A stretch of DNA of 64,000 nt from an uncultured Gammaproteobacteria bacterium (lineage in GTDB: Bacteria > Pseudomonadota > Gammaproteobacteria > JBBQDK01). This document shows positions 1 to 64,000 of the stretch, in pieces. The notes beneath the pieces were generated by a model. That model made no database searches. It had not been told where the DNA came from and saw only the letters and a list, made by a program, of their open reading frames with translations. The position numbers and the translations under genes were made by a program. The stretch is from positions 205,805 through 269,804 of the forward strand of contig CAVZVG010000005.1 in NCBI GenBank assembly GCA_963778665.1. Direction: 5' to 3'. Numbering within the stretch: the first letter of the stretch is position 1; the number at the start of each line of letters is the position of its first letter.

Positions 1-702
1 ACGCTGAAGAAGATCATCGACGCGAATCCGGACCGCATTGCGGTGTACAACTACGCCCACCTGCCCACCCTGTTCAAGCCGCAGCGGCGCATCGACGAGG
101 CCGACCTGCCCAGCCCCGACACCAAGCTCGACATTCTCGGGCTGACCATCATGCGGCTCACCGATGCCGGCTATGTGTACATCGGCATGGATCACTTCGC
201 CAAGCCCGACGACGAGCTGGCCATAGCGCAGCGCCGCGGCCGCCTGCAGCGGAATTTCCAGGGCTATTCCACCCACGCCGATGCCGACCTGATCGCCATG
301 GGTGTCTCGGCCATCAGCAAGATCGGCCCCACCTACAGCCAGAATTACCGCGATCTCGACAATTACTACCAAAAGCTCGACACGGGTTCGCTGCCGATCA
401 TGCGCGGCCTCGAACTCACCCAGGACGATCTGCTGCGCCAATGCATCATCAATTCCCTGATGTGCCACTTCGAACTGTTCATGGAACCGGTCGAGATCGC
501 GTTTCTCATCAGCTTCGAAAACTACTTCGCGCCCGAACTGGAAGAACTCAAACAGCTGGAAGATGAAGGACTGCTGACGCTCGGTGACCGCTGGCTCAGC
601 GTGACACCGAAAGGCCGGCTGCTGATCCGCAACATCTGCATGGTATTCGACAAGTACCTGCGTGCCGACAGCAACAACAAGCGTTATTCACGGGTGATAT
701 GA
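1..702 (+). CDS. hemN: Oxygen-independent coproporphyrinogen III oxidase HemN, C-terminal part; the 5' end lies upstream of the window
   Basis: Frame-1 translation from nt 1 (..DRIAVYNYAHLPTLFKPQRRID..) matches the HemN C-terminal region. The ORF track shows 43..702 only because it begins at an internal GTG. Stop TGA at 700-702 overlaps the next gene's ATG. Confidence 0.85.
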   Translation, partial: TLKKIIDANPDRIAVYNYAHLPTLFKPQRRIDEADLPSPDTKLDILGLTIMRLTDAGYVYIGMDHFAKPDDELAIAQRRGRLQRNFQGYSTHADADLIAMGVSAISKIGPTYSQNYRDLDNYYQKLDTGSLPIMRGLELTQDDLLRQCIINSLMCHFELFMEPVEIAFLISFENYFAPELEELKQLEDEGLLTLGDRWLSVTPKGRLLIRNICMVFDKYLRADSNNKRYSRVI

Positions 703-1232
703 CCGCCCGACCGCTTCCGCCAGCGCTGCCCGAATGGCCGCTCACCGTGCTGTTGCGCACGCTGCCGGACAATGTGCATGTCGAGATCCTGGCCAGACTG
801 TTCAACCATCTGCTGCGCGGCCAGAGCATGGCCGAGCGCCTGCCGGAACTGAACGGCAAGCGCATCTGCCTGACATTCACCGACACCCGCAGCGTCCTGC
901 ACTTTCGTATCGAAGGAGGCGGTTTCCGGCGCCAACCCGCCGTTGCCCGCGACAACCGCGCCTGGGACGTGCGCATCAGCGGCACGTTGCATGATTTCCT
1001 GCTGCTGGCGACGCGCCGCGAAGACCCCGACACACTGTTCTTCAACAGACGCCTCGACATCGAAGGCGACACCGAGACAGGCCTGTACGTGAAGAACCTG
1101 CTCGATGCGCTGGACTACGATTTACAGGCTCACCTCGATGCCGTGCTGGGTGCGCGATTCGGCCGGTTGGCCGGCGACGCACTGCGACGCAGCGGTGCCG
1201 AACGCCTGCTGTCCGCGCTTCGGTTGGCGTGA
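699..1232 (+). CDS. ubiT: SCP2 sterol-carrier-domain protein, UbiT-like accessory factor for O2-independent ubiquinone biosynthesis
   Basis: 177-aa ORF with an SCP2-like fold signature. ATG overlaps the hemN stop (ATGA). Neighbours are ubiU/ubiV homologues, as at the E. coli yhbT-yhbUV locus. Confidence 0.65.
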   Translation: MTARPLPPALPEWPLTVLLRTLPDNVHVEILARLFNHLLRGQSMAERLPELNGKRICLTFTDTRSVLHFRIEGGGFRRQPAVARDNRAWDVRISGTLHDFLLLATRREDPDTLFFNRRLDIEGDTETGLYVKNLLDALDYDLQAHLDAVLGARFGRLAGDALRRSGAERLLSALRLA

Positions 1233-1314
1233 TCTCTCTTGGTTTGACCCGCGAAAAAGCAAAATTGGTGTAGCGGGAATGGCTCCGGACGTAGAACGTA
1301 AAACGTAGTAAAAC

Positions 1315-1449
1315 GTAGCCTGGGTTGAGCGACAGCGACAAAACCCGAGGGTTTGTGAAGTTCATAAATGAACTTCACCCGCGGGTGAAGCCATTCGGCT
1401 GTCCAAAATACCTCTGGTGATTTTGTCGCTGCGCTCAACCCAGGCTACA
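1315..1449. repeat. Composite REP/MITE-like palindromic element
   Basis: Outer arms are GTAGCCTGGGTTGAGCG...CGCTCAACCCAGGCTAC; an inner palindrome GTGAAGTTCAT-AAATGAACTTCAC sits between them. It lies in the ubiT/ubiV convergent intergenic space. The same outer arm recurs at ~10.35, 20.65, 20.78 and 63.0 kb, with a diverged arm at 30.95 kb. Confidence 0.7.
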
Positions 1450-1464
1450 TTGCTGAAAGCTGTC

Positions 1465-2361
1465 CTACCTTACCTCACCCTGCCACAGCATGCCGGGCTC
1501 GCCATACCAATAACCGTTGCAGACAGCCGCGTTGAGACAGGCGGCACTGCGCTGTTCCGCCTCGCGCGCCGTCATTGATCCGTCGACCGCGGCGCGGAAC
1601 AGCGCGACGATCTCCTGCATGCCCGACGCCTGCGGTGACAGGCGCAGCACATCGACATTCATTGCCTGCAGTTCGTCCACGGCACCCAGCAGGTTGCAGA
1701 TGCCGCCCGACTGGACCTGAATGCCGTTCAGTGTGAACAGATGCTCGCCCTCGCGGGTATCCATCACCATGCCATCGCTATAATCGGCGCAGCGCAATTG
1801 GCAATCGTCCTTGGGCAGATTGTGCGCGCGCGCCGTGAAACAGCGCGCCGAGAACGCCAGCGGCAACCGGCCGAAGGCGAAGACCTCCGTCTCCAGCCCC
1901 GCCGGTCGCGCCTGTTGCAGTTGCGCGAGTGTGTCGCGCGACAACTCCACCGGCGGCACCCAACGCCGCGCGCCGAGATCGGCAAGCAGTTCGAGCGTCG
2001 CCGCGTTGTAGCTGTTGATGTGCGGACCGGCCACGAACGGCACGCGACCGGCCAGCAGTTGCACGGCACCGATGTCATTGGCCTCGACCCAGAAGCGGCC
2101 GTTATCGACGATGCGCTGCAAGGTCAGCAGCTCGGACTCCGCCTCCAGCAAGGCCAGACTGCTCAATATCACCTGCTTGCCGGCCGCATTCAGTCGTTCG
2201 GCGATCTCCAGCCAATCGGTCAGACGCAGGGCACGGCGCTTGGCACAAACCGTCTCGCCGAGATAGACGCAATCGAGCGGCCAGTCTGTGACGGCCGAAT
2301 AGAAATCGAAGACCGTCTCGCGCGACCAGAAATACAGCAAAGGACCCAGCGAAAGTTTCAT
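1465..2361 (-). CDS. ubiV: U32-family peptidase-like protein UbiV (YhbV homologue)
   Basis: The translation from the ATG (MKLSLGPLLYFW..) aligns with E. coli UbiV (MKYSLGPVLYYW..). Its start overlaps the ubiU stop (ATGA). The ORF track starts 2 codons earlier at a GTG. Confidence 0.8.
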   Translation of the reverse strand: MKLSLGPLLYFWSRETVFDFYSAVTDWPLDCVYLGETVCAKRRALRLTDWLEIAERLNAAGKQVILSSLALLEAESELLTLQRIVDNGRFWVEANDIGAVQLLAGRVPFVAGPHINSYNAATLELLADLGARRWVPPVELSRDTLAQLQQARPAGLETEVFAFGRLPLAFSARCFTARAHNLPKDDCQLRCADYSDGMVMDTREGEHLFTLNGIQVQSGGICNLLGAVDELQAMNVDVLRLSPQASGMQEIVALFRAAVDGSMTAREAEQRSAACLNAAVCNGYWYGEPGMLWQGEVR

Positions 2362-3374
2362 TGCCACGGCCTGTGATACGCACCCAGGGTTGTGGTGCGT
2401 CCTTCAGCGACTTTGTCGAGTTGCATCTGCCAGTCGCGACGTACCGCGAAATGCGTTGGATCGGCCTGACAGGCATCGAGCGCTTCGCGCAGCACTCGCG
2501 TGACCTGTGCGATATACGCCGGACTGCGCTGCCGGCCTTCGACCTTGATCGCGGCGACACCGGCCCGATACAGCTCCGGCAGCATCTCCAGCACATTGAG
2601 ACTGGTGGGTTCTTCCAGCGCATAGAAGGTCTGGCCGCCGACAGCGAAGCGACCCTTGCACAAGGTCGGATAACCGGCGTTTTCATCGGCGGCGTACTGG
2701 TCGATGAGCACGCCGTTGAGACGCGCGCGCCGCCCGAAGCCACCCTCTTCCCAACGCACCGCCTTGGCCGGCGAACAGACGCCACAGGTATTGGGCGATT
2801 CGCCGGTGACGTAGGAAGACAAGGCACAGCGTCCTTCCACCATCACGCAGAGACTGCCGAAACCGAACACCTCCACTTCCGCCGAGGAATTTTCGATGAC
2901 ATGCCGGACCTGCGACAAGGACAGCACGCGCGGCAATACCACGCGCTGTACATTGAAGCGCTCACGGTAGAATGCGATGGCCGGATGATTGGTTGCCGAA
3001 GCCTGCACCGACAGATGCAGGCGCAACTGCGGATGGGTGCGCGCGGCATAGCGCAACAGACCGGGATCCGCCATGATTACAGCATCGATGCCCAGTTGCG
3101 CGGCGCTGTCGACCGCCTGCGTCCAGGTCGCCCAGCGCGCGGGTTGCGGATAGGTATTGATGGCCATGAAGACCTTGCGTCCGGCGGCATGCGCATAGTC
3201 CAGTCCGGCACGCGCCTCCTTGAGATCGAAATTCAGACCGGGAAAATTCCGCGCATTGGTGCCGTCGCGCAGACCGATGTAAACACAGTCCGCGCCATGA
3301 TCGACGGCGGCGCGCAAGGCCGGCAGACTCCCGGCCGGACAGACCAGTTCCATGCGCGCATTCATTGCAGACAT
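2358..3374 (-). CDS. ubiU: U32-family peptidase-like protein UbiU (YhbU homologue)
   Basis: About 338 aa from the internal Met (MNARMELVCPAGSLPAL..), with the conserved Cys pattern (CALSSY...CGVCSP). The ORF track extends to 3452, but that N-terminal extension has no homology. Confidence 0.8.
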   Translation of the reverse strand: MSAMNARMELVCPAGSLPALRAAVDHGADCVYIGLRDGTNARNFPGLNFDLKEARAGLDYAHAAGRKVFMAINTYPQPARWATWTQAVDSAAQLGIDAVIMADPGLLRYAARTHPQLRLHLSVQASATNHPAIAFYRERFNVQRVVLPRVLSLSQVRHVIENSSAEVEVFGFGSLCVMVEGRCALSSYVTGESPNTCGVCSPAKAVRWEEGGFGRRARLNGVLIDQYAADENAGYPTLCKGRFAVGGQTFYALEEPTSLNVLEMLPELYRAGVAAIKVEGRQRSPAYIAQVTRVLREALDACQADPTHFAVRRDWQMQLDKVAEGRTTTLGAYHRPWQ

Positions 3375-3452
3375 GTACAGTGGTCCTGCTGCGCACCCTG
3401 ATAAGTGCCGCGACGCCGCAGCTCCTGTTCGATCCCGTTCAACACACGCCAT

Positions 3453-4298
3453 TTATACCGACACCAGTCCGGTGCCAGCAGCAGCGCCGGCCGATGCGCT
3501 CCCGGTGAGGCGATGAAACACCACCACAGGCGGCGTCATCTCGATGAGATCGGCGGCAACCTGAATGTAGTCGTTGAAGCTCCAGGCGCGATACTCGTCG
3601 CGTCGCCATTCATTGGCGAGCTGCGTGCCCTTCACGACATGCAAGGGATGCAGCTTCAGACCCTCCACACCCAGATTCAGCAGGCGCGCCAGCGTGACGC
3701 GCGCATGCCAGGCCTGTTCGCCCGGCAGTCCGACGATCATGTGCGCGCACACCGGCAGGCCGCGCGCATGGGCGCGGCGCACCGCGTCCTCATACTCGGC
3801 AAAGCCATGACCTCGATTGATACGCGCCAAGGATCTGTCAAAGCTCGATTGCACACCCAGCTCCAGCCAGATCTCGTAACCTTGCGCCCGATACTCCGCC
3901 AGCAGATCCAACACCGCATCCGGGACGCAATCCGGACGCGTGCCGATCGCAAGACCGATCACACCGTCCTGCGCCAGCGCCTCGTCGTACAATTCCCGCA
4001 AGCGCATTGGACTGTCATAGGTGTTGGTATAGGCCTGGAAGTAAGCGAGGAACAATTTTGCCCGGGTACGCTTGGCAATGACGCGCCTGCCGGCGTCGAT
4101 CTGCCGTGCAAGCGGCACCGGTTGCCGGCCGTTGGGACTGAAGGAACTGTTATTGCAGTAGGTGCAACCGCCCCTGCCTTTGCTGCCATCGCGGTTCGGA
4201 CAGGTGAAGCCGACATCGAGCGCCAGCTTGTGTACACGCTCGCCGTAACGGCGCAGCAGATCCTGACCCAGAGTGTTTACCACGGCGGGGAGGTTCAT
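3453..4298 (-). CDS. yhcC: Radical SAM protein, YhcC / TIGR01212 family
   Basis: From MNLPAVVNTLGQDLLRRYGERVHKLALDVGFTCPNRDGSKGRGGCTYCN the protein is collinear with E. coli YhcC (..DLTRRYGQKVHKLTLHGGFSCPNRDGTIGRGGCTFCN..). It sits immediately upstream of ubiU on the same strand, 78 nt gap. Confidence 0.8.
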   Translation of the reverse strand: MNLPAVVNTLGQDLLRRYGERVHKLALDVGFTCPNRDGSKGRGGCTYCNNSSFSPNGRQPVPLARQIDAGRRVIAKRTRAKLFLAYFQAYTNTYDSPMRLRELYDEALAQDGVIGLAIGTRPDCVPDAVLDLLAEYRAQGYEIWLELGVQSSFDRSLARINRGHGFAEYEDAVRRAHARGLPVCAHMIVGLPGEQAWHARVTLARLLNLGVEGLKLHPLHVVKGTQLANEWRRDEYRAWSFNDYIQVAADLIEMTPPVVVFHRLTGSASAGAAAGTGLVSV

Positions 4299-4531
4299 CT
4301 TCGACGGAATCCGACTGTGCCGCGATGCATTACAGGCGTCCGCCAAAACACATCTTTTCCGTAGAAACGCCGAGGACGCGGAGAATATGAATGTTGCTTT
4401 TGATAGCTATGCGCCCTCTGCGGAAGATGCTCATAATCATAGGTGCATACTTGGCCCTGGATTGAGACAAATTCCAATATCAACGAACTCATGAGAAGAT
4501 GGATTTATGCCGTGTCCGTGCGCATGACACA

Positions 4532-4545
4532 TTGATGTGGATCAA
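4532..4545. promoter_or_regulatory. Perfect FNR-consensus box TTGATGTGGATCAA
   Basis: TTGAT-N4-ATCAA palindrome in the yhcC-ubiUV / NMO-family divergent intergenic region, about 70 nt upstream of the likely ATG at 4609. Confidence 0.5.
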
Positions 4546-4608
4546 TCCCATCACACACAGTTGCCGTATCATCTTTCGATTCCAAGAGTGCCCGAGATTC
4601 CGCCCGCA

Positions 4609-5778
4609 ATGATTCATACCTCCCTGCCGCCACTGCTGATCCGTGGACGACGTCTGTTGCCGATCATCCAGGGCGGCATGGGCGTGGGCATCTCCGCGCA
4701 TCAATTGGCAGGCGCCGTCGCCAGGGAAGGTGCCATCGGCACTATCGCCAGCGTCGACCTGCGCCGCCTGCATCCCGATCTGATGGCGCGCACGCGCAGG
4801 ACCTTCGACCACGATGCACTGGCACAGACAAATATAGAGGCATTGGATCGCGAGGTGCGCGCGGCGCGCGAGATCGCCGGCAAGGACGGCTTCCTCGCCG
4901 TGAACGTGATGCGCGCGGTCTCCAACTATGCCGAACTGATCGTGCAGGCCTGCAAGAGCGGCGCGAACGCCATCATCATGGGCGCCGGTCTGCCCATGGA
5001 CCTGCCGGAACTGACGGCCGACTACCCCGATGTCGCACTGATCCCTATTCTGTCCGAAGAGCGCGGCGTACGCGCCGTGTTGAAAAAGTGGTTGCGCAAG
5101 GGTCGCGCGCCGGACGCCATCGTCATCGAACACCCGCGTTACGCCGGCGGCCACCTGGGCGCGACGCGCATCGAGGAAGTCGACGATCCCAAGTTCGATT
5201 TCAAACGCGTGCTGGTGGAAATCCGCGCGGTCCTTGCACAACTCGGTGAGTCGATCGAGAAAATTCCGCTGCTGCCCGCCGGCGGCATCAATTCCTTCGG
5301 CAAGCTGCGCGAACTGTTCGATCTCGGCGCCAGCGGCGCACAGATCGGCACACCGTTCGCGGTCACGACAGAATGCGATGCCCACCCGAACTTCAAAAAG
5401 GTGCTGGCCGACGCCGGACCCGCCGACATCGTCACCTTCATGAGCGCCGCCGGCCTGCCGGCACGCGCCGTGCTGACACCCTGGTTGCAGCGTTACCTCG
5501 CCAAGGAAACGCGCCTGCGCGCCGCGGCCACACCGGGCTGCGGCAACTGCCCGAGCAAACTGGAATGCCTGACACACTGCGGCTTCAAGGACGGCAATCC
5601 CGCCGCCGGTCAATTCTGCATCGAGGCCCAGCTCGCCGCCGCGCAACGCGGCAACATCCACAGCGGCCTGTTCTTCCGCGGCTCCGAATCGCTGCCCTTC
5701 GGCACCGATATCCGCAGCGTGCGCGAACTGCTCGAATTCCTGTTGACCGGCATGAGGCCCGCATCAACCGCGGTCTAG
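4609..5778 (+). CDS. Nitronate monooxygenase / FabK-like NAD(P)H flavin oxidoreductase family protein with a C-terminal Cys cluster
   Basis: PIIQGGMGVGIS FMN-binding motif and a C-terminal CGNCPSKLECLTHCGF. The ORF track starts at 4537, but that would place the FNR box inside the gene, so the Met at 4609 is preferred. Confidence 0.65.
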   Translation: MIHTSLPPLLIRGRRLLPIIQGGMGVGISAHQLAGAVAREGAIGTIASVDLRRLHPDLMARTRRTFDHDALAQTNIEALDREVRAAREIAGKDGFLAVNVMRAVSNYAELIVQACKSGANAIIMGAGLPMDLPELTADYPDVALIPILSEERGVRAVLKKWLRKGRAPDAIVIEHPRYAGGHLGATRIEEVDDPKFDFKRVLVEIRAVLAQLGESIEKIPLLPAGGINSFGKLRELFDLGASGAQIGTPFAVTTECDAHPNFKKVLADAGPADIVTFMSAAGLPARAVLTPWLQRYLAKETRLRAAATPGCGNCPSKLECLTHCGFKDGNPAAGQFCIEAQLAAAQRGNIHSGLFFRGSESLPFGTDIRSVRELLEFLLTGMRPASTAV

Positions 5779-6409
5779 ACACCCTGTTCGGATGTACTGT
5801 TTGGTGGAATCAGAGTCACCGGATCCGATGGCGTATCCGATAGGAAATTGTAACTTCTCTCATTGCCAGACTCCGACCAGCCCGCGACATAAAGCAAGCT
5901 GATCGAGACCATGTGAACGGCAGCTTTTGACTGAAAAGCCGACGCATGGAACGATAGACTTTGACCCACTCCGGTCGTTCAGTCATTCCTTACAATCCCG
6001 GCTGCTAACAGACGTGAAACGGCCCAAATCGAGGCTTACACATTGTACTTCGTGAAATATTACGCGACGCGGATAAGTAAATTATCCAGCGGCGTGTCAG
6101 ATAACCCGACAACCAGGCAGCAACGGTGTTTCTGCAACATATACCCACGGTCCAGTCACTTTCCTGCCCTGCACGTATCCAGTGCTGTCAGTATATTTAA
6201 CATCATCACCACGCATCCATTCTGCTGAAAATTGCCGCGAATAATTCATCACCAAAAAAACAGTGCATTAGATGCCTGCGCCACCTGGCTGGAATGAATC
6301 TTGCCCGTAGTTATAAAAATAAGCGGTCCATGAATCGACGCAGACCGGCGGCCTCCTGAATAGAACTGGGATTGAGCCAACGACAAAGGTTTTTTACGGA
6401 GAACGTCAC

Positions 6410-7061
6410 ATGAAACGATTTCGGTTAACCAGTGCTGTCTGTGCCGCTGTTTTCGGTTTTATCACGTTGCCATCCCATGCCGCATTAGTAGCTCGGGACC
6501 TGGATGGTAACCTGACCACCGCCGAGGCCTATTACGATACTATCGCGGACCTGACTTGGCTGGCGGATGCCAATGCGGCGGGAACGACCATGAACTGGGC
6601 TGATGCCAACGCCTGGGCGGCCAGTCTCGACATCAATGGCGTCACCGGCTGGCGGCTACCCTCCTCGTTAAATTCTGATGGTTCCGGTCCCTGTGGCCCA
6701 TCCTTCTACTGCACCGACAGCGAGATGGGAAACCTGTTCCATAGCGTATTGGGTGGTACAGCGGGTTATTCGATCACCACAACCCATAACAGCAACTATG
6801 ACCTGTTTTCCAACGTCCAGTCCAGACTGGTATTGGTCTGCCATGGAGTACGCGCCCAATCCTCCTCGCGACGCGTGGGTCTTCAACTTCATTGGTGGCG
6901 GCATCCAGAGCGCTAGTATTAAGACCGCTAGCTACTATGCGTGGGCTATACAGTCAGGCGATGTCGGCGCGGCCGTTGTACCGGTACCCGCCGCGTTCTG
7001 GTTGTTCGGCAGTGGTTTGTTGGGGCTGATTGGAGCCTCCTCGCGAAAGCAAGCAGCCTGA
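6410..7061 (+). CDS. DUF1566 (Lcl-like) domain protein with a PEP-CTERM sorting signal, interrupted by an apparent +1 frameshift near 6820
   Basis: Signal peptide MKRFRLTSAVCAAVFGFITLPSHA, then ..GWRLPS.. (frame of 6410) continuing as DWYWSAMEY..AWAIQSGDV plus VPVPAAFWLFGSGLLGLIGASSRKQAA (frame of 6678). The shift falls in a GTCCAGTCCAG direct repeat. GC is lower than the flanks. Confidence 0.55.
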
Positions 7062-7619
7062 TCAAATTCATACATGAACGGCACTTCGGAGCCGTTCTCC
7101 TTTACGCGGGAATGTCGCATTCTGGCCGAACTGTGCCAGTCGTGTTTTTAGGCTGAACGGCCTATTTCGACCCAACCCCGCCGTTCAGGCTGGCGCAATA
7201 ACTCGCCGTCAATTTTCCCGACTCGGTCATTCGAGCTGGGACATGAAACCTCCATCAGGGGCCCTAAGGTTGTATTCTGGACGTGCTATCGAGAAGCTGG
7301 GCACGCAAGAACCGGTAGCTGGTGCCATGGAATGAAATAACAAGCCGATATTAATCCTCAAACAGTCATGCTTCATTTGGAAAATAATTTAGGCTTCGTA
7401 GTGGGAGTTCACGTTGTTGATTTGACTATCGGCAAAAGTGATAGGGAGCTCAATTGATCCGTTTGCAACGGAGCTTTTAAGCCCCCCATCAGTAGTTAGC
7501 TTATATAATTAAGTGTCTTCTAGAAATATGAACTTGACTATTGTGGGCAAGTTTCAGATTGGCCTCTTGTTTATTATGGTAGTGAGAGGGTAACTTTGAA
7601 AGCGATAAACACAATATGG

Positions 7620-8263
7620 ATTTCCACTGCGCCACGTACTGGTTCTATGTCGGCTTTTCAATGTGGCACGAGAAATTCTTCGGACCGTAGGACTTCAAGT
7701 TGAACCTGAGGTTACACTGCAAAGTGATGAGGATATGTTTCGGCAAGCTACTCAGTTTGCATCTGCCTCGCATGATCCAACCAAGGTATGGGTGCTGAAG
7801 GTTCATAAGATCCTTAGGCCGGATCTTCATCGATCGAAAGTGATTACCACGACCGGGATCCGCGCGATGTGCTAGTGTCTTCAAGGAATTTATGAAGACC
7901 AGTTTTGACGAGTCACTCGGTTGCGCCAGATCGGTAGTACACTATACCGAAACTTATAAGGACTATGACCCCAGTTACCTCATGCTAGTAGTTTACAATG
8001 ATATTGAGACGCGCCCGGTAGAATTAATACTGGAGATTGCGGAGTTTCTTGAGGTTCAGGTCAGTGAAATTAATGCCAGGAAAATAGCTCTGAAGTACTC
8101 ACGAGAAAAAGTCAAGAGCCTCATCGAAAAATCCAACAAGTCGCTGGCCAAGAAGCTTGCTAGAGAAAGAAACCAATCGACCACAGCGATATGGTTTACA
8201 TTTCCGATCCTAATTTCCGTGCTTTTGATCGCAAGCAGGCTTTCAAACCGGGAATGTCTATAA
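7620..8263 (+). pseudogene. Decayed sulfotransferase-family gene remnant with multiple frameshifts
   Basis: Motif fragments sit in three frames: KVWVLKVHKILRPDL, RDPRDVLVS at ~7858 (the classic sulfotransferase 3'-PB motif), and a C-terminal YDPSYLMLVVYNDIETRPVELILEIAEFLEV. The region is AT-rich. Confidence 0.5.
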
Positions 8264-8716
8264 ACGAAAAACCGGGGACTGGAAAACGTATTGTCCAAAA
8301 TTGAACAGCAACAATTGAATGATGAATTTGGCAATTGGTTGAAAATGTTTGGTTACCTGGAATAACGCAGCTTAGCAGTGCGTAGTGAGCAGGGGTTGAA
8401 TCGATTTGCAGCTGGACAGGCACTTTGCATTCTCCCCAAAAAAGGCGAATGCCATTTAAACTGTCAGTCGACAGCTCGAGAAGGGCGCATAGCAATCATT
8501 AAAAAAATAGCTCAAGCCGGCGCAAAAACACGCGCGGCTTAGCATTGCTTTACGAATTACCGATTATGGGGTCACGAATGTCAGATAATATCGGTTCACG
8601 ACTGGCAAGTTATGGCCGGATTCGGCCAATGAGAATCCCGATTTGCACAGAGAATCCATGTCCGATATTGAGTGGATTTAGCATAAAGTGACAACGGTCT
8701 CAGGATCTATCAAAGA

Positions 8717-9733
8717 TCAACAAATCCGCGGCAGCGGATCATCTTCCAGTTCTTCGAGGAGACGCTGGCCGCCGAGTTCTGTCTCCAACACCACGTGCGC
8801 GCGACCGGTCTGCAGCGTGCCGATGATGGCTGCCTCCGCGCATGGCGTCAGCGTTTGCAGCGCTGCCAGCGCGGCCGTCGCATGCGCGGCATCGACCACG
8901 GCCAGCACCCGGCCTTCGCAGGCGAGGTACAGCGGGTCGTAGCCGAGCATCTCGCAGACCGAGCGCACCGGATCGCGCACCGGAATCGCGGCGCCGTCGA
9001 GATGCACGCCGAGCTGGGTGGCGCGACAGATTTCATTGGCCACGGTGGCCAGACCGCCACGGGTCGGATCGCGCATGAAGCGCAGGCCAGGCACGGTCAG
9101 CAAGGCCTGCGCGATCGGCAGCACACTGGCGGCATCCGATTGCAGATCACCGCGCAAACCGAACTGCTCGCGCGCCAGCATCACCGCCGTGCCGTGATCG
9201 CCCACCGGTCCGCTGATCAGCAGCCGGTCGCCGGCCTGAATGGTGGACATGCCGAGCCGCACCGACGTGTTGCGTACACCGATGCCGGTGGTGGCGAAGT
9301 AAACACCGCCGCCCTCCCCGCGCCGCAGCACCTTGGTATCGCCCGCGACAATCTGCACTCCGGATTCGCGCGCGGCGCGCGCCATGCTGATCACGATGCG
9401 CTCCAGCAGCGCGACCTCCAGACCTTCCTCGATGAATGCGTTCAAGGTGAGATAGCGCGGGATCGCGCCGGAGACCGCCAGGTCATTCACCGTGCCGTGC
9501 ACCGCCAGACTGCCGATGTCGCCGCCGGGAAACTCCAGCGGCTGCACGGTGAAGCCATCGGTGGTCACGACCATTTCGCCGGCGTCCGCCCAGGGTACCG
9601 TGGCCGCGTCGACGTCGGTCGACAACAGGGGATTGGCCAGATGACGCGCGAACAACTCTTCGATCAGCTCGCGCATGAAGCGTCCGCCGTTGCCATGGGC
9701 CAGTGAGATATGGGTATCCTGCATGTTCGTCAT
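8717..9733 (-). CDS. hypE: [NiFe] hydrogenase maturation protein HypE (carbamoyl dehydratase)
   Basis: MTNMQDTHISLAHGNGG.. N-terminus and C-terminal ..PRIC are HypE hallmarks; about 338 aa. Confidence 0.85.
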   Translation of the reverse strand: MTNMQDTHISLAHGNGGRFMRELIEELFARHLANPLLSTDVDAATVPWADAGEMVVTTDGFTVQPLEFPGGDIGSLAVHGTVNDLAVSGAIPRYLTLNAFIEEGLEVALLERIVISMARAARESGVQIVAGDTKVLRRGEGGGVYFATTGIGVRNTSVRLGMSTIQAGDRLLISGPVGDHGTAVMLAREQFGLRGDLQSDAASVLPIAQALLTVPGLRFMRDPTRGGLATVANEICRATQLGVHLDGAAIPVRDPVRSVCEMLGYDPLYLACEGRVLAVVDAAHATAALAALQTLTPCAEAAIIGTLQTGRAHVVLETELGGQRLLEELEDDPLPRIC

Positions 9734-9925
9734 GAGTCGTCCTGAGTCGATGTCCTGTCGACAGTTTACACGGAATCGCCGCATTCACAGCCCGGTTCAT
9801 CGCTGGTCACGACGGAATTTCCTGATATGATGCGCGGGGCCGGAATTCATGCGGTCTTGCAATCACGGCAGCCGTTAACGGCACGACCGTTTCCGGATAA
9901 CGACGATAATATTTGGAGAATCGCC

Positions 9926-10303
9926 ATGGCGAAAAAGATGCTCATCATGATGACCAGCGGCCCCGATACGCCGACCCGCCTCGCCACACCCTTTCATCAG
10001 GCCATGACCGCCACCGCGCTGGATGCCGAAGAAGTGGTGGTGGTATTCACCATGGAAGGCACCCGGCTGCTGAAAAAAGGCGTGGCCGAGAATGTCTTCG
10101 CCAAGCAGGGTTCCGGTCACAGCGTGCTCGAAGCGATACAGACCTGCAAGGAGTGCGGCATCAAATTCTACGTCTGCCCGTCCTCGCTGGAAATGCACGA
10201 CCTGACGCTCGACGACTGCATTCCGGAACTGGATGGCGGCATGGGTGCCGCCGGCTATGCGGCGATGGGCATGCAGGATGATGTGGTGGTGTTCTGTTAT
10301 TGA
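9926..10303 (+). CDS. DsrE/DsrF-like sulfur-relay / peroxiredoxin-like family protein
   Basis: 125 aa from MAKKMLIMMTSGPDTPTRLATPFHQA..; conserved Cys in ..KECGIKFYVCPSS... RBS GGAGA 7 nt upstream. Divergent from hypE. Confidence 0.6.
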   Translation: MAKKMLIMMTSGPDTPTRLATPFHQAMTATALDAEEVVVVFTMEGTRLLKKGVAENVFAKQGSGHSVLEAIQTCKECGIKFYVCPSSLEMHDLTLDDCIPELDGGMGAAGYAAMGMQDDVVVFCY

Positions 10304-10320
10304 GCACCGAGATGTATAGC

Positions 10321-10404
10321 GCTTACTCAAGCCCTTACTCAAGAATGTAGCCTGGGTTGAGCGCAGTGAAACCCGGGTTTCGCTATCGCTCAACCCAGGC
10401 TACA
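10321..10404. repeat. REP/MITE-like element, family A, full copy
   Basis: CTCAAGCCCTTACTCAAGAATGTAGCCTGGGTTGAGCGCAGTGAAACCCGGGTTTCGCTATCGCTCAACCCAGGCTAC, about 95% identical to 20761-20836. It lies between the convergent dsrE-like and pseudouridine-synthase genes and overlaps the synthase's last codons. Confidence 0.7.
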
Positions 10405-11169
10405 TAGGCCCCGCACCTCATCTGCCGTCAGCTCGCGCGTCTGCCCCTTGGGCAATTCGCCCAGCAGCACCGGTCCGATGGCAACGCGCAGCAGCCGCAA
10501 CACCGGTCTGTCGACGCTCGCCAGCATGCGCCGGATCTGGCGGTTTCTGCCTTCCTCCAGCGTGATCTCCAACCAGCAGTTCTTCGTACCGTGACGCAGC
10601 ATGGTCACGCCGGCCTGGCGGGTGACCACGCCATCCTCCAGGCGCACACCGGCACGCAGTTGTTCGAGCAGAGTTTCATCGGCCTGTCCGCCGATCTGCA
10701 CGTGATAGACCTTGGCGACATGCGTATCGGGATCGAGAATACGCTGCGCCCAGCGCGTATCGTTGGTAAACAGCAGCAGGCCCTCACTGGCCTTGTCCAA
10801 ACGTCCGACCGGCGCGAGCCACTGATCCTGCACATCCGTCAGACACTCGTAGACGGTGCCGCGTCCCTGTTCATCGCGCGCGGTCGTCACCAGTCCGCGC
10901 GGTTTGTTGAGCACCAGATAGCGTTTCCGCACGGCAGCGACCGACTGGCCGTCGACAGCGATCTTATCGTTCGACATGTCGACACGCTGATCGGGATTGC
11001 GCACCGACACACCATTCACGGCAACCCGCCCCGCCACGATCCAGGTCGCGGCGACCGTACGCGAAGCCAGGCCCGTCTTGGAAAGCGCCCTGGCCAGACT
11101 CACGGCAGCCTCACGCCGCGGCGCGACCGCCTGCCTGTTACTGCGTTCCGATGTGATTTTGCGCGACAT
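10390..11169 (-). CDS. Pseudouridine synthase, RsuA/RluB/RluE family, with an N-terminal S4 domain
   Basis: 259 aa. S4 domain LASRTVAATWIVAGRVAVNG. Catalytic region ..YLVLNKPRGLVTT..GRLDKASEGLLLFTND.. with the Asp in RLD. Confidence 0.8.
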   Translation of the reverse strand: MSRKITSERSNRQAVAPRREAAVSLARALSKTGLASRTVAATWIVAGRVAVNGVSVRNPDQRVDMSNDKIAVDGQSVAAVRKRYLVLNKPRGLVTTARDEQGRGTVYECLTDVQDQWLAPVGRLDKASEGLLLFTNDTRWAQRILDPDTHVAKVYHVQIGGQADETLLEQLRAGVRLEDGVVTRQAGVTMLRHGTKNCWLEITLEEGRNRQIRRMLASVDRPVLRLLRVAIGPVLLGELPKGQTRELTADEVRGLCSLG

Positions 11170-11215
11170 GCGGCAACCCCGGGTAGACTCGGACAGCGGC
11201 GAAGACCGGCTTCAG

Positions 11216-11242
11216 AAAAAAAAGGCGCGCCGAAGCGCGCCT
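11216..11242 (-). terminator. Rho-independent terminator on the minus strand (AAGGCGCGC-TTCG-GCGCGCCTT then T8)
   Basis: GC hairpin followed by a U-run when read on the minus strand, downstream of the degraded gene at 11.3-13.6 kb. Confidence 0.5.
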
Positions 11243-11279
11243 TGGTGGAGCTATGTTAAAAATTACTGAATGACACCAT

Positions 11280-13563
11280 GGATGACCTTAGGTGCATCGG
11301 TGACAGTGGGTTGATGCCGAGGTAATCGACATCGGTAGAGTCGCTCGGGTCGTGCAGATCGGCAGCGGAAGGCAGCGTGAGCGTGTGATGGGTTGCGAAG
11401 GCTCGTCGTAGCGCGCATGCCACCTTGCCAAACGCAGTTCCTGATCAAGCGCCTTGACGATGAGCGGTGTGCTGGTGCCCGGCAAGCTCATGGTGGCGCC
11501 GTCGGGGATGGAGAACTCGGGCACATAGCGCGCACCGGGGATGCCGCAATCCGCTGGGACTGTTGTCTGTCGGATCCACGCAATAGCCCCCGGATGCCGT
11601 TCAGATTACCGAAGCCGTTGAACTGCAGCTGGATGGTCTTGCCCGCCCAGCTGCCGTAAGCCGCGCCCGCTGGGCACGGTGTAAGCAACGGTTCTCCGGC
11701 GGATCGAACTGCACCACGCTGCTGTCGCTGGTCTTGGTCAACCACAAGGACTGGTTCCACTGGTTGGGACCGGTTTGCCAGGTATAGTAGACAGTAGGAT
11801 TGCCGGGTTCACATACGGCTCCCGCCATTGGGGCAACCAGTGGTCGGAAGTGCCGTATCGAACAGTCTGCCGCTCATTGGATCACCATTCTGATACATGG
11901 CCGGTGAACAGTGCCGGTATCAGTGACATACCGCTAAGGCAGTACTGTTTTGCTTTAGACCACCGCTGTCGAAGCTGTATGTCACCGAAACGGTGCCTGA
12001 ATTCCACTGGGTCGCGGGGTCGCAGTGGTTATCGCTATTGATTACCGAATGGTGAGTTGCTGCCAGTGAAAGCCGTCAAGCGATGAAGCGGTGGGGCAAT
12101 TACTCAAGCAATACAGTGCCGTGGGAGCATTGGCATGTCCGGGAATAACGTCCGACTGAGTATAAGTAATTAGACAGCGTCAGTACCGGCATGCGCCGAT
12201 CCGGTGGGCGGAATATTGATGTTACCGCCAAAGGAATCGGACCAGCCGGAAATCGGCGAATAGTCGAATGCCACCGCTATTCACGGTCGCCACCGGGCTG
12301 ATCGACGTTCAGCACACAGACCATTGTTCCCGCAGGTTTGGGTGCCAATAACAACGAACTGGCTATGGCTGGTGGTTGTCCCATTGCATCTGCCAGTTAC
12401 CTGAAACCTGTCACGACGGAATCACTGGTCTTACCAGTGAGGTCACCCCAGAAGGAAAAGGGGATACCGTCCATTGCAGCAAGCGTCTGTTGAGTTCTGC
12501 GTCCACTTGGTCAGCTTGCCGCTGCTCTTAGAGAGGGTATAGGTGCTGGTATTACCGGGACGCTGATCGGTAATGGCCACGCCGGACAAGGGCCGTCGGC
12601 AAAGCTATTCAGATCCAGCCCCTGGAAATTGACGCCCCAATAACTGGCATAACCGCAATAGGTACTGCCGTTGTAGCTAGCCTGAACCGGAAAGCCGGGA
12701 TGGGCCTGATCCACGCGGGTGCCGTCGTTGGCATTGTAGATGCCGTAACGCCATACCGATTTCGAGGCAGCGGCCTTGGAGCGGTCGAAGCAGACATCGT
12801 TGGTGCCGTCGTTACGTCGAAACACACCGGCGGGGAAACTCGCCTCGCTGGAGTCATAGGCGAAGTTGAACGTCTGCGACCGGAGGTTCATGGTGTTTTG
12901 ATCCAGCGTATTCATGATCCCCGAAGCGGCGCTGGTGGAAGTCGCCGTCATGGCGAGCGAATTTTGGCTCGAATTAGCACCGGTCTCCAGATAGCTGACA
13001 TCCGCCCCGTTGGCGTCTATGAAGCCGTTGAACATGGTGGTCGGTGAACACCGGAGGATCTTGCCGATGTAGTCCAAACGAAACTGGCCGTAGGGAGGCG
13101 CATCGGTCGGCGACTGGATCGCGGTGGCATGAACATAGATATCGATTGGGTTGCCCCTCCTCCGTCATGGACATCCATATCTTGCCGATCATGGGATCGC
13201 TATTACTGGCGCGCGTCGACATCCACCACCGCGTTCATATAATCGGGAGCGGCGGTGGCGCCGGAGGAACCGCCGAGTGGAATTGCTGCGCACTCGATTG
13301 GCTCTTGCTGTCGCACTTGTTCTTGTCGACGAGGGCGATGTAGGCACCTTTGTTAACCATATCCGCCGGCTTCATGGCATCCATGATGCACAGCACCATA
13401 TTGAGGCTGGAAATGCCGTCCGACGTGGCGTCCTGCACATAAGAATTCTGGGGATCACGACATAAGGCGAATCGGAGGGCAATACCGCCCAAGTGGTGAG
13501 CGGCGTGGCACCGATCATCGCCAGAAAAAGTACCGACATGAGTTTCAGTGACTTTGAGTTCAT
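11280..13563 (-). pseudogene. Heavily degraded gene for a large secreted protein; ancestral function unknown
   Basis: A signal peptide MNSKSLKLMSVLFLAMIGATPLTTWA at ~13563 is followed by 2.3 kb with no frame open for more than 190 codons. Protein-like segments (..YNGSTYCGYASYWGVNFQGLDLNSF..) sit in at least four frames. GC is intermediate. Confidence 0.45.
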
Positions 13564-14080
13564 GGCTGAATCCTGATTAGTTAGCGGTGACACAGAAACC
13601 GAAGCCGTTGTAGACACTCGCGGCTATCTCGTCGCATTGCCACTCGAGCTGGGCACCGCCACCACCGCCACCACAGGCGGTGAGCGCAAGCAAGACAAGC
13701 AACAGACACTGTTACTTTCAGAAATTTCATGACTGACCTCCATATAGCCAGCGGAGAAAGCCCGGGGCGATTGAAGTCGAGTAAACGAATCTCGAGAGAG
13801 AGAGGGGCGGTCGTGACGTGTATGCGCGTTCGGACCAGATCCTGCTCGTCCCGCTGTTAGCGGCAAAACATTGTCCTCACTTTAGGACCGCGAAAGAGAG
13901 AGGCGCATCGGACCTGGCATATCTGTGATCAATTCCTCAGCAAAAGCCTGCAACTACAGACCAGAATCACTGCATCTCAACCGTCCAGACACAGCCGGTA
14001 ATGACCACAGAGGGTGTTATGGCCGAGACCAGATCTAAACAGAGGACGAGTACGAATGGCCGACAGTCAGGAGCCAGCAC

Positions 14081-14205
14081 ATGAGCGCCGCAATGCGCTA
14101 TTCCATGCAATTATCGCTGGGCGGCGAAGGCGCCTGGGTACGCGGCGAGGAAGCCATCATGGGCACACAGCATCTGGGTCGAGCTGTGGGCGGAGGATCT
14201 GCAGT
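14081..14205 (+). pseudogene. Duplicated 5' fragment of apbE (about 42 codons, 1-nt indel); gene remnant
   Basis: ATGAGCGCCGCAATGCGCTATTCCATGCAATTATCGCTGGGCGGCGAAGGCGCCTGGGTACGCGGCGAGGAAGCCATCATGGGCAC.. is about 85% identical to apbE nt 19655-19775. It has its own AGGAG RBS, and the similarity ends at ~14205. Confidence 0.6.
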
Positions 14206-14285
14206 GTGTGGCGGTTGACAGGAAACGGAATCAGCGACACGCCTGATGTTTATTCAGCGGGCGTGTGCGATACACGACAAATACA

Positions 14286-14756
14286 TCACTGAGCTGCATC
14301 ATGTTCAGGGCTATCACCCGACGGATGGCCCCTCTCATCTCCTTCTTTATCACCACCCTTATACCCAGGGTTGTCTTTTCCGGAATTGCCCCTGAACTGC
14401 GGCCTGTCTTTGCTGGAATCACCGCCCATGTGGTCGATATCGCTTCTCGACCCATGACCATACCCGGAGCCGAATACCGTGCTCTCGAGGGTTTTGCTGC
14501 CGCCGCCATACATTGACGGGCCTTGATGGCCTCGCTCGCTGATGATGTAGCTTTCGCTGCCCCGGTCATGCGCCCCTTTCCTGCCGTGCTCGCCTGCGCC
14601 ATGGCCGCCGCCAATCTCGTCACGACTGCCGTTCTCCGCGTACGCCGGCATGATCAGATTGAAACCGTCCGGGTGATTCGCTACAGCGGACTCCAGCAGG
14701 GCATAAATTCCGACAGCGAAGGGTGTAGTAATAAGTACTTTCAGATATCTCGACAT
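14286..14756 (-). CDS. Secreted His/Gly-rich low-complexity protein; possible periplasmic metal-binding protein
   Basis: 156 aa from MSRYLKVLITTPFAVGIYALLESAVA (signal peptide) with GGGAGA RBS. The mature part has GHG/HG/GYGHG motifs (..GGGHGAGEHGRKGAHDRGSE..GYGHGSRSDIDHMGGD..). Confidence 0.5.
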   Translation of the reverse strand: MSRYLKVLITTPFAVGIYALLESAVANHPDGFNLIMPAYAENGSRDEIGGGHGAGEHGRKGAHDRGSESYIISERGHQGPSMYGGGSKTLESTVFGSGYGHGSRSDIDHMGGDSSKDRPQFRGNSGKDNPGYKGGDKEGDERGHPSGDSPEHDAAQ

Positions 14757-15003
14757 GACATTTCTCCCTGTCCTATCAAGATAAAAATATAGACCATGGC
14801 ACCGTAAATTGTTGATGAACTGTACAGCCACTTTTTTCAACAGCTTGTCGAATGACACGCAAAGTAACGGTACAAGTATCTGAGGAAGCGCCAGATATGC
14901 CGGCCGGTCCCGCCCAACGAAGATACAGCAAAGCACCGATCGCGACCTGACTGGATTCCCGTTTTCGAGGGCACGACTCGTTCAGAGGATAGTTACCGCA
15001 ATA

Positions 15004-15036
15004 AAAAAGGGCGCGCTTGCTGCAAGCGCGCCCTTC
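15004..15036 (-). terminator. Rho-independent terminator on the minus strand (GGGCGCGCTTGCAGCAAGCGCGCCC then T6)
   Basis: Perfect GC stem followed by a U-run when read on the minus strand, 20 nt after the stop of the 15056-16186 gene. Confidence 0.55.
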
Positions 15037-15055
15037 CCGGCCCAACGATCAACGC

Positions 15056-16186
15056 TTAACGGACAGCGTTGTCGTGGACATACTCGATGACACGCAGGGC
15101 ATCATTGGCTGCCGCGGCGAAATCATCGGCACCGGCACTGGTTTGCACGGTTGGATCAACCCAGTCGGAACCGCTGAATACGGTGTCGTAAAGATTGACC
15201 GTTGCCTGATTGTAGGTAACACCGTCCGACTGCAATACCAGCACGGTGGCGGTAGCATCCTTGTAGGTGGCTTCGCGGTCATAATCGAAGGTGGCGAAGT
15301 CATAATATGACGTCGGCACTCCATTCGTGACCGTGTTCACTCCGATGAAGTTATTGAGATACACCACCGTGTCGACATTGATGGTGCTGGTCTTGTCGGC
15401 CGCCGCCGCCAGCAGGGATGCCGCCGACAGATTGGCCGGCAACAGCGCCTTGACGTCGGCCGGCAAGGTATCGGTCATGACCGCCTTGTACAGCGCCAGG
15501 TTTTCCAGCGGCGAGTCGATGGTAGAGCCGTCCACGACCACGCGTCCCGCCGCATCGAGCGTGATGGCGGCATCCGTGGTCTTGATCTTGGTGAGCGCCT
15601 CATCCAGCGAGTGCGTCAACACTTTCGACGGTGCCCGCGCGACGCTCAGACGACTGAAGGTCACTTCCTGTGTCAACGAGGCATCGATGGGCGCACCCTC
15701 CTCGTCCAAGGGAACAAGATTGCCCTCGGCATCGATCGGCTGCACATACTTTCCATCCTTGAGAATCGGCTCGCCATTGGCGTCACGCAGGATGACCCAC
15801 AGATCGCCGTACAGATCGCCTTTCGTGGTGCCGCTGCCTGCAGGCTGACCACCGCCGCCGGTCTTGCCACCTTTAACCCCCGCCCAGATGGGGCGGTCGG
15901 AATCGCTTTCATCACCCGGTCCGCCCTGACCCTTCATCATGACGTCCTTCTGTCCTTTGCCGCTGCCATGCGTGGTGCCATGGTCACCCGTGGTCCCTTT
16001 TTGCATATTGCCGGAGCCCTTGTTACCACTGCCGCCCGAACCGTCTTCGGCTGCCTGCGCCGAGGCGATCAGATCGAAACTGCCGGTCGAAAAATGCGCT
16101 GTAAACTCGGGCGCCACCAATGTCGCCACCGCTGCAAACCCACCCACCACGACGATACGTTTCAGATTGTATTTAACCTTGCTCAT
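15056..16186 (-). CDS. Secreted hypothetical protein with a Gly/Ser/Thr-rich linker
   Basis: ATG at 16186 (MSKVKYNLKRIVVVGGFAAVATLVAPEFTA) with GAGGTGA RBS 6 nt upstream. The ORF-track extension begins at a TTG. GC-rich codon usage and a terminator downstream. Confidence 0.6.
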   Translation of the reverse strand: MSKVKYNLKRIVVVGGFAAVATLVAPEFTAHFSTGSFDLIASAQAAEDGSGGSGNKGSGNMQKGTTGDHGTTHGSGKGQKDVMMKGQGGPGDESDSDRPIWAGVKGGKTGGGGQPAGSGTTKGDLYGDLWVILRDANGEPILKDGKYVQPIDAEGNLVPLDEEGAPIDASLTQEVTFSRLSVARAPSKVLTHSLDEALTKIKTTDAAITLDAAGRVVVDGSTIDSPLENLALYKAVMTDTLPADVKALLPANLSAASLLAAAADKTSTINVDTVVYLNNFIGVNTVTNGVPTSYYDFATFDYDREATYKDATATVLVLQSDGVTYNQATVNLYDTVFSGSDWVDPTVQTSAGADDFAAAANDALRVIEYVHDNAVR

Positions 16187-16358
16187 GACACTCACCTCAT
16201 TCTTCAATTACATGATTCTTGCGTTGCAAGAATAATATCTTTTTGTACTTGAACATTTGTTGACGAGCATCAAGCACAATGCCTTTTCACACTTGCAAGC
16301 AGGCAAATAAAGCACTCTCGTGTGGCGCGAGAGGACTGTTACCATCCATGATTCGAAA

Positions 16359-19032
16359 CTAGAAACGCATGCCCAATCCCAGGCTAAACAGGTTTTCCCT
16401 GTTCTTGAAGTTGGACGTATCGCTGTTGGCCTGCGTCGTGGTGAAGCCATACGCGTTGTAGTCGGTCACCGAGTAATCCAGACGAACGAACAGATTGCGA
16501 CTCAGCGGCACTTCCGCACCGAGCCCCACGCGCATTCCGTTGAGCGTGTCATCGCGATCCACCCAGGTGGCGCTATTGTTGCCCTTGTTGTAGATGGTAT
16601 TGAACCGGGTACGTACCGGCCCGCCGCGCACATAGAGCAGGGAGCCATTCTCCAATACATAGCCCAGACGCAAGCTGGCACCGTAACTGTTCTTCAGCTC
16701 GACGCTGAAAGTCCCGTCCACCTGAACCGCCGCCGGCGTCGCGATCATTGCTCCAATCCACACGCCCCGAACCGGCAGCCAATTCCAGACCCGCATAAAA
16801 GCGCTTGAAGGTCGTGCCGTAACCGGTAAAGAAGCCCCACACACTCCCCATCTTGCCGAAATCCCCGGTATAGGGACAGTTGCTGCAGCCTGAACCACCG
16901 CTATCGTTTTGGATGGCGTCAAGCCTGGTGGTGGCGGCAGCCTGGCCCACCTGCGCACCTGCATAGAAACCATCGACACTGGAGGCATCCACTTGCGGTG
17001 TGTTCACACCATGACCACCGAAGTGCCAGCCCAGCCCCAAGCTGAACATGCCTGCATTGCTGTCCAGCTGGTCGACCGTGGTGCCGGTGTCGCCCTGCGA
17101 TGGTGCGCTGAATTCACCGTAGTGGATGAAACTGTAATCCATGCGCACGAACAGATGGCTGCTGGCCGGAATGTCCACACCTACGCCAAAACGTCTGCCA
17201 GTCAGACTCTGATCCTGATCGAAGGCGCCGGTGGCGGCGAATTTATTTTCCGTGTCGTAGCTGTGGAAGTCGGTATGCGCCAGGCCATACTGTCCGAACA
17301 GCAAGCCGCCCGGCAACGCATAACCCAGGCGCAAGCTCAAACCGTAGCCGGCATTCTCTGCCAGCGACATGGTGCGGGCGTCGGCTTTGTCTTTCGTATG
17401 GAACCAGCCTGCCGCGCTGTTCTGCGATTCCAGTTCCAGACCGTAATACCAGCGGTTCCACATCCGTCCATAGCCGGCGAACAATCCATAGCTGTTGCCG
17501 CCTGCCTTGCCCATGTCCATTTCATCGGTGCCGCCGGAGGTTCGACTGCTGAACACTTCCGTCGTCAGAACCTCGACGCCGGTCCGGGCGCCGACATAGA
17601 AACCCGAGTAATCCGCCAGCGGCGCAGCAGTAAACTCATCGGAACCGGATCGAAAAATCGCGGGTAACACACGCCCGGGCCTGTAGCCCACACTGAACAG
17701 GATCTGGTTGTCGGCATAATCGAATCTGCTTTGGCTGCCATTGCCGTTGCTCAGCGCATCGGTGGCATTCGAATTGCGCATCGTGTGACGATAATCGGCC
17801 CCCAGAAATACATCCCTGCGTACGTAATAGCGTGCACCGAAGCCGGCATCGAGAAAATTCTCGGTGCGGTCGATGCCCTGGAATTGGCTGCGCGACAGTC
17901 CAAGACGGGCATTCAGGCTGAGATCCCGACTCAGGTCCTTGTCGACGCGCGCACCGACCGTGGTATCGAGATAGCTGGATGCACCACTGATGGTAGTTTC
18001 GTTCAAGGTCCGGTCGATGAAGGCCGTGACATAGGTGGTGGGCGCAATGGCGAATTTGGCATCCGCACCGAAATAGGGCTTGCTGACATCCCGCATGGCA
18101 ATGTCGGAATAATCCTGCAGGAGGTGACCGACATAGGCCTCGGCTTTGTTGCCGCCGCCGTAATCGGCGCTCACGCCTGTCGCAATTCGATAGCCATCGG
18201 AATTGCGGCCGCTCGTACCCAGGTCATATCGACGGGTATCGGTCGCCGCCTGCATAAACACATCGTACTTGGGTGCGACTTTGAAGCTGATGCGCCCGCC
18301 TGCCGAATAAAGCTTGCGGTCGCGGTCGTCCATCCTGATGACGCCGCCCCCGCTGGCCGGTACGTTATCGAAATTCAGATGTTCAAAGGTGGTGCCGACC
18401 CGCAAAGCCACTCTGTCAACCTGATGAAAAACGCCCAGGTGAGCCTTGGTCTCCCAGAACAAGGTCGGCTCCAAACCCACGCGCGCGGGATCTTCCAGAC
18501 TGGAACGATCCTCGTGGTTGCGGCTGATACCGGCCCCGGCATAGACATTGGTCCGTTGTGAAATATCGTAGCGTCCCTGGGACTCGAACCAGTAATCCGC
18601 CACATTTTCCGTGGTCCGGGATTGGTAGCGGTCGACATCGGCGCCGGTCCAGAAGTTCAGGCTGTGACGCGTCCAATCGGATTTGACGGCCAGTGTCGGG
18701 GACATGACGGTGACCCAATCCCTGACTTCATCGGTACGGGCGGCATAGATATTGTCGTCATACAGTTCCGACAGGGTGAATTCGGGAATGAACCGGAACG
18801 TGCCCACCGAATAACCCTCTTTACCGGGTTTCGCTTCAGGCCGGGGACTCGATTTCGCCGGGTCCACTGCAAGAGCGGGGAGCGGCGACGGGGCGGGATG
18901 CTGACTGCCGCGTGATGATTGCTCACCGTCTCCTTGCGTCTGCACCGGCGTGATAGCCGGCTGTTCCGCAAGTGTCCACAACGGGTAAATGATAGCCAGA
19001 CCAACAACAACTGCCAGGTACCGCTTAAACAC
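16359..19032 (-). CDS. Large outer-membrane protein (N-terminal ~480-aa domain plus two OmpA-like beta-barrel domains), interrupted by an apparent frameshift near 16730
   Basis: GTG start (MFKRYLAVVVGLAIIYPLWTLA) with AGGAGA RBS 6 nt upstream. Two OMP_b-brl-like repeats; the second continues in the frame of ORF 16359..16988 and ends ..NLFSLGLGMRF (OMP C-terminal Phe). The shift lies in a GCCGGCGGCGG run. Confidence 0.6.
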
Positions 19033-19654
19033 AACATCTCTCCTCACCTGAAACGCAGGCACAAAAAAGCCCGGACCGGGACGAATCCTGTGTCCGGGCG
19101 AATCTCACTTTGCTTTCACTAGCGTTTCAACTAGGAAAACGACTTATTATAACCAAACTTCACACAGCGAACGTGACCGCCCCCGCAGGTCGGACGTGAC
19201 CGACCACTCAACTCAAGAGATGCGTTTTGAACGTAAAAATGCACTTCGATGAATAATAAACATCATATCAATGTTCTATTGAACAATGAAGACCTGGACT
19301 AAAATCCTGAGTGACACTGACAAAAAAGTTCTGTCGATGATGATAAATGCCAGACTGCCAAAGTTGAATTTGACATCAGCTGCAACACACAAACATCTGA
19401 CCTCATCAGGCAATGCGAAGTGTTTTTTTCGCTGGCAAACCGGCCGGGGGCACACCGGACATGAACCATGAGTCGACTATACCCTGCAAATGCACTGTGA
19501 CCTGATTCGCAGTCCACTCGCGTATACCCGACTAGAATCATCCACAATAACCGAATCCGTCCGGCTGCCGTCGGGAATGCTGCGAGAGGCGCCATGAACG
19601 GGAATGGAGTTGCACAATGCAGTACCCATACAGCAAAAAACCGGGGGTCGCCTT

Positions 19655-20614
19655 ATGAGCGCCGCGATGCACTATTCCATGAAACTATCGCTGGGCAGCG
19701 AAGGCGCCTGGGTGCGCGGCGAGGAGGCCATCATGGGCACGCGGATCTGGGTCGAGCTGTGGGCGGATGACCGGCAGGACGGGGCCGCGGCCGTGTCCGC
19801 CGTGATGGACGAGATGCACCACATCAACCATTTGATGAGCCCGTTTCGACCCGACAGCGAGTTGTCGCGCATCAACACGCTGGCAGCGCAGGCGCCGGTG
19901 GCGGTCGGCGATGAATTGTTTCATGTCATCGAGCGCAGCCTGGAATTCTCGCGCCTGACGGACGGCGTCTTCGATGTCACCTTCTCCAGCGTCGGCAATC
20001 TGTACGACTACCGCAACGGCGTGCACCCGACCGAAAAACAGATCGAGGATGCATTACCGGGCGTGAATTACCGTCATGTCATTCTGAATCACGCGGCACA
20101 TACGGTGCGCTTCGAACGGCCCGGCATGCGCATCGATCTCGGCGGCATCGCCAAGGGCTATGCGGTCGAAAAGGCCGCCGCCATGCTGCACCGACGCGGC
20201 ATCCGCCACGCCCTGGTCACGGCGGGCGGCGACAGTCGGGTGCTCGGCGATCACCGCGGCCGCCCCTGGATGGTCGGTATCCGCGACCCGCGCAACAGCG
20301 AACGCGAAGTGGCGATGCTGCCGCTCAGCGATACCGCCATATCGACCTCCGGTGATTATGAACGCTTCTTCGAAGCGGACGGCGTACGCCATCACCACAT
20401 CCTCGATCCCAAGACCGGCAAATCCCCCGGCGAAATTCACAGCGTGACGATCATCGGACCGGACGGCATGACGACCGAAGGCATCTCGACCAGCGTCTTC
20501 ATTATGGGTGTGCGCCGCGGCATGGCACTGGTGAATTCATTGCCGGGCATCGCGGCAGTGATTGTCGACAAGGACGGCATGCTGCATTACAGCAAGGCCT
20601 TACAGCCTGCCTAG
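19655..20614 (+). CDS. apbE: FAD:protein FMN transferase ApbE; no signal peptide evident
   Basis: ..EEAIMGTRIWVELW..; DLGGIAKGYAVE; ISTSGDYERFFEADGVRHHHILDPKTG motifs. Start taken at MSAAM because the duplicated fragment begins at this ATG; the ORF track starts 17 codons earlier. Confidence 0.8.
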   Translation: MSAAMHYSMKLSLGSEGAWVRGEEAIMGTRIWVELWADDRQDGAAAVSAVMDEMHHINHLMSPFRPDSELSRINTLAAQAPVAVGDELFHVIERSLEFSRLTDGVFDVTFSSVGNLYDYRNGVHPTEKQIEDALPGVNYRHVILNHAAHTVRFERPGMRIDLGGIAKGYAVEKAAAMLHRRGIRHALVTAGGDSRVLGDHRGRPWMVGIRDPRNSEREVAMLPLSDTAISTSGDYERFFEADGVRHHHILDPKTGKSPGEIHSVTIIGPDGMTTEGISTSVFIMGVRRGMALVNSLPGIAAVIVDKDGMLHYSKALQPA

Positions 20615-20621
20615 AGACAAG

Positions 20622-20715
20622 CCTGGATTGATTGTCGGCCGCAGAGGCAGCAGTGAAACCCGGGTTTCGCTATCGCTCAACCCAGGCTACGTCCTGGATT
20701 GATTGTCGGCCGCAG
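20622..20715. repeat. Half-copy of REP family A (48 bp) flanked by a perfect 23-bp direct repeat CCTGGATTGATTGTCGGCCGCAG
   Basis: Direct repeat at 20622-20644 and 20693-20715 brackets CAGTGAAACCCGGGTTTCGCTATCGCTCAACCCAGGCTAC, 8 nt after the apbE stop. Confidence 0.6.
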
Positions 20716-20760
20716 GGTAAGTTCATTTTATCAATCGCACAAAATAGAATGGCACTGACT

Positions 20761-20836
20761 CAAGCCCTTACCCAAGAATGTAGCCTGGGTTGAACGCAGT
20801 GAAACCCGGGTTTCGCTATCGCTCAACCCAGGCTAC
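20761..20836. repeat. REP/MITE-like element, family A, full copy
   Basis: Near-identical to 10321-10404. Lies in the apbE / DUF3570 convergent intergenic region, 7 nt from the DUF3570 stop. Confidence 0.7.
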
Positions 20837-20842
20837 GTCATC

Positions 20843-21997
20843 CTAAAACCATATCGACAGATACACCTGCACGACATCGGCCGAGAATCCATACAGCGGT
20901 TCCTGACCCGGCGTGCCGCCTTGCGTGACATCGCGGAAATCCCGATAGGAAAACAGCATGTGGTTGTAGGCCATGTTCAAGGTGCTCTTGTTGATGGCCT
21001 TCCATCCAGGGCGCGTGAAGTCGTAACTCAAGCCCATGCCGAAACTCTGCGAACTGAAACTGCTGAGTTCCTTGTCGCGGGCCAGGTAGTTCTGCGCATC
21101 CAGGTACGGGAACAGATCGCTGTAGAAATCGGCCTTGCCCTGGGTGTAATACCGGTAACTGACATCGAGGATCCATTTGTCATGCAGCGGTTGTTTGTAG
21201 CCGATCTCCGCGGTGTGTGCCTTGACGCCCCAGGTGTCGGTATAGTAACGGTACTGTCCCTGCAGCCTGGCGCGATACGGCAGGTAATAGCGCGCGGTGA
21301 CAGCCAGGGCATTGCTGGTGTGGGTCTTGGGGTAGCGTTCCGGCTCGTAGCTGTAACCCTTGCCGCTGCTTGAATCGAGATAGCGCACCGATCGATACGG
21401 GTTATTGAGAAAGCCCTGATCGGTGACCAGTTCGTAACTCGTATCTATCAGCAGATCCTTGGTCAGCACCTGCGACAGTCCCAGCGTGTAGTTCTGGCGA
21501 TCGAGACTGGCGGAGAACGACGGCTGGCCGTTCTTGCCGACGGTGTCCCAACCCCGCGAGTAGCCCATCGATACCGTGGTCATATCGCCGAACAGGCTCT
21601 GGGTCAGGTCGAGGTTGGCGGTGTTGGCTTTGTAATCGCTTTCCGTACTGTTGGTGTAGCCCATGTTGAACGTGGTTTTGGCGTGCAGGTAGCCGAGACT
21701 GATATTTCCCTGGGTGCGCTGTTCGGAATAGGGGCTGGCGGTCGATACCACATCGATGGACGCACTGCTGACCGTGTCGACATAGTAGTTGCCGCTCACA
21801 TCGGCATTCTGCCCGATATGCTTCAGCACCAGCACCGATGGACCGCTGACGGTTACCCCGCCGCCGGAGTAGGAATGATACAAGGCATCGGCACGCTGAT
21901 CCGGCAGCACATCCGCGCCGGCCGGCAGGTGTTCGAGCAACAGACCGACGGCGATCAGCGGCCAGGTCGATTTAATTGCAGCCACAACCACCTCCAT
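20843..21997 (-). CDS. DUF3570-family outer-membrane beta-barrel protein
   Basis: C-terminal ..VQVYLSIWF (aromatic OMP terminus) and alternating beta-strand pattern. The Met at 21997 gives signal peptide MEVVVAAIKSTWPLIAVGLLLEHLPAGA; the ORF track allows an ATG at 22042. Partner of DUF4266, TlpA and ApbE. Confidence 0.6.
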   Translation of the reverse strand: MEVVVAAIKSTWPLIAVGLLLEHLPAGADVLPDQRADALYHSYSGGGVTVSGPSVLVLKHIGQNADVSGNYYVDTVSSASIDVVSTASPYSEQRTQGNISLGYLHAKTTFNMGYTNSTESDYKANTANLDLTQSLFGDMTTVSMGYSRGWDTVGKNGQPSFSASLDRQNYTLGLSQVLTKDLLIDTSYELVTDQGFLNNPYRSVRYLDSSSGKGYSYEPERYPKTHTSNALAVTARYYLPYRARLQGQYRYYTDTWGVKAHTAEIGYKQPLHDKWILDVSYRYYTQGKADFYSDLFPYLDAQNYLARDKELSSFSSQSFGMGLSYDFTRPGWKAINKSTLNMAYNHMLFSYRDFRDVTQGGTPGQEPLYGFSADVVQVYLSIWF

Positions 21998-22196
21998 GCC
22001 CGCCGTCGGCGCCGCGCGCGCCTTCACGCGCTTCGTGCACATGATTGAGATAAGCGGTCGACACCGGATTCGGGTCGGCGCTCATGATCGGGTCCGCCAG
22101 GTGGGCGCGCTCATATGGCTTGACCCACGGCTGGATATTGCCGCAGGCCGTGAGCATCAGGCCGAGCAATATCACCAAATGTGTTCGCAATGGCAT
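21972..22196 (-). CDS. DUF4266-family small lipoprotein
   Basis: MPLRTHLVILLGLMLTAC lipobox; ..PWVKPYERAHLADPIMS..; C-terminal GGGCGCN is typical of DUF4266. ATG sits 3 nt after the tlpA stop. Confidence 0.65.
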   Translation of the reverse strand: MPLRTHLVILLGLMLTACGNIQPWVKPYERAHLADPIMSADPNPVSTAYLNHVHEAREGARGADGGHGGGCGCN

Positions 22197-22198
22197 GA

Positions 22199-22705
22199 TC
22201 ACTCCCGCAACAGTTCGCTGACCTGCTGTTGATAGGTCTGCTCATAACCCGGCATATAACCCTGATGCAGATAGCGCACCTTGCCGTTGCGATCCACCAG
22301 CACGGTACTGGGCATGGCTTCGAGATTGTAGAGTTTGCTGACGACGCTCTGCGGATCGAACAGCACCGGAAAATGCACCGGATGCTCTTTCAGCAATGCC
22401 TGCGCCGCAGTCGTATCCTGCTCGACGTTGACACCGAGAATGGTGAAGCCGAGCTTCTGATAGCGCTGATAAAGCTCATCGAGCAACGGCATCTCCTGAC
22501 GACAAGGCCCGCACCAGGAGGCCCAGAAGTTGACCAGCACCACCTGACCGCGCAACTCGCTGAGCTTGAGATTCTCGCCACTCAGGCTCTTGAGTGTGAA
22601 ATCGGGTGCCGGTGGCGACGGCACAGAAGCCATCGCGCTGCTTACACACGCGGCCAGCAACACTGCACGCAAGGTGCGCGGAAGGAATCGAAAGCGTCTA
22701 TTCAT
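22199..22705 (-). CDS. TlpA-family periplasmic thiol:disulfide oxidoreductase
   Basis: WASWCGPC active site, signal peptide MNRRFRFLPRTLRAVLLAACVSSAMA, GGAG RBS. Confidence 0.8.
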   Translation of the reverse strand: MNRRFRFLPRTLRAVLLAACVSSAMASVPSPPAPDFTLKSLSGENLKLSELRGQVVLVNFWASWCGPCRQEMPLLDELYQRYQKLGFTILGVNVEQDTTAAQALLKEHPVHFPVLFDPQSVVSKLYNLEAMPSTVLVDRNGKVRYLHQGYMPGYEQTYQQQVSELLRE

Positions 22706-22754
22706 AATATTCTCCACATAGAGCACATGACAAAATGGATCTTGCGCTGCACTA

Positions 22755-22780
22755 TCACCCCCTCTCCCGGAGGGAGAGGG
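22755..22780. repeat. Family B GC-rich hairpin repeat (CCCTCTCCC-GGA-GGGAGAGGG)
   Basis: Same core as at 32635-32754 and 38570-38608. Lies in the tlpA / OMP-gene intergenic space. Confidence 0.55.
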
Positions 22781-22818
22781 AACTTACATTTTGAGCGACA
22801 TCCAAACGAGACCTACAC

Positions 22819-23478
22819 TCAGAAAAACACCGTCATGCCGCCGGTGAATTCCAGATTGTGCGTGGTCTTGCTGGTGCCGAGCAGATCGCTGCTGAAGACG
22901 TGATCGCGTACGTCCGCGTGCAAGGCCAGCCAGTCCGTGGCGAGCAGGCGGTAACCGGTGCCGAAGTTCACCGTGAAGCGGCTGTCGTTGGCGAATTTGG
23001 TGCTGCCGACACCGGCGATCACGTAGAGTGCCGAATTGAAGGCGTGCTTGCTGCCGATGAAGGCCTCGCCCGGCAGCAGGTTGTACCCCAGGGAGATGTT
23101 GTAATAGCTGTAGACACGTTCGGCATCGGTAAGCACACGGGCCGATCCGCTGAGCGTTTCGTAACTGGTCTTGCCGACGGTGCTGCGGCCGTAGGCGCCT
23201 TCGGCGAAGAAGTCCTCGGTGATGTGATAGGCACCGCGCAGGCCGTAGACCGGGTTCGAGCCGAAGTCTTCGACGCTGAGCACGCCGGCATAGGCACCCA
23301 GCTCGAAGTCGGCACTGTCGATATGCGGCGTCGTGATCGTACGCCGCGAAATACCGGGGTCGATGATCGGCTCATCCTGATCATCCGCGGCGAATGTCGC
23401 CGCGCTGCCGAGCGTCACGCAGGCCAGCAGCGCCGCGCCGAATCGCTTCAGAAAAATACCGTGCAGCCAATTTTCCAT
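22819..23478 (-). CDS. Outer-membrane beta-barrel protein (OmpA-like 8-strand barrel family)
   Basis: Signal peptide MENWLHGIFLKRFGAALLACVTLGSAATFA; C-terminal ..EFTGGMTVFF. Overlaps the upstream gene's stop by 31 nt. Confidence 0.6.
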   Translation of the reverse strand: MENWLHGIFLKRFGAALLACVTLGSAATFAADDQDEPIIDPGISRRTITTPHIDSADFELGAYAGVLSVEDFGSNPVYGLRGAYHITEDFFAEGAYGRSTVGKTSYETLSGSARVLTDAERVYSYYNISLGYNLLPGEAFIGSKHAFNSALYVIAGVGSTKFANDSRFTVNFGTGYRLLATDWLALHADVRDHVFSSDLLGTSKTTHNLEFTGGMTVFF

Positions 23479-24185
23479 TCGTTGATCCCCTGATTGCTGT
23501 CTCTGTTTTGATAGACGACATAATTGTTGTACTCGGCGCGCAGCAACAGGCGGCGCGCCAGATAGGTACGCACGCCGACACCGACGTGAGTGGTGCCGTC
23601 CGAGCGGTTCTGACTCTGTACCAGCGTGACCTGCGGGTCGGTTCGTATCACACCGCTGCCCAGCGCGAAGAACGGTGACACGCGCCATTCCGGGAACGGC
23701 TGCGCCACCAGGTTCACATTCAGCATCAGACTATCGGAATATGTCCCCAACACCTGCGACAGAGACAATTCCGTCGCCAGTGTCGGCGTGAAGGCATAAC
23801 CGCCGTAGGCAGTGATCACATGCGCGCCACCGAAACTGCCGCCCAGCACGCCCAGTTCCCAGCGCCGCCGGTTGTAGTCGTCACGGCTCGCATCCGCGAG
23901 GCGCAAGGGCTGACCGGCGGCAAGTTGCGTCTGCTCGATCTGCTTGCGTGTCACCCAACCCTGCTTGCCGCGTGCGGTGCGCACCTTGAACCAGTCGGTC
24001 TTGCGCAGCAGTATCTCTATCCATTCACCCCGCTCCGCCACATAGAAAATCGGATAGCCGCGTCCCGGTCCGGTATGCAGTTCGACATATGGTGCACGCA
24101 CCTCGACACGCAACGCTTCCTTGCCCTGCGCGAGCGGCACAACCAACCAGGCCAGCAACAGCCAGATGAGTACAGGCTTGCGCAC
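23448..24185 (-). CDS. SH3-domain plus outer-membrane beta-barrel fusion protein
   Basis: Bacterial SH3-like segment (ALRVEVRAPYVELHTGPGRGYPIFYVAERGEWIEILLRKTDWFKVRTARGKQGWV) then a barrel ending ..KIGCTVFF. A GTG start overlapping the upstream TAG (TAGTG) gives signal peptide MRKPVLIWLLLAWLVVPLAQG; the alternative ATG is at 24242. Confidence 0.6.
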   Translation of the reverse strand: MRKPVLIWLLLAWLVVPLAQGKEALRVEVRAPYVELHTGPGRGYPIFYVAERGEWIEILLRKTDWFKVRTARGKQGWVTRKQIEQTQLAAGQPLRLADASRDDYNRRRWELGVLGGSFGGAHVITAYGGYAFTPTLATELSLSQVLGTYSDSLMLNVNLVAQPFPEWRVSPFFALGSGVIRTDPQVTLVQSQNRSDGTTHVGVGVRTYLARRLLLRAEYNNYVVYQNRDSNQGINEWKIGCTVFF

Positions 24186-26818
24186 TAGTTGAGCGGCGCC
24201 GCAAACGGGTCGTTGTAATACTGCGCGCCGATGTCCAGCCATTCGGATATCAGGCGCAGTTCCGCCGGATTCAGCCAGCCCGCGTGCGTGCCGCCGCTGG
24301 CGAACTCGGCGAAGAAGCGACTCGAAGCGCGCGCCCCCGCCGTCGACATCGCAGGCGTCACCGGCACGGTGACCATGATCGGGATCGGCTGGTTGTTCAC
24401 ATCCAGCACCTGGTTGCCATTGGCATCGAGCAGGAACAGTGGATTGCCGTTGGCATCGGTGGCCTGGACCAGTTGATCCTGTAGCACGCCACCGACAAGT
24501 TCCTGCGCGTTGTCGGCGGCCAGCAACTCCTGGTAGGACTTCAGACGATCCGCCTGTTGGTCGGACTGACCGTCACTGAGATCAAGCTGCGCGGCGGGTA
24601 CCTGCGCCGCGCCGTTCAAATCCACATTGTTGTGACAATTGGTGCAGGTGTGATTGGCGATTTCCACCCCGTTGCCGTCCAGCACCGGACGAGGCGTACT
24701 CCAGAGCGGATGGATGTGCTGCGGATAATGTATGACGATGCGGCACAGGCTGTTCCACAGGATCTGGCAATTGGGCGTGGTCGGCGCGGGCGTGGTCAGG
24801 TCGCTATAGCGATAGCTGAAGTCGGCATCCTTGGCACGCAGCGCCGGATCGGTCCAGACATCGTCGAAGTTGATCTCGACGCTGGGCAGCAGTGCATTCG
24901 GTGTGAGGCGTGTGCGCGTCTCGGCCATGGTCTCGCCGTAATCGGCGAACATGGCAGGATCCGTGTCGGGGAAAGGCAGTCCGGTGGTGGGCGCGCCGGC
25001 ATTGATCGAGGTCGCGACGGCATCGGCCCGACCGTGCGCGGGCGGTGTCGCGGCACCGGTGTTGTGCTGATGGCAGCCGCTGCAGGTCTGCGTTTCGCCG
25101 GCACGCAGCTGCAGCCAGTTCGAGTGCCGCGCACCGATGCGCCGACCTTCGCTGTCGAGCACTTCGAGTTCGAAGGCGACATTGGCAGGCACTTCGATCT
25201 TCACCGAGCCGTCGGGTTCGATAGGCGCATAACCCAGTATCTCGCGCATCGACTGCTGACTGCTGGCGCCGAAGGCCGTGGCCTTGAAATCGCGCACCGT
25301 CTTATCCGGTATGCTGACGGCCTTCACCAGGCGCAGGAAACGCGCCGGACGCTGCGCCGCCGTGGTCTTGGCGGGATCGGCAAGATCGGCGAGTGATGTG
25401 ATGTTGGCGGCAGACGTGCAGTCACTGAGGAAGCAACCATTGAACGTGCCGGTGCCGAAATCGTAGACACTGCGGATATCCAGCACGCCGACGTTGTCCG
25501 CTATCAGACCCGCGTCGAGACCATTGCCGGCGATGCCGTCATACAACAGCGTCGGTCGCGGGCGCGGTTGCGCGACGATCACATCGGTATAGATCACGCC
25601 TTCCTGCGGCGCGACCACCGGCAGTTGCGTATCGCCGGCACGGTTATAAATGAAGATGCCATACAGTGGCGGCGCTTCCTGGACGTTTTGCGCGGCGAGA
25701 CCTTGCGCGGTGCAGGGCACGATATTGCCGTTTTCGATCAGACGACAGGCACTCCAGCTGACCAGCATGCGATCGGAGCCATCCCAGAGCGGATCGGCGG
25801 CACTGTATCGTCCGCCGGGCGAGGGACCGACGGCGGTCTGCACCGCATTGACTATCGCGCGGGTCTGCGCGGGCCCTGTCAGCACGTTCCGGCTCGTCCA
25901 GACCGGTCTATCGTTGTCGACATAGTCGGTCGTATCGATGAGCGTCAGATCGCCGCCCTGGTCGGTGCCGGTGAAGGGACGCGTGATCGTCAACAGGCGA
26001 CCGTCGGGATAAAGCCGCGGACGCAGGAACTGCACCGTATCGCCGGCACTGCCGGTGGCATGGCTGTGAGCGCCGTACAGCACCTGCATGTCCGTGCCAT
26101 CCGGGCGCACAGTATAGAGATTCATGGCATTGCTGGTGCCCATGTGATCCCAGCGGCTGAACAGCACCCGACCGTCACTGAGCAGCGTGGGATCGAGATC
26201 ATTGCTCTGGTTGAACGTGATCTGATGCATGTCGCTGCCGTCGCCGTTCATGACATGCAGTACCAGCGCCGCTTGCTGACGGTTTTCGTTCAGGGCGGCG
26301 AACTGCGGCTTGCCTTCATCGAGCAGTACGGCGCGTGACTGCCGTTGGCGCGTGGATGAAAAAACGATACGCCCATCGGCGAGGTAATGCGGCGCGACAT
26401 CATCGCCTTCTTTGGCGATGATGTCGGAGCTGATCAGACGGTGCAGTTGCCGGCTGACAGTATCGTACTCCCAGATATTCCATTTGGTCTGATCGGCGGG
26501 AGTCGCGCCGGTTATTTCCGGTTCGTGCAGCGCGAACAGCAGCGTCTTGCCGTCGTACGAGGCAGTGACATCCTTCACATCGCCAAGTCCTTGCGTCACG
26601 GTCGCGGTGACATTGCGCTCCGCCGCGCTGGGTGACGCGTAATCGCGATAATACAGATCGCCGCCGGGCGACATGGCCAGGGGATCGCGCGCATCTTCCT
26701 GTTGATCTGCTATCAAAGGACGCTTCACATAGGCAATGCCGACATCGGCGACGATCGGATCGGGCGCCTGACTGCCGCCACCGCAGCCGGTGAGATGCAA
26801 CAACAGACACGCCAACAT
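24185..26818 (-). CDS. Lipoprotein with a TolB/WD40-like beta-propeller region and two c-type haem-binding motifs
   Basis: Lipobox MLACLLLHLTGC. PD40-like repeats (..GRIVFSSTRQRQSRA.., ..GRVLFSRWDHMG..). CSGCHQHN and CTNCHNNV CxxCH motifs. 877 aa. Confidence 0.65.
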   Translation of the reverse strand: MLACLLLHLTGCGGGSQAPDPIVADVGIAYVKRPLIADQQEDARDPLAMSPGGDLYYRDYASPSAAERNVTATVTQGLGDVKDVTASYDGKTLLFALHEPEITGATPADQTKWNIWEYDTVSRQLHRLISSDIIAKEGDDVAPHYLADGRIVFSSTRQRQSRAVLLDEGKPQFAALNENRQQAALVLHVMNGDGSDMHQITFNQSNDLDPTLLSDGRVLFSRWDHMGTSNAMNLYTVRPDGTDMQVLYGAHSHATGSAGDTVQFLRPRLYPDGRLLTITRPFTGTDQGGDLTLIDTTDYVDNDRPVWTSRNVLTGPAQTRAIVNAVQTAVGPSPGGRYSAADPLWDGSDRMLVSWSACRLIENGNIVPCTAQGLAAQNVQEAPPLYGIFIYNRAGDTQLPVVAPQEGVIYTDVIVAQPRPRPTLLYDGIAGNGLDAGLIADNVGVLDIRSVYDFGTGTFNGCFLSDCTSAANITSLADLADPAKTTAAQRPARFLRLVKAVSIPDKTVRDFKATAFGASSQQSMREILGYAPIEPDGSVKIEVPANVAFELEVLDSEGRRIGARHSNWLQLRAGETQTCSGCHQHNTGAATPPAHGRADAVATSINAGAPTTGLPFPDTDPAMFADYGETMAETRTRLTPNALLPSVEINFDDVWTDPALRAKDADFSYRYSDLTTPAPTTPNCQILWNSLCRIVIHYPQHIHPLWSTPRPVLDGNGVEIANHTCTNCHNNVDLNGAAQVPAAQLDLSDGQSDQQADRLKSYQELLAADNAQELVGGVLQDQLVQATDANGNPLFLLDANGNQVLDVNNQPIPIMVTVPVTPAMSTAGARASSRFFAEFASGGTHAGWLNPAELRLISEWLDIGAQYYNDPFAAPLN

Positions 26819-27159
26819 GCCGCGCAGAACGTGGCAGGGCGTGGTCGATCCGTTGGCAGTGACATTCAGAATACGCACCTACACACATCCATCCATTGTC
26901 TGTCGCTGGGATTGCATTATCGTTTGACAGTGATTTCACGATCTGACGACGTGATCACAAAAATGTCAGGAAAAGTTTGCAGAATGGTCACCACAGAGTC
27001 GGGCAACATGCAGGGACGGAAAAGATGCCGGTTATCGGGGACAGCATTGATGATGACACACCGATCTGTGCAGGACGCGCAACAACACTCTATGCGATGT
27101 CCGGATCGACAGACCGCAACCGGCACTCAAACGACAGGCAACAGAAGGGGAAACAGCCA

Positions 27160-28377
27160 ATGACGGTCAGCGTGAAACATCGCGATTCAACGCGGTTGCG
27201 TCTGGTGATCCGGGCTTTGCTCGCAGGCTGCCTGCTTCTCGGCGTCACCGACGCGGCCATGGCCGGCGCCCGCGAACAGGCCAAGCGTCTGCATGACCGG
27301 CTCACCGGCGTACCGCCGAGCGCCACGGTATTGGATACGATGCAGGCGGACATCAGCGGTGGCGATCCATTATCGGCCGCCTATCTGGCCATGGACAACA
27401 GTGCCTTTTACAACGTGACGCTGAAGGACTTCGTCACGCCCTGGACCAATCGCGATCAGACCGTGTTCGCGCCGCTCAACGACTACACCGCCACCGTGAT
27501 CGGCATGGTGCGCGACGATGTGGACTTCAGGAAAGTGCTGTACGACGACATCCTCTATGTCGGCGCGGGCAACCTCGGCCTGCCGGCCTATGCCATGACC
27601 AACAACGATCTTTATGACGCCATGGAAACACAGGGCATCGATCTCAAAACCAATCTGGTCGCCACCACGCAATCGGCCAAGACCGATCTGCCGGCGGCTG
27701 CCACCGCCGGCATCATGACCACGCGCGCCGCCGCACAGGCCTTCTTCATTGCCGGCACCAACCGCGCCATGCTGCGCTTCACTTTCATCAATTACCTCTG
27801 CACCGATCTGGAACAGTTGAAGGACATAACCCGTTCGCCGGACCGCATCCGTCAGGATGTTTCGCGCAGTCCGGGCGGCGACAGCCGGATCTTTCTCAAC
27901 TCCTGCGTCGGTTGCCATGCCGGCATGGACCCGATGGCGCAGGCCTATGCCTATTACAACTACGACGCCCCCAGCGCACGACTGGTCTACAACGGCGTAT
28001 CGGCCATCGACCCCAGCACCGGCACGCGCGTGCAGGCCAAGTACCATATCAACTCGGATAATTTCAAATACGGCTACGTGACGCCCGACGATCGCTGGGA
28101 CAACTACTGGCGCAGCGGCCCCGACGCCCTGCTCGGCTGGGACAGCACGCTGCCCGGCGGCGGCAATGGCGCGAAATCCCTGGGGCAGGAATTGGCGAAC
28201 ACCGAGGCCTTCGCGCAATGCCAGGTCAAGAAGGTCTTCAAGACCGTCTGCCTGCGACCGCCGGGCAACGCGGCCGATCGCAATCAGATCGACACCATGG
28301 TCACCTCGTTCAAATCGAACGGCTATCACTTGAAACGCACGTTCGCCGAGGCGGCCGTGTATTGCATGGGTGATTGA
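27160..28377 (+). CDS. Secreted mono-haem cytochrome c-type protein of unknown family; possibly a planctomycete-type PSCyt-like domain
   Basis: Signal peptide MTVSVKHRDSTRLRLVIRALLAGCLLLGVTDAAMA; single CVGCH motif; 406 aa. RBS AAGGGG. Divergent from the beta-propeller gene. Confidence 0.6.
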   Translation: MTVSVKHRDSTRLRLVIRALLAGCLLLGVTDAAMAGAREQAKRLHDRLTGVPPSATVLDTMQADISGGDPLSAAYLAMDNSAFYNVTLKDFVTPWTNRDQTVFAPLNDYTATVIGMVRDDVDFRKVLYDDILYVGAGNLGLPAYAMTNNDLYDAMETQGIDLKTNLVATTQSAKTDLPAAATAGIMTTRAAAQAFFIAGTNRAMLRFTFINYLCTDLEQLKDITRSPDRIRQDVSRSPGGDSRIFLNSCVGCHAGMDPMAQAYAYYNYDAPSARLVYNGVSAIDPSTGTRVQAKYHINSDNFKYGYVTPDDRWDNYWRSGPDALLGWDSTLPGGGNGAKSLGQELANTEAFAQCQVKKVFKTVCLRPPGNAADRNQIDTMVTSFKSNGYHLKRTFAEAAVYCMGD

Positions 28378-28433
28378 GTGTCATTGCCAAGACATGGACA
28401 CACGGCGTCCGCTACAGACTGTGGAGAGGCATC

Positions 28434-30928
28434 ATGAACGACACGCGCAAGTCGGTTGTTGCTATGCATAACATGTCGCCTCATCGCGGTACGGCCTGGA
28501 CATACTTGCTGGCGGCACTTGTGCTGCTCGGCCTGTCGGGTTGCGGTGGCGGCAGCACCACGCAGAACCCCAACACCAGCGGCCCGCAGGCGCTGGACTA
28601 TACGGGGCCGGCGGCAAGCACGGCCGATGTGCAGGCCTTCAAACTCAATGTCTGGGACAATCTGCGCGCGACCAACCGCTGCGGCGCCTGTCACGGTGCC
28701 GGCGGCCAGGCACCCAACTTCGTGCGTCAGGACGATGTCAATCTGGCCTATGCCGCGGCGAACCCGCTGGTCGATCTGAGCTCGCCGGCCGATTCGCGCA
28801 TGGTGGTCAAGGTATCCGGCGGTCACAACTGCTGGCTGGCGAGTTCCGCGGCGTGCGGCGCGGTGCTCACCGCCTACATCAGCGCCTGGGCCGGTGGTTC
28901 GGTCGGCGGTCCTGCCCAGCAGATTCAACTGGTGGCGCCACCGATCAAGGATGCCGGCGCCAGCAAATCCTTCCCGGCCGATCCCAGCCTGTTCGCCAGC
29001 ACGGTGCATCCTCTGCTCATGGCACATTGCGCCGGCTGTCACACCGATACCTCGGCGACACCGCAGGCGCCGTTCTTCGCGGTCAGCGATGCCGCGAGCG
29101 CGTATGACGCCGTGACATCCAGTCACAAGATCGATCTGGACACACCGGCCAATTCACGGCTGGTCGTGCGTCTGCGCGACGAGTTTCACAACTGCTGGAG
29201 CGATTGCCAGAGCAATGCCGACGAGATGCTCGCCGCGATCACCAGCTTTGCCAACGGCGTACCGGTCACCGCGGTCGATCCGTCGCTGGTGATCAGCAAG
29301 GCCCTGAAGCTGACCGACGGCATCATCGCCAGCGGCGGCAGCCGCAACGTCGCCAATGTCATCGCGCTGTACGAATTCAAGACCGGCACGGGCAGCACCG
29401 CCTACGACACCAGCGGCGTGGAACCGGCACTGAATCTGACATTGTGCGGCGACGTCGGCTGGGTGAACGGCTGGGGCATCGATATCCGCAACGGCAAGGC
29501 ACAGGGCACGACCGCGGCGAGCAGCAAGCTCAGCAAACTGATCAAGGCCACCGGCGAATACACGATCGAAGCCTGGGTGGTGCCGGCCAATGTCACGCAG
29601 GAAGGACCGGCGCGCATCATCAGCTATTCGGGCGGCACCACGACGCGTAACTTCACGCTCGGACAGACGCTCTACAACTACGATTTTCTGCAACGCAGCA
29701 GCAACTCCGACGGCAACGGCGAACCGGCTTTGTCGACCGCCGATGCCGCGGAACGCCTGCAGGCCACGCAGCAGCATGTGGTCGTGACCTATACCCGACG
29801 CAAGGCCGGCGCATCTACGTCAATGGCGTGGATACCGGCGATCAGGATCCGCTGGCCGGCGGCAGCCTGGCGGACTGGGACGACAGTTTCGCCTTCGTGC
29901 TCGGCAACGAAGTCTCCGGCGACCGTCTCTGGCAAGGCAAGCTGCGCATGGTGGCGATTCACAACCGCGCCCTGACGCCGGAGCAGATCCTGCAGAATTA
30001 CAAGGCCGGCGTCGGCGAGAAATACTATCTGCTGTTCGATGTCAGCGCGCTGGTAAACCTGCCGCAGAGCTACATCATGTTCGAGGTCAGTCAATTCGAC
30101 AACTACAGCTATCTGTTCCTCAAGCCGACCTTCATCAGTCTCGATCCCAGCGTCACGCCCGGCAACATCCCGCTGCGCGGCCTGCGTATCGGCATCAACG
30201 GCAAACTGGCCAAGGTCGGCCAGAGCTACAGCGAGCTCGATACCGCAATCACCGCCGCACAATACAGCAGCAGCGGGCAGCTGTTGTCGGACCTCGGCGC
30301 GGTGATCGCCAGCGAGAAAGGCGCCGATGCGGACGAGTTCTTCCTGGACTTCGAGTCACTCAACGGTCACGACAACGTCATCACGGAACCCGCGCCGCTG
30401 CAACCGCCGCCGCCTGCCGACAGCGCGCCGGTCGCCGACATCGGTGTGCGCACCTTCGACGCGATCAACGCGACCATGGCGGCACTGACCGGCGTCAGCC
30501 CGAACGAAAGCAACGTGAAGACCACCTTCGACACCATCAAGCAGCAACTGCCCACAGTGACGAACATCGAAGGCTTCGTGTCCGCGCATCAGGTCGCGGT
30601 CGCCCAGCTGGCCATCGAGTATTGCAACGCGCTCGGCGATGACACCACGTTGCGCGCCGCTTACTTCCCGTCACTGGACTTCAGCGCGAGTGCCGCCAGC
30701 GCGTTTGCCGACAGCACCGGTCGCAACCTGCTCATCGATCCCCTGCTGAGCCGGATGCTGGGCAGCAACATCGCCACGCAACCCGACAGCACGGCGGTGC
30801 GTACCGAACTCGACAACCTGATCGTGAAACTCACGCCGTGCACCGGGTCGTGCGGTACTCGTACAGTCACGATCACCAAGGCGGCCTGCGCGGCGACCCT
30901 GGGCAGCGCCGCGATGCTGGTGCAATGA
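28434..30928 (+). CDS. Lipoprotein with two CxxCH motifs, a LamG (concanavalin-like) domain and a C-terminal domain; apparent frameshift near 29810
   Basis: Lipobox LLGLSGC. CGACHGAGG and CAGCHTDTS. The LamG domain (..EAWVVPANVTQEGPARIISYSGG..YTRRKAG) continues in the next frame as RIYVNGVDTGDQDP..WQGKLRMVAIHNRALTPEQI. The shift lies in a GGCCGGCGC run. Combined product is about 830 aa. Confidence 0.6.
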
Positions 30929-30946
30929 GCACTGTTATATCCAATG

Positions 30947-30980
30947 TAGGTTGGGCTGAGCGCAGCGAAGCCCAACAACC
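30947..30980. repeat. Diverged REP-like palindrome GTAGGTTGGGCTGAGCGCAGCGAAGCCCAACAACC
   Basis: Inverted repeat GTTGGGCT/AGCCCAAC, 19 nt after the stop of the LamG lipoprotein gene; variant of family A. Confidence 0.5.
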
Positions 30981-31001
30981 GTGGCACACGAGGAAATACT
31001 T

Positions 31002-32605
31002 ATGGTGAGCAAACGCAGACCCCTGTTGCCGGACGAGCCCTTGCTGCACGCGCATCACAAGCGCCCCGTCACGCGCCGCGATTTTCTGGCGCAGGGCTTG
31101 CGGGCTGGCATCGGCATGGCTACTCGCGCCATCGATCTTCGGCCTGTTCGCCGATCCGCGCGCCGCGCAGGCCGCGCTGTCATCGGACCTGCAGGCCTTG
31201 AAGACATCCTGCGGTATCGCCGTGGCGGGCGCCGGCAAGATTCCGTTCATCTGTTTCGATCTGGCCGGCGGCGGCAACATCTCCGGCTCCAATGTACTGG
31301 TCGGCAAGCAAGGCGGTCAGCTGGATTTTCTCAGCACGGCCGGCTACAGCAAGCTGGGCCTGCCCGGCGACATGGTGCCGTCCATCGTCAATCCACTCAC
31401 CGCCAGCAATGATTTCATCGACAGCAGTCTGGGGCTCGCGTTTCATTCCGACAGTGCCTTTGCGCGCGGCATACTGGAACGCGTCTCGCCGGGCACGGCC
31501 GCGAACATCAACGGCGCGGTGCTGCCGGCGCGCTCCGACAACGACACCAGCAACAATCCCCACAACCCCATGTACGGCATCAACAAGGCCGGCGCCGACG
31601 GTGAACTGCTGACATTGATCGGTTCGCAGAACTCCGATTCGGGCGGCAACTCGATGGCACCGGCCGACATGATCAATCCCAAGGTACGGCCCACCAAGAT
31701 CGACCGGCCCAGCGATGTCACCGGCCTGGTCGATACCGGCAAGCTGGTCGGCTTGTTGAGCCAGCAGGATGCCGTCGCGGTCATGGAATCCATCGAGCGC
31801 ATCAGCGCCATGAAACTCGGCAAGGTCGATACCAAGATCAGCGACCGATGCGGTGGTGAAGGATCTGGTGCAATGCGGTTACGTGAAGTCCGCCGATCTG
31901 GTGGACCGTTACGGCGATCCCGACGACACTCAATCCTTCCATCGATGCCCGCATCGTCGGCAGCAGTGGCATCTTCACGCAGGCCGAGTTCGACGGCGAC
32001 AGCCGAATTCCGCAAAACCGCCTCGATCATGAAACTGGTGACCAATGGCTTCGCCGGCGCCGGCACCGTCAGCATGGGCGGCTTCGACTATCACACCGGC
32101 GACCGCTCCACCGGCGAACTGCGCGATCTTGCGCGCCGGTCGCTGCATCGGCGCCTGCCTGGAATACGCGGCACGCGTCGGCGTACCGCTGATGGTCTAT
32201 GTGTTCAGCGACGGTTCACTGGCCAGCAACGGCATGGTCGATAACTCCGTCGATGGCCGCGGCAAGGGCGTGTGGACCGGCGACAACTCCGATACCGCCG
32301 CGTCGTTCTTTCTGGTGTACAACCCCACGGGCCGGCCGACATTGCTCGGCGGCACGTCGAGCGCCAGGCCATGCATCAGCAGATCGGCTGGTTCCGCAGC
32401 CGACGGTTCGGTGGAAACCGCCAGCAGCCCCGCGGCCAACAACGTCAACCTGCTCGCCGAAACCGTCGTACTGAATTACATGGCACTGCACGGCGAACAG
32501 GGCAACTTCGCCAGCCTGTTCCCCGGCAACGGTCTGGGCAGCCCTACTCTCCTGGACAGCCTTACCGCCTTTCAACCCATCGTCAACGGGACTATCGGAG
32601 CATGA
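31002..32605 (+). pseudogene. DUF1501-like (sulfatase-superfamily) Tat-secreted protein gene, broken by three or more frameshifts
   Basis: Twin-arginine signal MVSKRRPLLPDEPLLHAHHKRPVTRRDFLAQGLRAGIGMA with GAGGAAA RBS. DUF1501-like blocks (..IPFICFDLAGGGNISGSNVLVG.., ..MGGFDYHTGDRSTGEL..) are spread over three frames (ORFs 30981.., 31198.., 32045..). Confidence 0.5.
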
Positions 32606-32634
32606 GTATATTTTTAGGAATGGCACGACTGTTT

Positions 32635-32754
32635 TCTCCCTCTCCCTTGAGGGAGAGGGTTGGGGTGAGGGGGATAAATGGCGCCTGTATCGATTTTCGC
32701 GCCAGACTCCACACCCCCTCACCCTGGCCCTCTCCCCCGAAGGGGGCGAGGGGA
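32635..32754. repeat. Family B composite palindromic element (about 120 bp)
   Basis: CTCCCTCTCCC-TTGA-GGGAGAGGG, TTGGGGTGAGGGGG ... CCCCCTCACCC, CCCTCTCCCCC-GAAG-GGGGCGAGGG; nested inverted repeats. A spurious minus-strand ORF (32216..32722) runs through it. Confidence 0.55.
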
Positions 32755-32766
32755 TTTTCTTCTTTG

Positions 32767-33276
32767 ATGGCGTGGGCGATTGTCAGTCTGCTGCTTCTGT
32801 TACCCGTGTCCGTGTCTGCCGCCGACACACCCGCCGCCATCGACGAACAAGTGCAATCCCTGAAATCGGAAGTGCTGAACCTGAACCGCGATCTGTTCGT
32901 GCTGGAGGAGGAACTGCTGTATCCGTCCAGCACCCAGGTGGCGGTATTCCTGTCGCTGGATGTCGGCACCTTCTTCAAGTTCGATTCGGCGCAAGTCAAG
33001 ATCGACGACAAGATCGTCGCCAACTATCTGTACACCGCGCGTGAACTGGAGGCCTTGCGCCGTGGCGGCGTGCATCGCATCTACATGGGCAACCTGAGCA
33101 GCGGCAAACATGAGCTGGTGGCCTTGTTCACCGGTCAGGGGCCCAATCAGCGCGATTACCGGCGCGGCGCCACACTCAACTTCGACAAGAGCGTCGGTCC
33201 GAAATACATCGAACTGAAGATCGTCGACAAGGAAGGCAAGCAGCAGCCGGATTTCCAGATCAGGGAATGGGAATAG
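32767..33276 (+). CDS. Secreted coiled-coil hypothetical protein; possibly DUF3450-like TonB-system accessory
   Basis: Signal peptide MAWAIVSLLLLLPVSVSA; heptad-like IDEQVQSLKSEVLNLNRDLFVLEEELL. Its stop overlaps the next gene's ATG. Confidence 0.5.
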   Translation: MAWAIVSLLLLLPVSVSAADTPAAIDEQVQSLKSEVLNLNRDLFVLEEELLYPSSTQVAVFLSLDVGTFFKFDSAQVKIDDKIVANYLYTARELEALRRGGVHRIYMGNLSSGKHELVALFTGQGPNQRDYRRGATLNFDKSVGPKYIELKIVDKEGKQQPDFQIREWE

Positions 33277-35150
33277 TGCGGCGGAAATTTCGACTCCGCG
33301 CCGACTGTCTGCTGTACCTCGCACTGACGCTACTCGGCGGGACGGCTGCAGCAGCGGACCAGGCCCCGCCCCGTCAGGTCCTCGACCTGCACTACGGCGA
33401 GGTGCTGTTCTATTTCTATCAGGGCGATTATTTCGACGCGATCACCCGTGCCTTGAGCGCACAGCAACAACGGCAAGTCCCGCACCACCAGCAGGACACG
33501 GCCCTGCTGACCGGTGGCATGGAACTGTCTTACGGCATGGATCGCGCGGCACAAAAGGCATTCGACGACCTGCTCGATGCCAAGGTCGCCGAGCCGGTGC
33601 GCAACCGCGCCTGGTTCTATCTCGCCAAGCTGAGTTACCAGCGCGACAATCTTGCCCAGGCGCAGCAAGCCTTGGCACACATCGATGGCGCACTGCCCGA
33701 ATCGATTGCACCGCAACAATCCTTGCTGCGCGCCCAGGTACTGATGGCGCAGGGACACTATGATCAGGCCGCCGCCTTGCTGGATGGCTGGAAGGGGCCG
33801 ACCGACTGGCAGGCCTATGCACGCTTCAATCTCGGCGTGGCCCTGCTGCGCAGCGGCAAAGCCGCGCAGGGTGAGCGACAGCTCGATACAGTCGGTCAAC
33901 TGAGCAGCGACAGCGAAGAACTGCTGGCCTTGCGCGACAAGGCCAACCTGGCGCTGGGTTATACCTTGTTGCAACAAAAAGACGCCGCGCGCGCCCGGCA
34001 ATACCTGGAACGCGTGCGCTTGCAGGGCCCGTTTTCCAATCAGGCCCTGCTGGCCTTCGGCTGGGCGGCGTCCGCACAAGGCCAGCAGCAACAGGCGCTG
34101 GTGCCCTGGCAGGAATTGAGCGGGCGCACCGTCATCGACAGCGCGGTGCAGGAGGGACTGCTCGCGGTGCCCTATGCCTACGCGCAATTGCAGGCCTACC
34201 CTGCCGCGGCGCAGCACTATCAGCAGGCCATCAGTGCTTATGAAAACGAGATGCGCAATCTCGATGCCGCGATCGCCACGATCCGGCAGGGTAAACTGCT
34301 CGACACCATGCTCGGCACCGCACAGGACACTGCCGACATGGGTTGGTCATGGCGCGCCGCGCCGCCACCGCAGACGACGGAGACACAGTATCTCTGGCAA
34401 CTGCTGGCCGGTCATGAATTTCAGGCGGCCCTGAAAAACTACCGCGATCTGCGGTTTCTGCAACACAATCTGACGCACTGGTCGACCAGCATCGATGCCT
34501 ATCAGGATATGCTGAACGGCCGCGAAGCGCGCTATCGGCAACAACTGCCGCAGGTCCGCGCACGCATGCAGTCACTGGACCTGAATGCTCTGATCACGCA
34601 ACGCGACGCGCTGGCTGCACGCCTGGCAGACAGCGAACGCGACCGCAATACCCTGGCACTCGCAACCCGGCAGGAACTCGACTGGCAGGCGCGGATGACG
34701 CGCATCGCGCAACGCCTCGATCGCCTGGACAACACGCCGGAAACCGCCGCATTGCGCGAGCGTCTGCGGATCTTGCAAGGTGTGCGGATCTGGCGCCAGA
34801 ACGCCGATTACAGCGCACGTCTCTGGCAGGCGCGTCAATCACTGCGCAGTCTCGACGCCGCCATCGCCACATTGCGGCAACGCTGGGCCTCACTGCAAAC
34901 CGCGCAACAGCAGGCCCCGCACGGCTTCGAGGGGTACGCGCAACGCATCACCGCGCTGCGTGCGCGCATCGCCGCATTACAACCGCGCATCGCCGCCGCC
35001 AGCGCCGCGCAGTCCCGGCAATTGCAGACACTGGCAATAACGGCACTGGAAGGCCATAAGAAACATCTGGCGGAATATCGTGTGCAGGCCCAACTGGCAC
35101 TGGCACAGATCTATGATCGCGCCAGCAGCGCACCCGGAGCGACACCATGA
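33267..35150 (+). CDS. Secreted TPR-repeat protein
   Basis: 627 aa, signal peptide, multiple TPR-like Ala/Leu/Gln-rich helical repeats. Overlaps both neighbours, so translationally coupled. Confidence 0.6.
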   Translation: MGIVRRKFRLRADCLLYLALTLLGGTAAAADQAPPRQVLDLHYGEVLFYFYQGDYFDAITRALSAQQQRQVPHHQQDTALLTGGMELSYGMDRAAQKAFDDLLDAKVAEPVRNRAWFYLAKLSYQRDNLAQAQQALAHIDGALPESIAPQQSLLRAQVLMAQGHYDQAAALLDGWKGPTDWQAYARFNLGVALLRSGKAAQGERQLDTVGQLSSDSEELLALRDKANLALGYTLLQQKDAARARQYLERVRLQGPFSNQALLAFGWAASAQGQQQQALVPWQELSGRTVIDSAVQEGLLAVPYAYAQLQAYPAAAQHYQQAISAYENEMRNLDAAIATIRQGKLLDTMLGTAQDTADMGWSWRAAPPPQTTETQYLWQLLAGHEFQAALKNYRDLRFLQHNLTHWSTSIDAYQDMLNGREARYRQQLPQVRARMQSLDLNALITQRDALAARLADSERDRNTLALATRQELDWQARMTRIAQRLDRLDNTPETAALRERLRILQGVRIWRQNADYSARLWQARQSLRSLDAAIATLRQRWASLQTAQQQAPHGFEGYAQRITALRARIAALQPRIAAASAAQSRQLQTLAITALEGHKKHLAEYRVQAQLALAQIYDRASSAPGATP

Positions 35151-37943
35151 AGCACCATGCCGGCCTATGGGCCTGTCTGATGCTGCCCTTGGCGGCCTGC
35201 TCGGTGCTGGACAAACCCGATGCGCCGACGCTCAGGTCCCTGGAATCGCGTCACATCGATGTGACCCGTGACACCACACTGTCCGCGACACGCGGACAGG
35301 CTCAGCAGGCGTATCAGGCGTTCCTCAAGGCGGCGCCGGACAGCGCGCAGCGTGGTGAGGCCTTGCGGCGGCTGGCGGACATCACACTCGAAGACGGTAG
35401 CACCCCGGATGCACAACCGGCCGTGGCGAACGCCTCCGGCACAAGCGCGGATGCCGACCACGCCGTGACGGCGATTCATTTGTACGAACAGGTGCTGGCC
35501 GTCAAACCGGATGCCCCGGACAATGACCGTGTGCTGTATCAGCTGGCGCGCGCCTATGAACAGAGCGGTCGTCTGCCCGATACGCTGCGCACACTGGAGC
35601 GCCTGGTGGCGGACTACCCGGCTTCCTCCTATCGTGCCGAGGCGCAGTTCCGGCGCGGCGAGATTCTGTTCGTGCAGAAACAGTATGCGGCGGCGCAACA
35701 AGCCTATCAGGCCGTGCTCGATGCCGGCGCGGGGCCATTCTATTCCCGCGCACTGTACAAACGCGGCTGGGCCTGTTTCAAACTGTCCGACAATGACGGT
35801 GCGCTCGATTCCTTTCTGGCCTTTCTCGATCACACGCTGGGGAAAGGTCAGGCACCCGCCGCGCTGTCGCGCGGCGAACAGGAATTGCTGGAAGATACGC
35901 TGCGCGCGGTGAGCCTGACACTGTCTTACGAGGAACGTCCGCAGGCTATCGCCGAACTGTTCGCCCGCAAGGGCACGCGGCCTTATGAATACCTGGTATA
36001 CCAGCACCTCGGCGATCTCTATCTCGGCAAGGAGCGTTACACCGATGCGGCGTCGATCTATCACGACTATGCCATCGGCCACGACAGCGATGCGCGCGCG
36101 CCGCAGTTTCAGATCCAGGCCATCGACGCCTATCGCAAGGGCAAGCTGAATGCACTGGTACTGGCCGGCAAACAGGAATATGTGCAGCATTACGCGCTGG
36201 ACGGCGCCTGGTGGCGAACCCGCAAACCCGAATCACAACCGGCGGCGCTGAATTATCTGCAGGAGAGTCTGGTGGATCTCGCCGCGTATTATCATGCGCA
36301 GGCGCAGAGCAAACATGACAATGCCGATTATCAGCAGGCGGCGCAGTGGTACCGCCAGTTCCTGAATGAGCTTCCCCAAGGATGCACGCGCGCCGCATTT
36401 GAATTTCCTGCTCGCGGAGTTGCTCAACGAGACACATCAATATCCGCAGGCGGTGCAGGAATATCTGCATACCGCCTATGACTACGGTGATCATCCGCAG
36501 GCCGCCGAGGCGGGCTACGCGGCACTGCTCGCCGCGCGCCAGTATCGCACGCAGTTGAATGGCGCGGCGCGCGCGCAATGGGATCGGGACAGCATCGACA
36601 TGGCACTGCGCTTCGCCGACCATTTCCCCAAACACCCGCAGGCGGCCGCCGTGCAGAGCAAGGCCGCCGAAGAACTGTACGCGGCGCATGACCTGTCGCG
36701 CGCCGCGACCACGGCGCAGGCCGTGCTGGCACGCACGCCGGCGGCGGATGCCGCACTGCGCCGCACCGCCTCGATCGTGCTCGGCCACGTGCAGTTCGAG
36801 CATGGCGCGTTCGCCGAGGCCGAGAGTGCCTATCGGAATGCCCTGGCATTGACGGCAGCGAGCGATCCGGAACGCGCCACCCTCACGGCACGACTCGCCG
36901 CCACGCTCTACAAGCAAGGCGCTCAACTGCGCAGCAGCGGCAAACCGGTCGAGGCGGCAGCCAAACTGCTGACCGTCGCGCAGATAGCACCCGGCAGCGC
37001 AACGGCTGCCAGCGCCGATTACGATGCCGCGGCCGCGCTGCTGGAAGCACACGACTGGAACGGTGCGGCACGGGTATTGGAACATTTCCGCAAAACCTAT
37101 CCGAAGCATCCCTTGCAAGGCGAAGTCACGCGCAAACTGGCGGCGGCATACAGCGCGTCCGGGCAAGCGGGGCGCGCGGCGATCGAACTGGAAACGGTGA
37201 GTCGCACCGCGCCGGATGCGCAATTGCAGCAACAGGCCCTCTGGGAGGCAGCACAGATGTACGAAAAGGCGCAACAACCCGAGCAGGCGGCCAGCGCTTA
37301 CCGCCAATACCTGCAACGCTTCCCGAAACCGCTGACCCAGCGGCTGGAAGCACACCGCTGGCTGGCGCAGCGCGCCGCGAAATCAGGCGATACGGTACAG
37401 CAACGGCATTGGCTGCAGGCATTGATCGATGCCGAGCGTGCCGGTGGCACGGAGCGCAGCGACACCACCGCACGCTACGCCGCCCTCGCCGCCCTGACCC
37501 TGGCACAGCCGGCGCAGGCCGAATACACGCATATCGCCCTGAAGGCGCCGCTGAGCAGGAACCTGAAACGCAAGAAGGACGCGATGCAGACGGCACTGAA
37601 GGCCTATGAAACCGCCGCGCAATACGGTGTCGCGGAAGTGACGACACAGGCGACCTATGCCATCGCCGAGCTGTATCGCGATTTCGGCCGCGCGCTCATG
37701 GAATCCGAGCGTCCCGCCAATCTGTCGGCGCTGGAGCGTGCGCAATACGACGCGCTGGTGGAAGAACAGGCCTTCCCGTTCGAGGAGAAGTCCATCGCCA
37801 TTCACGAAACCAATGTTAAACGTACGACCGAAGGTGTCTATGATCAATGGGTACAAAAGAGCTTCACACGGCTGGCCGAACTGGTACCGGCAAAATATGG
37901 CAGGCAGGAACACGGTGCGGAGGCGGTCGATGCATTACCGTAA
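35147..37943 (+). CDS. TPR-repeat lipoprotein (about 930 aa), interrupted by an apparent frameshift near 36375 in a CCCC run
   Basis: Lipobox MLPLAACS. The frame of 35147 ends in garbage after ..WYRQFLNEL; protein-like sequence resumes in the frame of 36366 (..KDARAPHLNFLLAELLNETHQYPQAVQEY..). Confidence 0.6.
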
Positions 37944-38523
37944 TCTGATCGGCGCGATGATCGCCGCGCTCTGGCTGGCCGGCTGCGCGACAACACCGGC
38001 GCCTCGACAGACGCCAAATACCGGTATGGCGCGTCCCGCCGACCCGCAATTCGATCAGGCGTTGGGACTGATGCACACCCGGCATTATTCCCAAGCCATC
38101 CCGCTGCTGGAAGCCGTATCAAGATCGCAGCCGGACCTGCAGCTGGTCGAATTGAACCTGGCCATCGCGCAGGCCCGCAGCGGTCACGACGCGCAGGCCG
38201 AACCCTTGTTGCGGCAGGTGCTGGCGCAGAATCCCGCCAATGCCGTGGCCTGGAATGAACTGGGCATGTTGCAACGACGCGCGGGACATTTCGATAAGGC
38301 ACGCCTGGCCTATGAGCAGGCGCTCTCCACGAACGCTTCCTATGCCGACGCGGAACTCAATCTGGCGATTCTCTATGACCTGTACCTGCAACAACCGGCA
38401 CAGGCCATACCGCACTACCGGCGCTATCAGTCGCTGGCCGCGACGCCCGACAAGCGCGTCACTTTGTGGATCGCGGAGCTGAGCAAGACGATGCCGGTGG
38501 CGAAGGGAGATAAGCAACCATGA
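37930..38523 (+). CDS. Small TPR-repeat lipoprotein
   Basis: MHYRNLIGAMIAALWLAGC lipobox; TPR-like repeats (..AVAWNELGMLQRRAGHFDKARLAYEQAL..). The ATG is embedded in the upstream gene's 3' end. Confidence 0.6.
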   Translation: MHYRNLIGAMIAALWLAGCATTPAPRQTPNTGMARPADPQFDQALGLMHTRHYSQAIPLLEAVSRSQPDLQLVELNLAIAQARSGHDAQAEPLLRQVLAQNPANAVAWNELGMLQRRAGHFDKARLAYEQALSTNASYADAELNLAILYDLYLQQPAQAIPHYRRYQSLAATPDKRVTLWIAELSKTMPVAKGDKQP

Positions 38524-38569
38524 ACAGAGCGATTCTCGGAGCAACCAACCTGAATCTTGCAAACCACTG

Positions 38570-38608
38570 TCACTCCCTCTCCCTCCGGGAGAGGGTTGGG
38601 GAGAGGGG
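38570..38608. repeat. Family B hairpin repeat (CCCTCTCCC-TCC-GGGAGAGGG plus TTGGGGAGAGGGG)
   Basis: Same core as 22755 and 32635. Lies between the TPR lipoprotein and the small secreted-protein gene. Confidence 0.5.
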
Positions 38609-38630
38609 ACTCTTTCTGTTAGGTGCTCTT

Positions 38631-38891
38631 GTGCGTTGTCTGTCGGTCGGTCTGTTGCTGTGCGGAAGTTCCGTGCATGCCGAACAGAATCTCGATCTGC
38701 AAGGCGCGACCATCACCGGCAATCGCGAATTGCCCAAGGTGTTGTACATCGTGCCGTGGAAGCAACCCGATCCGGCCGATCTCGGTGCCGGTGCCGGTCC
38801 GAACATGATGGATGAAGTGCTGGCGCCGGTGGATCGCGATGTGTTCAAGCGCCAACTGCAATATTACGACGCACTTCACAGTCGGCGGTAA
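38631..38891 (+). CDS. Small secreted hypothetical protein (about 86 aa)
   Basis: GTG start giving MRCLSVGLLLCGSSVHA signal peptide. The ORF-track extension to 38520 would read through repeat B. Precedes exbB. Confidence 0.4.
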   Translation: MRCLSVGLLLCGSSVHAEQNLDLQGATITGNRELPKVLYIVPWKQPDPADLGAGAGPNMMDEVLAPVDRDVFKRQLQYYDALHSRR

Positions 38892-38930
38892 TTCCCGCTG
38901 CTACTGTCTGCCTGACTACAAGGGGGGCTT

Positions 38931-39581
38931 ATGGAAACTTTCAATGTGATCGTGCGGTTCTTTCAGGCCGGCGGCGTGTTCATGTATCCGATCGTGGCCG
39001 TCATGACGCTGGGGGTGGCCATCACCATCGAACGCTTCATCTGCCTGGGCCGGGTGCGCAGCGCCAACCGCAAGGCCTGGAAAGACCTGCAGCCGGTCCT
39101 GGCGCGCGGCGATTACCGGCAGGCCACGGCGATGACCGCCGAGTCGGATGCCGTCATCAGCAAGGTGCTGAACTACGGACTCAGCCGCATCGGCAGCACC
39201 AACCGTCGCGACGATATCGAGATGGCGATGGAGGAAGGTCTCCTGGAAGTGGTGCCGACACTGGAGAAGCGCACGCACTATCTGGCGACCTTCGCCAATG
39301 TCGCCACACTGATGGGACTGCTGGGCACGATCGCGGGATTGATTCAGGCGTTCACGTCGGTGGCGAACGCCAGTGCGGCGGAGAAGGCCGACGCACTGTC
39401 GGCGGCGATCTCGGTGGCCATGAACTGCACCGCCTTCGGCTTGCTGGTGGCCATTCCGCTGGTGCTGATCTATTCCGTGTTGCAGAGCAAGACCACGGAA
39501 CTGGTCGACGGCCTGGAGATGGCCGTCGTCAAATCCGTGAACTCGCTCATGCAGCGTGACCCTGTCGAGACCGCCGCGTAA
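38931..39581 (+). CDS. exbB: MotA/TolQ/ExbB proton-channel protein
   Basis: 216 aa, three TM segments, ..TFANVATLMGLLGTIAGLIQAF.. family signature. Confidence 0.85.
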   Translation: METFNVIVRFFQAGGVFMYPIVAVMTLGVAITIERFICLGRVRSANRKAWKDLQPVLARGDYRQATAMTAESDAVISKVLNYGLSRIGSTNRRDDIEMAMEEGLLEVVPTLEKRTHYLATFANVATLMGLLGTIAGLIQAFTSVANASAAEKADALSAAISVAMNCTAFGLLVAIPLVLIYSVLQSKTTELVDGLEMAVVKSVNSLMQRDPVETAA

Positions 39582-40111
39582 TGGCCCGACACATGCTACG
39601 CCATCATAAACGGGCGCGGCACGAGACCGAACTGAACCTGGTGCCGTTGATCGATATCTTCACGGTGCTGGTGTTCTTCCTGCTGGTCACCGCGGTGTTC
39701 TCCCGCACCACGGTCCTGGGCCTGCATCTGCCGGAACGATCCAGTGCCGCGGCGCCGCCCGATCATCAGCCGCATATCGAAGTGGTGGTGCGGCGCGGCG
39801 GCCTCGAGGCGGGCGACCGTGGCAACGAATCGATGCAGACCCTCGCGAACCGCGATTCAGGTTACGACCTGCAGGGCTTGTCGGCATTGCTGCAACAGCT
39901 CAAGGCGCGCTACCCGCAGAACCGGGCGGTGACGGTCCTGGTCGAACCGGATATTTCCTACGATCAGTTGGTGCAGGTCATGGATGCGGTGCGGACGAGC
40001 CGCGCAGCGGCGACCGCCGACACGGCGGCGACAAGCATCGAGTTGTTTCCCGACATCTCGATAGGCGATGCACCGGTGATACCGGTGGTGGCGCTCGGGC
40101 AAGGGAGCTGA
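39581..40111 (+). CDS. exbD: ExbD/TolR biopolymer transport protein
   Basis: ..ELNLVPLIDIFTVLVFFLL.. N-terminal TM signature; 176 aa. Confidence 0.8.
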   Translation: MARHMLRHHKRARHETELNLVPLIDIFTVLVFFLLVTAVFSRTTVLGLHLPERSSAAAPPDHQPHIEVVVRRGGLEAGDRGNESMQTLANRDSGYDLQGLSALLQQLKARYPQNRAVTVLVEPDISYDQLVQVMDAVRTSRAAATADTAATSIELFPDISIGDAPVIPVVALGQGS

Positions 40112-40114
40112 GGC

Positions 40115-40603
40115 ATGAAGATCTCACGTCGCGCGCTGCGCATGCAGCGCCATCATCAACGCAACAAGCGCCGGGTCGATCTCAATCTCATTCCGCTGAT
40201 CGACGTGTTCACGGTGCTGGTATTTTTCCTGCTGGTCCACCCCAACGATGGCGCGATGCTGCCCACCGCGCAGAGATTGCATCTCCCGGAGTCGGTGGCC
40301 GAAGCCAACCCGCACCGCACCCTGGTGATCACCGTGACGGATCATGACATCCTGCTGCAAGGGAAAACCGTCGCACCGGTCGCCGGCGTGTTGAGCGATG
40401 CGGCGGAAAATATCTCGGCACTGCAGACAGCGCTTGAGAGCAGCGCCGAACCGCAGGCCGACGAGCCTGCCCCTGCCGCAACGGAAATCACCATCATGGC
40501 CGACCGGGCCATCCCGTACCGACTGCTGAAGAAGGTGATGCTGAGCTGCTCACAGGCGCATTTCCGGCAGATCTCCCTGGCGGTTACGCAGAAGGTCATC
40601 TAG
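40115..40603 (+). CDS. exbD: ExbD/TolR biopolymer transport protein, second paralogue
   Basis: ..VDLNLIPLIDVFTVLVFFLL..; 162 aa. Confidence 0.8.
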   Translation: MKISRRALRMQRHHQRNKRRVDLNLIPLIDVFTVLVFFLLVHPNDGAMLPTAQRLHLPESVAEANPHRTLVITVTDHDILLQGKTVAPVAGVLSDAAENISALQTALESSAEPQADEPAPAATEITIMADRAIPYRLLKKVMLSCSQAHFRQISLAVTQKVI

Positions 40604-40604
40604 C

Positions 40605-41579
40605 GTGAGCGCGGCTCTGATCGACAGTTCGGGTTTGTTGTGGGCGGATGCGGAAGAAGACGAACGCCGCTTCCGTCGCATCCTGTTCAAGGTTGCCGCG
40701 ATCTTCACGGTATTGTCGGTCGTGATGCCCTGGTTGCCGGTACCGGATCTGCTCGAGCAGCATTTGCCGCCGCTGCCACCACCGCAGGTCCGCCTGATAC
40801 TGCCGCCGCAACCGCCCGCACCGGCGCCGCATCCGGTACCGGCGCGGATCACGCCGGCACCGCAGATCGCCAAGCCCAGGCCGCAACCGGTCGTCAAGCC
40901 CGCACCGGCGAAGCGGGTCAAGACCGTCGTGGCGGCGGCGCCGCGTCCGGTCGAGGATGCACGTGCCGCACGCGCCAAGGCACAGCGATCCGGCGTGCTC
41001 GCCTTCTCGAATGCCCTGGCGGATCTGCGCGACCAGTCGGTCGATTCGAGCGTCCGCACCCGCACACGCCACAGCGGTGCAGGCAGTGCGGCCGCAGCGG
41101 TGGAACGCTCGCTGATCACGTCGGACCTCAGCCGCGGCAGTGGCGGCATCAACACGGCGTCATTGAGCCGCGACACCGGCGGCGGCAGACTGGCGGGACA
41201 CACGACAACGCGGGTGCGAAGCACGCTGGGTTCCAGTGGCGGCGTAGCGGCGGCAGACACCGAGAGCACTACCGGCGGCAGTCGCAATGCCGGCCGCAGC
41301 GTCGAAGAAATCCAGACCATATTCGATCGCAACAAAGGCGCCATCTACGCCATCTACAATCGCGCCCTGCGCAGCGATCCGACCTTGCAGGGCAAGGTGG
41401 TCCTGAAGCTGACCATCATGCCGTCGGGTCGGGTCAGCGCCTGCCGGGTGGTGTCGAGCGATCTGCATGCCGCCGATCTGGAGAGCAAACTCACCGGACG
41501 GATACTGCTGTTCGATTTCGGCGCCAAGGACGTCGGCGAATTGACGATCACCTACCCGCTGGATTTTCTGCCGGCTTGA
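40605..41579 (+). CDS. tonB: TonB-family energy transducer
   Basis: N-terminal TM, Pro-rich spacer (PPLPPPQVRLILPPQPPAPAPHPVPA..), C-terminal TonB domain (..YAIYNRALRSDPTLQGKVVLKLTIMPSGRV..). GTG start. Confidence 0.7.
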   Translation: MSAALIDSSGLLWADAEEDERRFRRILFKVAAIFTVLSVVMPWLPVPDLLEQHLPPLPPPQVRLILPPQPPAPAPHPVPARITPAPQIAKPRPQPVVKPAPAKRVKTVVAAAPRPVEDARAARAKAQRSGVLAFSNALADLRDQSVDSSVRTRTRHSGAGSAAAAVERSLITSDLSRGSGGINTASLSRDTGGGRLAGHTTTRVRSTLGSSGGVAAADTESTTGGSRNAGRSVEEIQTIFDRNKGAIYAIYNRALRSDPTLQGKVVLKLTIMPSGRVSACRVVSSDLHAADLESKLTGRILLFDFGAKDVGELTITYPLDFLPA

Positions 41580-41868
41580 TAGGGTATCTGCTGCGGGATT
41601 TGCCGGACTCACGCGCCCGGCCTGTCTAGTGATACTCAAGTCGTGGTCTGATTAATATTGTACGTCTTGAATCAGCTCAATACCGGTCGTAGATTCTGTG
41701 CTCGAGCCGCGAATCCAACCGTCAACTCCCGGCCAAAACTTACGGTCGCAGACCGCTAAAATATGCCATTCGCTACATCAACAACGGACATTCGCCGGGT
41801 AGGGCAAAGAGCGGCCCGGTGCCGACGAACGTTCCATGGACTTCACTATAAATGGCGTTTAACCTTCT

Positions 41869-42619
41869 TTACTTAGGCAGTTCTTTCTCTTTCCTGCGAC
41901 TTGCCACGAAACCCAGCAGTCCAAGACCTGAAATCAGCATCGCGTAGGATCCGGGTACTGGGACAGTATCTGTGAAATTCGCCACGAAAGTCATATCTCT
42001 TCCTCCCTGGGACGGATCTCCGGCTACTACATTTGCTATATACCAGTCAGTCGAGAGTGACAGCGGATCGCTGAACGAAGGATCGTTAAGAAAAACCATC
42101 GTTCCGCCAGCATAGGGATCAATACCTCCGGCATTGTAGCCAGCGCCATATGGCTCGAGGAAGTACGCTGGGTCCGTGACTCCCCCGCCCACAGTCATAT
42201 AAGCGACATATTCATTCCCTGCCGCCAGGCTAAGGTTGATGTCAGAGGCGGTGTAGGCTGAGGCGCTCAAGGGAGAGCCGGCTAAAACTCCGCTGGCGAT
42301 GTTCACCAAAGTGGAATAAAGCGCTGGCCCCAACGGCCTTAGTCCCGTCCCAGGATGCAACCACAAACTCGACATTGCCACCAACGGGCCCCCCGGGACA
42401 TAAAACGTCCAATCGGTGCAGTGTTGCCGCCCGGTGCTACGAACGTTTGCCCCATAGTTGCCACACCAATTGCCGTACCAAAGAAGGTGAAAGTCTGATT
42501 TTCAATAGGGTTTTGAATGGTGCTCGCACCAGCAGGAACGGCCGTCACCAGTCCCCAAAGCATCGCTGCCCCCAGTGCTGCCGGAGCGAATAACCTAACG
42601 ATACATTGTCTTCATAGTT
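41869..42619 (-). pseudogene. PEP-CTERM sorting-domain protein gene with two or more apparent frameshifts
   Basis: C-terminal ..VPVPGSYAMLISGLGLLGFVASRRKEK is a PEP-CTERM motif. The N-terminal segment lies in another frame (ORF 42339..42563). A further upstream frame gives MKTMYR followed by a stop one base out of frame from LFAPAALGAAMLWGLVTAVPAGA, a typical signal peptide. Confidence 0.5.
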
Positions 42620-43317
42620 ACCCCCCCTCGTGTCAGTAACGTATCGTTCCCATCGAATCCATATATTTTGTCAGCTGATGTTGTGCCAATGAGCGCGTCA
42701 TCACCGATAGTTCCATTGATTGCGGCAGCAGTTGTCGTAGTACTCATGAGAATGACGTGAAACATTCATGGCACAGATCCTCCGTAAAAAAACCGTTATT
42801 GTCGGTTCGATCCCGAGAACACCGCTCTGCGTCGGCTCTGCCCTCTTCGCTACGCACAGCAATATTCATTCCGGACCGAGTAAGCAGGTTCCTAAGGTAT
42901 TGTAGGTATTGTTTTTTGAAATGGCAGATTTCTGGCAGTTTTCAACAGACGGGCTGCAGCAATGAGGGTGTTAACTATGCTGACAGCACCGGATTTGTGC
43001 AGGACCGAAAAGTGACTGAACCGTGGGAATAAACAACGAAATTTCCGTGGCCGATCTGTTGTCGAGATATTTGACGCGAGAACCGTGAAATTTACATTTA
43101 GAGTTTTCAGCATTACTCAGCAAAGCGTAAAGAGGAATGTCGTAGTTGGGTCGGACTAAGCCGGATGAAAACTGCCGCGTCATCCGTCGACTTTACAGCC
43201 AAAAGCTGCCATTCGCATATCCTTGATCAGGTTGACTTAAGGCCACCAGGGAAATTACGACTCCGTTACCATCAACAACGGAGAACCGTGGTTTGTCGCC
43301 ATTCTCCGCGCATGAAA

Positions 43318-46300
43318 TCACGGCTGCGGCGCTTTCGATACATTTCCTGCCGCATTGCCCACCACGGCCGCACCGCCCTGCTCTTCCGCAAACAGCGGCT
43401 GCAGAGTCGGCGCCAGCACCTTCAGCACCTGCACCGGCAAGGCACTCGTGAATTTGTAGTCCGCGGCGGCATCGCCTTTGACGAAAGCGGTGACGGTGCC
43501 GAAGAACCGGGAACCGATCATGAACACGAACGTGGCCGTGCGGCTGACGACTTTGTCATCGATCAGATGCCCGCCCGGACCGAATATTTCGCGGCGATTG
43601 TCGCCGGTGCCGGTCTTGCCGCCGACGGCGATGATCTGGCCGTCTTTGCCGACGAAGGGATGGCCGAGGCGGCGCGCGGTGCCCTGCTCCACCACGCCGA
43701 TGATGGCACGGCGCGCGACGGCTGCGACTTGCGGATCGAGAACCTGTTCACCCTCGCTGTCAGGGCGCGCCAGATCCGCTTCATACGGTGTGCCCGTCGC
43801 GAAGTGATAATCGGTGAAACGCACCGTCGGCAGACGACGGCCGTTGTTGACCAGGATCCCCATCAGTTCGGCCAGCGCCGCCGGGCGGTCCGCGGAACTG
43901 CCGATCGCCGTGGCATACGAAGGCACCAGTGAGTCGAAGGGATAGCCGAGTCGTTTCCAGGCCTGATGTATCTCGGCGAAGGCCTCGATTTCCAGCAGGG
44001 TACGGATGCGGATGTCCTGTTTGTTTTTCCGGCGCGTCTTGAACAGCCAGCTGTACACGGCCTGACGCTGCGCGGCGCTCGCCTCGATGACTTCGGAGAT
44101 GCCGGCGCCAGGATGCTGATGCAGATAGCCGATCAACCATAATTCCAGAGGATGCACTCGGGCGATGTAGCCGCGATCCTGCAGGTCGAATTTGTCCGGT
44201 GAATATTTGCGGTACAGGGCATCGATCTCGGCCTGGTCCAGCGACTGCGTATCGATATGGCTGTAGACGAACCGCGCGACCTCTTCGCTATCGGCCTGCG
44301 GCAGCACCGAACGGTAAATCGTCACCAACCGGACCGGTGTGACGTGCAGATCCTGCAGCAACAGGTCCAGGGACTGCTGCACATCCTTGCCCTGATACCT
44401 GGCGTAGAAGCGTCGCAGGAATACTTTGCCTTCTCGGTCGGCGAAGCGCTGCAGATAGACCTGACGGAGCGGATCGTCGGGATTTTCCAGCTCCCGCGCC
44501 ACCCCTCCGGGCTTGTAGATGTAATGGTAGACGATATCGCGCATCAGACGGATGAAGACCAGATTCACCGAGTCATGCAGCGCATCCTCGACCGACAATA
44601 CCTTGTTGTTGTCCTCGGCCTTGAAGTTGACGAAGTTGTGCGCGCCGCCGCCGGTGAAAAAGGTTTCCGCGGGCGAGGCGGAATAACGTCGTTCCATGGC
44701 CGCATCGAGTGCCGTCGTCAGTGTATGGTCGGTCGTCGTCCGCAGATAACCGATCATCCAGCGTGTGATGTTGTCACGTGGATCGGGCTGCTGGTCGCGC
44801 AATTCCTGCTGTGACATCGGCGCGTATTGCCTGTAAAGATCGGAAACTATCTCCAGGTAATGCACCAGCGTGCGCAGCTTGGCGGTGGAACCCAGATCCA
44901 GCTTGACGCCCTCGTTGATGTCGAGCGGCTGGTCGTAATTGTCGGTCTGAACGCGCAGCAGATTGCCTTCCGCGCCGCGTTCATACAGCGTGAAGCTGTA
45001 GATCACCCGGCTCAGGTCGTCACCCGGACCGAACAGACGCATGCCGGTCAGACCGGCGCTGTCGATGAACGCGGGCTCACGCAAACGGCGCAGCAGATCG
45101 GTGACCTTATGCTGCAGGCCGACGTTCAGCGTGCTCTGCACGGTGAGGTCGAGCCGGTCGAGATCGTACAGGCTGTTGATGCCGAGATCCTGACTCAACC
45201 GGGTGCGCAGCGTGGTGGCGCTCTTGCGCATGGCGAAGGGTTGATCGTCGACCGGCGGCGAACGCCGCAGCTCGATGTGCGCCGCCAGCGCCGCATCGCG
45301 CAACGCCGGTGTGATGACCTTGGCGCCGGCCAGCAGCCGCAGGTAGCTGTCGGTCAGTGATTGCAGTGACGCATAACCTTTCGACAGATAATAGGAGGGC
45401 CGGCGATGCGCGATCAGCAGACTGAGCGCTTCGCGATAGGCGCGCCCCGCCGCAGCGGAGACCGCGCCACCGCGCTGTATCGCGCCGGCACGCAGCAGCC
45501 TGTTGAAGGTCTCGAAGTCGGTACCGAACCAGGCCTCCACGCCGTCGCCGTAACCGTTGATCTCGCCATAACCGCGCGCCGCGGCCAGCGGCACGGTGTT
45601 GAGATAATCGCGCACGATGTTCTTGCGCACCGGCAAGGTATCAGGCCCATGCCGATAGGCACGCAGCGAGGCACTCACCATCTGGCGGAGCTTTTCCGTG
45701 GCATTGCCGGTGATGCCGTCCGGCGAATGCCGGAACTTTTCCAATTGTGTCGCCAGCGTGCTGCCGCCCGCGGCATTGCGGTCGGGATCGATGAACTGCA
45801 TGGCCTTGTCGTAGACCGCCTTGCCGATCCGTTCCCATTCCAGAGCCGGATTCTGCTGCGGATCGTCGGCGTCCAGCAGCGTGCGGTTTTCGATGAACAA
45901 CAGGGTATCGACGATGACCGGCGGGATGTCTTCGAAGCGTGCATAGATCTTGCGCGGGAACAGTCTTGTGACCAGATTTTGTTCCCGGCTGCCGAGCACG
46001 CGCAGTCCGGCCTGATCCTTCTCATCGTAGGTGGCGAACAGGCCGAGCCCCATGAGATCGAGGAGTGCCGGCGACATGCGCGCCTGTTCGGTCACCCGGT
46101 AACCGGCGCCGCGCAGGCGCGCGATGAGCTGCGGCAGCCTTACATAACCGAAACGCCGGTCGTACGGTCCGGTGACCGGATAACGGACCTGCGATGTAGG
46201 TCCCGCGCCCAACTTGAAGCTGAGCTGCGCGGCATACTGCGGCAGATACTCGGCCTGCAGACGCGCGTTCTGCATTTCGTCATAGGCCAATCCCGCCAGT

Positions 46301-46380
46301 GCAAGAGCGATGATCAGCAACGGCCCGTAGATAAGCAGACGTTCTACCGTGCGCAGCAGATACCATGCGGGCGACCTCAC
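43318..46380 (-). CDS. Large (1020 aa) PBP1-like protein with a GT51 transglycosylase domain and a C-terminal KTG-containing transpeptidase-like domain
   Basis: N-terminal TM; ..DTLLFIENRTLL.. and ..AAGGSTLATQLEKF.. glycosyltransferase-51 motifs; ..GGKTGTGDN.. near the C-terminus. Confidence 0.7.
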   Translation of the reverse strand: MRSPAWYLLRTVERLLIYGPLLIIALALAGLAYDEMQNARLQAEYLPQYAAQLSFKLGAGPTSQVRYPVTGPYDRRFGYVRLPQLIARLRGAGYRVTEQARMSPALLDLMGLGLFATYDEKDQAGLRVLGSREQNLVTRLFPRKIYARFEDIPPVIVDTLLFIENRTLLDADDPQQNPALEWERIGKAVYDKAMQFIDPDRNAAGGSTLATQLEKFRHSPDGITGNATEKLRQMVSASLRAYRHGPDTLPVRKNIVRDYLNTVPLAAARGYGEINGYGDGVEAWFGTDFETFNRLLRAGAIQRGGAVSAAAGRAYREALSLLIAHRRPSYYLSKGYASLQSLTDSYLRLLAGAKVITPALRDAALAAHIELRRSPPVDDQPFAMRKSATTLRTRLSQDLGINSLYDLDRLDLTVQSTLNVGLQHKVTDLLRRLREPAFIDSAGLTGMRLFGPGDDLSRVIYSFTLYERGAEGNLLRVQTDNYDQPLDINEGVKLDLGSTAKLRTLVHYLEIVSDLYRQYAPMSQQELRDQQPDPRDNITRWMIGYLRTTTDHTLTTALDAAMERRYSASPAETFFTGGGAHNFVNFKAEDNNKVLSVEDALHDSVNLVFIRLMRDIVYHYIYKPGGVARELENPDDPLRQVYLQRFADREGKVFLRRFYARYQGKDVQQSLDLLLQDLHVTPVRLVTIYRSVLPQADSEEVARFVYSHIDTQSLDQAEIDALYRKYSPDKFDLQDRGYIARVHPLELWLIGYLHQHPGAGISEVIEASAAQRQAVYSWLFKTRRKNKQDIRIRTLLEIEAFAEIHQAWKRLGYPFDSLVPSYATAIGSSADRPAALAELMGILVNNGRRLPTVRFTDYHFATGTPYEADLARPDSEGEQVLDPQVAAVARRAIIGVVEQGTARRLGHPFVGKDGQIIAVGGKTGTGDNRREIFGPGGHLIDDKVVSRTATFVFMIGSRFFGTVTAFVKGDAAADYKFTSALPVQVLKVLAPTLQPLFAEEQGGAAVVGNAAGNVSKAPQP

Positions 46381-46476
46381 TGTCCCACTATCCTTTTACA
46401 CGGCATACTTGTCAGGATGGCACATTGTTCGCGATCGATGATGACCTCGCATGAGAGTAGCACAACCCCGCCGACG

Positions 46477-47424
46477 TCATTCGGCTTGCACGAGTGACGC
46501 TGCGGTAACAGCCCGTCCTTCCTGATTATCGGCCGTGACGAGAGGGGCACGCCGCCGCTCCAGCAAGCGGCCACCCCATTGGTGCGCGACCAGACCGGCG
46601 AGAATCAGCGCCGTACCGAGCCAGATTCGCGGGGCGATGTGTTCACCGTTCAGGGTCTGACCCAGCCCCAAGGCAATCACCGGTGTGACCAGCGTGATCA
46701 AGACCGCGCGACTGGCTGCCACCTGCTTCAATAAATAATAGAACAACACGAAGCCGACCACCGAACCCATCAGGCTCAGATAAAGAATGGAGAAGCCGGC
46801 GCGCGCCGTCAGATGACCGGGCGCATGACCGTCCAGTACCAGCCAGACCAGCAGGTACAAGGGCGCCGCGACCAGCAGGCCGCCGCCGGTCACCGCCAAC
46901 GCCGGCACACCGGCACCGATGCGCTTCACCCAGACAGTGCTGATCGAGTGCAGCAGTACCGACAGCAGCACGCCAAGCATACCCGATACCGCCACGTGTT
47001 TATCCACCAGCCCCTGGCCGAAAATCAGCAGCAGTCCGCCGAAGCCCAGCAGCATGCCGACGCTGCGGGCCGGCGAGAAGGCGCGCTCCTGCAGCCAGAG
47101 CGCGGCCAGCAGTCCGGTCACCATGGGCGTCAGTCCGTACAACACCGAGATCAGGCCCGAGGGAATGAACTGTGCACTCCAATAGACGCAGGACATGGCG
47201 CCGAAGATGCCGAGCCCCGCGGCGAGATAGGTATGCAGTGCCGCGCGATCGCGCCGCAGCGGCACACTGAACAGACCCATGAAGGCCAGGCAGAACAGCG
47301 CGCCCAGCCACATGCGCGCGGCGACGCCGAACAGGAAGCCGCCACCTTCACTGCTCCACTGAATCGCGAGCGGCGTCGTCGACCAGATCAGGATCACGCC
47401 CAGAAACGCTGCCGGCACTGACAT
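46477..47424 (-). CDS. DMT-superfamily (EamA-like) transporter
   Basis: Ten predicted TM helices with duplicated EamA halves. GAGGAG RBS 6 nt upstream of ATG (MSVPAAFLGVILIW..). Confidence 0.75.
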   Translation of the reverse strand: MSVPAAFLGVILIWSTTPLAIQWSSEGGGFLFGVAARMWLGALFCLAFMGLFSVPLRRDRAALHTYLAAGLGIFGAMSCVYWSAQFIPSGLISVLYGLTPMVTGLLAALWLQERAFSPARSVGMLLGFGGLLLIFGQGLVDKHVAVSGMLGVLLSVLLHSISTVWVKRIGAGVPALAVTGGGLLVAAPLYLLVWLVLDGHAPGHLTARAGFSILYLSLMGSVVGFVLFYYLLKQVAASRAVLITLVTPVIALGLGQTLNGEHIAPRIWLGTALILAGLVAHQWGGRLLERRRAPLVTADNQEGRAVTAASLVQAE

Positions 47425-47862
47425 CACTGTCTCCTCAATCGCAAGGCTAAAAACTAAAAAGGCCACAGATCTTGCGAATCTGTGGCCTGGGAAATCCGGA
47501 ATGTGCGGTGCTTAGCTAAGCAGTCAACTCGTCTCCCCCAGGCGCGTTATCGCGCGACGCAGCCATACGGCGCGTGCGACGCGAATAATGCATTTGGAGG
47601 CGTGATGCGAAGACATGATCGTAGTCTCTCCCGGATGCGCCGCCGCTGTCAAGACAGATGGCACAAGTCGGAGTTTCGGTCTTCGTCGTGGGACAGTTCG
47701 TCGATATGAGCGAGCGGTTAGAGACCGCATCGACATCCCGCGCCGCTTTCTGCGCAAAATCCCAACCCGGGACTCAACTTTCCCCGCAGACTGCCGATAG
47801 GCTGGCCAAGCCTTCCCGAAAGGTATTGTTCACTCCCTCTCCGATTTGCCCAGGACGATCCG

Positions 47863-48060
47863 ATGGACATATCCAGTGCCAGCACCACAAACGGCCTTGT
47901 CGCCGGAACCACAACCGACAACCCTGTCAGCGTCGTCATGCTGAAAAAGGCGATGCAGATCGAACAGCAGACCGCAAAGGCGCTCATCGACAGCCTGCCG
48001 CAACCCCCAGCGATCGATCCGAATTCCTCGCTGGGTCGCAATATCGATGTGAAGGCTTGA
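47863..48060 (+). CDS. yjfB: YjfB-family putative motility protein
   Basis: MDISSASTTNGLVAGTTTDNPVSVVMLKKAMQIEQQTAKALIDSLPQ..LGRNIDVKA is collinear with E. coli YjfB (MDISSVASS..VALLKKAQDL..LGQNVDIRV). Confidence 0.55.
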   Translation: MDISSASTTNGLVAGTTTDNPVSVVMLKKAMQIEQQTAKALIDSLPQPPAIDPNSSLGRNIDVKA

Positions 48061-48342
48061 ACCTAACCTGCATTGTTGCGGTCCATCCCTTGTCGGGAAT
48101 CCAATAGCGACCGCACTTCCTAGTAAAAAGTGTTACCGCCGTCCCAGCAACGAACCTGGGCTTGTGGGACTCTGTGTTGATTCCCAAACACAATCGACCC
48201 ACTTATCATCTACCGGACTCTTTAGATATCCGCAAGGTTTTCAGCACGCGAGGAGCCACCTGGATGCGGCCTTGTTCATCAATCCTCGATTGGTACAATT
48301 TCGTCATCCTGCGCAAACTGAAGACCGGGAGAAACCCCAACG

Positions 48343-48615
48343 ATGTTTACACTGCCATCCATGTGGAATCTGATCATCTCCACCATCGTCTTCTTCATCG
48401 CTGTTCGCTATATCCGCCGTTATCTGGATGACAATGGACTCCCCAAAGGAGTGACCCGCGGCTTGCTGGTGTTTGTCGTCGCTACGTTGGTGTCATGCGG
48501 CGCGGGAGATGTTGTGGACTGGACACAGCACAAAATCGAAGGGACACCGCCACCGGCACAAACCTCGGATGATTTGACGCAACTGCTGAAGGAGCTTGGC
48601 AAGGCGCAACCCTGA
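48343..48615 (+). CDS. Small two-TM membrane protein, hypothetical
   Basis: 90-aa ORF with two hydrophobic helices (IISTIVFFIAV, LLVFVVATLVS) in otherwise gene-free space. Weak support. Confidence 0.35.
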   Translation: MFTLPSMWNLIISTIVFFIAVRYIRRYLDDNGLPKGVTRGLLVFVVATLVSCGAGDVVDWTQHKIEGTPPPAQTSDDLTQLLKELGKAQP

Positions 48616-48771
48616 CAATGCTTTCTCCGCCATATCACTCTCAGTGACCATACCAAACCACCGCGCGTTGACCCTGTCAGGATGCGCGCCTAAGATGTAC
48701 GCGGCATTACTGATACGCCACTCGGCGACAGTTCGTAATCACAACCACTTAACAATGCCAAGGAGCCCAAC

Positions 48772-49377
48772 ATGAATATATTCAGCCGTCTGTCACTCGC
48801 CGTGCTGCTGTGCGGCACATCGCTGGCCATGGCCGATGAACTCACCATCACTATGCACGCGGTCGACGCCAAGGGTATCGGCGCATCCATCGGCACGATC
48901 CTCGCCGCCGACAGTAAAAACGGTCTGGTCCTCACGCCGCAATTGACCGGTCTCACTCCCGGCTTGCACGGCTTTCATGTCCACCAGAATCCGGATTGCG
49001 CGCCCGGCATGAAGGACGGCCAGATGGTTGCGGCATTTTCCGCCGGCGGGCATTTCGATCCTGCCAAGACCGGCAAGCATGAAGGCCCGATGGGGAACGG
49101 ACACCTCGGCGATCTGCCCGCGCTGAATGTCGGCGCCGATGGCAAGGCGACGCAGCCCGTCACCGCCCCGCGCCTGAAGGTCGCCGACCTGCACGGCCGT
49201 TCCTTGATGATTCATGCCGGTGCCGATAATTATTCCGATAAACCCAAACCACTCGGCGGCGGCGGAGCGCGCGTCGCCTGCGGAGTGGTGGACGGCAAGA
49301 TGAACATCGGATTCGGCCCGACTTGGAGCGCATCATCGCCATGGACCGTGTTCCAGGAACACGGTCCTGAAGGATGA
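48772..49377 (+). CDS. sodC: Periplasmic Cu/Zn superoxide dismutase
   Basis: Signal peptide; GFHVHQNPDC, GGHFDP, GNGHLGDLP, GGGGARVACGV motifs. It has about 25 extra C-terminal residues beyond the usual ACGVI terminus. Confidence 0.85.
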   Translation: MNIFSRLSLAVLLCGTSLAMADELTITMHAVDAKGIGASIGTILAADSKNGLVLTPQLTGLTPGLHGFHVHQNPDCAPGMKDGQMVAAFSAGGHFDPAKTGKHEGPMGNGHLGDLPALNVGADGKATQPVTAPRLKVADLHGRSLMIHAGADNYSDKPKPLGGGGARVACGVVDGKMNIGFGPTWSASSPWTVFQEHGPEG

Positions 49378-49498
49378 ACCGGGGAAGCGACTGCAGATGG
49401 ATATGTACGCGGGGACATCACGCCGGAGAACTGCACCTGCCTTGCCCGTTCACGACCGGCGAAAAACGCACAGGAAATACCTTGATGTTCCCTGACTG

Positions 49499-50602
49499 AT
49501 GCCAAGGCTGACCGACACAGTGATCATCGGTGGTGGTCTGAGCGGGACTTATCTCGCGCACCGATTGTCGCGGATGAATCATGATTTCCTGCTGATCGAG
49601 GCGCGGGATCGTCTGGGTGGGCGTATATTGTCGCAAGCGCCCGAACATCGATCCTCAAATGACGCCTCTGCGCGCTTCGATCTGGGACCGGCGTGGGTCT
49701 GGCCACCATTTCAGCCGTTGATAAGTCGCTTGATCGATGAACTGGCCATCCCTCTCTTTCCGCAATACACCGAGGGCGCGCTGCTCTATGAAGCCGCCGA
49801 CGGCTCGGGACCGCAGCGCTACAGTAGCCCATCGGCACACGCGCAATCCTATCGTGTAACGGGTGGCGCGATGACCATTATCGAAGGACTCGCTGCATCC
49901 ATTGCCCCGGATTCCCTGTCGCTGGGCACAAACGCCCTCCGTGTCAGCCGGCATGCCGCGGGCGTCACCGTGGACACGATCGATGCGCAAGGAAAGCCGC
50001 AATCGATACGCGCGCAACACGTGGTGTTGGCCATGCCGCCGCGGTTGATGGAACGCATGGCATTCGTTCCCGCCCTGCCTGACACGGTACGCCATCATTG
50101 GCTCGCCACACCCACCTGGATGGCGGGCCACGCGAAAGTCATCGCGCTCTATGCAACGCCCTTCTGGCGCGAACAGGGTCTGTCAGGCGAGGCATTCAGT
50201 CAGCGCGGCCCCTTGGCGGAGATTCATGATGCGTCACCTGTGTCCGGCGGTCCGTATGCCTTGTTTGGATTTGCGGGGATCAATGCTGCCATGCGCCGGG
50301 AGCTTGGCATACAGGAGCTTTCCCGACGGATCCTGGAGCAACTTCAGCGCCTATTCGGGGAGCAGGCATCTCAGCCTGTGGAGTTGTTGATCAAAGACTG
50401 GAGTGATGACGAGTTGACTGCAACCGAATCAGACCGGGCGCCTCTGATGCATCATCCCGAGTATGGATTTACACAATCGGAACGCACCCTCTGGGAGGGG
50501 AGCATGCTGCTTGCCGGCTCGGAGTCCGCGGTATTGAGCGGCGGCTATCTGGAAGGCGCCCTCGAGGCATCAGATGAGGTGTTGAACCGCCTTTCGGTAT
50601 GA
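49499..50602 (+). CDS. FAD-dependent amine-oxidase-like oxidoreductase
   Basis: N-terminal dinucleotide-binding motif VIIGGGLSGTYLA..LLIEARDRLGGR; 367 aa. Confidence 0.7.
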   Translation: MPRLTDTVIIGGGLSGTYLAHRLSRMNHDFLLIEARDRLGGRILSQAPEHRSSNDASARFDLGPAWVWPPFQPLISRLIDELAIPLFPQYTEGALLYEAADGSGPQRYSSPSAHAQSYRVTGGAMTIIEGLAASIAPDSLSLGTNALRVSRHAAGVTVDTIDAQGKPQSIRAQHVVLAMPPRLMERMAFVPALPDTVRHHWLATPTWMAGHAKVIALYATPFWREQGLSGEAFSQRGPLAEIHDASPVSGGPYALFGFAGINAAMRRELGIQELSRRILEQLQRLFGEQASQPVELLIKDWSDDELTATESDRAPLMHHPEYGFTQSERTLWEGSMLLAGSESAVLSGGYLEGALEASDEVLNRLSV

Positions 50603-50676
50603 GAAGACCGAAGGACTGATACCAAGGAACTACCAAGGAACCTCTTGACAGGATTCCGCGCCCCGACTTTCCCATA

Positions 50677-51060
50677 TCAGGCCGACCGCCACACAGCGAT
50701 TGCCAACAGTAACCACGCCGCAAGAAAGGCCAGTCCGCCGATCGGCGTGATCGCACCCAGCCAGCGCACACCGCTGATCGCCAGCACATAAAGGCTGCCC
50801 GAGAACAGTACGATACCCGCCAGCATCAACCAACCGGAACTGCGTAGCAACACCGAATCAGGCAACTGCGCGGCGATGACCCCCACCAGCATCAAGCCCA
50901 GTGCGTGATAAAAGTGATACTGGTTGCCGGTGTGATACACCGACATCATATCGGCGGCGAGACGCGTTTTTAGCGCATGCGCGCCGAATGCACCCAGCAG
51001 TACGGCAAGAAATGCGTTGAGTGCACCCAGAATGAGAAATATTCTTGCGCCGTGCGACAT
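50677..51060 (-). CDS. DUF423 (YgdD/TMEM256-like) membrane protein
   Basis: 127 aa from MSHGARIFLILGALNAFLAVLLGAFGAH..; four TM helices. Confidence 0.6.
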   Translation of the reverse strand: MSHGARIFLILGALNAFLAVLLGAFGAHALKTRLAADMMSVYHTGNQYHFYHALGLMLVGVIAAQLPDSVLLRSSGWLMLAGIVLFSGSLYVLAISGVRWLGAITPIGGLAFLAAWLLLAIAVWRSA

Positions 51061-51248
51061 GCATCGTACCCCTGCAGTATGTATTTCGGTGCCGCACATC
51101 GGCCCCGCGTGCAGAGGAACATTAACAGTTTCGGAAGCCAGGTTCCATGGCAGGCGTGTGTCTGCGTGATGCAATCGCGACACCGGGTCGGGTACCTGTC
51201 GCACTCATCAGGCATGGTAATGATGCGATAATCGTTCGGCGGTTCCGC

Positions 51249-53579
51249 CTATGGAATTCCAGACGTATGCGCCTCATCCCTGTTCATCACTTCGATGACC
51301 TGACCGAAACTGATACCGGCATCGTTGCACGGCAGCGCTGCAGGGAGATGCACCTCGAAACCGTTCGCCTGCAGCAGCGTAATGGCAAGCTCGGTGAGCA
51401 CACGATTCTGAAACACGCCGCCGGCCAAACCGACGGCGAATAGGCCGTGCAATTCGCGCACAGCCAGGGCCTGATCGAGCAGCGCCTGTGCCAGACTGGC
51501 ATGGAAGCCCGCGGCACGCTCGCCGACAGTGCGCCGTTCATCCGACAAATAAGGCAACAGCGGCGCCCAGTCGCTACACAACACACCGTCGGCATCCGGT
51601 GTCTGCGGTAGCGACACCGGCGCGGCGCCAGGTTCAGAGTGCGCTGCGGCAATCGCCTCCAGCAGCATCGGCCCCTGTCCTTCGTAACTGGCCGATTCGA
51701 TCAGGCCCAACAGCGCACTCGCGGCATCGAACAGACGACCGACCGCGCTGGTCGCGGGTGCATTGATGCGCTTGATCCAGGCCTGCCGCACCAACTCGAT
51801 GTCGGCAATGGTGCCTTGCCAGCTTGATTCACTTTCCCAGCACAAGGCTGCCGCGGAACGCCAGGGTTCACGACCCGCGCGTTCACCACCCGGCAGATGA
51901 AACGGCCGGAAGCTTGCCACACGCCGCCAATGTCCGGGGGCGCCGAGCAAGGCCTCACCACCCCACAGACTGCCGTCGGCGCCGTAACCCACGCCATCCC
52001 AGGTGAATATCAGCCAGTCCGGCACCTCGGGAAATTCGCCTGCCAATGCACTGGCATGCGCGTGATGATGCAGAACTGTCTGCACGGGCAGCGCGCCGCG
52101 CTTCGCCCAACGTGTGCTGGCATAGCCCGGATGCGCATCGCAGACAATGCGCATTGCGCTGATCTGATACAGATCCTGCAGATCACGGATCACCTGCTCG
52201 AACACTGCCAGACTGCGCGGCGCATCGAGATCGCCGATGTGCGGCGAAATCACGACCCGGTTCTCCCAGGCCAGCGCGATGGTGTTTTTCATGTGCCCGC
52301 CGACAGCCAACAGTGGCTGCACAAGCGTGTGCGGCAGCGTCAACTCAAGCGGCGCGCTGCCACGACCGAGCCGCAATGGCCGCGCCTGACCGGCAATGAT
52401 GCGATACACCGGATCATCCGCCGGACGCGCGATCGTGCGGTTGTGATGCAGGAAGGACTCGGCGACGTGCGGCAGGCGCGCCTCCACCTCGGCATTGTCG
52501 GTCAGCACCGGTTCGCCGCTGATGTTGGCCGAGGTCGCGACCAATGGTGCACCGAAGTCTTCCAGCAACAGATGATGCAGCGGACTGTACGGCAGAAACG
52601 CGCCGACCTCGTTGAGACCCGGGGCGATGGCAGGCGCCAAGACCGATAGGGAGCGGCGTTGTACGAGTACGATGGGGCGCATCGGATCGCAGAGCAGTTG
52701 CGCCTGCAGGGCATCGGGCCGCAGAGACTCCCGCACCGCATCGAGACCGTCGACACCACGCCAGGGAAACATGACGGCCAGCGGTTTGTGCGGACGCGGC
52801 TTGCGGGCGCGCAAACGCAGCACGGCCGTTTCGTTACTTGCATCGCACATCAGATGATAGCCACCGATGCCTTTCACAGCGACGATGCAGCCGCTGCGCA
52901 AGGCCGCGACCGCGGCGGCCAGTGCGTCCGTCGTTTCCACGATCAACGCCCCATCCGCCGTCCGATATTGCAGGGATGGGCCGCAACGCGGACAGGCCAC
53001 CGGTTCGGCATGGAAACGCCGGTCGAGCGGGTTTTCATACTCCGCGCGGCACGCCGCGCAGAGCGTGAAACCGGCCAGTGTGGTATTGGGCCTGTCGTAG
53101 GGCAGTCGCGTGATCAGCGTATAACGCGGACCGCACTGCGTGCAGTTGATGAATGGATAACGATAGCGGCGATCGCGCGGATCGCGCAGTTCACGCAGGC
53201 AATCGTCGCAGGCGAAATAATCGGGTGGAACGTGAATGCGGGCCGGCAGATCACCGCGGCTGGCCTCGATGTTGAATGCCGCGAAGCCCTGTTTCGACAC
53301 GACTGTACTGGACAGGATGCGCGGTCGCGCCAGAGGCGGAGCCTCCTGCAACAGCGCGGCCTCGAATGCCTCCAGCGCCGGCGCCGCACCCTCGACGTGA
53401 ATCTCGACCTGGCCCGCAAGGTTCTGCACCCGGCCTTTCAGGCCATGCCATTGTGCCAACCGGTAGACGAACGGACGGAAGCCCACGCCCTGTACGCGGC
53501 CGTCGAGCAGCAAGCAGCGCGCGCCGACAGCGGAATCGACCACCGCCTCATCAGGCATTGCCGGCGGACGTTCATCCAT
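51249..53579 (-). CDS. hypF: Carbamoyltransferase HypF
   Basis: Acylphosphatase domain (RVQGVGFRPFVYRLA), two Zn-finger CxxC pairs, YrdC-like and Kae1-like domains; 776 aa. Confidence 0.9.
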   Translation of the reverse strand: MDERPPAMPDEAVVDSAVGARCLLLDGRVQGVGFRPFVYRLAQWHGLKGRVQNLAGQVEIHVEGAAPALEAFEAALLQEAPPLARPRILSSTVVSKQGFAAFNIEASRGDLPARIHVPPDYFACDDCLRELRDPRDRRYRYPFINCTQCGPRYTLITRLPYDRPNTTLAGFTLCAACRAEYENPLDRRFHAEPVACPRCGPSLQYRTADGALIVETTDALAAAVAALRSGCIVAVKGIGGYHLMCDASNETAVLRLRARKPRPHKPLAVMFPWRGVDGLDAVRESLRPDALQAQLLCDPMRPIVLVQRRSLSVLAPAIAPGLNEVGAFLPYSPLHHLLLEDFGAPLVATSANISGEPVLTDNAEVEARLPHVAESFLHHNRTIARPADDPVYRIIAGQARPLRLGRGSAPLELTLPHTLVQPLLAVGGHMKNTIALAWENRVVISPHIGDLDAPRSLAVFEQVIRDLQDLYQISAMRIVCDAHPGYASTRWAKRGALPVQTVLHHHAHASALAGEFPEVPDWLIFTWDGVGYGADGSLWGGEALLGAPGHWRRVASFRPFHLPGGERAGREPWRSAAALCWESESSWQGTIADIELVRQAWIKRINAPATSAVGRLFDAASALLGLIESASYEGQGPMLLEAIAAAHSEPGAAPVSLPQTPDADGVLCSDWAPLLPYLSDERRTVGERAAGFHASLAQALLDQALAVRELHGLFAVGLAGGVFQNRVLTELAITLLQANGFEVHLPAALPCNDAGISFGQVIEVMNRDEAHTSGIP

Positions 53580-53592
53580 GGGAAATGCGCTC

Positions 53593-53614
53593 TTGTTTCA
53601 TAGTGTGGAAACAA
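53593..53614. promoter_or_regulatory. Palindrome TTGTTTC-N8-GAAACAA immediately upstream of hypF; candidate regulator site
   Basis: 22-bp perfect inverted repeat in the 268-nt hypD/hypF gap, about 15 nt from the hypF start codon. Confidence 0.3.
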
Positions 53615-53847
53615 CCATGAAAAACTCCGCTCATGTGTTACTGCACCGATCAGAGTCATTACATGGAACAGCCTTCCTCACGCGCCGTCCTGCACAGGAC
53701 TCAAGTGACGAGATTGTTTTGAGCGGGTACTCAAGCCGCACGGAGGACAGCGGAGCCTGGGTGAAATACTGTCTGCATGACTTATCCCGGCTCCCGAATG
53801 CGGCATCAACGCACTGGCAGAACGCGGCAACGGCGCGTGTCCGATCG

Positions 53848-54963
53848 TCACTCGACCGGGGCCGTGTCCGGCCGCGCCTCGCGTACGCCGCTGGCCCACC
53901 AGATACGGCAGGCCCCCTCATCGGATACCATGCACGGACCGATCGGATGACGCGGGTGACAGGCGCGACCGAACAGACGGCATTGGTCGGGATAAATCTT
54001 ACCCAGCACGACCTTGGCGCAATCGCAGCCCGGCGGCATCTCGCCGATACGTTTGCGTGTCGGATCGTCATGCGCGGGCAACTGCAGCCGGGCATCGTGC
54101 TGCGCGAACGCCGGCTTGAGCGCGAATCCCGAGGCGGGAATCATGCCTACGCCACGCCAGTTGGCGGCGACGACATCCAAGGCCGAATCGAGACACTCCC
54201 TTGCTTTGACATTGCCGCCGGGCCGCACCACTTCGGGGTAGCAGTTGTCGAGAAAGCGCTCGCCTTCGATGAGTTGGCGCAAGGTGGAGTACATGGCCGC
54301 GAGCAGTGTTTCGGGCGCGAAACCGGCGATGGCGGATGGAATGCGATGTTTCTCGACCACGAACCGCCATTCTTCCGGGCCCATGATCGTGGCGACATGA
54401 CCCGGCGCGACCAGGGCGTCGAAACCCGGCGTGTCGGAATCGAGCAGCATGGCCACCGCCGGCCAGGTGAGGCGGCCGGAGAGCAGCACCAGCAGATTGT
54501 CCGGTATGCCTTCCATCAGCATGCCGGCGACCGGTGCGGTGGTGGTTTCGAAGCCGGCGGCGAAGAACACCACCGTGCGTGACGGTTCCGCCCGCGCGAT
54601 GCGCACCGCCTCGCTTGGCGAGGCGATCGGCCGCACATCCGCACCCGCCGCCTTGGCCTCTTCCAGCGAACGGATATCACCTTTCGGCACATTGACCGGC
54701 ACGCGCAGCATGTCGCCGAACGCCACCAGGATCAGGTCTTCCTTGAGCGCCAGCTGGATGGCTTCGTAGACATCCTCTTCAGGACAGACGCACACCGGAC
54801 AACCCGGACCGGGTATGAGCTCGATATTCTTGGGCAAGGCACCGCGCAAGCCGGCCATGGAAATGGCGCGCTCATGACCGCCGCACACGTTCATGATTCG
54901 CACCTTGTCCGGCAAGGGCAGTTGGCGGATCTTTTTCAGCCAGTCCTGGGCACTCAGCTGCAT
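53848..54963 (-). CDS. hypD: Hydrogenase maturation factor HypD
   Basis: CGGHE, GPGCPVC, CPVC.., ..FETT.. motifs; 371 aa. Confidence 0.9.
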   Translation of the reverse strand: MQLSAQDWLKKIRQLPLPDKVRIMNVCGGHERAISMAGLRGALPKNIELIPGPGCPVCVCPEEDVYEAIQLALKEDLILVAFGDMLRVPVNVPKGDIRSLEEAKAAGADVRPIASPSEAVRIARAEPSRTVVFFAAGFETTTAPVAGMLMEGIPDNLLVLLSGRLTWPAVAMLLDSDTPGFDALVAPGHVATIMGPEEWRFVVEKHRIPSAIAGFAPETLLAAMYSTLRQLIEGERFLDNCYPEVVRPGGNVKARECLDSALDVVAANWRGVGMIPASGFALKPAFAQHDARLQLPAHDDPTRKRIGEMPPGCDCAKVVLGKIYPDQCRLFGRACHPRHPIGPCMVSDEGACRIWWASGVREARPDTAPVE

Positions 54964-55097
54964 TGGATTTCTCCCGCCTTCAGCGAAGCAAAAGATCAGT
55001 GACGATCAAGCGCGGCAAAACGCATTGTGAAAATGCATAAAGTGCCGGACTTTGCGCGTTGCCGCGCCTTGTGTTGTGGCCATGCCGCAGTGCGCAT

Positions 55098-55883
55098 TCA
55101 CAATATCTGGGAATCGCGCCGCTTGTGCACATGCCCGGCGACACCCTCACCCGCGTGCCGCAGTTCATCGCCGGCGCGCAAGGCAGCGACATGCTTGCGC
55201 AGCCAATTGGTCCAACCGTCCATGTCCAGACTCTTCTTTGCGGACAAGGCGATGACCGGCGCATCGCTGGCCAGGTTGCGCATATGTGCTTTGACCCGAT
55301 CGATGGAGAAGTCATCCATGTACGGCATGAGGTCGGTCTTGGTCACCAGCACGGCATCCGCGGCACGGAACATGACCGGATACTTGACCGGCTTGTCGTC
55401 GCCTTCCGTGACTGACAGCAGGATGACGTTCAGGTGCTGACCGAGATCGAAGCTGGCCGGACAGACCAGGTTGCCGACATTCTCGATAAAAAGGATATCC
55501 GCATTGTCGAGTGTCATGTGGTGGAGTGCATCGTGCACCATATGCGCATCGAGATGGCAGGCCGTGCCCGTGCTGATCTGATGGGCGGGCACGCCCTTGG
55601 CACGAATGCGCTCGGCATCGTTTTCGGTTTCCAGATCGCCTTCGATGACGGCGATGCTGAATTCATCTTTCAGGGCATCGATGCTCGCTTCGAGCAAGGC
55701 GGTCTTGCCGGCGCCGGGCGAGGACATGAGATTGATGACCAGCAGGTCGTGCTCATTGAAGTGCGCACGGTTGTGCGCGGCCTGATGGTTGTTCTCGGAC
55801 AGCAGCCCCTCCAGCACTTCGACGCTATGCGGATTTTCGGTCTTGTGCTGCTCGGTAACGTTGCAACCGCAGGTATCGCACAT
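55098..55883 (-). CDS. hypB: Hydrogenase nickel incorporation GTPase HypB
   Basis: N-terminal MCDTCGC metal site; P-loop SSPGAGKT; 261 aa. Confidence 0.85.
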   Translation of the reverse strand: MCDTCGCNVTEQHKTENPHSVEVLEGLLSENNHQAAHNRAHFNEHDLLVINLMSSPGAGKTALLEASIDALKDEFSIAVIEGDLETENDAERIRAKGVPAHQISTGTACHLDAHMVHDALHHMTLDNADILFIENVGNLVCPASFDLGQHLNVILLSVTEGDDKPVKYPVMFRAADAVLVTKTDLMPYMDDFSIDRVKAHMRNLASDAPVIALSAKKSLDMDGWTNWLRKHVAALRAGDELRHAGEGVAGHVHKRRDSQIL

Positions 55884-55906
55884 GTTCACATCCTCTCGCA
55901 GTCACT

Positions 55907-56251
55907 TCAGATCAGTAATTCGACACTTGCCAACAACAACTCGTCGCCGCTGACGAGTCGCGTATGCCAGTCGCCGCAGGCACCGCACAACAACCTGTTC
56001 GGCGCGGCCTCCGTCTCTTCGCCGCATTGGTCACAGCTTACCCGAACCGGCAGACACTCGACGATCAGCTTCGCCTCGGCGGCTACCGTGCCGGCGCGCG
56101 CCACCGGGAAGGCATGTTGCAACAGTTCCGGTTCCACACCGGACAACGGTCCGATACGAATCGTGATACTCGTTACGCCATGCGCCTGACGCTGCGCCGC
56201 GATCGCCTCGACCTGCTGCAGCATGCCCTGACAGACCGACAACTCATGCAC
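55907..56251 (-). CDS. hypA: Hydrogenase nickel insertion protein HypA
   Basis: MHELSVCQGML N-terminus; CDQCG...CGACG zinc motif; 114 aa. Confidence 0.85.
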   Translation of the reverse strand: MHELSVCQGMLQQVEAIAAQRQAHGVTSITIRIGPLSGVEPELLQHAFPVARAGTVAAEAKLIVECLPVRVSCDQCGEETEAAPNRLLCGACGDWHTRLVSGDELLLASVELLI

Positions 56252-56486
56252 CGTTGACGGCCGCCTCCGCTGCCAGCATCTCGTCGTACACCTCCCAGGC
56301 CGAGCGCGCTTCCTGCTCGGTCATCTTCTGGATTGCGTAGCCGACATGCACCATGACGAAATCGCCCGGCGCGATGGCTTCACCCTGCATAAGGAACAGA
56401 TTGACATCGCGCTCCACGCCCTTGGCGTTGCAACGCGCCAGAAAACCATCGATGGCGGAAATCTGCATGGGTATGCCGAGACACAT
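56244..56486 (-). CDS. hypC: Hydrogenase assembly chaperone HypC/HupF
   Basis: MCLGIPMQI N-terminus (essential Cys2); 80 aa; overlaps the hypA start by 8 nt. Confidence 0.85.
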   Translation of the reverse strand: MCLGIPMQISAIDGFLARCNAKGVERDVNLFLMQGEAIAPGDFVMVHVGYAIQKMTEQEARSAWEVYDEMLAAEAAVNGA

Positions 56487-56654
56487 GTCGGAATGCTCCT
56501 GTTCGTTGTTGGCGCGGCGCCTGCGGTCGTCTGGTCTACACTTAATGGGGCTGGAACCCGAGCCGGTGAATCACTCGCCCTCAGTATAGGTCCGGAATTC
56601 GACTAAAGCATATCGGTGTCGGCTGAAATAAGGATATAAAAGATTGCACTCGCT

Positions 56655-56668
56655 TGACTTATGTCAAA
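56655..56668. promoter_or_regulatory. FNR/FixK-type box TTGACTTATGTCAA in the hyp / hyn divergent promoter region
   Basis: TTGAC-N4-GTCAA perfect palindrome, about 170 nt from hypC and about 100 nt from the protease gene start. Confidence 0.45.
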
Positions 56669-56766
56669 AATGTCATCTGCAATCATTTTACGATGCACGT
56701 AGGCAGATTCAAATCCACGCCACCCGCAAGCAAGGACTTCTCAATAGTCACAATCTTGGCAAGGTA

Positions 56767-57252
56767 ATGGACTTCATAAAAATGACCAACAAAACCCTGA
56801 TACTCGGCCTGGGCAACACCCTTCTCGCTGACGAGGGCATCGGAATACACGCACTGAATGCCTTGCGATTGCAACCATCCGATTTTACCGACATCGAATA
56901 TCTGGATGGCGGCACACTCAGCTTCACCCTGGCCGGCCCCATCGAAGACGCCGACCAATTGATTGTCATCGACGCCGCCCAACTGCATGCGACACCGGGC
57001 ACGGTACAGGTCTTCGTCGGCGAAGACATGGACAGCTATCTTGGCAGCAACAACAAGCGCAGCGTTCATGAAGTCGGCCTGATCGATCTGATGGTCATCG
57101 CCCATCTCACCGACCGCTTGCCGAAACGCCGCGCGCTGATCGGCATACAACCCGAAATTGTCGACTGGGGCGACAGCCCGACCGCACCGGTGGCGGCAGC
57201 CATTCCCAAAGTCTGCGATCTGGCGCGCGACCTTATCAGGAGCTGGCAATGA
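56767..57252 (+). CDS. hupD: [NiFe] hydrogenase maturation endopeptidase (HupD/HyaD/HoxM family)
   Basis: ..TLILGLGNTLLADEGIGIHAL.. and ..HEVGL..; start at the Met of MDFIKMTNK (alternative 56782). Confidence 0.8.
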   Translation: MDFIKMTNKTLILGLGNTLLADEGIGIHALNALRLQPSDFTDIEYLDGGTLSFTLAGPIEDADQLIVIDAAQLHATPGTVQVFVGEDMDSYLGSNNKRSVHEVGLIDLMVIAHLTDRLPKRRALIGIQPEIVDWGDSPTAPVAAAIPKVCDLARDLIRSWQ

Positions 57253-57689
57253 CACGTCTGCAAGACATCGGCATCGAAGTCCGCAACGAACCGACTGAAG
57301 GCCTCGGCGCCGGCGTCAACGCCATACTCTATGAACTGACCGGCATGCTGGAAACCCTGCTCGAGGAAGGTCGCGGCAATGCCATCGACCTGCGCGGCCT
57401 GCCGCTGGCGCCCGGCGAATATGAACAACTGCGCGCCACGCTCGGCGAGGGTGAAGTCAGCGCCGAGGTCGACGCGCTGGGGCCGACCAGAATCCGCGAG
57501 ACCGCGATCCACGGCGTGTGGTGGGTCACGCATTACAACGCACAGGACCAGGTGCTGGCCGAGTTCCTGGAAGTGACCGACGTGCCGCAACTGCTCAAGA
57601 CCGAGCGGGATGACATCCGCGAGGGACTGGATCTGCTGAATGAACGCCTGGCATCTCTCGATGCGACAGGCGCGGATGAAGATTGTTGA
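57249..57689 (+). CDS. Short HupH/HyaF-family hydrogenase accessory protein (single HupH_C-like domain)
   Basis: ..IDLRGLPLAPGEYEQLRATLGEGEVSAEV..IRETAIHGVWWV.. resembles the HupH C-terminal domain. 146 aa versus about 280 aa for canonical HupH. Start overlaps the protease stop. Confidence 0.55.
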   Translation: MTRLQDIGIEVRNEPTEGLGAGVNAILYELTGMLETLLEEGRGNAIDLRGLPLAPGEYEQLRATLGEGEVSAEVDALGPTRIRETAIHGVWWVTHYNAQDQVLAEFLEVTDVPQLLKTERDDIREGLDLLNERLASLDATGADEDC

Positions 57690-57716
57690 ATCGCTGCTGA
57701 CAACAGGAGACCTTCG

Positions 57717-58802
57717 ATGTCTACCGATATGAGTCTGCTTGAAACACTGCGTCGCCAGGGCGTGTCGCGGCGTTCCTTTCTGAAGTTCTGCGCGGCTACC
57801 GCTTCCCTGATGGCATTGCCGCCGACCATGGTCAGCGCGGTCGCCGAAGCGCTCGCCAAGGCCAAGCGGCCGTCGGTGATCTGGCTGTCGTTCCAGGAAT
57901 GCACCGGCTGCACGGAATCGCTGACGCGCTCGCACACACCGACGGTGGAAAACCTGATCTTCAACGCGATCTCACTCGATTACCATCACACCCTGATGGC
58001 CGCCTCCGGCACGGCTGCCGAAGCGGCGCGCGAATCCGCGATGAAGGAGTTCTACGGCAAGTACCTGTTGATCGTCGACGGCTCCATTCCGCTCAAGGAC
58101 GACGGCGTCTATTCAACCATCGCCGGTCGCACCAACCTCGACTTGCTGCACGAAGTCGCCAAAGGCGCTGCGGCGATCGTGTCGGTGGGTACCTGCGCCG
58201 CCTTCGGCGGGATTCCGCACGCCAACCCGAATCCGACCGGCGCGGTGGCCGTGTCCGACATCATCAAGGACAAGCCCATCATCAACGTGCCGGGCTGCCC
58301 GCCGATTCCGGTGGTCATCACCGGCGTGCTGGTGCACTACCTGACCTTCGGCACGATTCCCGACCTGGATGACAAGGGCCGCCCCTTATCGTTCTTCGGC
58401 GATTCCATTCACGATCGCTGCTACCGCCGGCCGTTCTACGACCAGGGCAAGTTCGCGAAAAGCTTCGACGACGAAGGCGCGCGCAACGGCTGGTGCCTGT
58501 ACGAACTCGGCTGCAAGGGTCCGACCACGCACAATGCCTGCGCCACGGTGAAATGGAATGGTGGCGTCAGCTTCCCGATCGAGTCCGGTCACGGCTGCCT
58601 GGGCTGTTCGGAACCGGATTTCTGGGACGCCGGCAGTTTCTACACGGCCCTGTCCATGTCTGCGGAACCCACCAAGGTCGTTGCCGCCGCGGCGGGCATC
58701 GGCGCGGTCGCCGGTGTCGCGGTCGCCGTCGCCAACCGGTTCAAGAAGGGGGGCGCGAAGTCGGCACATAAAACCACCACTCTGGACGATCTGGAGAAAT
58801 GA
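57717..58802 (+). CDS. hynS: [NiFe] hydrogenase small subunit, Tat-dependent, with C-terminal membrane anchor
   Basis: RRSFLKFCAATASLMALP Tat signal; FeS-cluster Cys ligands (..ECTGCTES.., ..GTCA..GCPP.., ..CLYELGCKGP.., ..GCLGC..); hydrophobic C-tail. Confidence 0.9.
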   Translation: MSTDMSLLETLRRQGVSRRSFLKFCAATASLMALPPTMVSAVAEALAKAKRPSVIWLSFQECTGCTESLTRSHTPTVENLIFNAISLDYHHTLMAASGTAAEAARESAMKEFYGKYLLIVDGSIPLKDDGVYSTIAGRTNLDLLHEVAKGAAAIVSVGTCAAFGGIPHANPNPTGAVAVSDIIKDKPIINVPGCPPIPVVITGVLVHYLTFGTIPDLDDKGRPLSFFGDSIHDRCYRRPFYDQGKFAKSFDDEGARNGWCLYELGCKGPTTHNACATVKWNGGVSFPIESGHGCLGCSEPDFWDAGSFYTALSMSAEPTKVVAAAAGIGAVAGVAVAVANRFKKGGAKSAHKTTTLDDLEK

Positions 58803-58803
58803 C

Positions 58804-59463
58804 ATGAACGACATTCAATTCCTGACCTGGGTACGCGGTCCCGGTCTGAACATCGCCATCGCCATTTTTCTGGTCGGCGTGGTCTGGCGTCTGGTGGAAA
58901 TCTACAGTCTGGGTCGGAAAAAAGATCTGTCCGCGCCGCGGCATGCAGCGGGCGCTTCCGGTTTGCATACGGTATTCCGCCGTTCGCTGCCACCGCCGGG
59001 CATGCTGAAACGCTCACCCGTCAGCTACGTCGGCGGCTATATCTTCCATATCGGCCTGGCCATCATCGTGTTCCTGTTCGCACCGCACATCAAACTGATC
59101 CAGAGCCTGATCGGTATTTCCTGGCCGGCGCTGCCGTCCCAGTTGGTGGACATGACGGCCGTCGTGACCCTGGCGACCATGGTGATCGTGCTGGCGGACC
59201 GCATCAGCAAACCCGTCAAGCGCTACCTGTCCACTTTCGAAGATTACTTTACCTGGACGATGACATTCCTGCCGGTGTTGACCGGCTATATGGCGGTAAA
59301 ACACATACTGGTGCCCTACACCACCATGCTGGCACTGCATATCCTCAGCGTGGAAATCCTGCTGGTGATCCTGCCCTTCACTAAATTGTTCCATGCCTTC
59401 ACGCTGTTTGGCTCGCGCTGGTACAACGGCCACGCCAACGCGCACAAAGGAGTCTCGGTATGA
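58804..59463 (+). CDS. isp1: Isp1: NarI/DsrM/HdrE-like b-type cytochrome membrane subunit of an Isp-type hydrogenase
   Basis: 219 aa from MNDIQFLTWV..; five TM helices with conserved His (..HIGLAII.., ..HILSVEIL.., ..FHAFTLF..). Confidence 0.75.
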   Translation: MNDIQFLTWVRGPGLNIAIAIFLVGVVWRLVEIYSLGRKKDLSAPRHAAGASGLHTVFRRSLPPPGMLKRSPVSYVGGYIFHIGLAIIVFLFAPHIKLIQSLIGISWPALPSQLVDMTAVVTLATMVIVLADRISKPVKRYLSTFEDYFTWTMTFLPVLTGYMAVKHILVPYTTMLALHILSVEILLVILPFTKLFHAFTLFGSRWYNGHANAHKGVSV

Positions 59464-60722
59464 GCGCATCATTGGAAAAAGGCGTCCAGGTCCTGAAAGA
59501 GATGATCGACGCACCTATCGCCAGCTATTTCAGCAGTTGCGTGCATTGCGGCCTGTGTGCCGAGGCCTGCCTGTTCTATACGGAAACCGGCGACCCCAAG
59601 TACACGCCCATCCACAAGCTGGAGCCCATGCGCCGCATCTACAAACAGGAATACACCCTGCTCGGCCGGCTCGGCAAAATGCTCGGCCTTTCCAAACCCG
59701 TGACCGACGCCGAACTGGAAGAGTGGAAGGAGCTGGTCTACAACAGTTGCACCTTGTGCGCCCGCTGCTCGCTGGTCTGCCCGGTGGGCAACGACATCGT
59801 CTACATGGTGCGCAAATTCCGCGAAGGTATGGCCGTCTCCGGTCATGCGCCGGAGGGTCTGATCGGCGCGGTGACACGTACGGTCGAGATCGGCAGCCCG
59901 ATGGGCGTGAAGCTGCCCGCCGTGCAAGCCCAGATGAAACATCTGAAGGAAGATGAAGGTCTGGAAGCCCCCATGGACGTACAGGGTGCCGAATACATGG
60001 TGCTGCTGTCCTCCATGGAGGTCATCAATTTTCCGGAATACCTGGGCGCCATCGCCAAGATCATGAAACAGGCCGGCAAGACCTGGACACTCTGTTCCAC
60101 CGCCTTCGAGGCCACCAACGCAGGCATTCAGATCGGCAACGCCGATCTGGCCAAGCTGATCGTTTCACGCATCGTGGACGGTGCCGAACGCCTCAAGGTC
60201 AAGACGGTCATCAGTCCCGAGTGCGGTCACGCCTACACGGCCTTGCGTTGGGACGGTGCCAATCTCATCGGCCGGCCCTTTACCTTCAAAGTGCTACACA
60301 TCCTCGAAGTCCTGGAGGAATTCCGCATCCAGGGTCTGCTCAAGACCGAAGGCTTCGAAACCTCGAGAGTCACCTTCCACGATCCCTGCCAATTGGTTCG
60401 TCGCGGCGGCGTTATCGAGCCCCAGCGCAATCTGCTGAACATGGTCGCCAAGGACTTCGTGGAGATGGATGACCCGGGCAAGTACAACTGGTGTTGCGGT
60501 GGTGGTGGCGGTGCCAGCGCCATCGAAGAAGGCGAGGAACTGCGCCTGCAAGTCTTCACACGCAAGAAAGCCCAGTTGGATAAGACCGGCGCCAAGACTC
60601 TGGTCACCGCCTGCGCCAACTGCCGCATCGTTCTGGAAGAGGGTCTGGAGCATTACAAAATGGATATCCCGGTGGTCGGCCTGACGGAAACGATTGCCGC
60701 ACATCTGGTCCAGGACAAATAG
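59460..60722 (+). CDS. isp2: Isp2: HdrD/DsrK-like Fe-S protein with CCG domains
   Basis: CVHCGLCAEAC and CTLCARCSLVCP ferredoxin motifs; two CCG-like Cys-rich domains (..DPCQ.., ..NWCCGGGGG.., ..ACANC..). Confidence 0.8.
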   Translation: MSASLEKGVQVLKEMIDAPIASYFSSCVHCGLCAEACLFYTETGDPKYTPIHKLEPMRRIYKQEYTLLGRLGKMLGLSKPVTDAELEEWKELVYNSCTLCARCSLVCPVGNDIVYMVRKFREGMAVSGHAPEGLIGAVTRTVEIGSPMGVKLPAVQAQMKHLKEDEGLEAPMDVQGAEYMVLLSSMEVINFPEYLGAIAKIMKQAGKTWTLCSTAFEATNAGIQIGNADLAKLIVSRIVDGAERLKVKTVISPECGHAYTALRWDGANLIGRPFTFKVLHILEVLEEFRIQGLLKTEGFETSRVTFHDPCQLVRRGGVIEPQRNLLNMVAKDFVEMDDPGKYNWCCGGGGGASAIEEGEELRLQVFTRKKAQLDKTGAKTLVTACANCRIVLEEGLEHYKMDIPVVGLTETIAAHLVQDK

Positions 60723-60745
60723 CGAACTAGAGGAGCACACAGGAC

Positions 60746-61192
60746 ATGGCTATCAGTAACGACAGTGAATTCAAGACCGCATTGGATACTCTTTCGGCCG
60801 CCAGACAGCGCCTGTTGGCCGCCCTGTTCACCGAACGTGTTTTGTATCTGTGCAACGACGTTCGGGTGGCCGGCGCGATCAGTGCGGCAAAACGGCCGGA
60901 CATCACCGATGTGGAACTGTCCGCCCTGCATCAGGCCGTCAAGACCGTCAGCATCGAAAGTTATACCCAGTGCGGCCACGAGACGGACTGGATGGCGCAG
61001 GCCGGGCACTTTGTCGCCAAGGCCGCCATGGCCTGCATGCAGCCCGCCGGGCCCGGCACCAATCTGGCCTGGGACGCGGCGATGGCCAGCCGCGTGGCGC
61101 GCACTTGCGAAGCCATCACTTCTGGCCAGGGTACAGCGAACAGCGAAGCCGAAACCCAGTACCGTCTATCGGAAGAGTATTTGAAACAATAG
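60746..61192 (+). CDS. Hypothetical 148-aa cytoplasmic protein with 4 Cys, inserted between isp2 and hynL
   Basis: Good RBS (AGAGGAG), ATG start, host-like codon usage, tight spacing to isp2 (24 nt) and hynL (38 nt). No recognisable family. Confidence 0.55.
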   Translation: MAISNDSEFKTALDTLSAARQRLLAALFTERVLYLCNDVRVAGAISAAKRPDITDVELSALHQAVKTVSIESYTQCGHETDWMAQAGHFVAKAAMACMQPAGPGTNLAWDAAMASRVARTCEAITSGQGTANSEAETQYRLSEEYLKQ

Positions 61193-61229
61193 CACCTTCT
61201 GCCCAAGACCCCCATAAAGGAAGCCGAAC

Positions 61230-62990
61230 ATGAGCGCACAAACCGTCGTCGTCGATCCCATCACCCGCATCGAGGGCCATCTGCGCATCGAGGCCGAAAC
61301 CGATGACAGTGGCACCATCACCCACGCCTCCAGCGCCGGCACCATGGTGCGCGGCATCGAATTGATCCTGCGCGGCCGCGACCCGCGCGATGCCTGGGCA
61401 TTCGCGCAGCGTATCTGCGGCGTCTGCACGCTGGTGCACGGTCTCGCCTCGGTGCGTTCCGTCGAGGACGCGTTGAAATACGAGATCCCGCCCAACGCGC
61501 AGCTGATCCGCAATCTCATGATCGGCGCGCAATACATCCACGACCATGTGATGCATTTCTATCACCTGCATGCGCTGGATTGGGTGGACGTGGTCTCGGC
61601 GCTGAAGGCCGATCCCAAGGCGACCTCGGACCTCGCGCAATCGATCAGCAATTACCCGAAGTCCTCGCCCGGCTATTTCGCCGACATGCGCAAGAAGCTC
61701 CAGAACTTCGTCGAGGCCGGCCAGCTCGGTATTTTCGCCAACGGCTACTGGGGTCATCCCGCCTACAAGCTGCCGCCGGAAGCGAATCTGATGGCGGTCG
61801 CGCATTACCTCGAGGCACTGGCCTGGCAGCGTGATGTCGCGCAGTTGCACACCATCTTCGGCGGCAAGAACCCGCATCCGAATTTCCTGGTCGGCGGTTC
61901 ACCGGCCGCGATCAGCGTTCATCCCGGTAACGTGGGCCAGAACAATGGCGGTGGCGCGGGCGCCACCGCGGTCAACATGGTCGGCCTGCAGAGAGTCAAG
62001 GAGATCATCGGGCAGATGAGTGATTTCGTCGATCAGGTGTATGTACCGGATACGCTCGCCATCGCCGGCTTCTACAAAGACTGGGCCACGCAGGGCGAAG
62101 GCATCGGCAACTTCATGACCTACGGCGATCTGCCGTCGAAAAGCATGGCCGATCCGTCCAGTTTCCTGATCCCGCGCGGTGTGATTCTCGATCGCGATCT
62201 GTCCACCATCCATCCGATCGATCTCAACGCCGACGACGAAATCCAGGAATATGTCGCGCACTCCTGGTACGACTACAGCGTCGGCAAGGACAAAGGCCTG
62301 CACCCCTACAAGGGCGAAACCAACCTGAACTACACCGGTCCGAAGCCGCCGTACGAGCATCTGGAAACCGACAAGAGCTACTCGTGGCTGAAATCGCCAC
62401 GCTGGAAAGGCAAGGCCGTCGAAGTCGGACCGCTGGCGCGCGTGCTGATGCTGTACGCCACAGGCCATGAACAGACCAAGGAACTGGTGAACATGACACT
62501 CAGCAAACTCGACGTGCCTGTGCAGGCGTTGTACTCCACGCTCGGCCGTACCGCCGCGCGCACGCTCGAAACCAAGATCATGGCCGATGCCATGATGGGC
62601 TGGTACACCGATCTCATGACCAACATCAAGGCCGGCGATCTCAAGACCCACAACGAGAAACTCTGGGATCCGTCCACCTGGCCCAAGACCGCCAAGGGCG
62701 TCGGCTACATGGAAGCCCCGCGTGGCGCGCTGGCGCACTGGATCGTCATCAAGGATGCAAAGATCGACAACTACCAGGCTGTCGTGCCCAGCACCTGGAA
62801 CGCCGGCCCGCGCGACCCCATGGGGCAGGACGGACCCTACGAAGCCGCGTTGAAGGGCACCAAACTGTATGACGCCAAACAACCTATCGAGATCCTGCGC
62901 ACCATCCACAGCTTCGATCCCTGCATCGCCTGCGCGGTGCACGTGACCGACCCGGAGGGCGAGGAACTGGTCAAGGTGAAGGTCAGATAA
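61230..62990 (+). CDS. hynL: [NiFe] hydrogenase large subunit
   Basis: N-terminal RICGVCTLVH and C-terminal DPCIACAVH Ni-Fe ligand motifs; 586 aa. Confidence 0.9.
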   Translation: MSAQTVVVDPITRIEGHLRIEAETDDSGTITHASSAGTMVRGIELILRGRDPRDAWAFAQRICGVCTLVHGLASVRSVEDALKYEIPPNAQLIRNLMIGAQYIHDHVMHFYHLHALDWVDVVSALKADPKATSDLAQSISNYPKSSPGYFADMRKKLQNFVEAGQLGIFANGYWGHPAYKLPPEANLMAVAHYLEALAWQRDVAQLHTIFGGKNPHPNFLVGGSPAAISVHPGNVGQNNGGGAGATAVNMVGLQRVKEIIGQMSDFVDQVYVPDTLAIAGFYKDWATQGEGIGNFMTYGDLPSKSMADPSSFLIPRGVILDRDLSTIHPIDLNADDEIQEYVAHSWYDYSVGKDKGLHPYKGETNLNYTGPKPPYEHLETDKSYSWLKSPRWKGKAVEVGPLARVLMLYATGHEQTKELVNMTLSKLDVPVQALYSTLGRTAARTLETKIMADAMMGWYTDLMTNIKAGDLKTHNEKLWDPSTWPKTAKGVGYMEAPRGALAHWIVIKDAKIDNYQAVVPSTWNAGPRDPMGQDGPYEAALKGTKLYDAKQPIEILRTIHSFDPCIACAVHVTDPEGEELVKVKVR

Positions 62991-62995
62991 TCAAT

Positions 62996-63035
62996 GTAGC
63001 CTGGGTTGAGCGATAGCGAAACCCGGGTATTGCTG
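62996..63035. repeat. Partial REP family A copy (GTAGCCTGGGTTGAGCGATAGCGAAACCCGGGT..)
   Basis: Lies 6 nt after the hynL stop. The left arm plus loop are conserved; the right arm is diverged. Confidence 0.55.
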
Positions 63036-63062
63036 CACGACATCACTTAGCGAGGAGACGAC

Positions 63063-63653
63063 ATGAGCACGCGAGCAAGACAACAATTGATCATCGCCCT
63101 TTGCGCACTGGCCCTGCCACTCACCGCATCGGCACATATTCTCGGCATGCATGGCGCCGGCTTCATGCAAGGCCTGTTGCATCCACTCTCGGGACTCGAT
63201 CATCTGCTGGCCATGTTCGCGGTGGGACTCTGGGCCTCGCAACTCGGCGGTCGGGCGTTGTGGGCCGTTCCCCTGGCTTTTGTCGGCACCATGGTGCTGG
63301 GCGCCGTCCTCGGCATGACAGGTTATGCGCTGCCCTTTACCGAGACCGTCATCGTACTGTCGGTGCTGACGCTGGGCCTGATGATCAGCTTCGCGGTACG
63401 CCTGCCGACCGCTGTCGGCATGTTGCTGGTCGGCGTGTTCGCCCTGTTCCATGGCCATGCACACGGCACCGAACTGCTGCAGGCCTCGTCCGCGTCGGCT
63501 TATGCACTCGGCTTTGTCATCACGACCGCGGCTCTGCACGGTGTCGGCATTTTCGCCGGGCTCGGCCTGTCACGGATCGAGTCGCGGCAATTGGTACGCG
63601 CCGGCGGTGTCGCCATCGCGATGACAGGACTGGCACTGTTGCTGAACATCTAG
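63063..63653 (+). CDS. hupE: HupE/UreJ-family nickel/cobalt transporter
   Basis: Signal peptide; conserved HILGMHGAG and ..FHGHAHG.. His-rich motifs; six TM helices. Confidence 0.8.
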   Translation: MSTRARQQLIIALCALALPLTASAHILGMHGAGFMQGLLHPLSGLDHLLAMFAVGLWASQLGGRALWAVPLAFVGTMVLGAVLGMTGYALPFTETVIVLSVLTLGLMISFAVRLPTAVGMLLVGVFALFHGHAHGTELLQASSASAYALGFVITTAALHGVGIFAGLGLSRIESRQLVRAGGVAIAMTGLALLLNI

Positions 63654-63683
63654 AAACACACCCCTATCCTCCGCTGTCTTTCA

Positions 63684-63708
63684 CGCCCCGCTCTGCGGGG
63701 CGTTTTTT
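63684..63708 (+). terminator. Rho-independent terminator (CGCCCCG-CTCTG-CGGGGCG then T6)
   Basis: Perfect 7-bp GC stem followed by TTTTTT, 30 nt after the hupE stop. Confidence 0.7.
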
Positions 63709-63927
63709 ATCGCCGCCTCTGTTTTTCACGGGCATGACGACATTGGCTTTCCCCGATAACAGCATGGTGATTCGGGCAATGCGCCACGCAGCAGACCGGC
63801 CTGATACGTCGGTAAACTCCCTCATCGATGCATACCTGCACTGACATCGACACACTGACTACAGTACTATGTGCGCGCATCACCGATTCGCGTCCATTTT
63901 CCCAACGATCGATAAAAGGCAGCTCTC

Positions 63928-64000
63928 ATGTCGGATAACGCACAGGTCTTCAGTTCCACGGGGCTCGGCGCGCAGGCCAATAATCGACCGAGCGAGCCCT
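63928..64000 (+). CDS. 5' end of an unidentified gene (MSDNAQVFSSTGLGAQANNRPSEP..), truncated by the window edge
   Basis: ATG preceded by AAAAGGCAG; only 24 codons visible. Confidence 0.25.
   Translation, partial: MSDNAQVFSSTGLGAQANNRPSEP

Follow-up and report, generated by a model that had tools for sequence, protein, structure and literature searches.

orfX, a gene for a protein of 148 residues, is a widespread and unrecognised companion of Isp-type hydrogenases in sulfur- and iron-oxidising bacteria. These enzymes (group 1e) are usually described as four-gene units, hynS-isp1-isp2-hynL, and to our knowledge no cytoplasmic acceptor of the HdrD-like Isp2 has been identified so far. As a fifth gene conserved through at least four rearrangements, orfX is a testable candidate to fill this acceptor gap or a gap in the set of accessory genes. 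A published attempt to express the enzyme heterologously, using the known accessory genes of Thiocapsa itself, yielded none in active form (PMC3102683), and orfX is present yet unannotated in a Thiocapsa genome. The gene would define a new protein family for hydrogenase annotation, of use for the study of H2 metabolism in Thiobacillus, Gallionellaceae, purple sulfur bacteria and chemosynthetic symbionts. We tentatively favour, with a probability of about 45%, the reading that its product binds proteins in the cytoplasm and acts there as an accessory or assembly factor for the hydrogenase.

Results

The hydrogenase locus and the position of orfX

The gene was noticed in a stretch of 64,000 nucleotides from an uncultured gammaproteobacterium, hereafter called the window, in which the following features were located (positions are counted from the first letter of the window).

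51249 to 56486, minus strand: hypF-hypD-hypB-hypA-hypC maturation genes, divergent from the genes below
56764 to 57689, plus strand: hupD (maturation endopeptidase, start approximate) and hupH (HupH_C domain)
57717 to 58802, plus strand: hynS, Tat-exported hydrogenase small subunit (Tat signal, PF01058 and PF14720)
58801 to 59463, plus strand: isp1, TmcC/HmcE-like membrane cytochrome b (start approximate; TmcC-like, 5.9e-42)
59460 to 60722, plus strand: isp2, HdrD/DsrK/HmcF/TmcB-like Fe-S protein (Fer4 and CCG domains, the latter PF02754; DsrK-like, 3.9e-66)
60729 to 60735, plus strand: Shine-Dalgarno-like AGAGGAG, 10 nt 5' of the orfX ATG
60746 to 61192, plus strand: orfX (ATG start, TAG stop, 148 residues)
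60971 to 61009, plus strand: orfX codons 76-88, conserved core loop and start of helix 5 (Cys76-Gly77...Asp81-Trp82...Gln85...His88)
61106 to 61108, plus strand: orfX Cys121 codon (helix 6), the second family-wide cysteine
61230 to 62990, plus strand: hynL, [NiFe]-hydrogenase large subunit (PF00374, 9e-236)
63063 to 63653, plus strand: hupE (HupE/UreJ family), final gene of the unit
63683 to 63703, plus strand: strong intrinsic-terminator-like hairpin (9 pairs, 8 of them G-C, and a T-run), directly 3' of hupE

The plus-strand genes follow each other in the order hupD-hupH-hynS-isp1-isp2-orfX-hynL-hupE. With a Tat-exported small subunit, a large subunit, and isp1 and isp2 between the two, the locus is that of an Isp-type (group 1e) [NiFe]-hydrogenase. 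The domain matches agreed with the neighbours that the earlier note, made from the letters alone, had named for this ORF, i.e. hynS-isp1 and then isp2 upstream, and hynL downstream. From hupD to hupE, the only other terminator-like site on the plus strand was a weak 5-pair stem within hynS. Because there is no strong internal terminator, and a strong one follows hupE, orfX is internal to a single unit running from hupD to hupE.

Two side observations were made in the window. A HypE-like gene (AIRS and AIRS_C domains) lies at positions 8717-9784 on the minus strand, about 45 kb from the hypFDBAC cluster. Isp1 (58801-59463, plus strand) gave no Pfam match above threshold, and its matches to the NCBIfam TmcC and HmcE membrane-anchor models were well below the cut-offs, so that Isp1-type cytochromes b appear to be without a curated model of their own.

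orfX is a genuine gene under purifying selection

The coordinates of orfX, its AGAGGAG ribosome-binding site, its ATG and its length of 148 residues were re-checked and found to be as previously claimed. A small correction applies to the spacings, which had been given as 24 and 38 nt and were re-measured as 23 nt (isp2 stop to orfX ATG) and 37 nt (orfX stop to hynL ATG). The codon usage was indeed host-like, the GC3 of orfX (0.74) falling inside the range of the neighbouring genes (0.71-0.83). Over 33 orthologs, the median dN/dS was 0.24, with values of 0.05-0.25 for the closest pairs. The N-terminus M-x-I-x-N-D was kept in the orthologs examined, and a purine-rich GGAG-like stretch was present at a similar distance from the start in most of the 32 orthologous loci examined. 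Among 5.8 billion proteins searched there were 185 homologs at E ≤ 1e-3, nearly all of them 146-149 residues long, and more than 600 cluster representatives were found over two protein searches.

Long chance ORFs are abundant in high-GC DNA, and two related loci (L036 and L040) are degraded, which could suggest that orfX is a spurious ORF or a functionless, decaying remnant. This explanation is effectively refuted by a dN/dS well below 1, by the conservation of length, start and ribosome-binding site, by the number of cluster representatives and by the confident predicted fold described below.

In the first of the two degraded loci, from a Thiotrichales MAG (L036:5647-6459), an intact orfX comes directly after a fragment of 98 residues that matches HynS at its N-terminus only (HynS residues 4-73, with the Tat signal region); SbcCD-like genes adjoin and there are no isp or hynL genes. 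It is a decayed or rearranged hydrogenase locus that has retained orfX. In the second, an Isp-type locus from a Gammaproteobacteria MAG (L040, about 2000-8300), the tblastn pieces of hynS, isp2 and hynL are split or overlapping and orfX is recognisable at residues 84-121 only; either the cluster is pseudogenised or the assembly is poor.

OrfX belongs to a small, uncurated family

The OrfX family is small, coherent and uncurated. An exhaustive profile search of 1.84 billion representatives gave 203 clusters at E ≤ 1e-3, corresponding to a family size of about 200 clusters at 50% identity. The source databases name its members "hypothetical protein", the exceptions being a small number of JGI labels that are evidently spurious. 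Pfam and NCBIfam gave nothing above noise for OrfX or for 68 homologs, and PDB sequence searches, with the single sequence and with a profile, gave nothing significant for OrfX. These blank searches confirmed that the 148-residue product has no recognised family, as had been stated. When OrfX was compared with the Pfam and NCBIfam models at E ≤ 0.1, no match was obtained to the known hydrogenase accessory families (HypC/HupF, HupH/HyaF, HyaE/HupG, HybE/HupJ, HupK and HypA/B), nor was there one among the 68 members. There was also no DsrC/TusE model match for OrfX or the 68 homologs, and the C-terminus of OrfX is devoid of cysteine. OrfX showed neither a family-model match to the redox-enzyme maturation proteins TorD, NarJ and DmsD nor the all-helical TorD fold.

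The published descriptions that we checked agreed with the claim that the canonical order is hynS-isp1-isp2-hynL, with nothing between isp2 and hynL. For Thiocapsa, isp1 and isp2 are the two genes reported to lie between hynS and hynL (PMC3102683), and the order described in A. ferrooxidans is hynS-isp1-isp2-hynL (PMC7735108). In T. denitrificans, hynD is Tbd_1380 and hynL is Tbd_1375 (PMC3753534), which leaves no tag for an additional gene if the intervening tags follow the usual order. We found no prior description in the literature of an extra gene in Isp loci, in searches that also covered TmcD. The earlier note had envisaged that homologous operons might commonly carry this ORF under an existing annotation; it is commonly carried, but it is annotated as "hypothetical protein" only.

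Predicted properties and fold of OrfX

OrfX is a soluble, acidic (pI 5.3), all-alpha protein, with a GRAVY of -0.14 and a maximal 19-residue Kyte-Doolittle hydropathy of 1.0. It is probably cytoplasmic; no RR motif was found in its first 40 residues, nor any hydrophobic segment or signal peptide. Its four cysteines (residues 36, 76, 97 and 121) are all in the contexts previously quoted (LYLCND, TQCGHE, MACMQP and RTCEA), but only two of them are conserved in the family. Among 124 family members, the distant group being left out, Cys76 was present in 122, Cys121 in 119, both in 118 and His88 in 112; Cys97 (59/124) and Cys36 (27/124) are lineage-specific. Members without Cys121 often have an extra cysteine at position 80 (L031, L032). 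The core motif reads T-x-C76-G...D81-W...Q85-A-x-H88-F-V-A...A-W109...R116-M-A...C121...E134...Q138-Y, and OrfX contains no CxxC motif.

With an alignment of 68 sequences, AlphaFold2 predicted a fold of seven helices for OrfX with a pLDDT of 93.2 and a pTM of 0.89. The lowest pLDDT values were those of residues 71-80; as this is the least confident stretch of the model, the Cys76 loop is probably flexible. The folds closest to that of the model were those of the immunity protein SsdAI and of DUF416, both compact helical modules, and DUF416 was ranked first by Foldseek (TM 0.66-0.67). Membership of DUF416 was considered and rejected. Neither OrfX nor any of the 68 homologs matched DUF416 at E ≤ 1, and hhalign comparison of two OrfX family profiles with E. 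coli YjaG gave probabilities of 0.05-0.11%. The likeness of OrfX to DUF416 is therefore structural only.

orfX accompanies hydrogenase genes in several gene orders

At least four gene orders tie the orfX family to [NiFe]-hydrogenase clusters, the great majority of which are of the Isp type. When one genome was scanned for each species, 40 orfX loci were identified, 38 of which had the order hupD-hupH-hynS-isp1-isp2-orfX-hynL or the part of it held by the contig. These loci came from Thiobacillaceae, Gallionellaceae, Hydrogenophilales, Nitrosomonadales, Azonexaceae, Rhodoferax, Thiohalobacteraceae and Thiotrichales. Divergent members (42-49% identity) showed the same order in a Solemya symbiont, in Endothiovibrio diazotrophicus and in one further lineage. 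In total, orfX was found between isp2 and hynL at 47 loci from several lineages, and this is the usual order in Thiobacillaceae, Gallionellaceae, Hydrogenophilales, Nitrosomonadales, Thiohalobacteraceae, Endothiovibrio and the Solemya symbiont. The median gap between isp2 and orfX in this class was 4 nt (-4 to +6 nt in 38 of 45 loci), and that between the orfX stop and the hynL start was 12 nt (42 loci). The idea that this is an "extra" gene peculiar to the present locus is thus not supported, isp2-orfX-hynL being standard in several lineages. Nor is it a locus-specific insertion, since clades with a classical isp2-hynL junction carry orfX elsewhere in the cluster or beside it.

Further arrangements were found by scanning metagenomes with a divergent sub-alignment, followed up with tblastn and Pfam classification, the ORFs of high-GC loci being called with a GC3-aware method. 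At nine loci, orfX follows hynL at the end of the operon, with gaps of 10-50 nt. At 38 loci it lies at the edge of the cluster: pntAB and a ppsR-like gene, both on the opposite strand, are followed by orfX, by hypC on the opposite strand, and by hupD-hupH-hynS-isp1-isp2-hynL on the same strand as orfX. At these loci orfX is monocistronic, with the opposite-strand hypC between it and hupD. The named members of this clade, which were obtained by searching with one cluster-edge OrfX protein, are Chromatiaceae, namely Thiohalocapsa, Halochromatium, Lamprobacter, Thiorhodovibrio and Thiocapsa bogorovii. The name T. bogorovii now applies to strain BBS, in which Hyn/Isp has been studied as a model. 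Its orfX homolog is found in the left-hand part of the cluster-edge order, beside hypC and hynD. In T. bogorovii (CP089309.1, L133:9001-12139) a DDE transposase gene comes after hynD, where related loci carry hupH-hynS-isp1-isp2-hynL; the structural genes are absent from the stretch examined and are presumably elsewhere in the genome.

A fourth order, hynS-hynL-cytochrome b-hupD-orfX, is that of a cytochrome-b-type hydrogenase (L102, L122 and L123), whose 11-kb locus contains no isp genes, neither between hynS and hynL nor at any other place. Multihaem cytochrome, sulfur-transport/rhodanese and molybdopterin-oxidoreductase genes come next. In L102 (145-10920) they encode a multihaem cytochrome c, a sulfur-transport/rhodanese fusion and a Tat-signal molybdopterin oxidoreductase. 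This locus may be a module in which H2 is coupled to a sulfur compound.

In a neighbour-joining tree of 130 family members, the arrangements mostly tracked the clades. The isp2-orfX-hynL order nevertheless occurs in it at least three times, once nested in the clade with orfX after hynL, indicating that orfX has moved repeatedly without leaving the cluster. In every hydrogenase-linked order it abuts hynL, hypC or hupD, that is, the gene for the large subunit or for one of its maturation factors, and this favours an accessory role.

Relatives away from hydrogenase genes

In one subclade (L067, L068, L069, L074, L079 and also L081), the gene order is Fur - DUF1820 - ankyrin-repeat lipoprotein - orfX - BolA, sometimes with a Grx-like gene next, and there are no hydrogenase genes within 6 kb. 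Such neighbours hint at a connection with the homeostasis of iron, Fe-S or thiols. Another subclade is found near LysR, DsrC-like and CDGSH genes. The most distant relatives (about 30% identity) are without Cys76, have a YCRMARTC motif, and adjoin GGDEF and CheB/CheR-kinase genes, Usp genes, or apparent V-type ATPase A/B genes.

On one short metagenome contig (L044:457-960), a 167-residue relative with about 32% identity is encoded between apparent V/A-type ATPase A and B subunits, after the C-terminus of the A subunit and before the N-terminus of the B subunit; here too the gene is wedged into an operon, in this case one for an unrelated enzyme. Thiohalocapsa MAGs (L046:7001-7549, and L047) have a hydrogenase-cluster-type orfX plus a distant paralog of 182 residues. 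The paralog is flanked by a PAS-GGDEF protein on one side and a CheB/CheR-histidine-kinase fusion on the other, suggesting that the OrfX fold was recruited to signalling there.

These contexts raise the question of whether OrfX is a general small helical adaptor or regulator, e.g. a metal, iron-sulfur or redox sensor, whose link with hydrogenase is regulatory. Such a role would fit with the signalling neighbours of the distant Thiohalocapsa relatives, with the subclade beside Fur and BolA and with the separate transcription of orfX in Chromatiaceae-type loci. It would also be compatible with the fold relatives, as DUF416/YjaG has no assigned function and SsdAI acts by pairing with another protein. 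We consider it quite unlikely, however, because no DNA-binding or signalling domain was matched in OrfX with Pfam or NCBIfam, because regulators are not usually encoded in the middle of a block of structural genes, as orfX is in most lineages with 4-nt junctions, and because the distant relatives found in signalling contexts are without Cys76 and have a different core motif.

Discussion

Possible functions of OrfX

The two hypotheses that had been put forward for this protein, a dedicated assembly or chaperone factor and a redox partner of the hydrogenase, are still those that fit. In the first, which we prefer, OrfX would serve periplasmic [NiFe]-hydrogenase systems, mostly those of the Isp type (group 1e), as a dedicated accessory component, acting as a protein-binding helper before Tat export. 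We infer that it may use a conserved face, comprising the Cys76-Gly77 loop, helix 5 (Asp81-Trp82, Gln85 and His88-Phe89) and helix 6 (Trp109, Arg116 and Cys121), to hold on to a component of the hydrogenase while cofactors are inserted or the enzyme is assembled. Its target would most plausibly be HynL or its maturation machinery (HypC, HupD), and the Cys-His-Cys triad may bind a metal or keep the thiols of the partner reduced.

This accessory role is favoured by the fact that orfX is a real gene with a confident fold, part of one transcription unit, with tight junctions in its orthologs, and by a linkage that survived rearrangement. The association with a hydrogenase whose locus contains no Isp genes also points to it, as do the closest folds, which are compact helical modules, one of them (SsdAI) being the partner of the toxin SsdA. 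A further argument is that small ORFs in operons for hydrogenases and other Tat-exported redox enzymes have historically proved, for the most part, to encode maturation chaperones (HupF-K, HoxL-V, HyaE/F, and NarJ within narGHJI). HypABCDF, HupD, HupH and HupE are all encoded adjacently in the hydrogenase cluster of the window, and no HyaE/HupG-, HybE/HupJ- or HupK-type chaperone was matched among the adjacent genes scanned; this leaves room for a non-homologous helper. An argument against an accessory role is that OrfX has no homology to any known maturation factor. In addition, the existence of family members away from hydrogenase genes implies that its molecular activity may be more general.

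Experimental data from the literature constrain this accessory role. HynSL of T. roseopersicina was active in Synechococcus with Alteromonas accessory proteins alone (PMC3102683), and we found no orfX homolog in any plasmid record, including the Alteromonas hydrogenase plasmids. It follows that OrfX is not strictly required for an enzyme that is active in vitro, at least when the unrelated Orf2 of Alteromonas is present. Orf2 of Alteromonas macleodii, which is encoded just upstream of hynD-hupH-hynS, is reported to be needed for maximal HynSL activity in E. coli (PMC3102683). Like OrfX, it is an uncharacterised protein from a hydrogenase locus. It was rejected as a characterised homolog of OrfX, as it has 407 residues, tblastn gave no match and the hhalign probability was 0.07%. 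The Orf2 gene (L132:4764-5987, plasmid pAM1A3 of Alteromonas macleodii) encodes a protein with no Pfam domain, which forms an uncharacterised family of its own.

In the second hypothesis, OrfX would work with the HdrD-like Isp2 in the cytoplasm as its thiol or persulfide partner, be it as a substrate, a carrier or a small subunit. Electrons released from H2 in the periplasm would then pass from HynS to the haem b of Isp1, to the CCG site of Isp2 and finally to a disulfide or persulfide on Cys76/Cys121 of OrfX, a route proposed by analogy with the action of DsrK on DsrC or with TmcD in the Tmc complex. Tmc/Hmc/Dsr-type systems use small cytoplasmic partners, and the best matches of Isp1 and Isp2 are to the TmcC/HmcE and DsrK/HmcF/TmcB models, respectively. 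Further points in its favour are the tight translational coupling of orfX to isp2 in 38 of 45 loci, the occurrence of nearly all hydrogenase-linked members in Isp-type clusters, and the presence of two near-invariant cysteines, one of them on a probably flexible loop. The contexts without hydrogenase also have a thiol or sulfur flavour (BolA, Grx-like, DsrC-like and rhodanese/sulfur-transport genes). Isp1 and Isp2 have been described as necessary for electron transfer in vivo and not for maturation (PMC3102683), and a partner of Isp2 would accordingly be dispensable for activity in vitro. Several observations fit poorly, however: orfX is also found with the cytochrome-b-type hydrogenase whose locus is devoid of isp genes; in Chromatiaceae-type loci it is transcribed separately and adjoins hypC and hupD, not isp2; and its product has no similarity to DsrC/TusE, no C-terminal cysteine arm and no CxxC. 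This partnership is the main rival of the accessory role, and on balance we regard it, with the electron route that it would entail, as less likely.

The consequences differ. If OrfX is a partner of Isp2, taking up electrons from H2 or supplying sulfur, it would physically couple Isp-type hydrogenases to sulfur metabolism. If it represents a new class of assembly factor, which does not exclude the former, this would explain the poor maturation of Hyn-type enzymes in heterologous hosts equipped with the known accessory genes only. Should a knockout show that orfX is dispensable, the finding would shrink to that of a conserved hypothetical protein with a DUF416-like fold.

Comparison with known systems

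The DUF416 protein YjaG (PDB 3f7c, 2q9r) shares its three-dimensional fold with the OrfX model. DUF416 proteins are about 45 residues longer, and yjaG of E. coli, unlike orfX, adjoins hupA (HU-alpha) and no hydrogenase genes. We found no functional data on DUF416/YjaG in the literature. SsdAI (PDB 7jtu_B) resembles OrfX in fold, with 10% identity. It is the immunity and partner protein of SsdA, a T6SS deaminase toxin, whereas none of the orfX loci examined had a toxin or T6SS context, and we know of no link of SsdAI to redox enzymes.

The closest precedents for a partner of Isp2 are DsrC, the substrate of DsrK, and TmcD, a small cytoplasmic subunit of the Tmc complex. The partners of both are a CCG protein of the HdrD-like type and a membrane cytochrome b, which are homologous to Isp2 and Isp1, respectively. 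DsrC uses two conserved cysteines, but its fold differs from that of OrfX, and its redox cysteines are on a C-terminal arm whereas those of OrfX are internal (positions 76 and 121).

With respect to the accessory role that we prefer, the comparison is with HyaE/HupG/HoxO, HybE/HupJ/HoxT, HupH/HoxQ, HupF/HoxL and NarJ/TorD, which, like OrfX, are small, cytoplasmic and encoded in or beside the structural operon. The gene for NarJ likewise lies between structural genes. Judged by this context, OrfX would represent a new family among the accessory proteins that are associated with hydrogenases, its fold being DUF416-like, and it resembles the maturation chaperones of the HyaE, HybE and NarJ types in being co-inherited with its enzyme.
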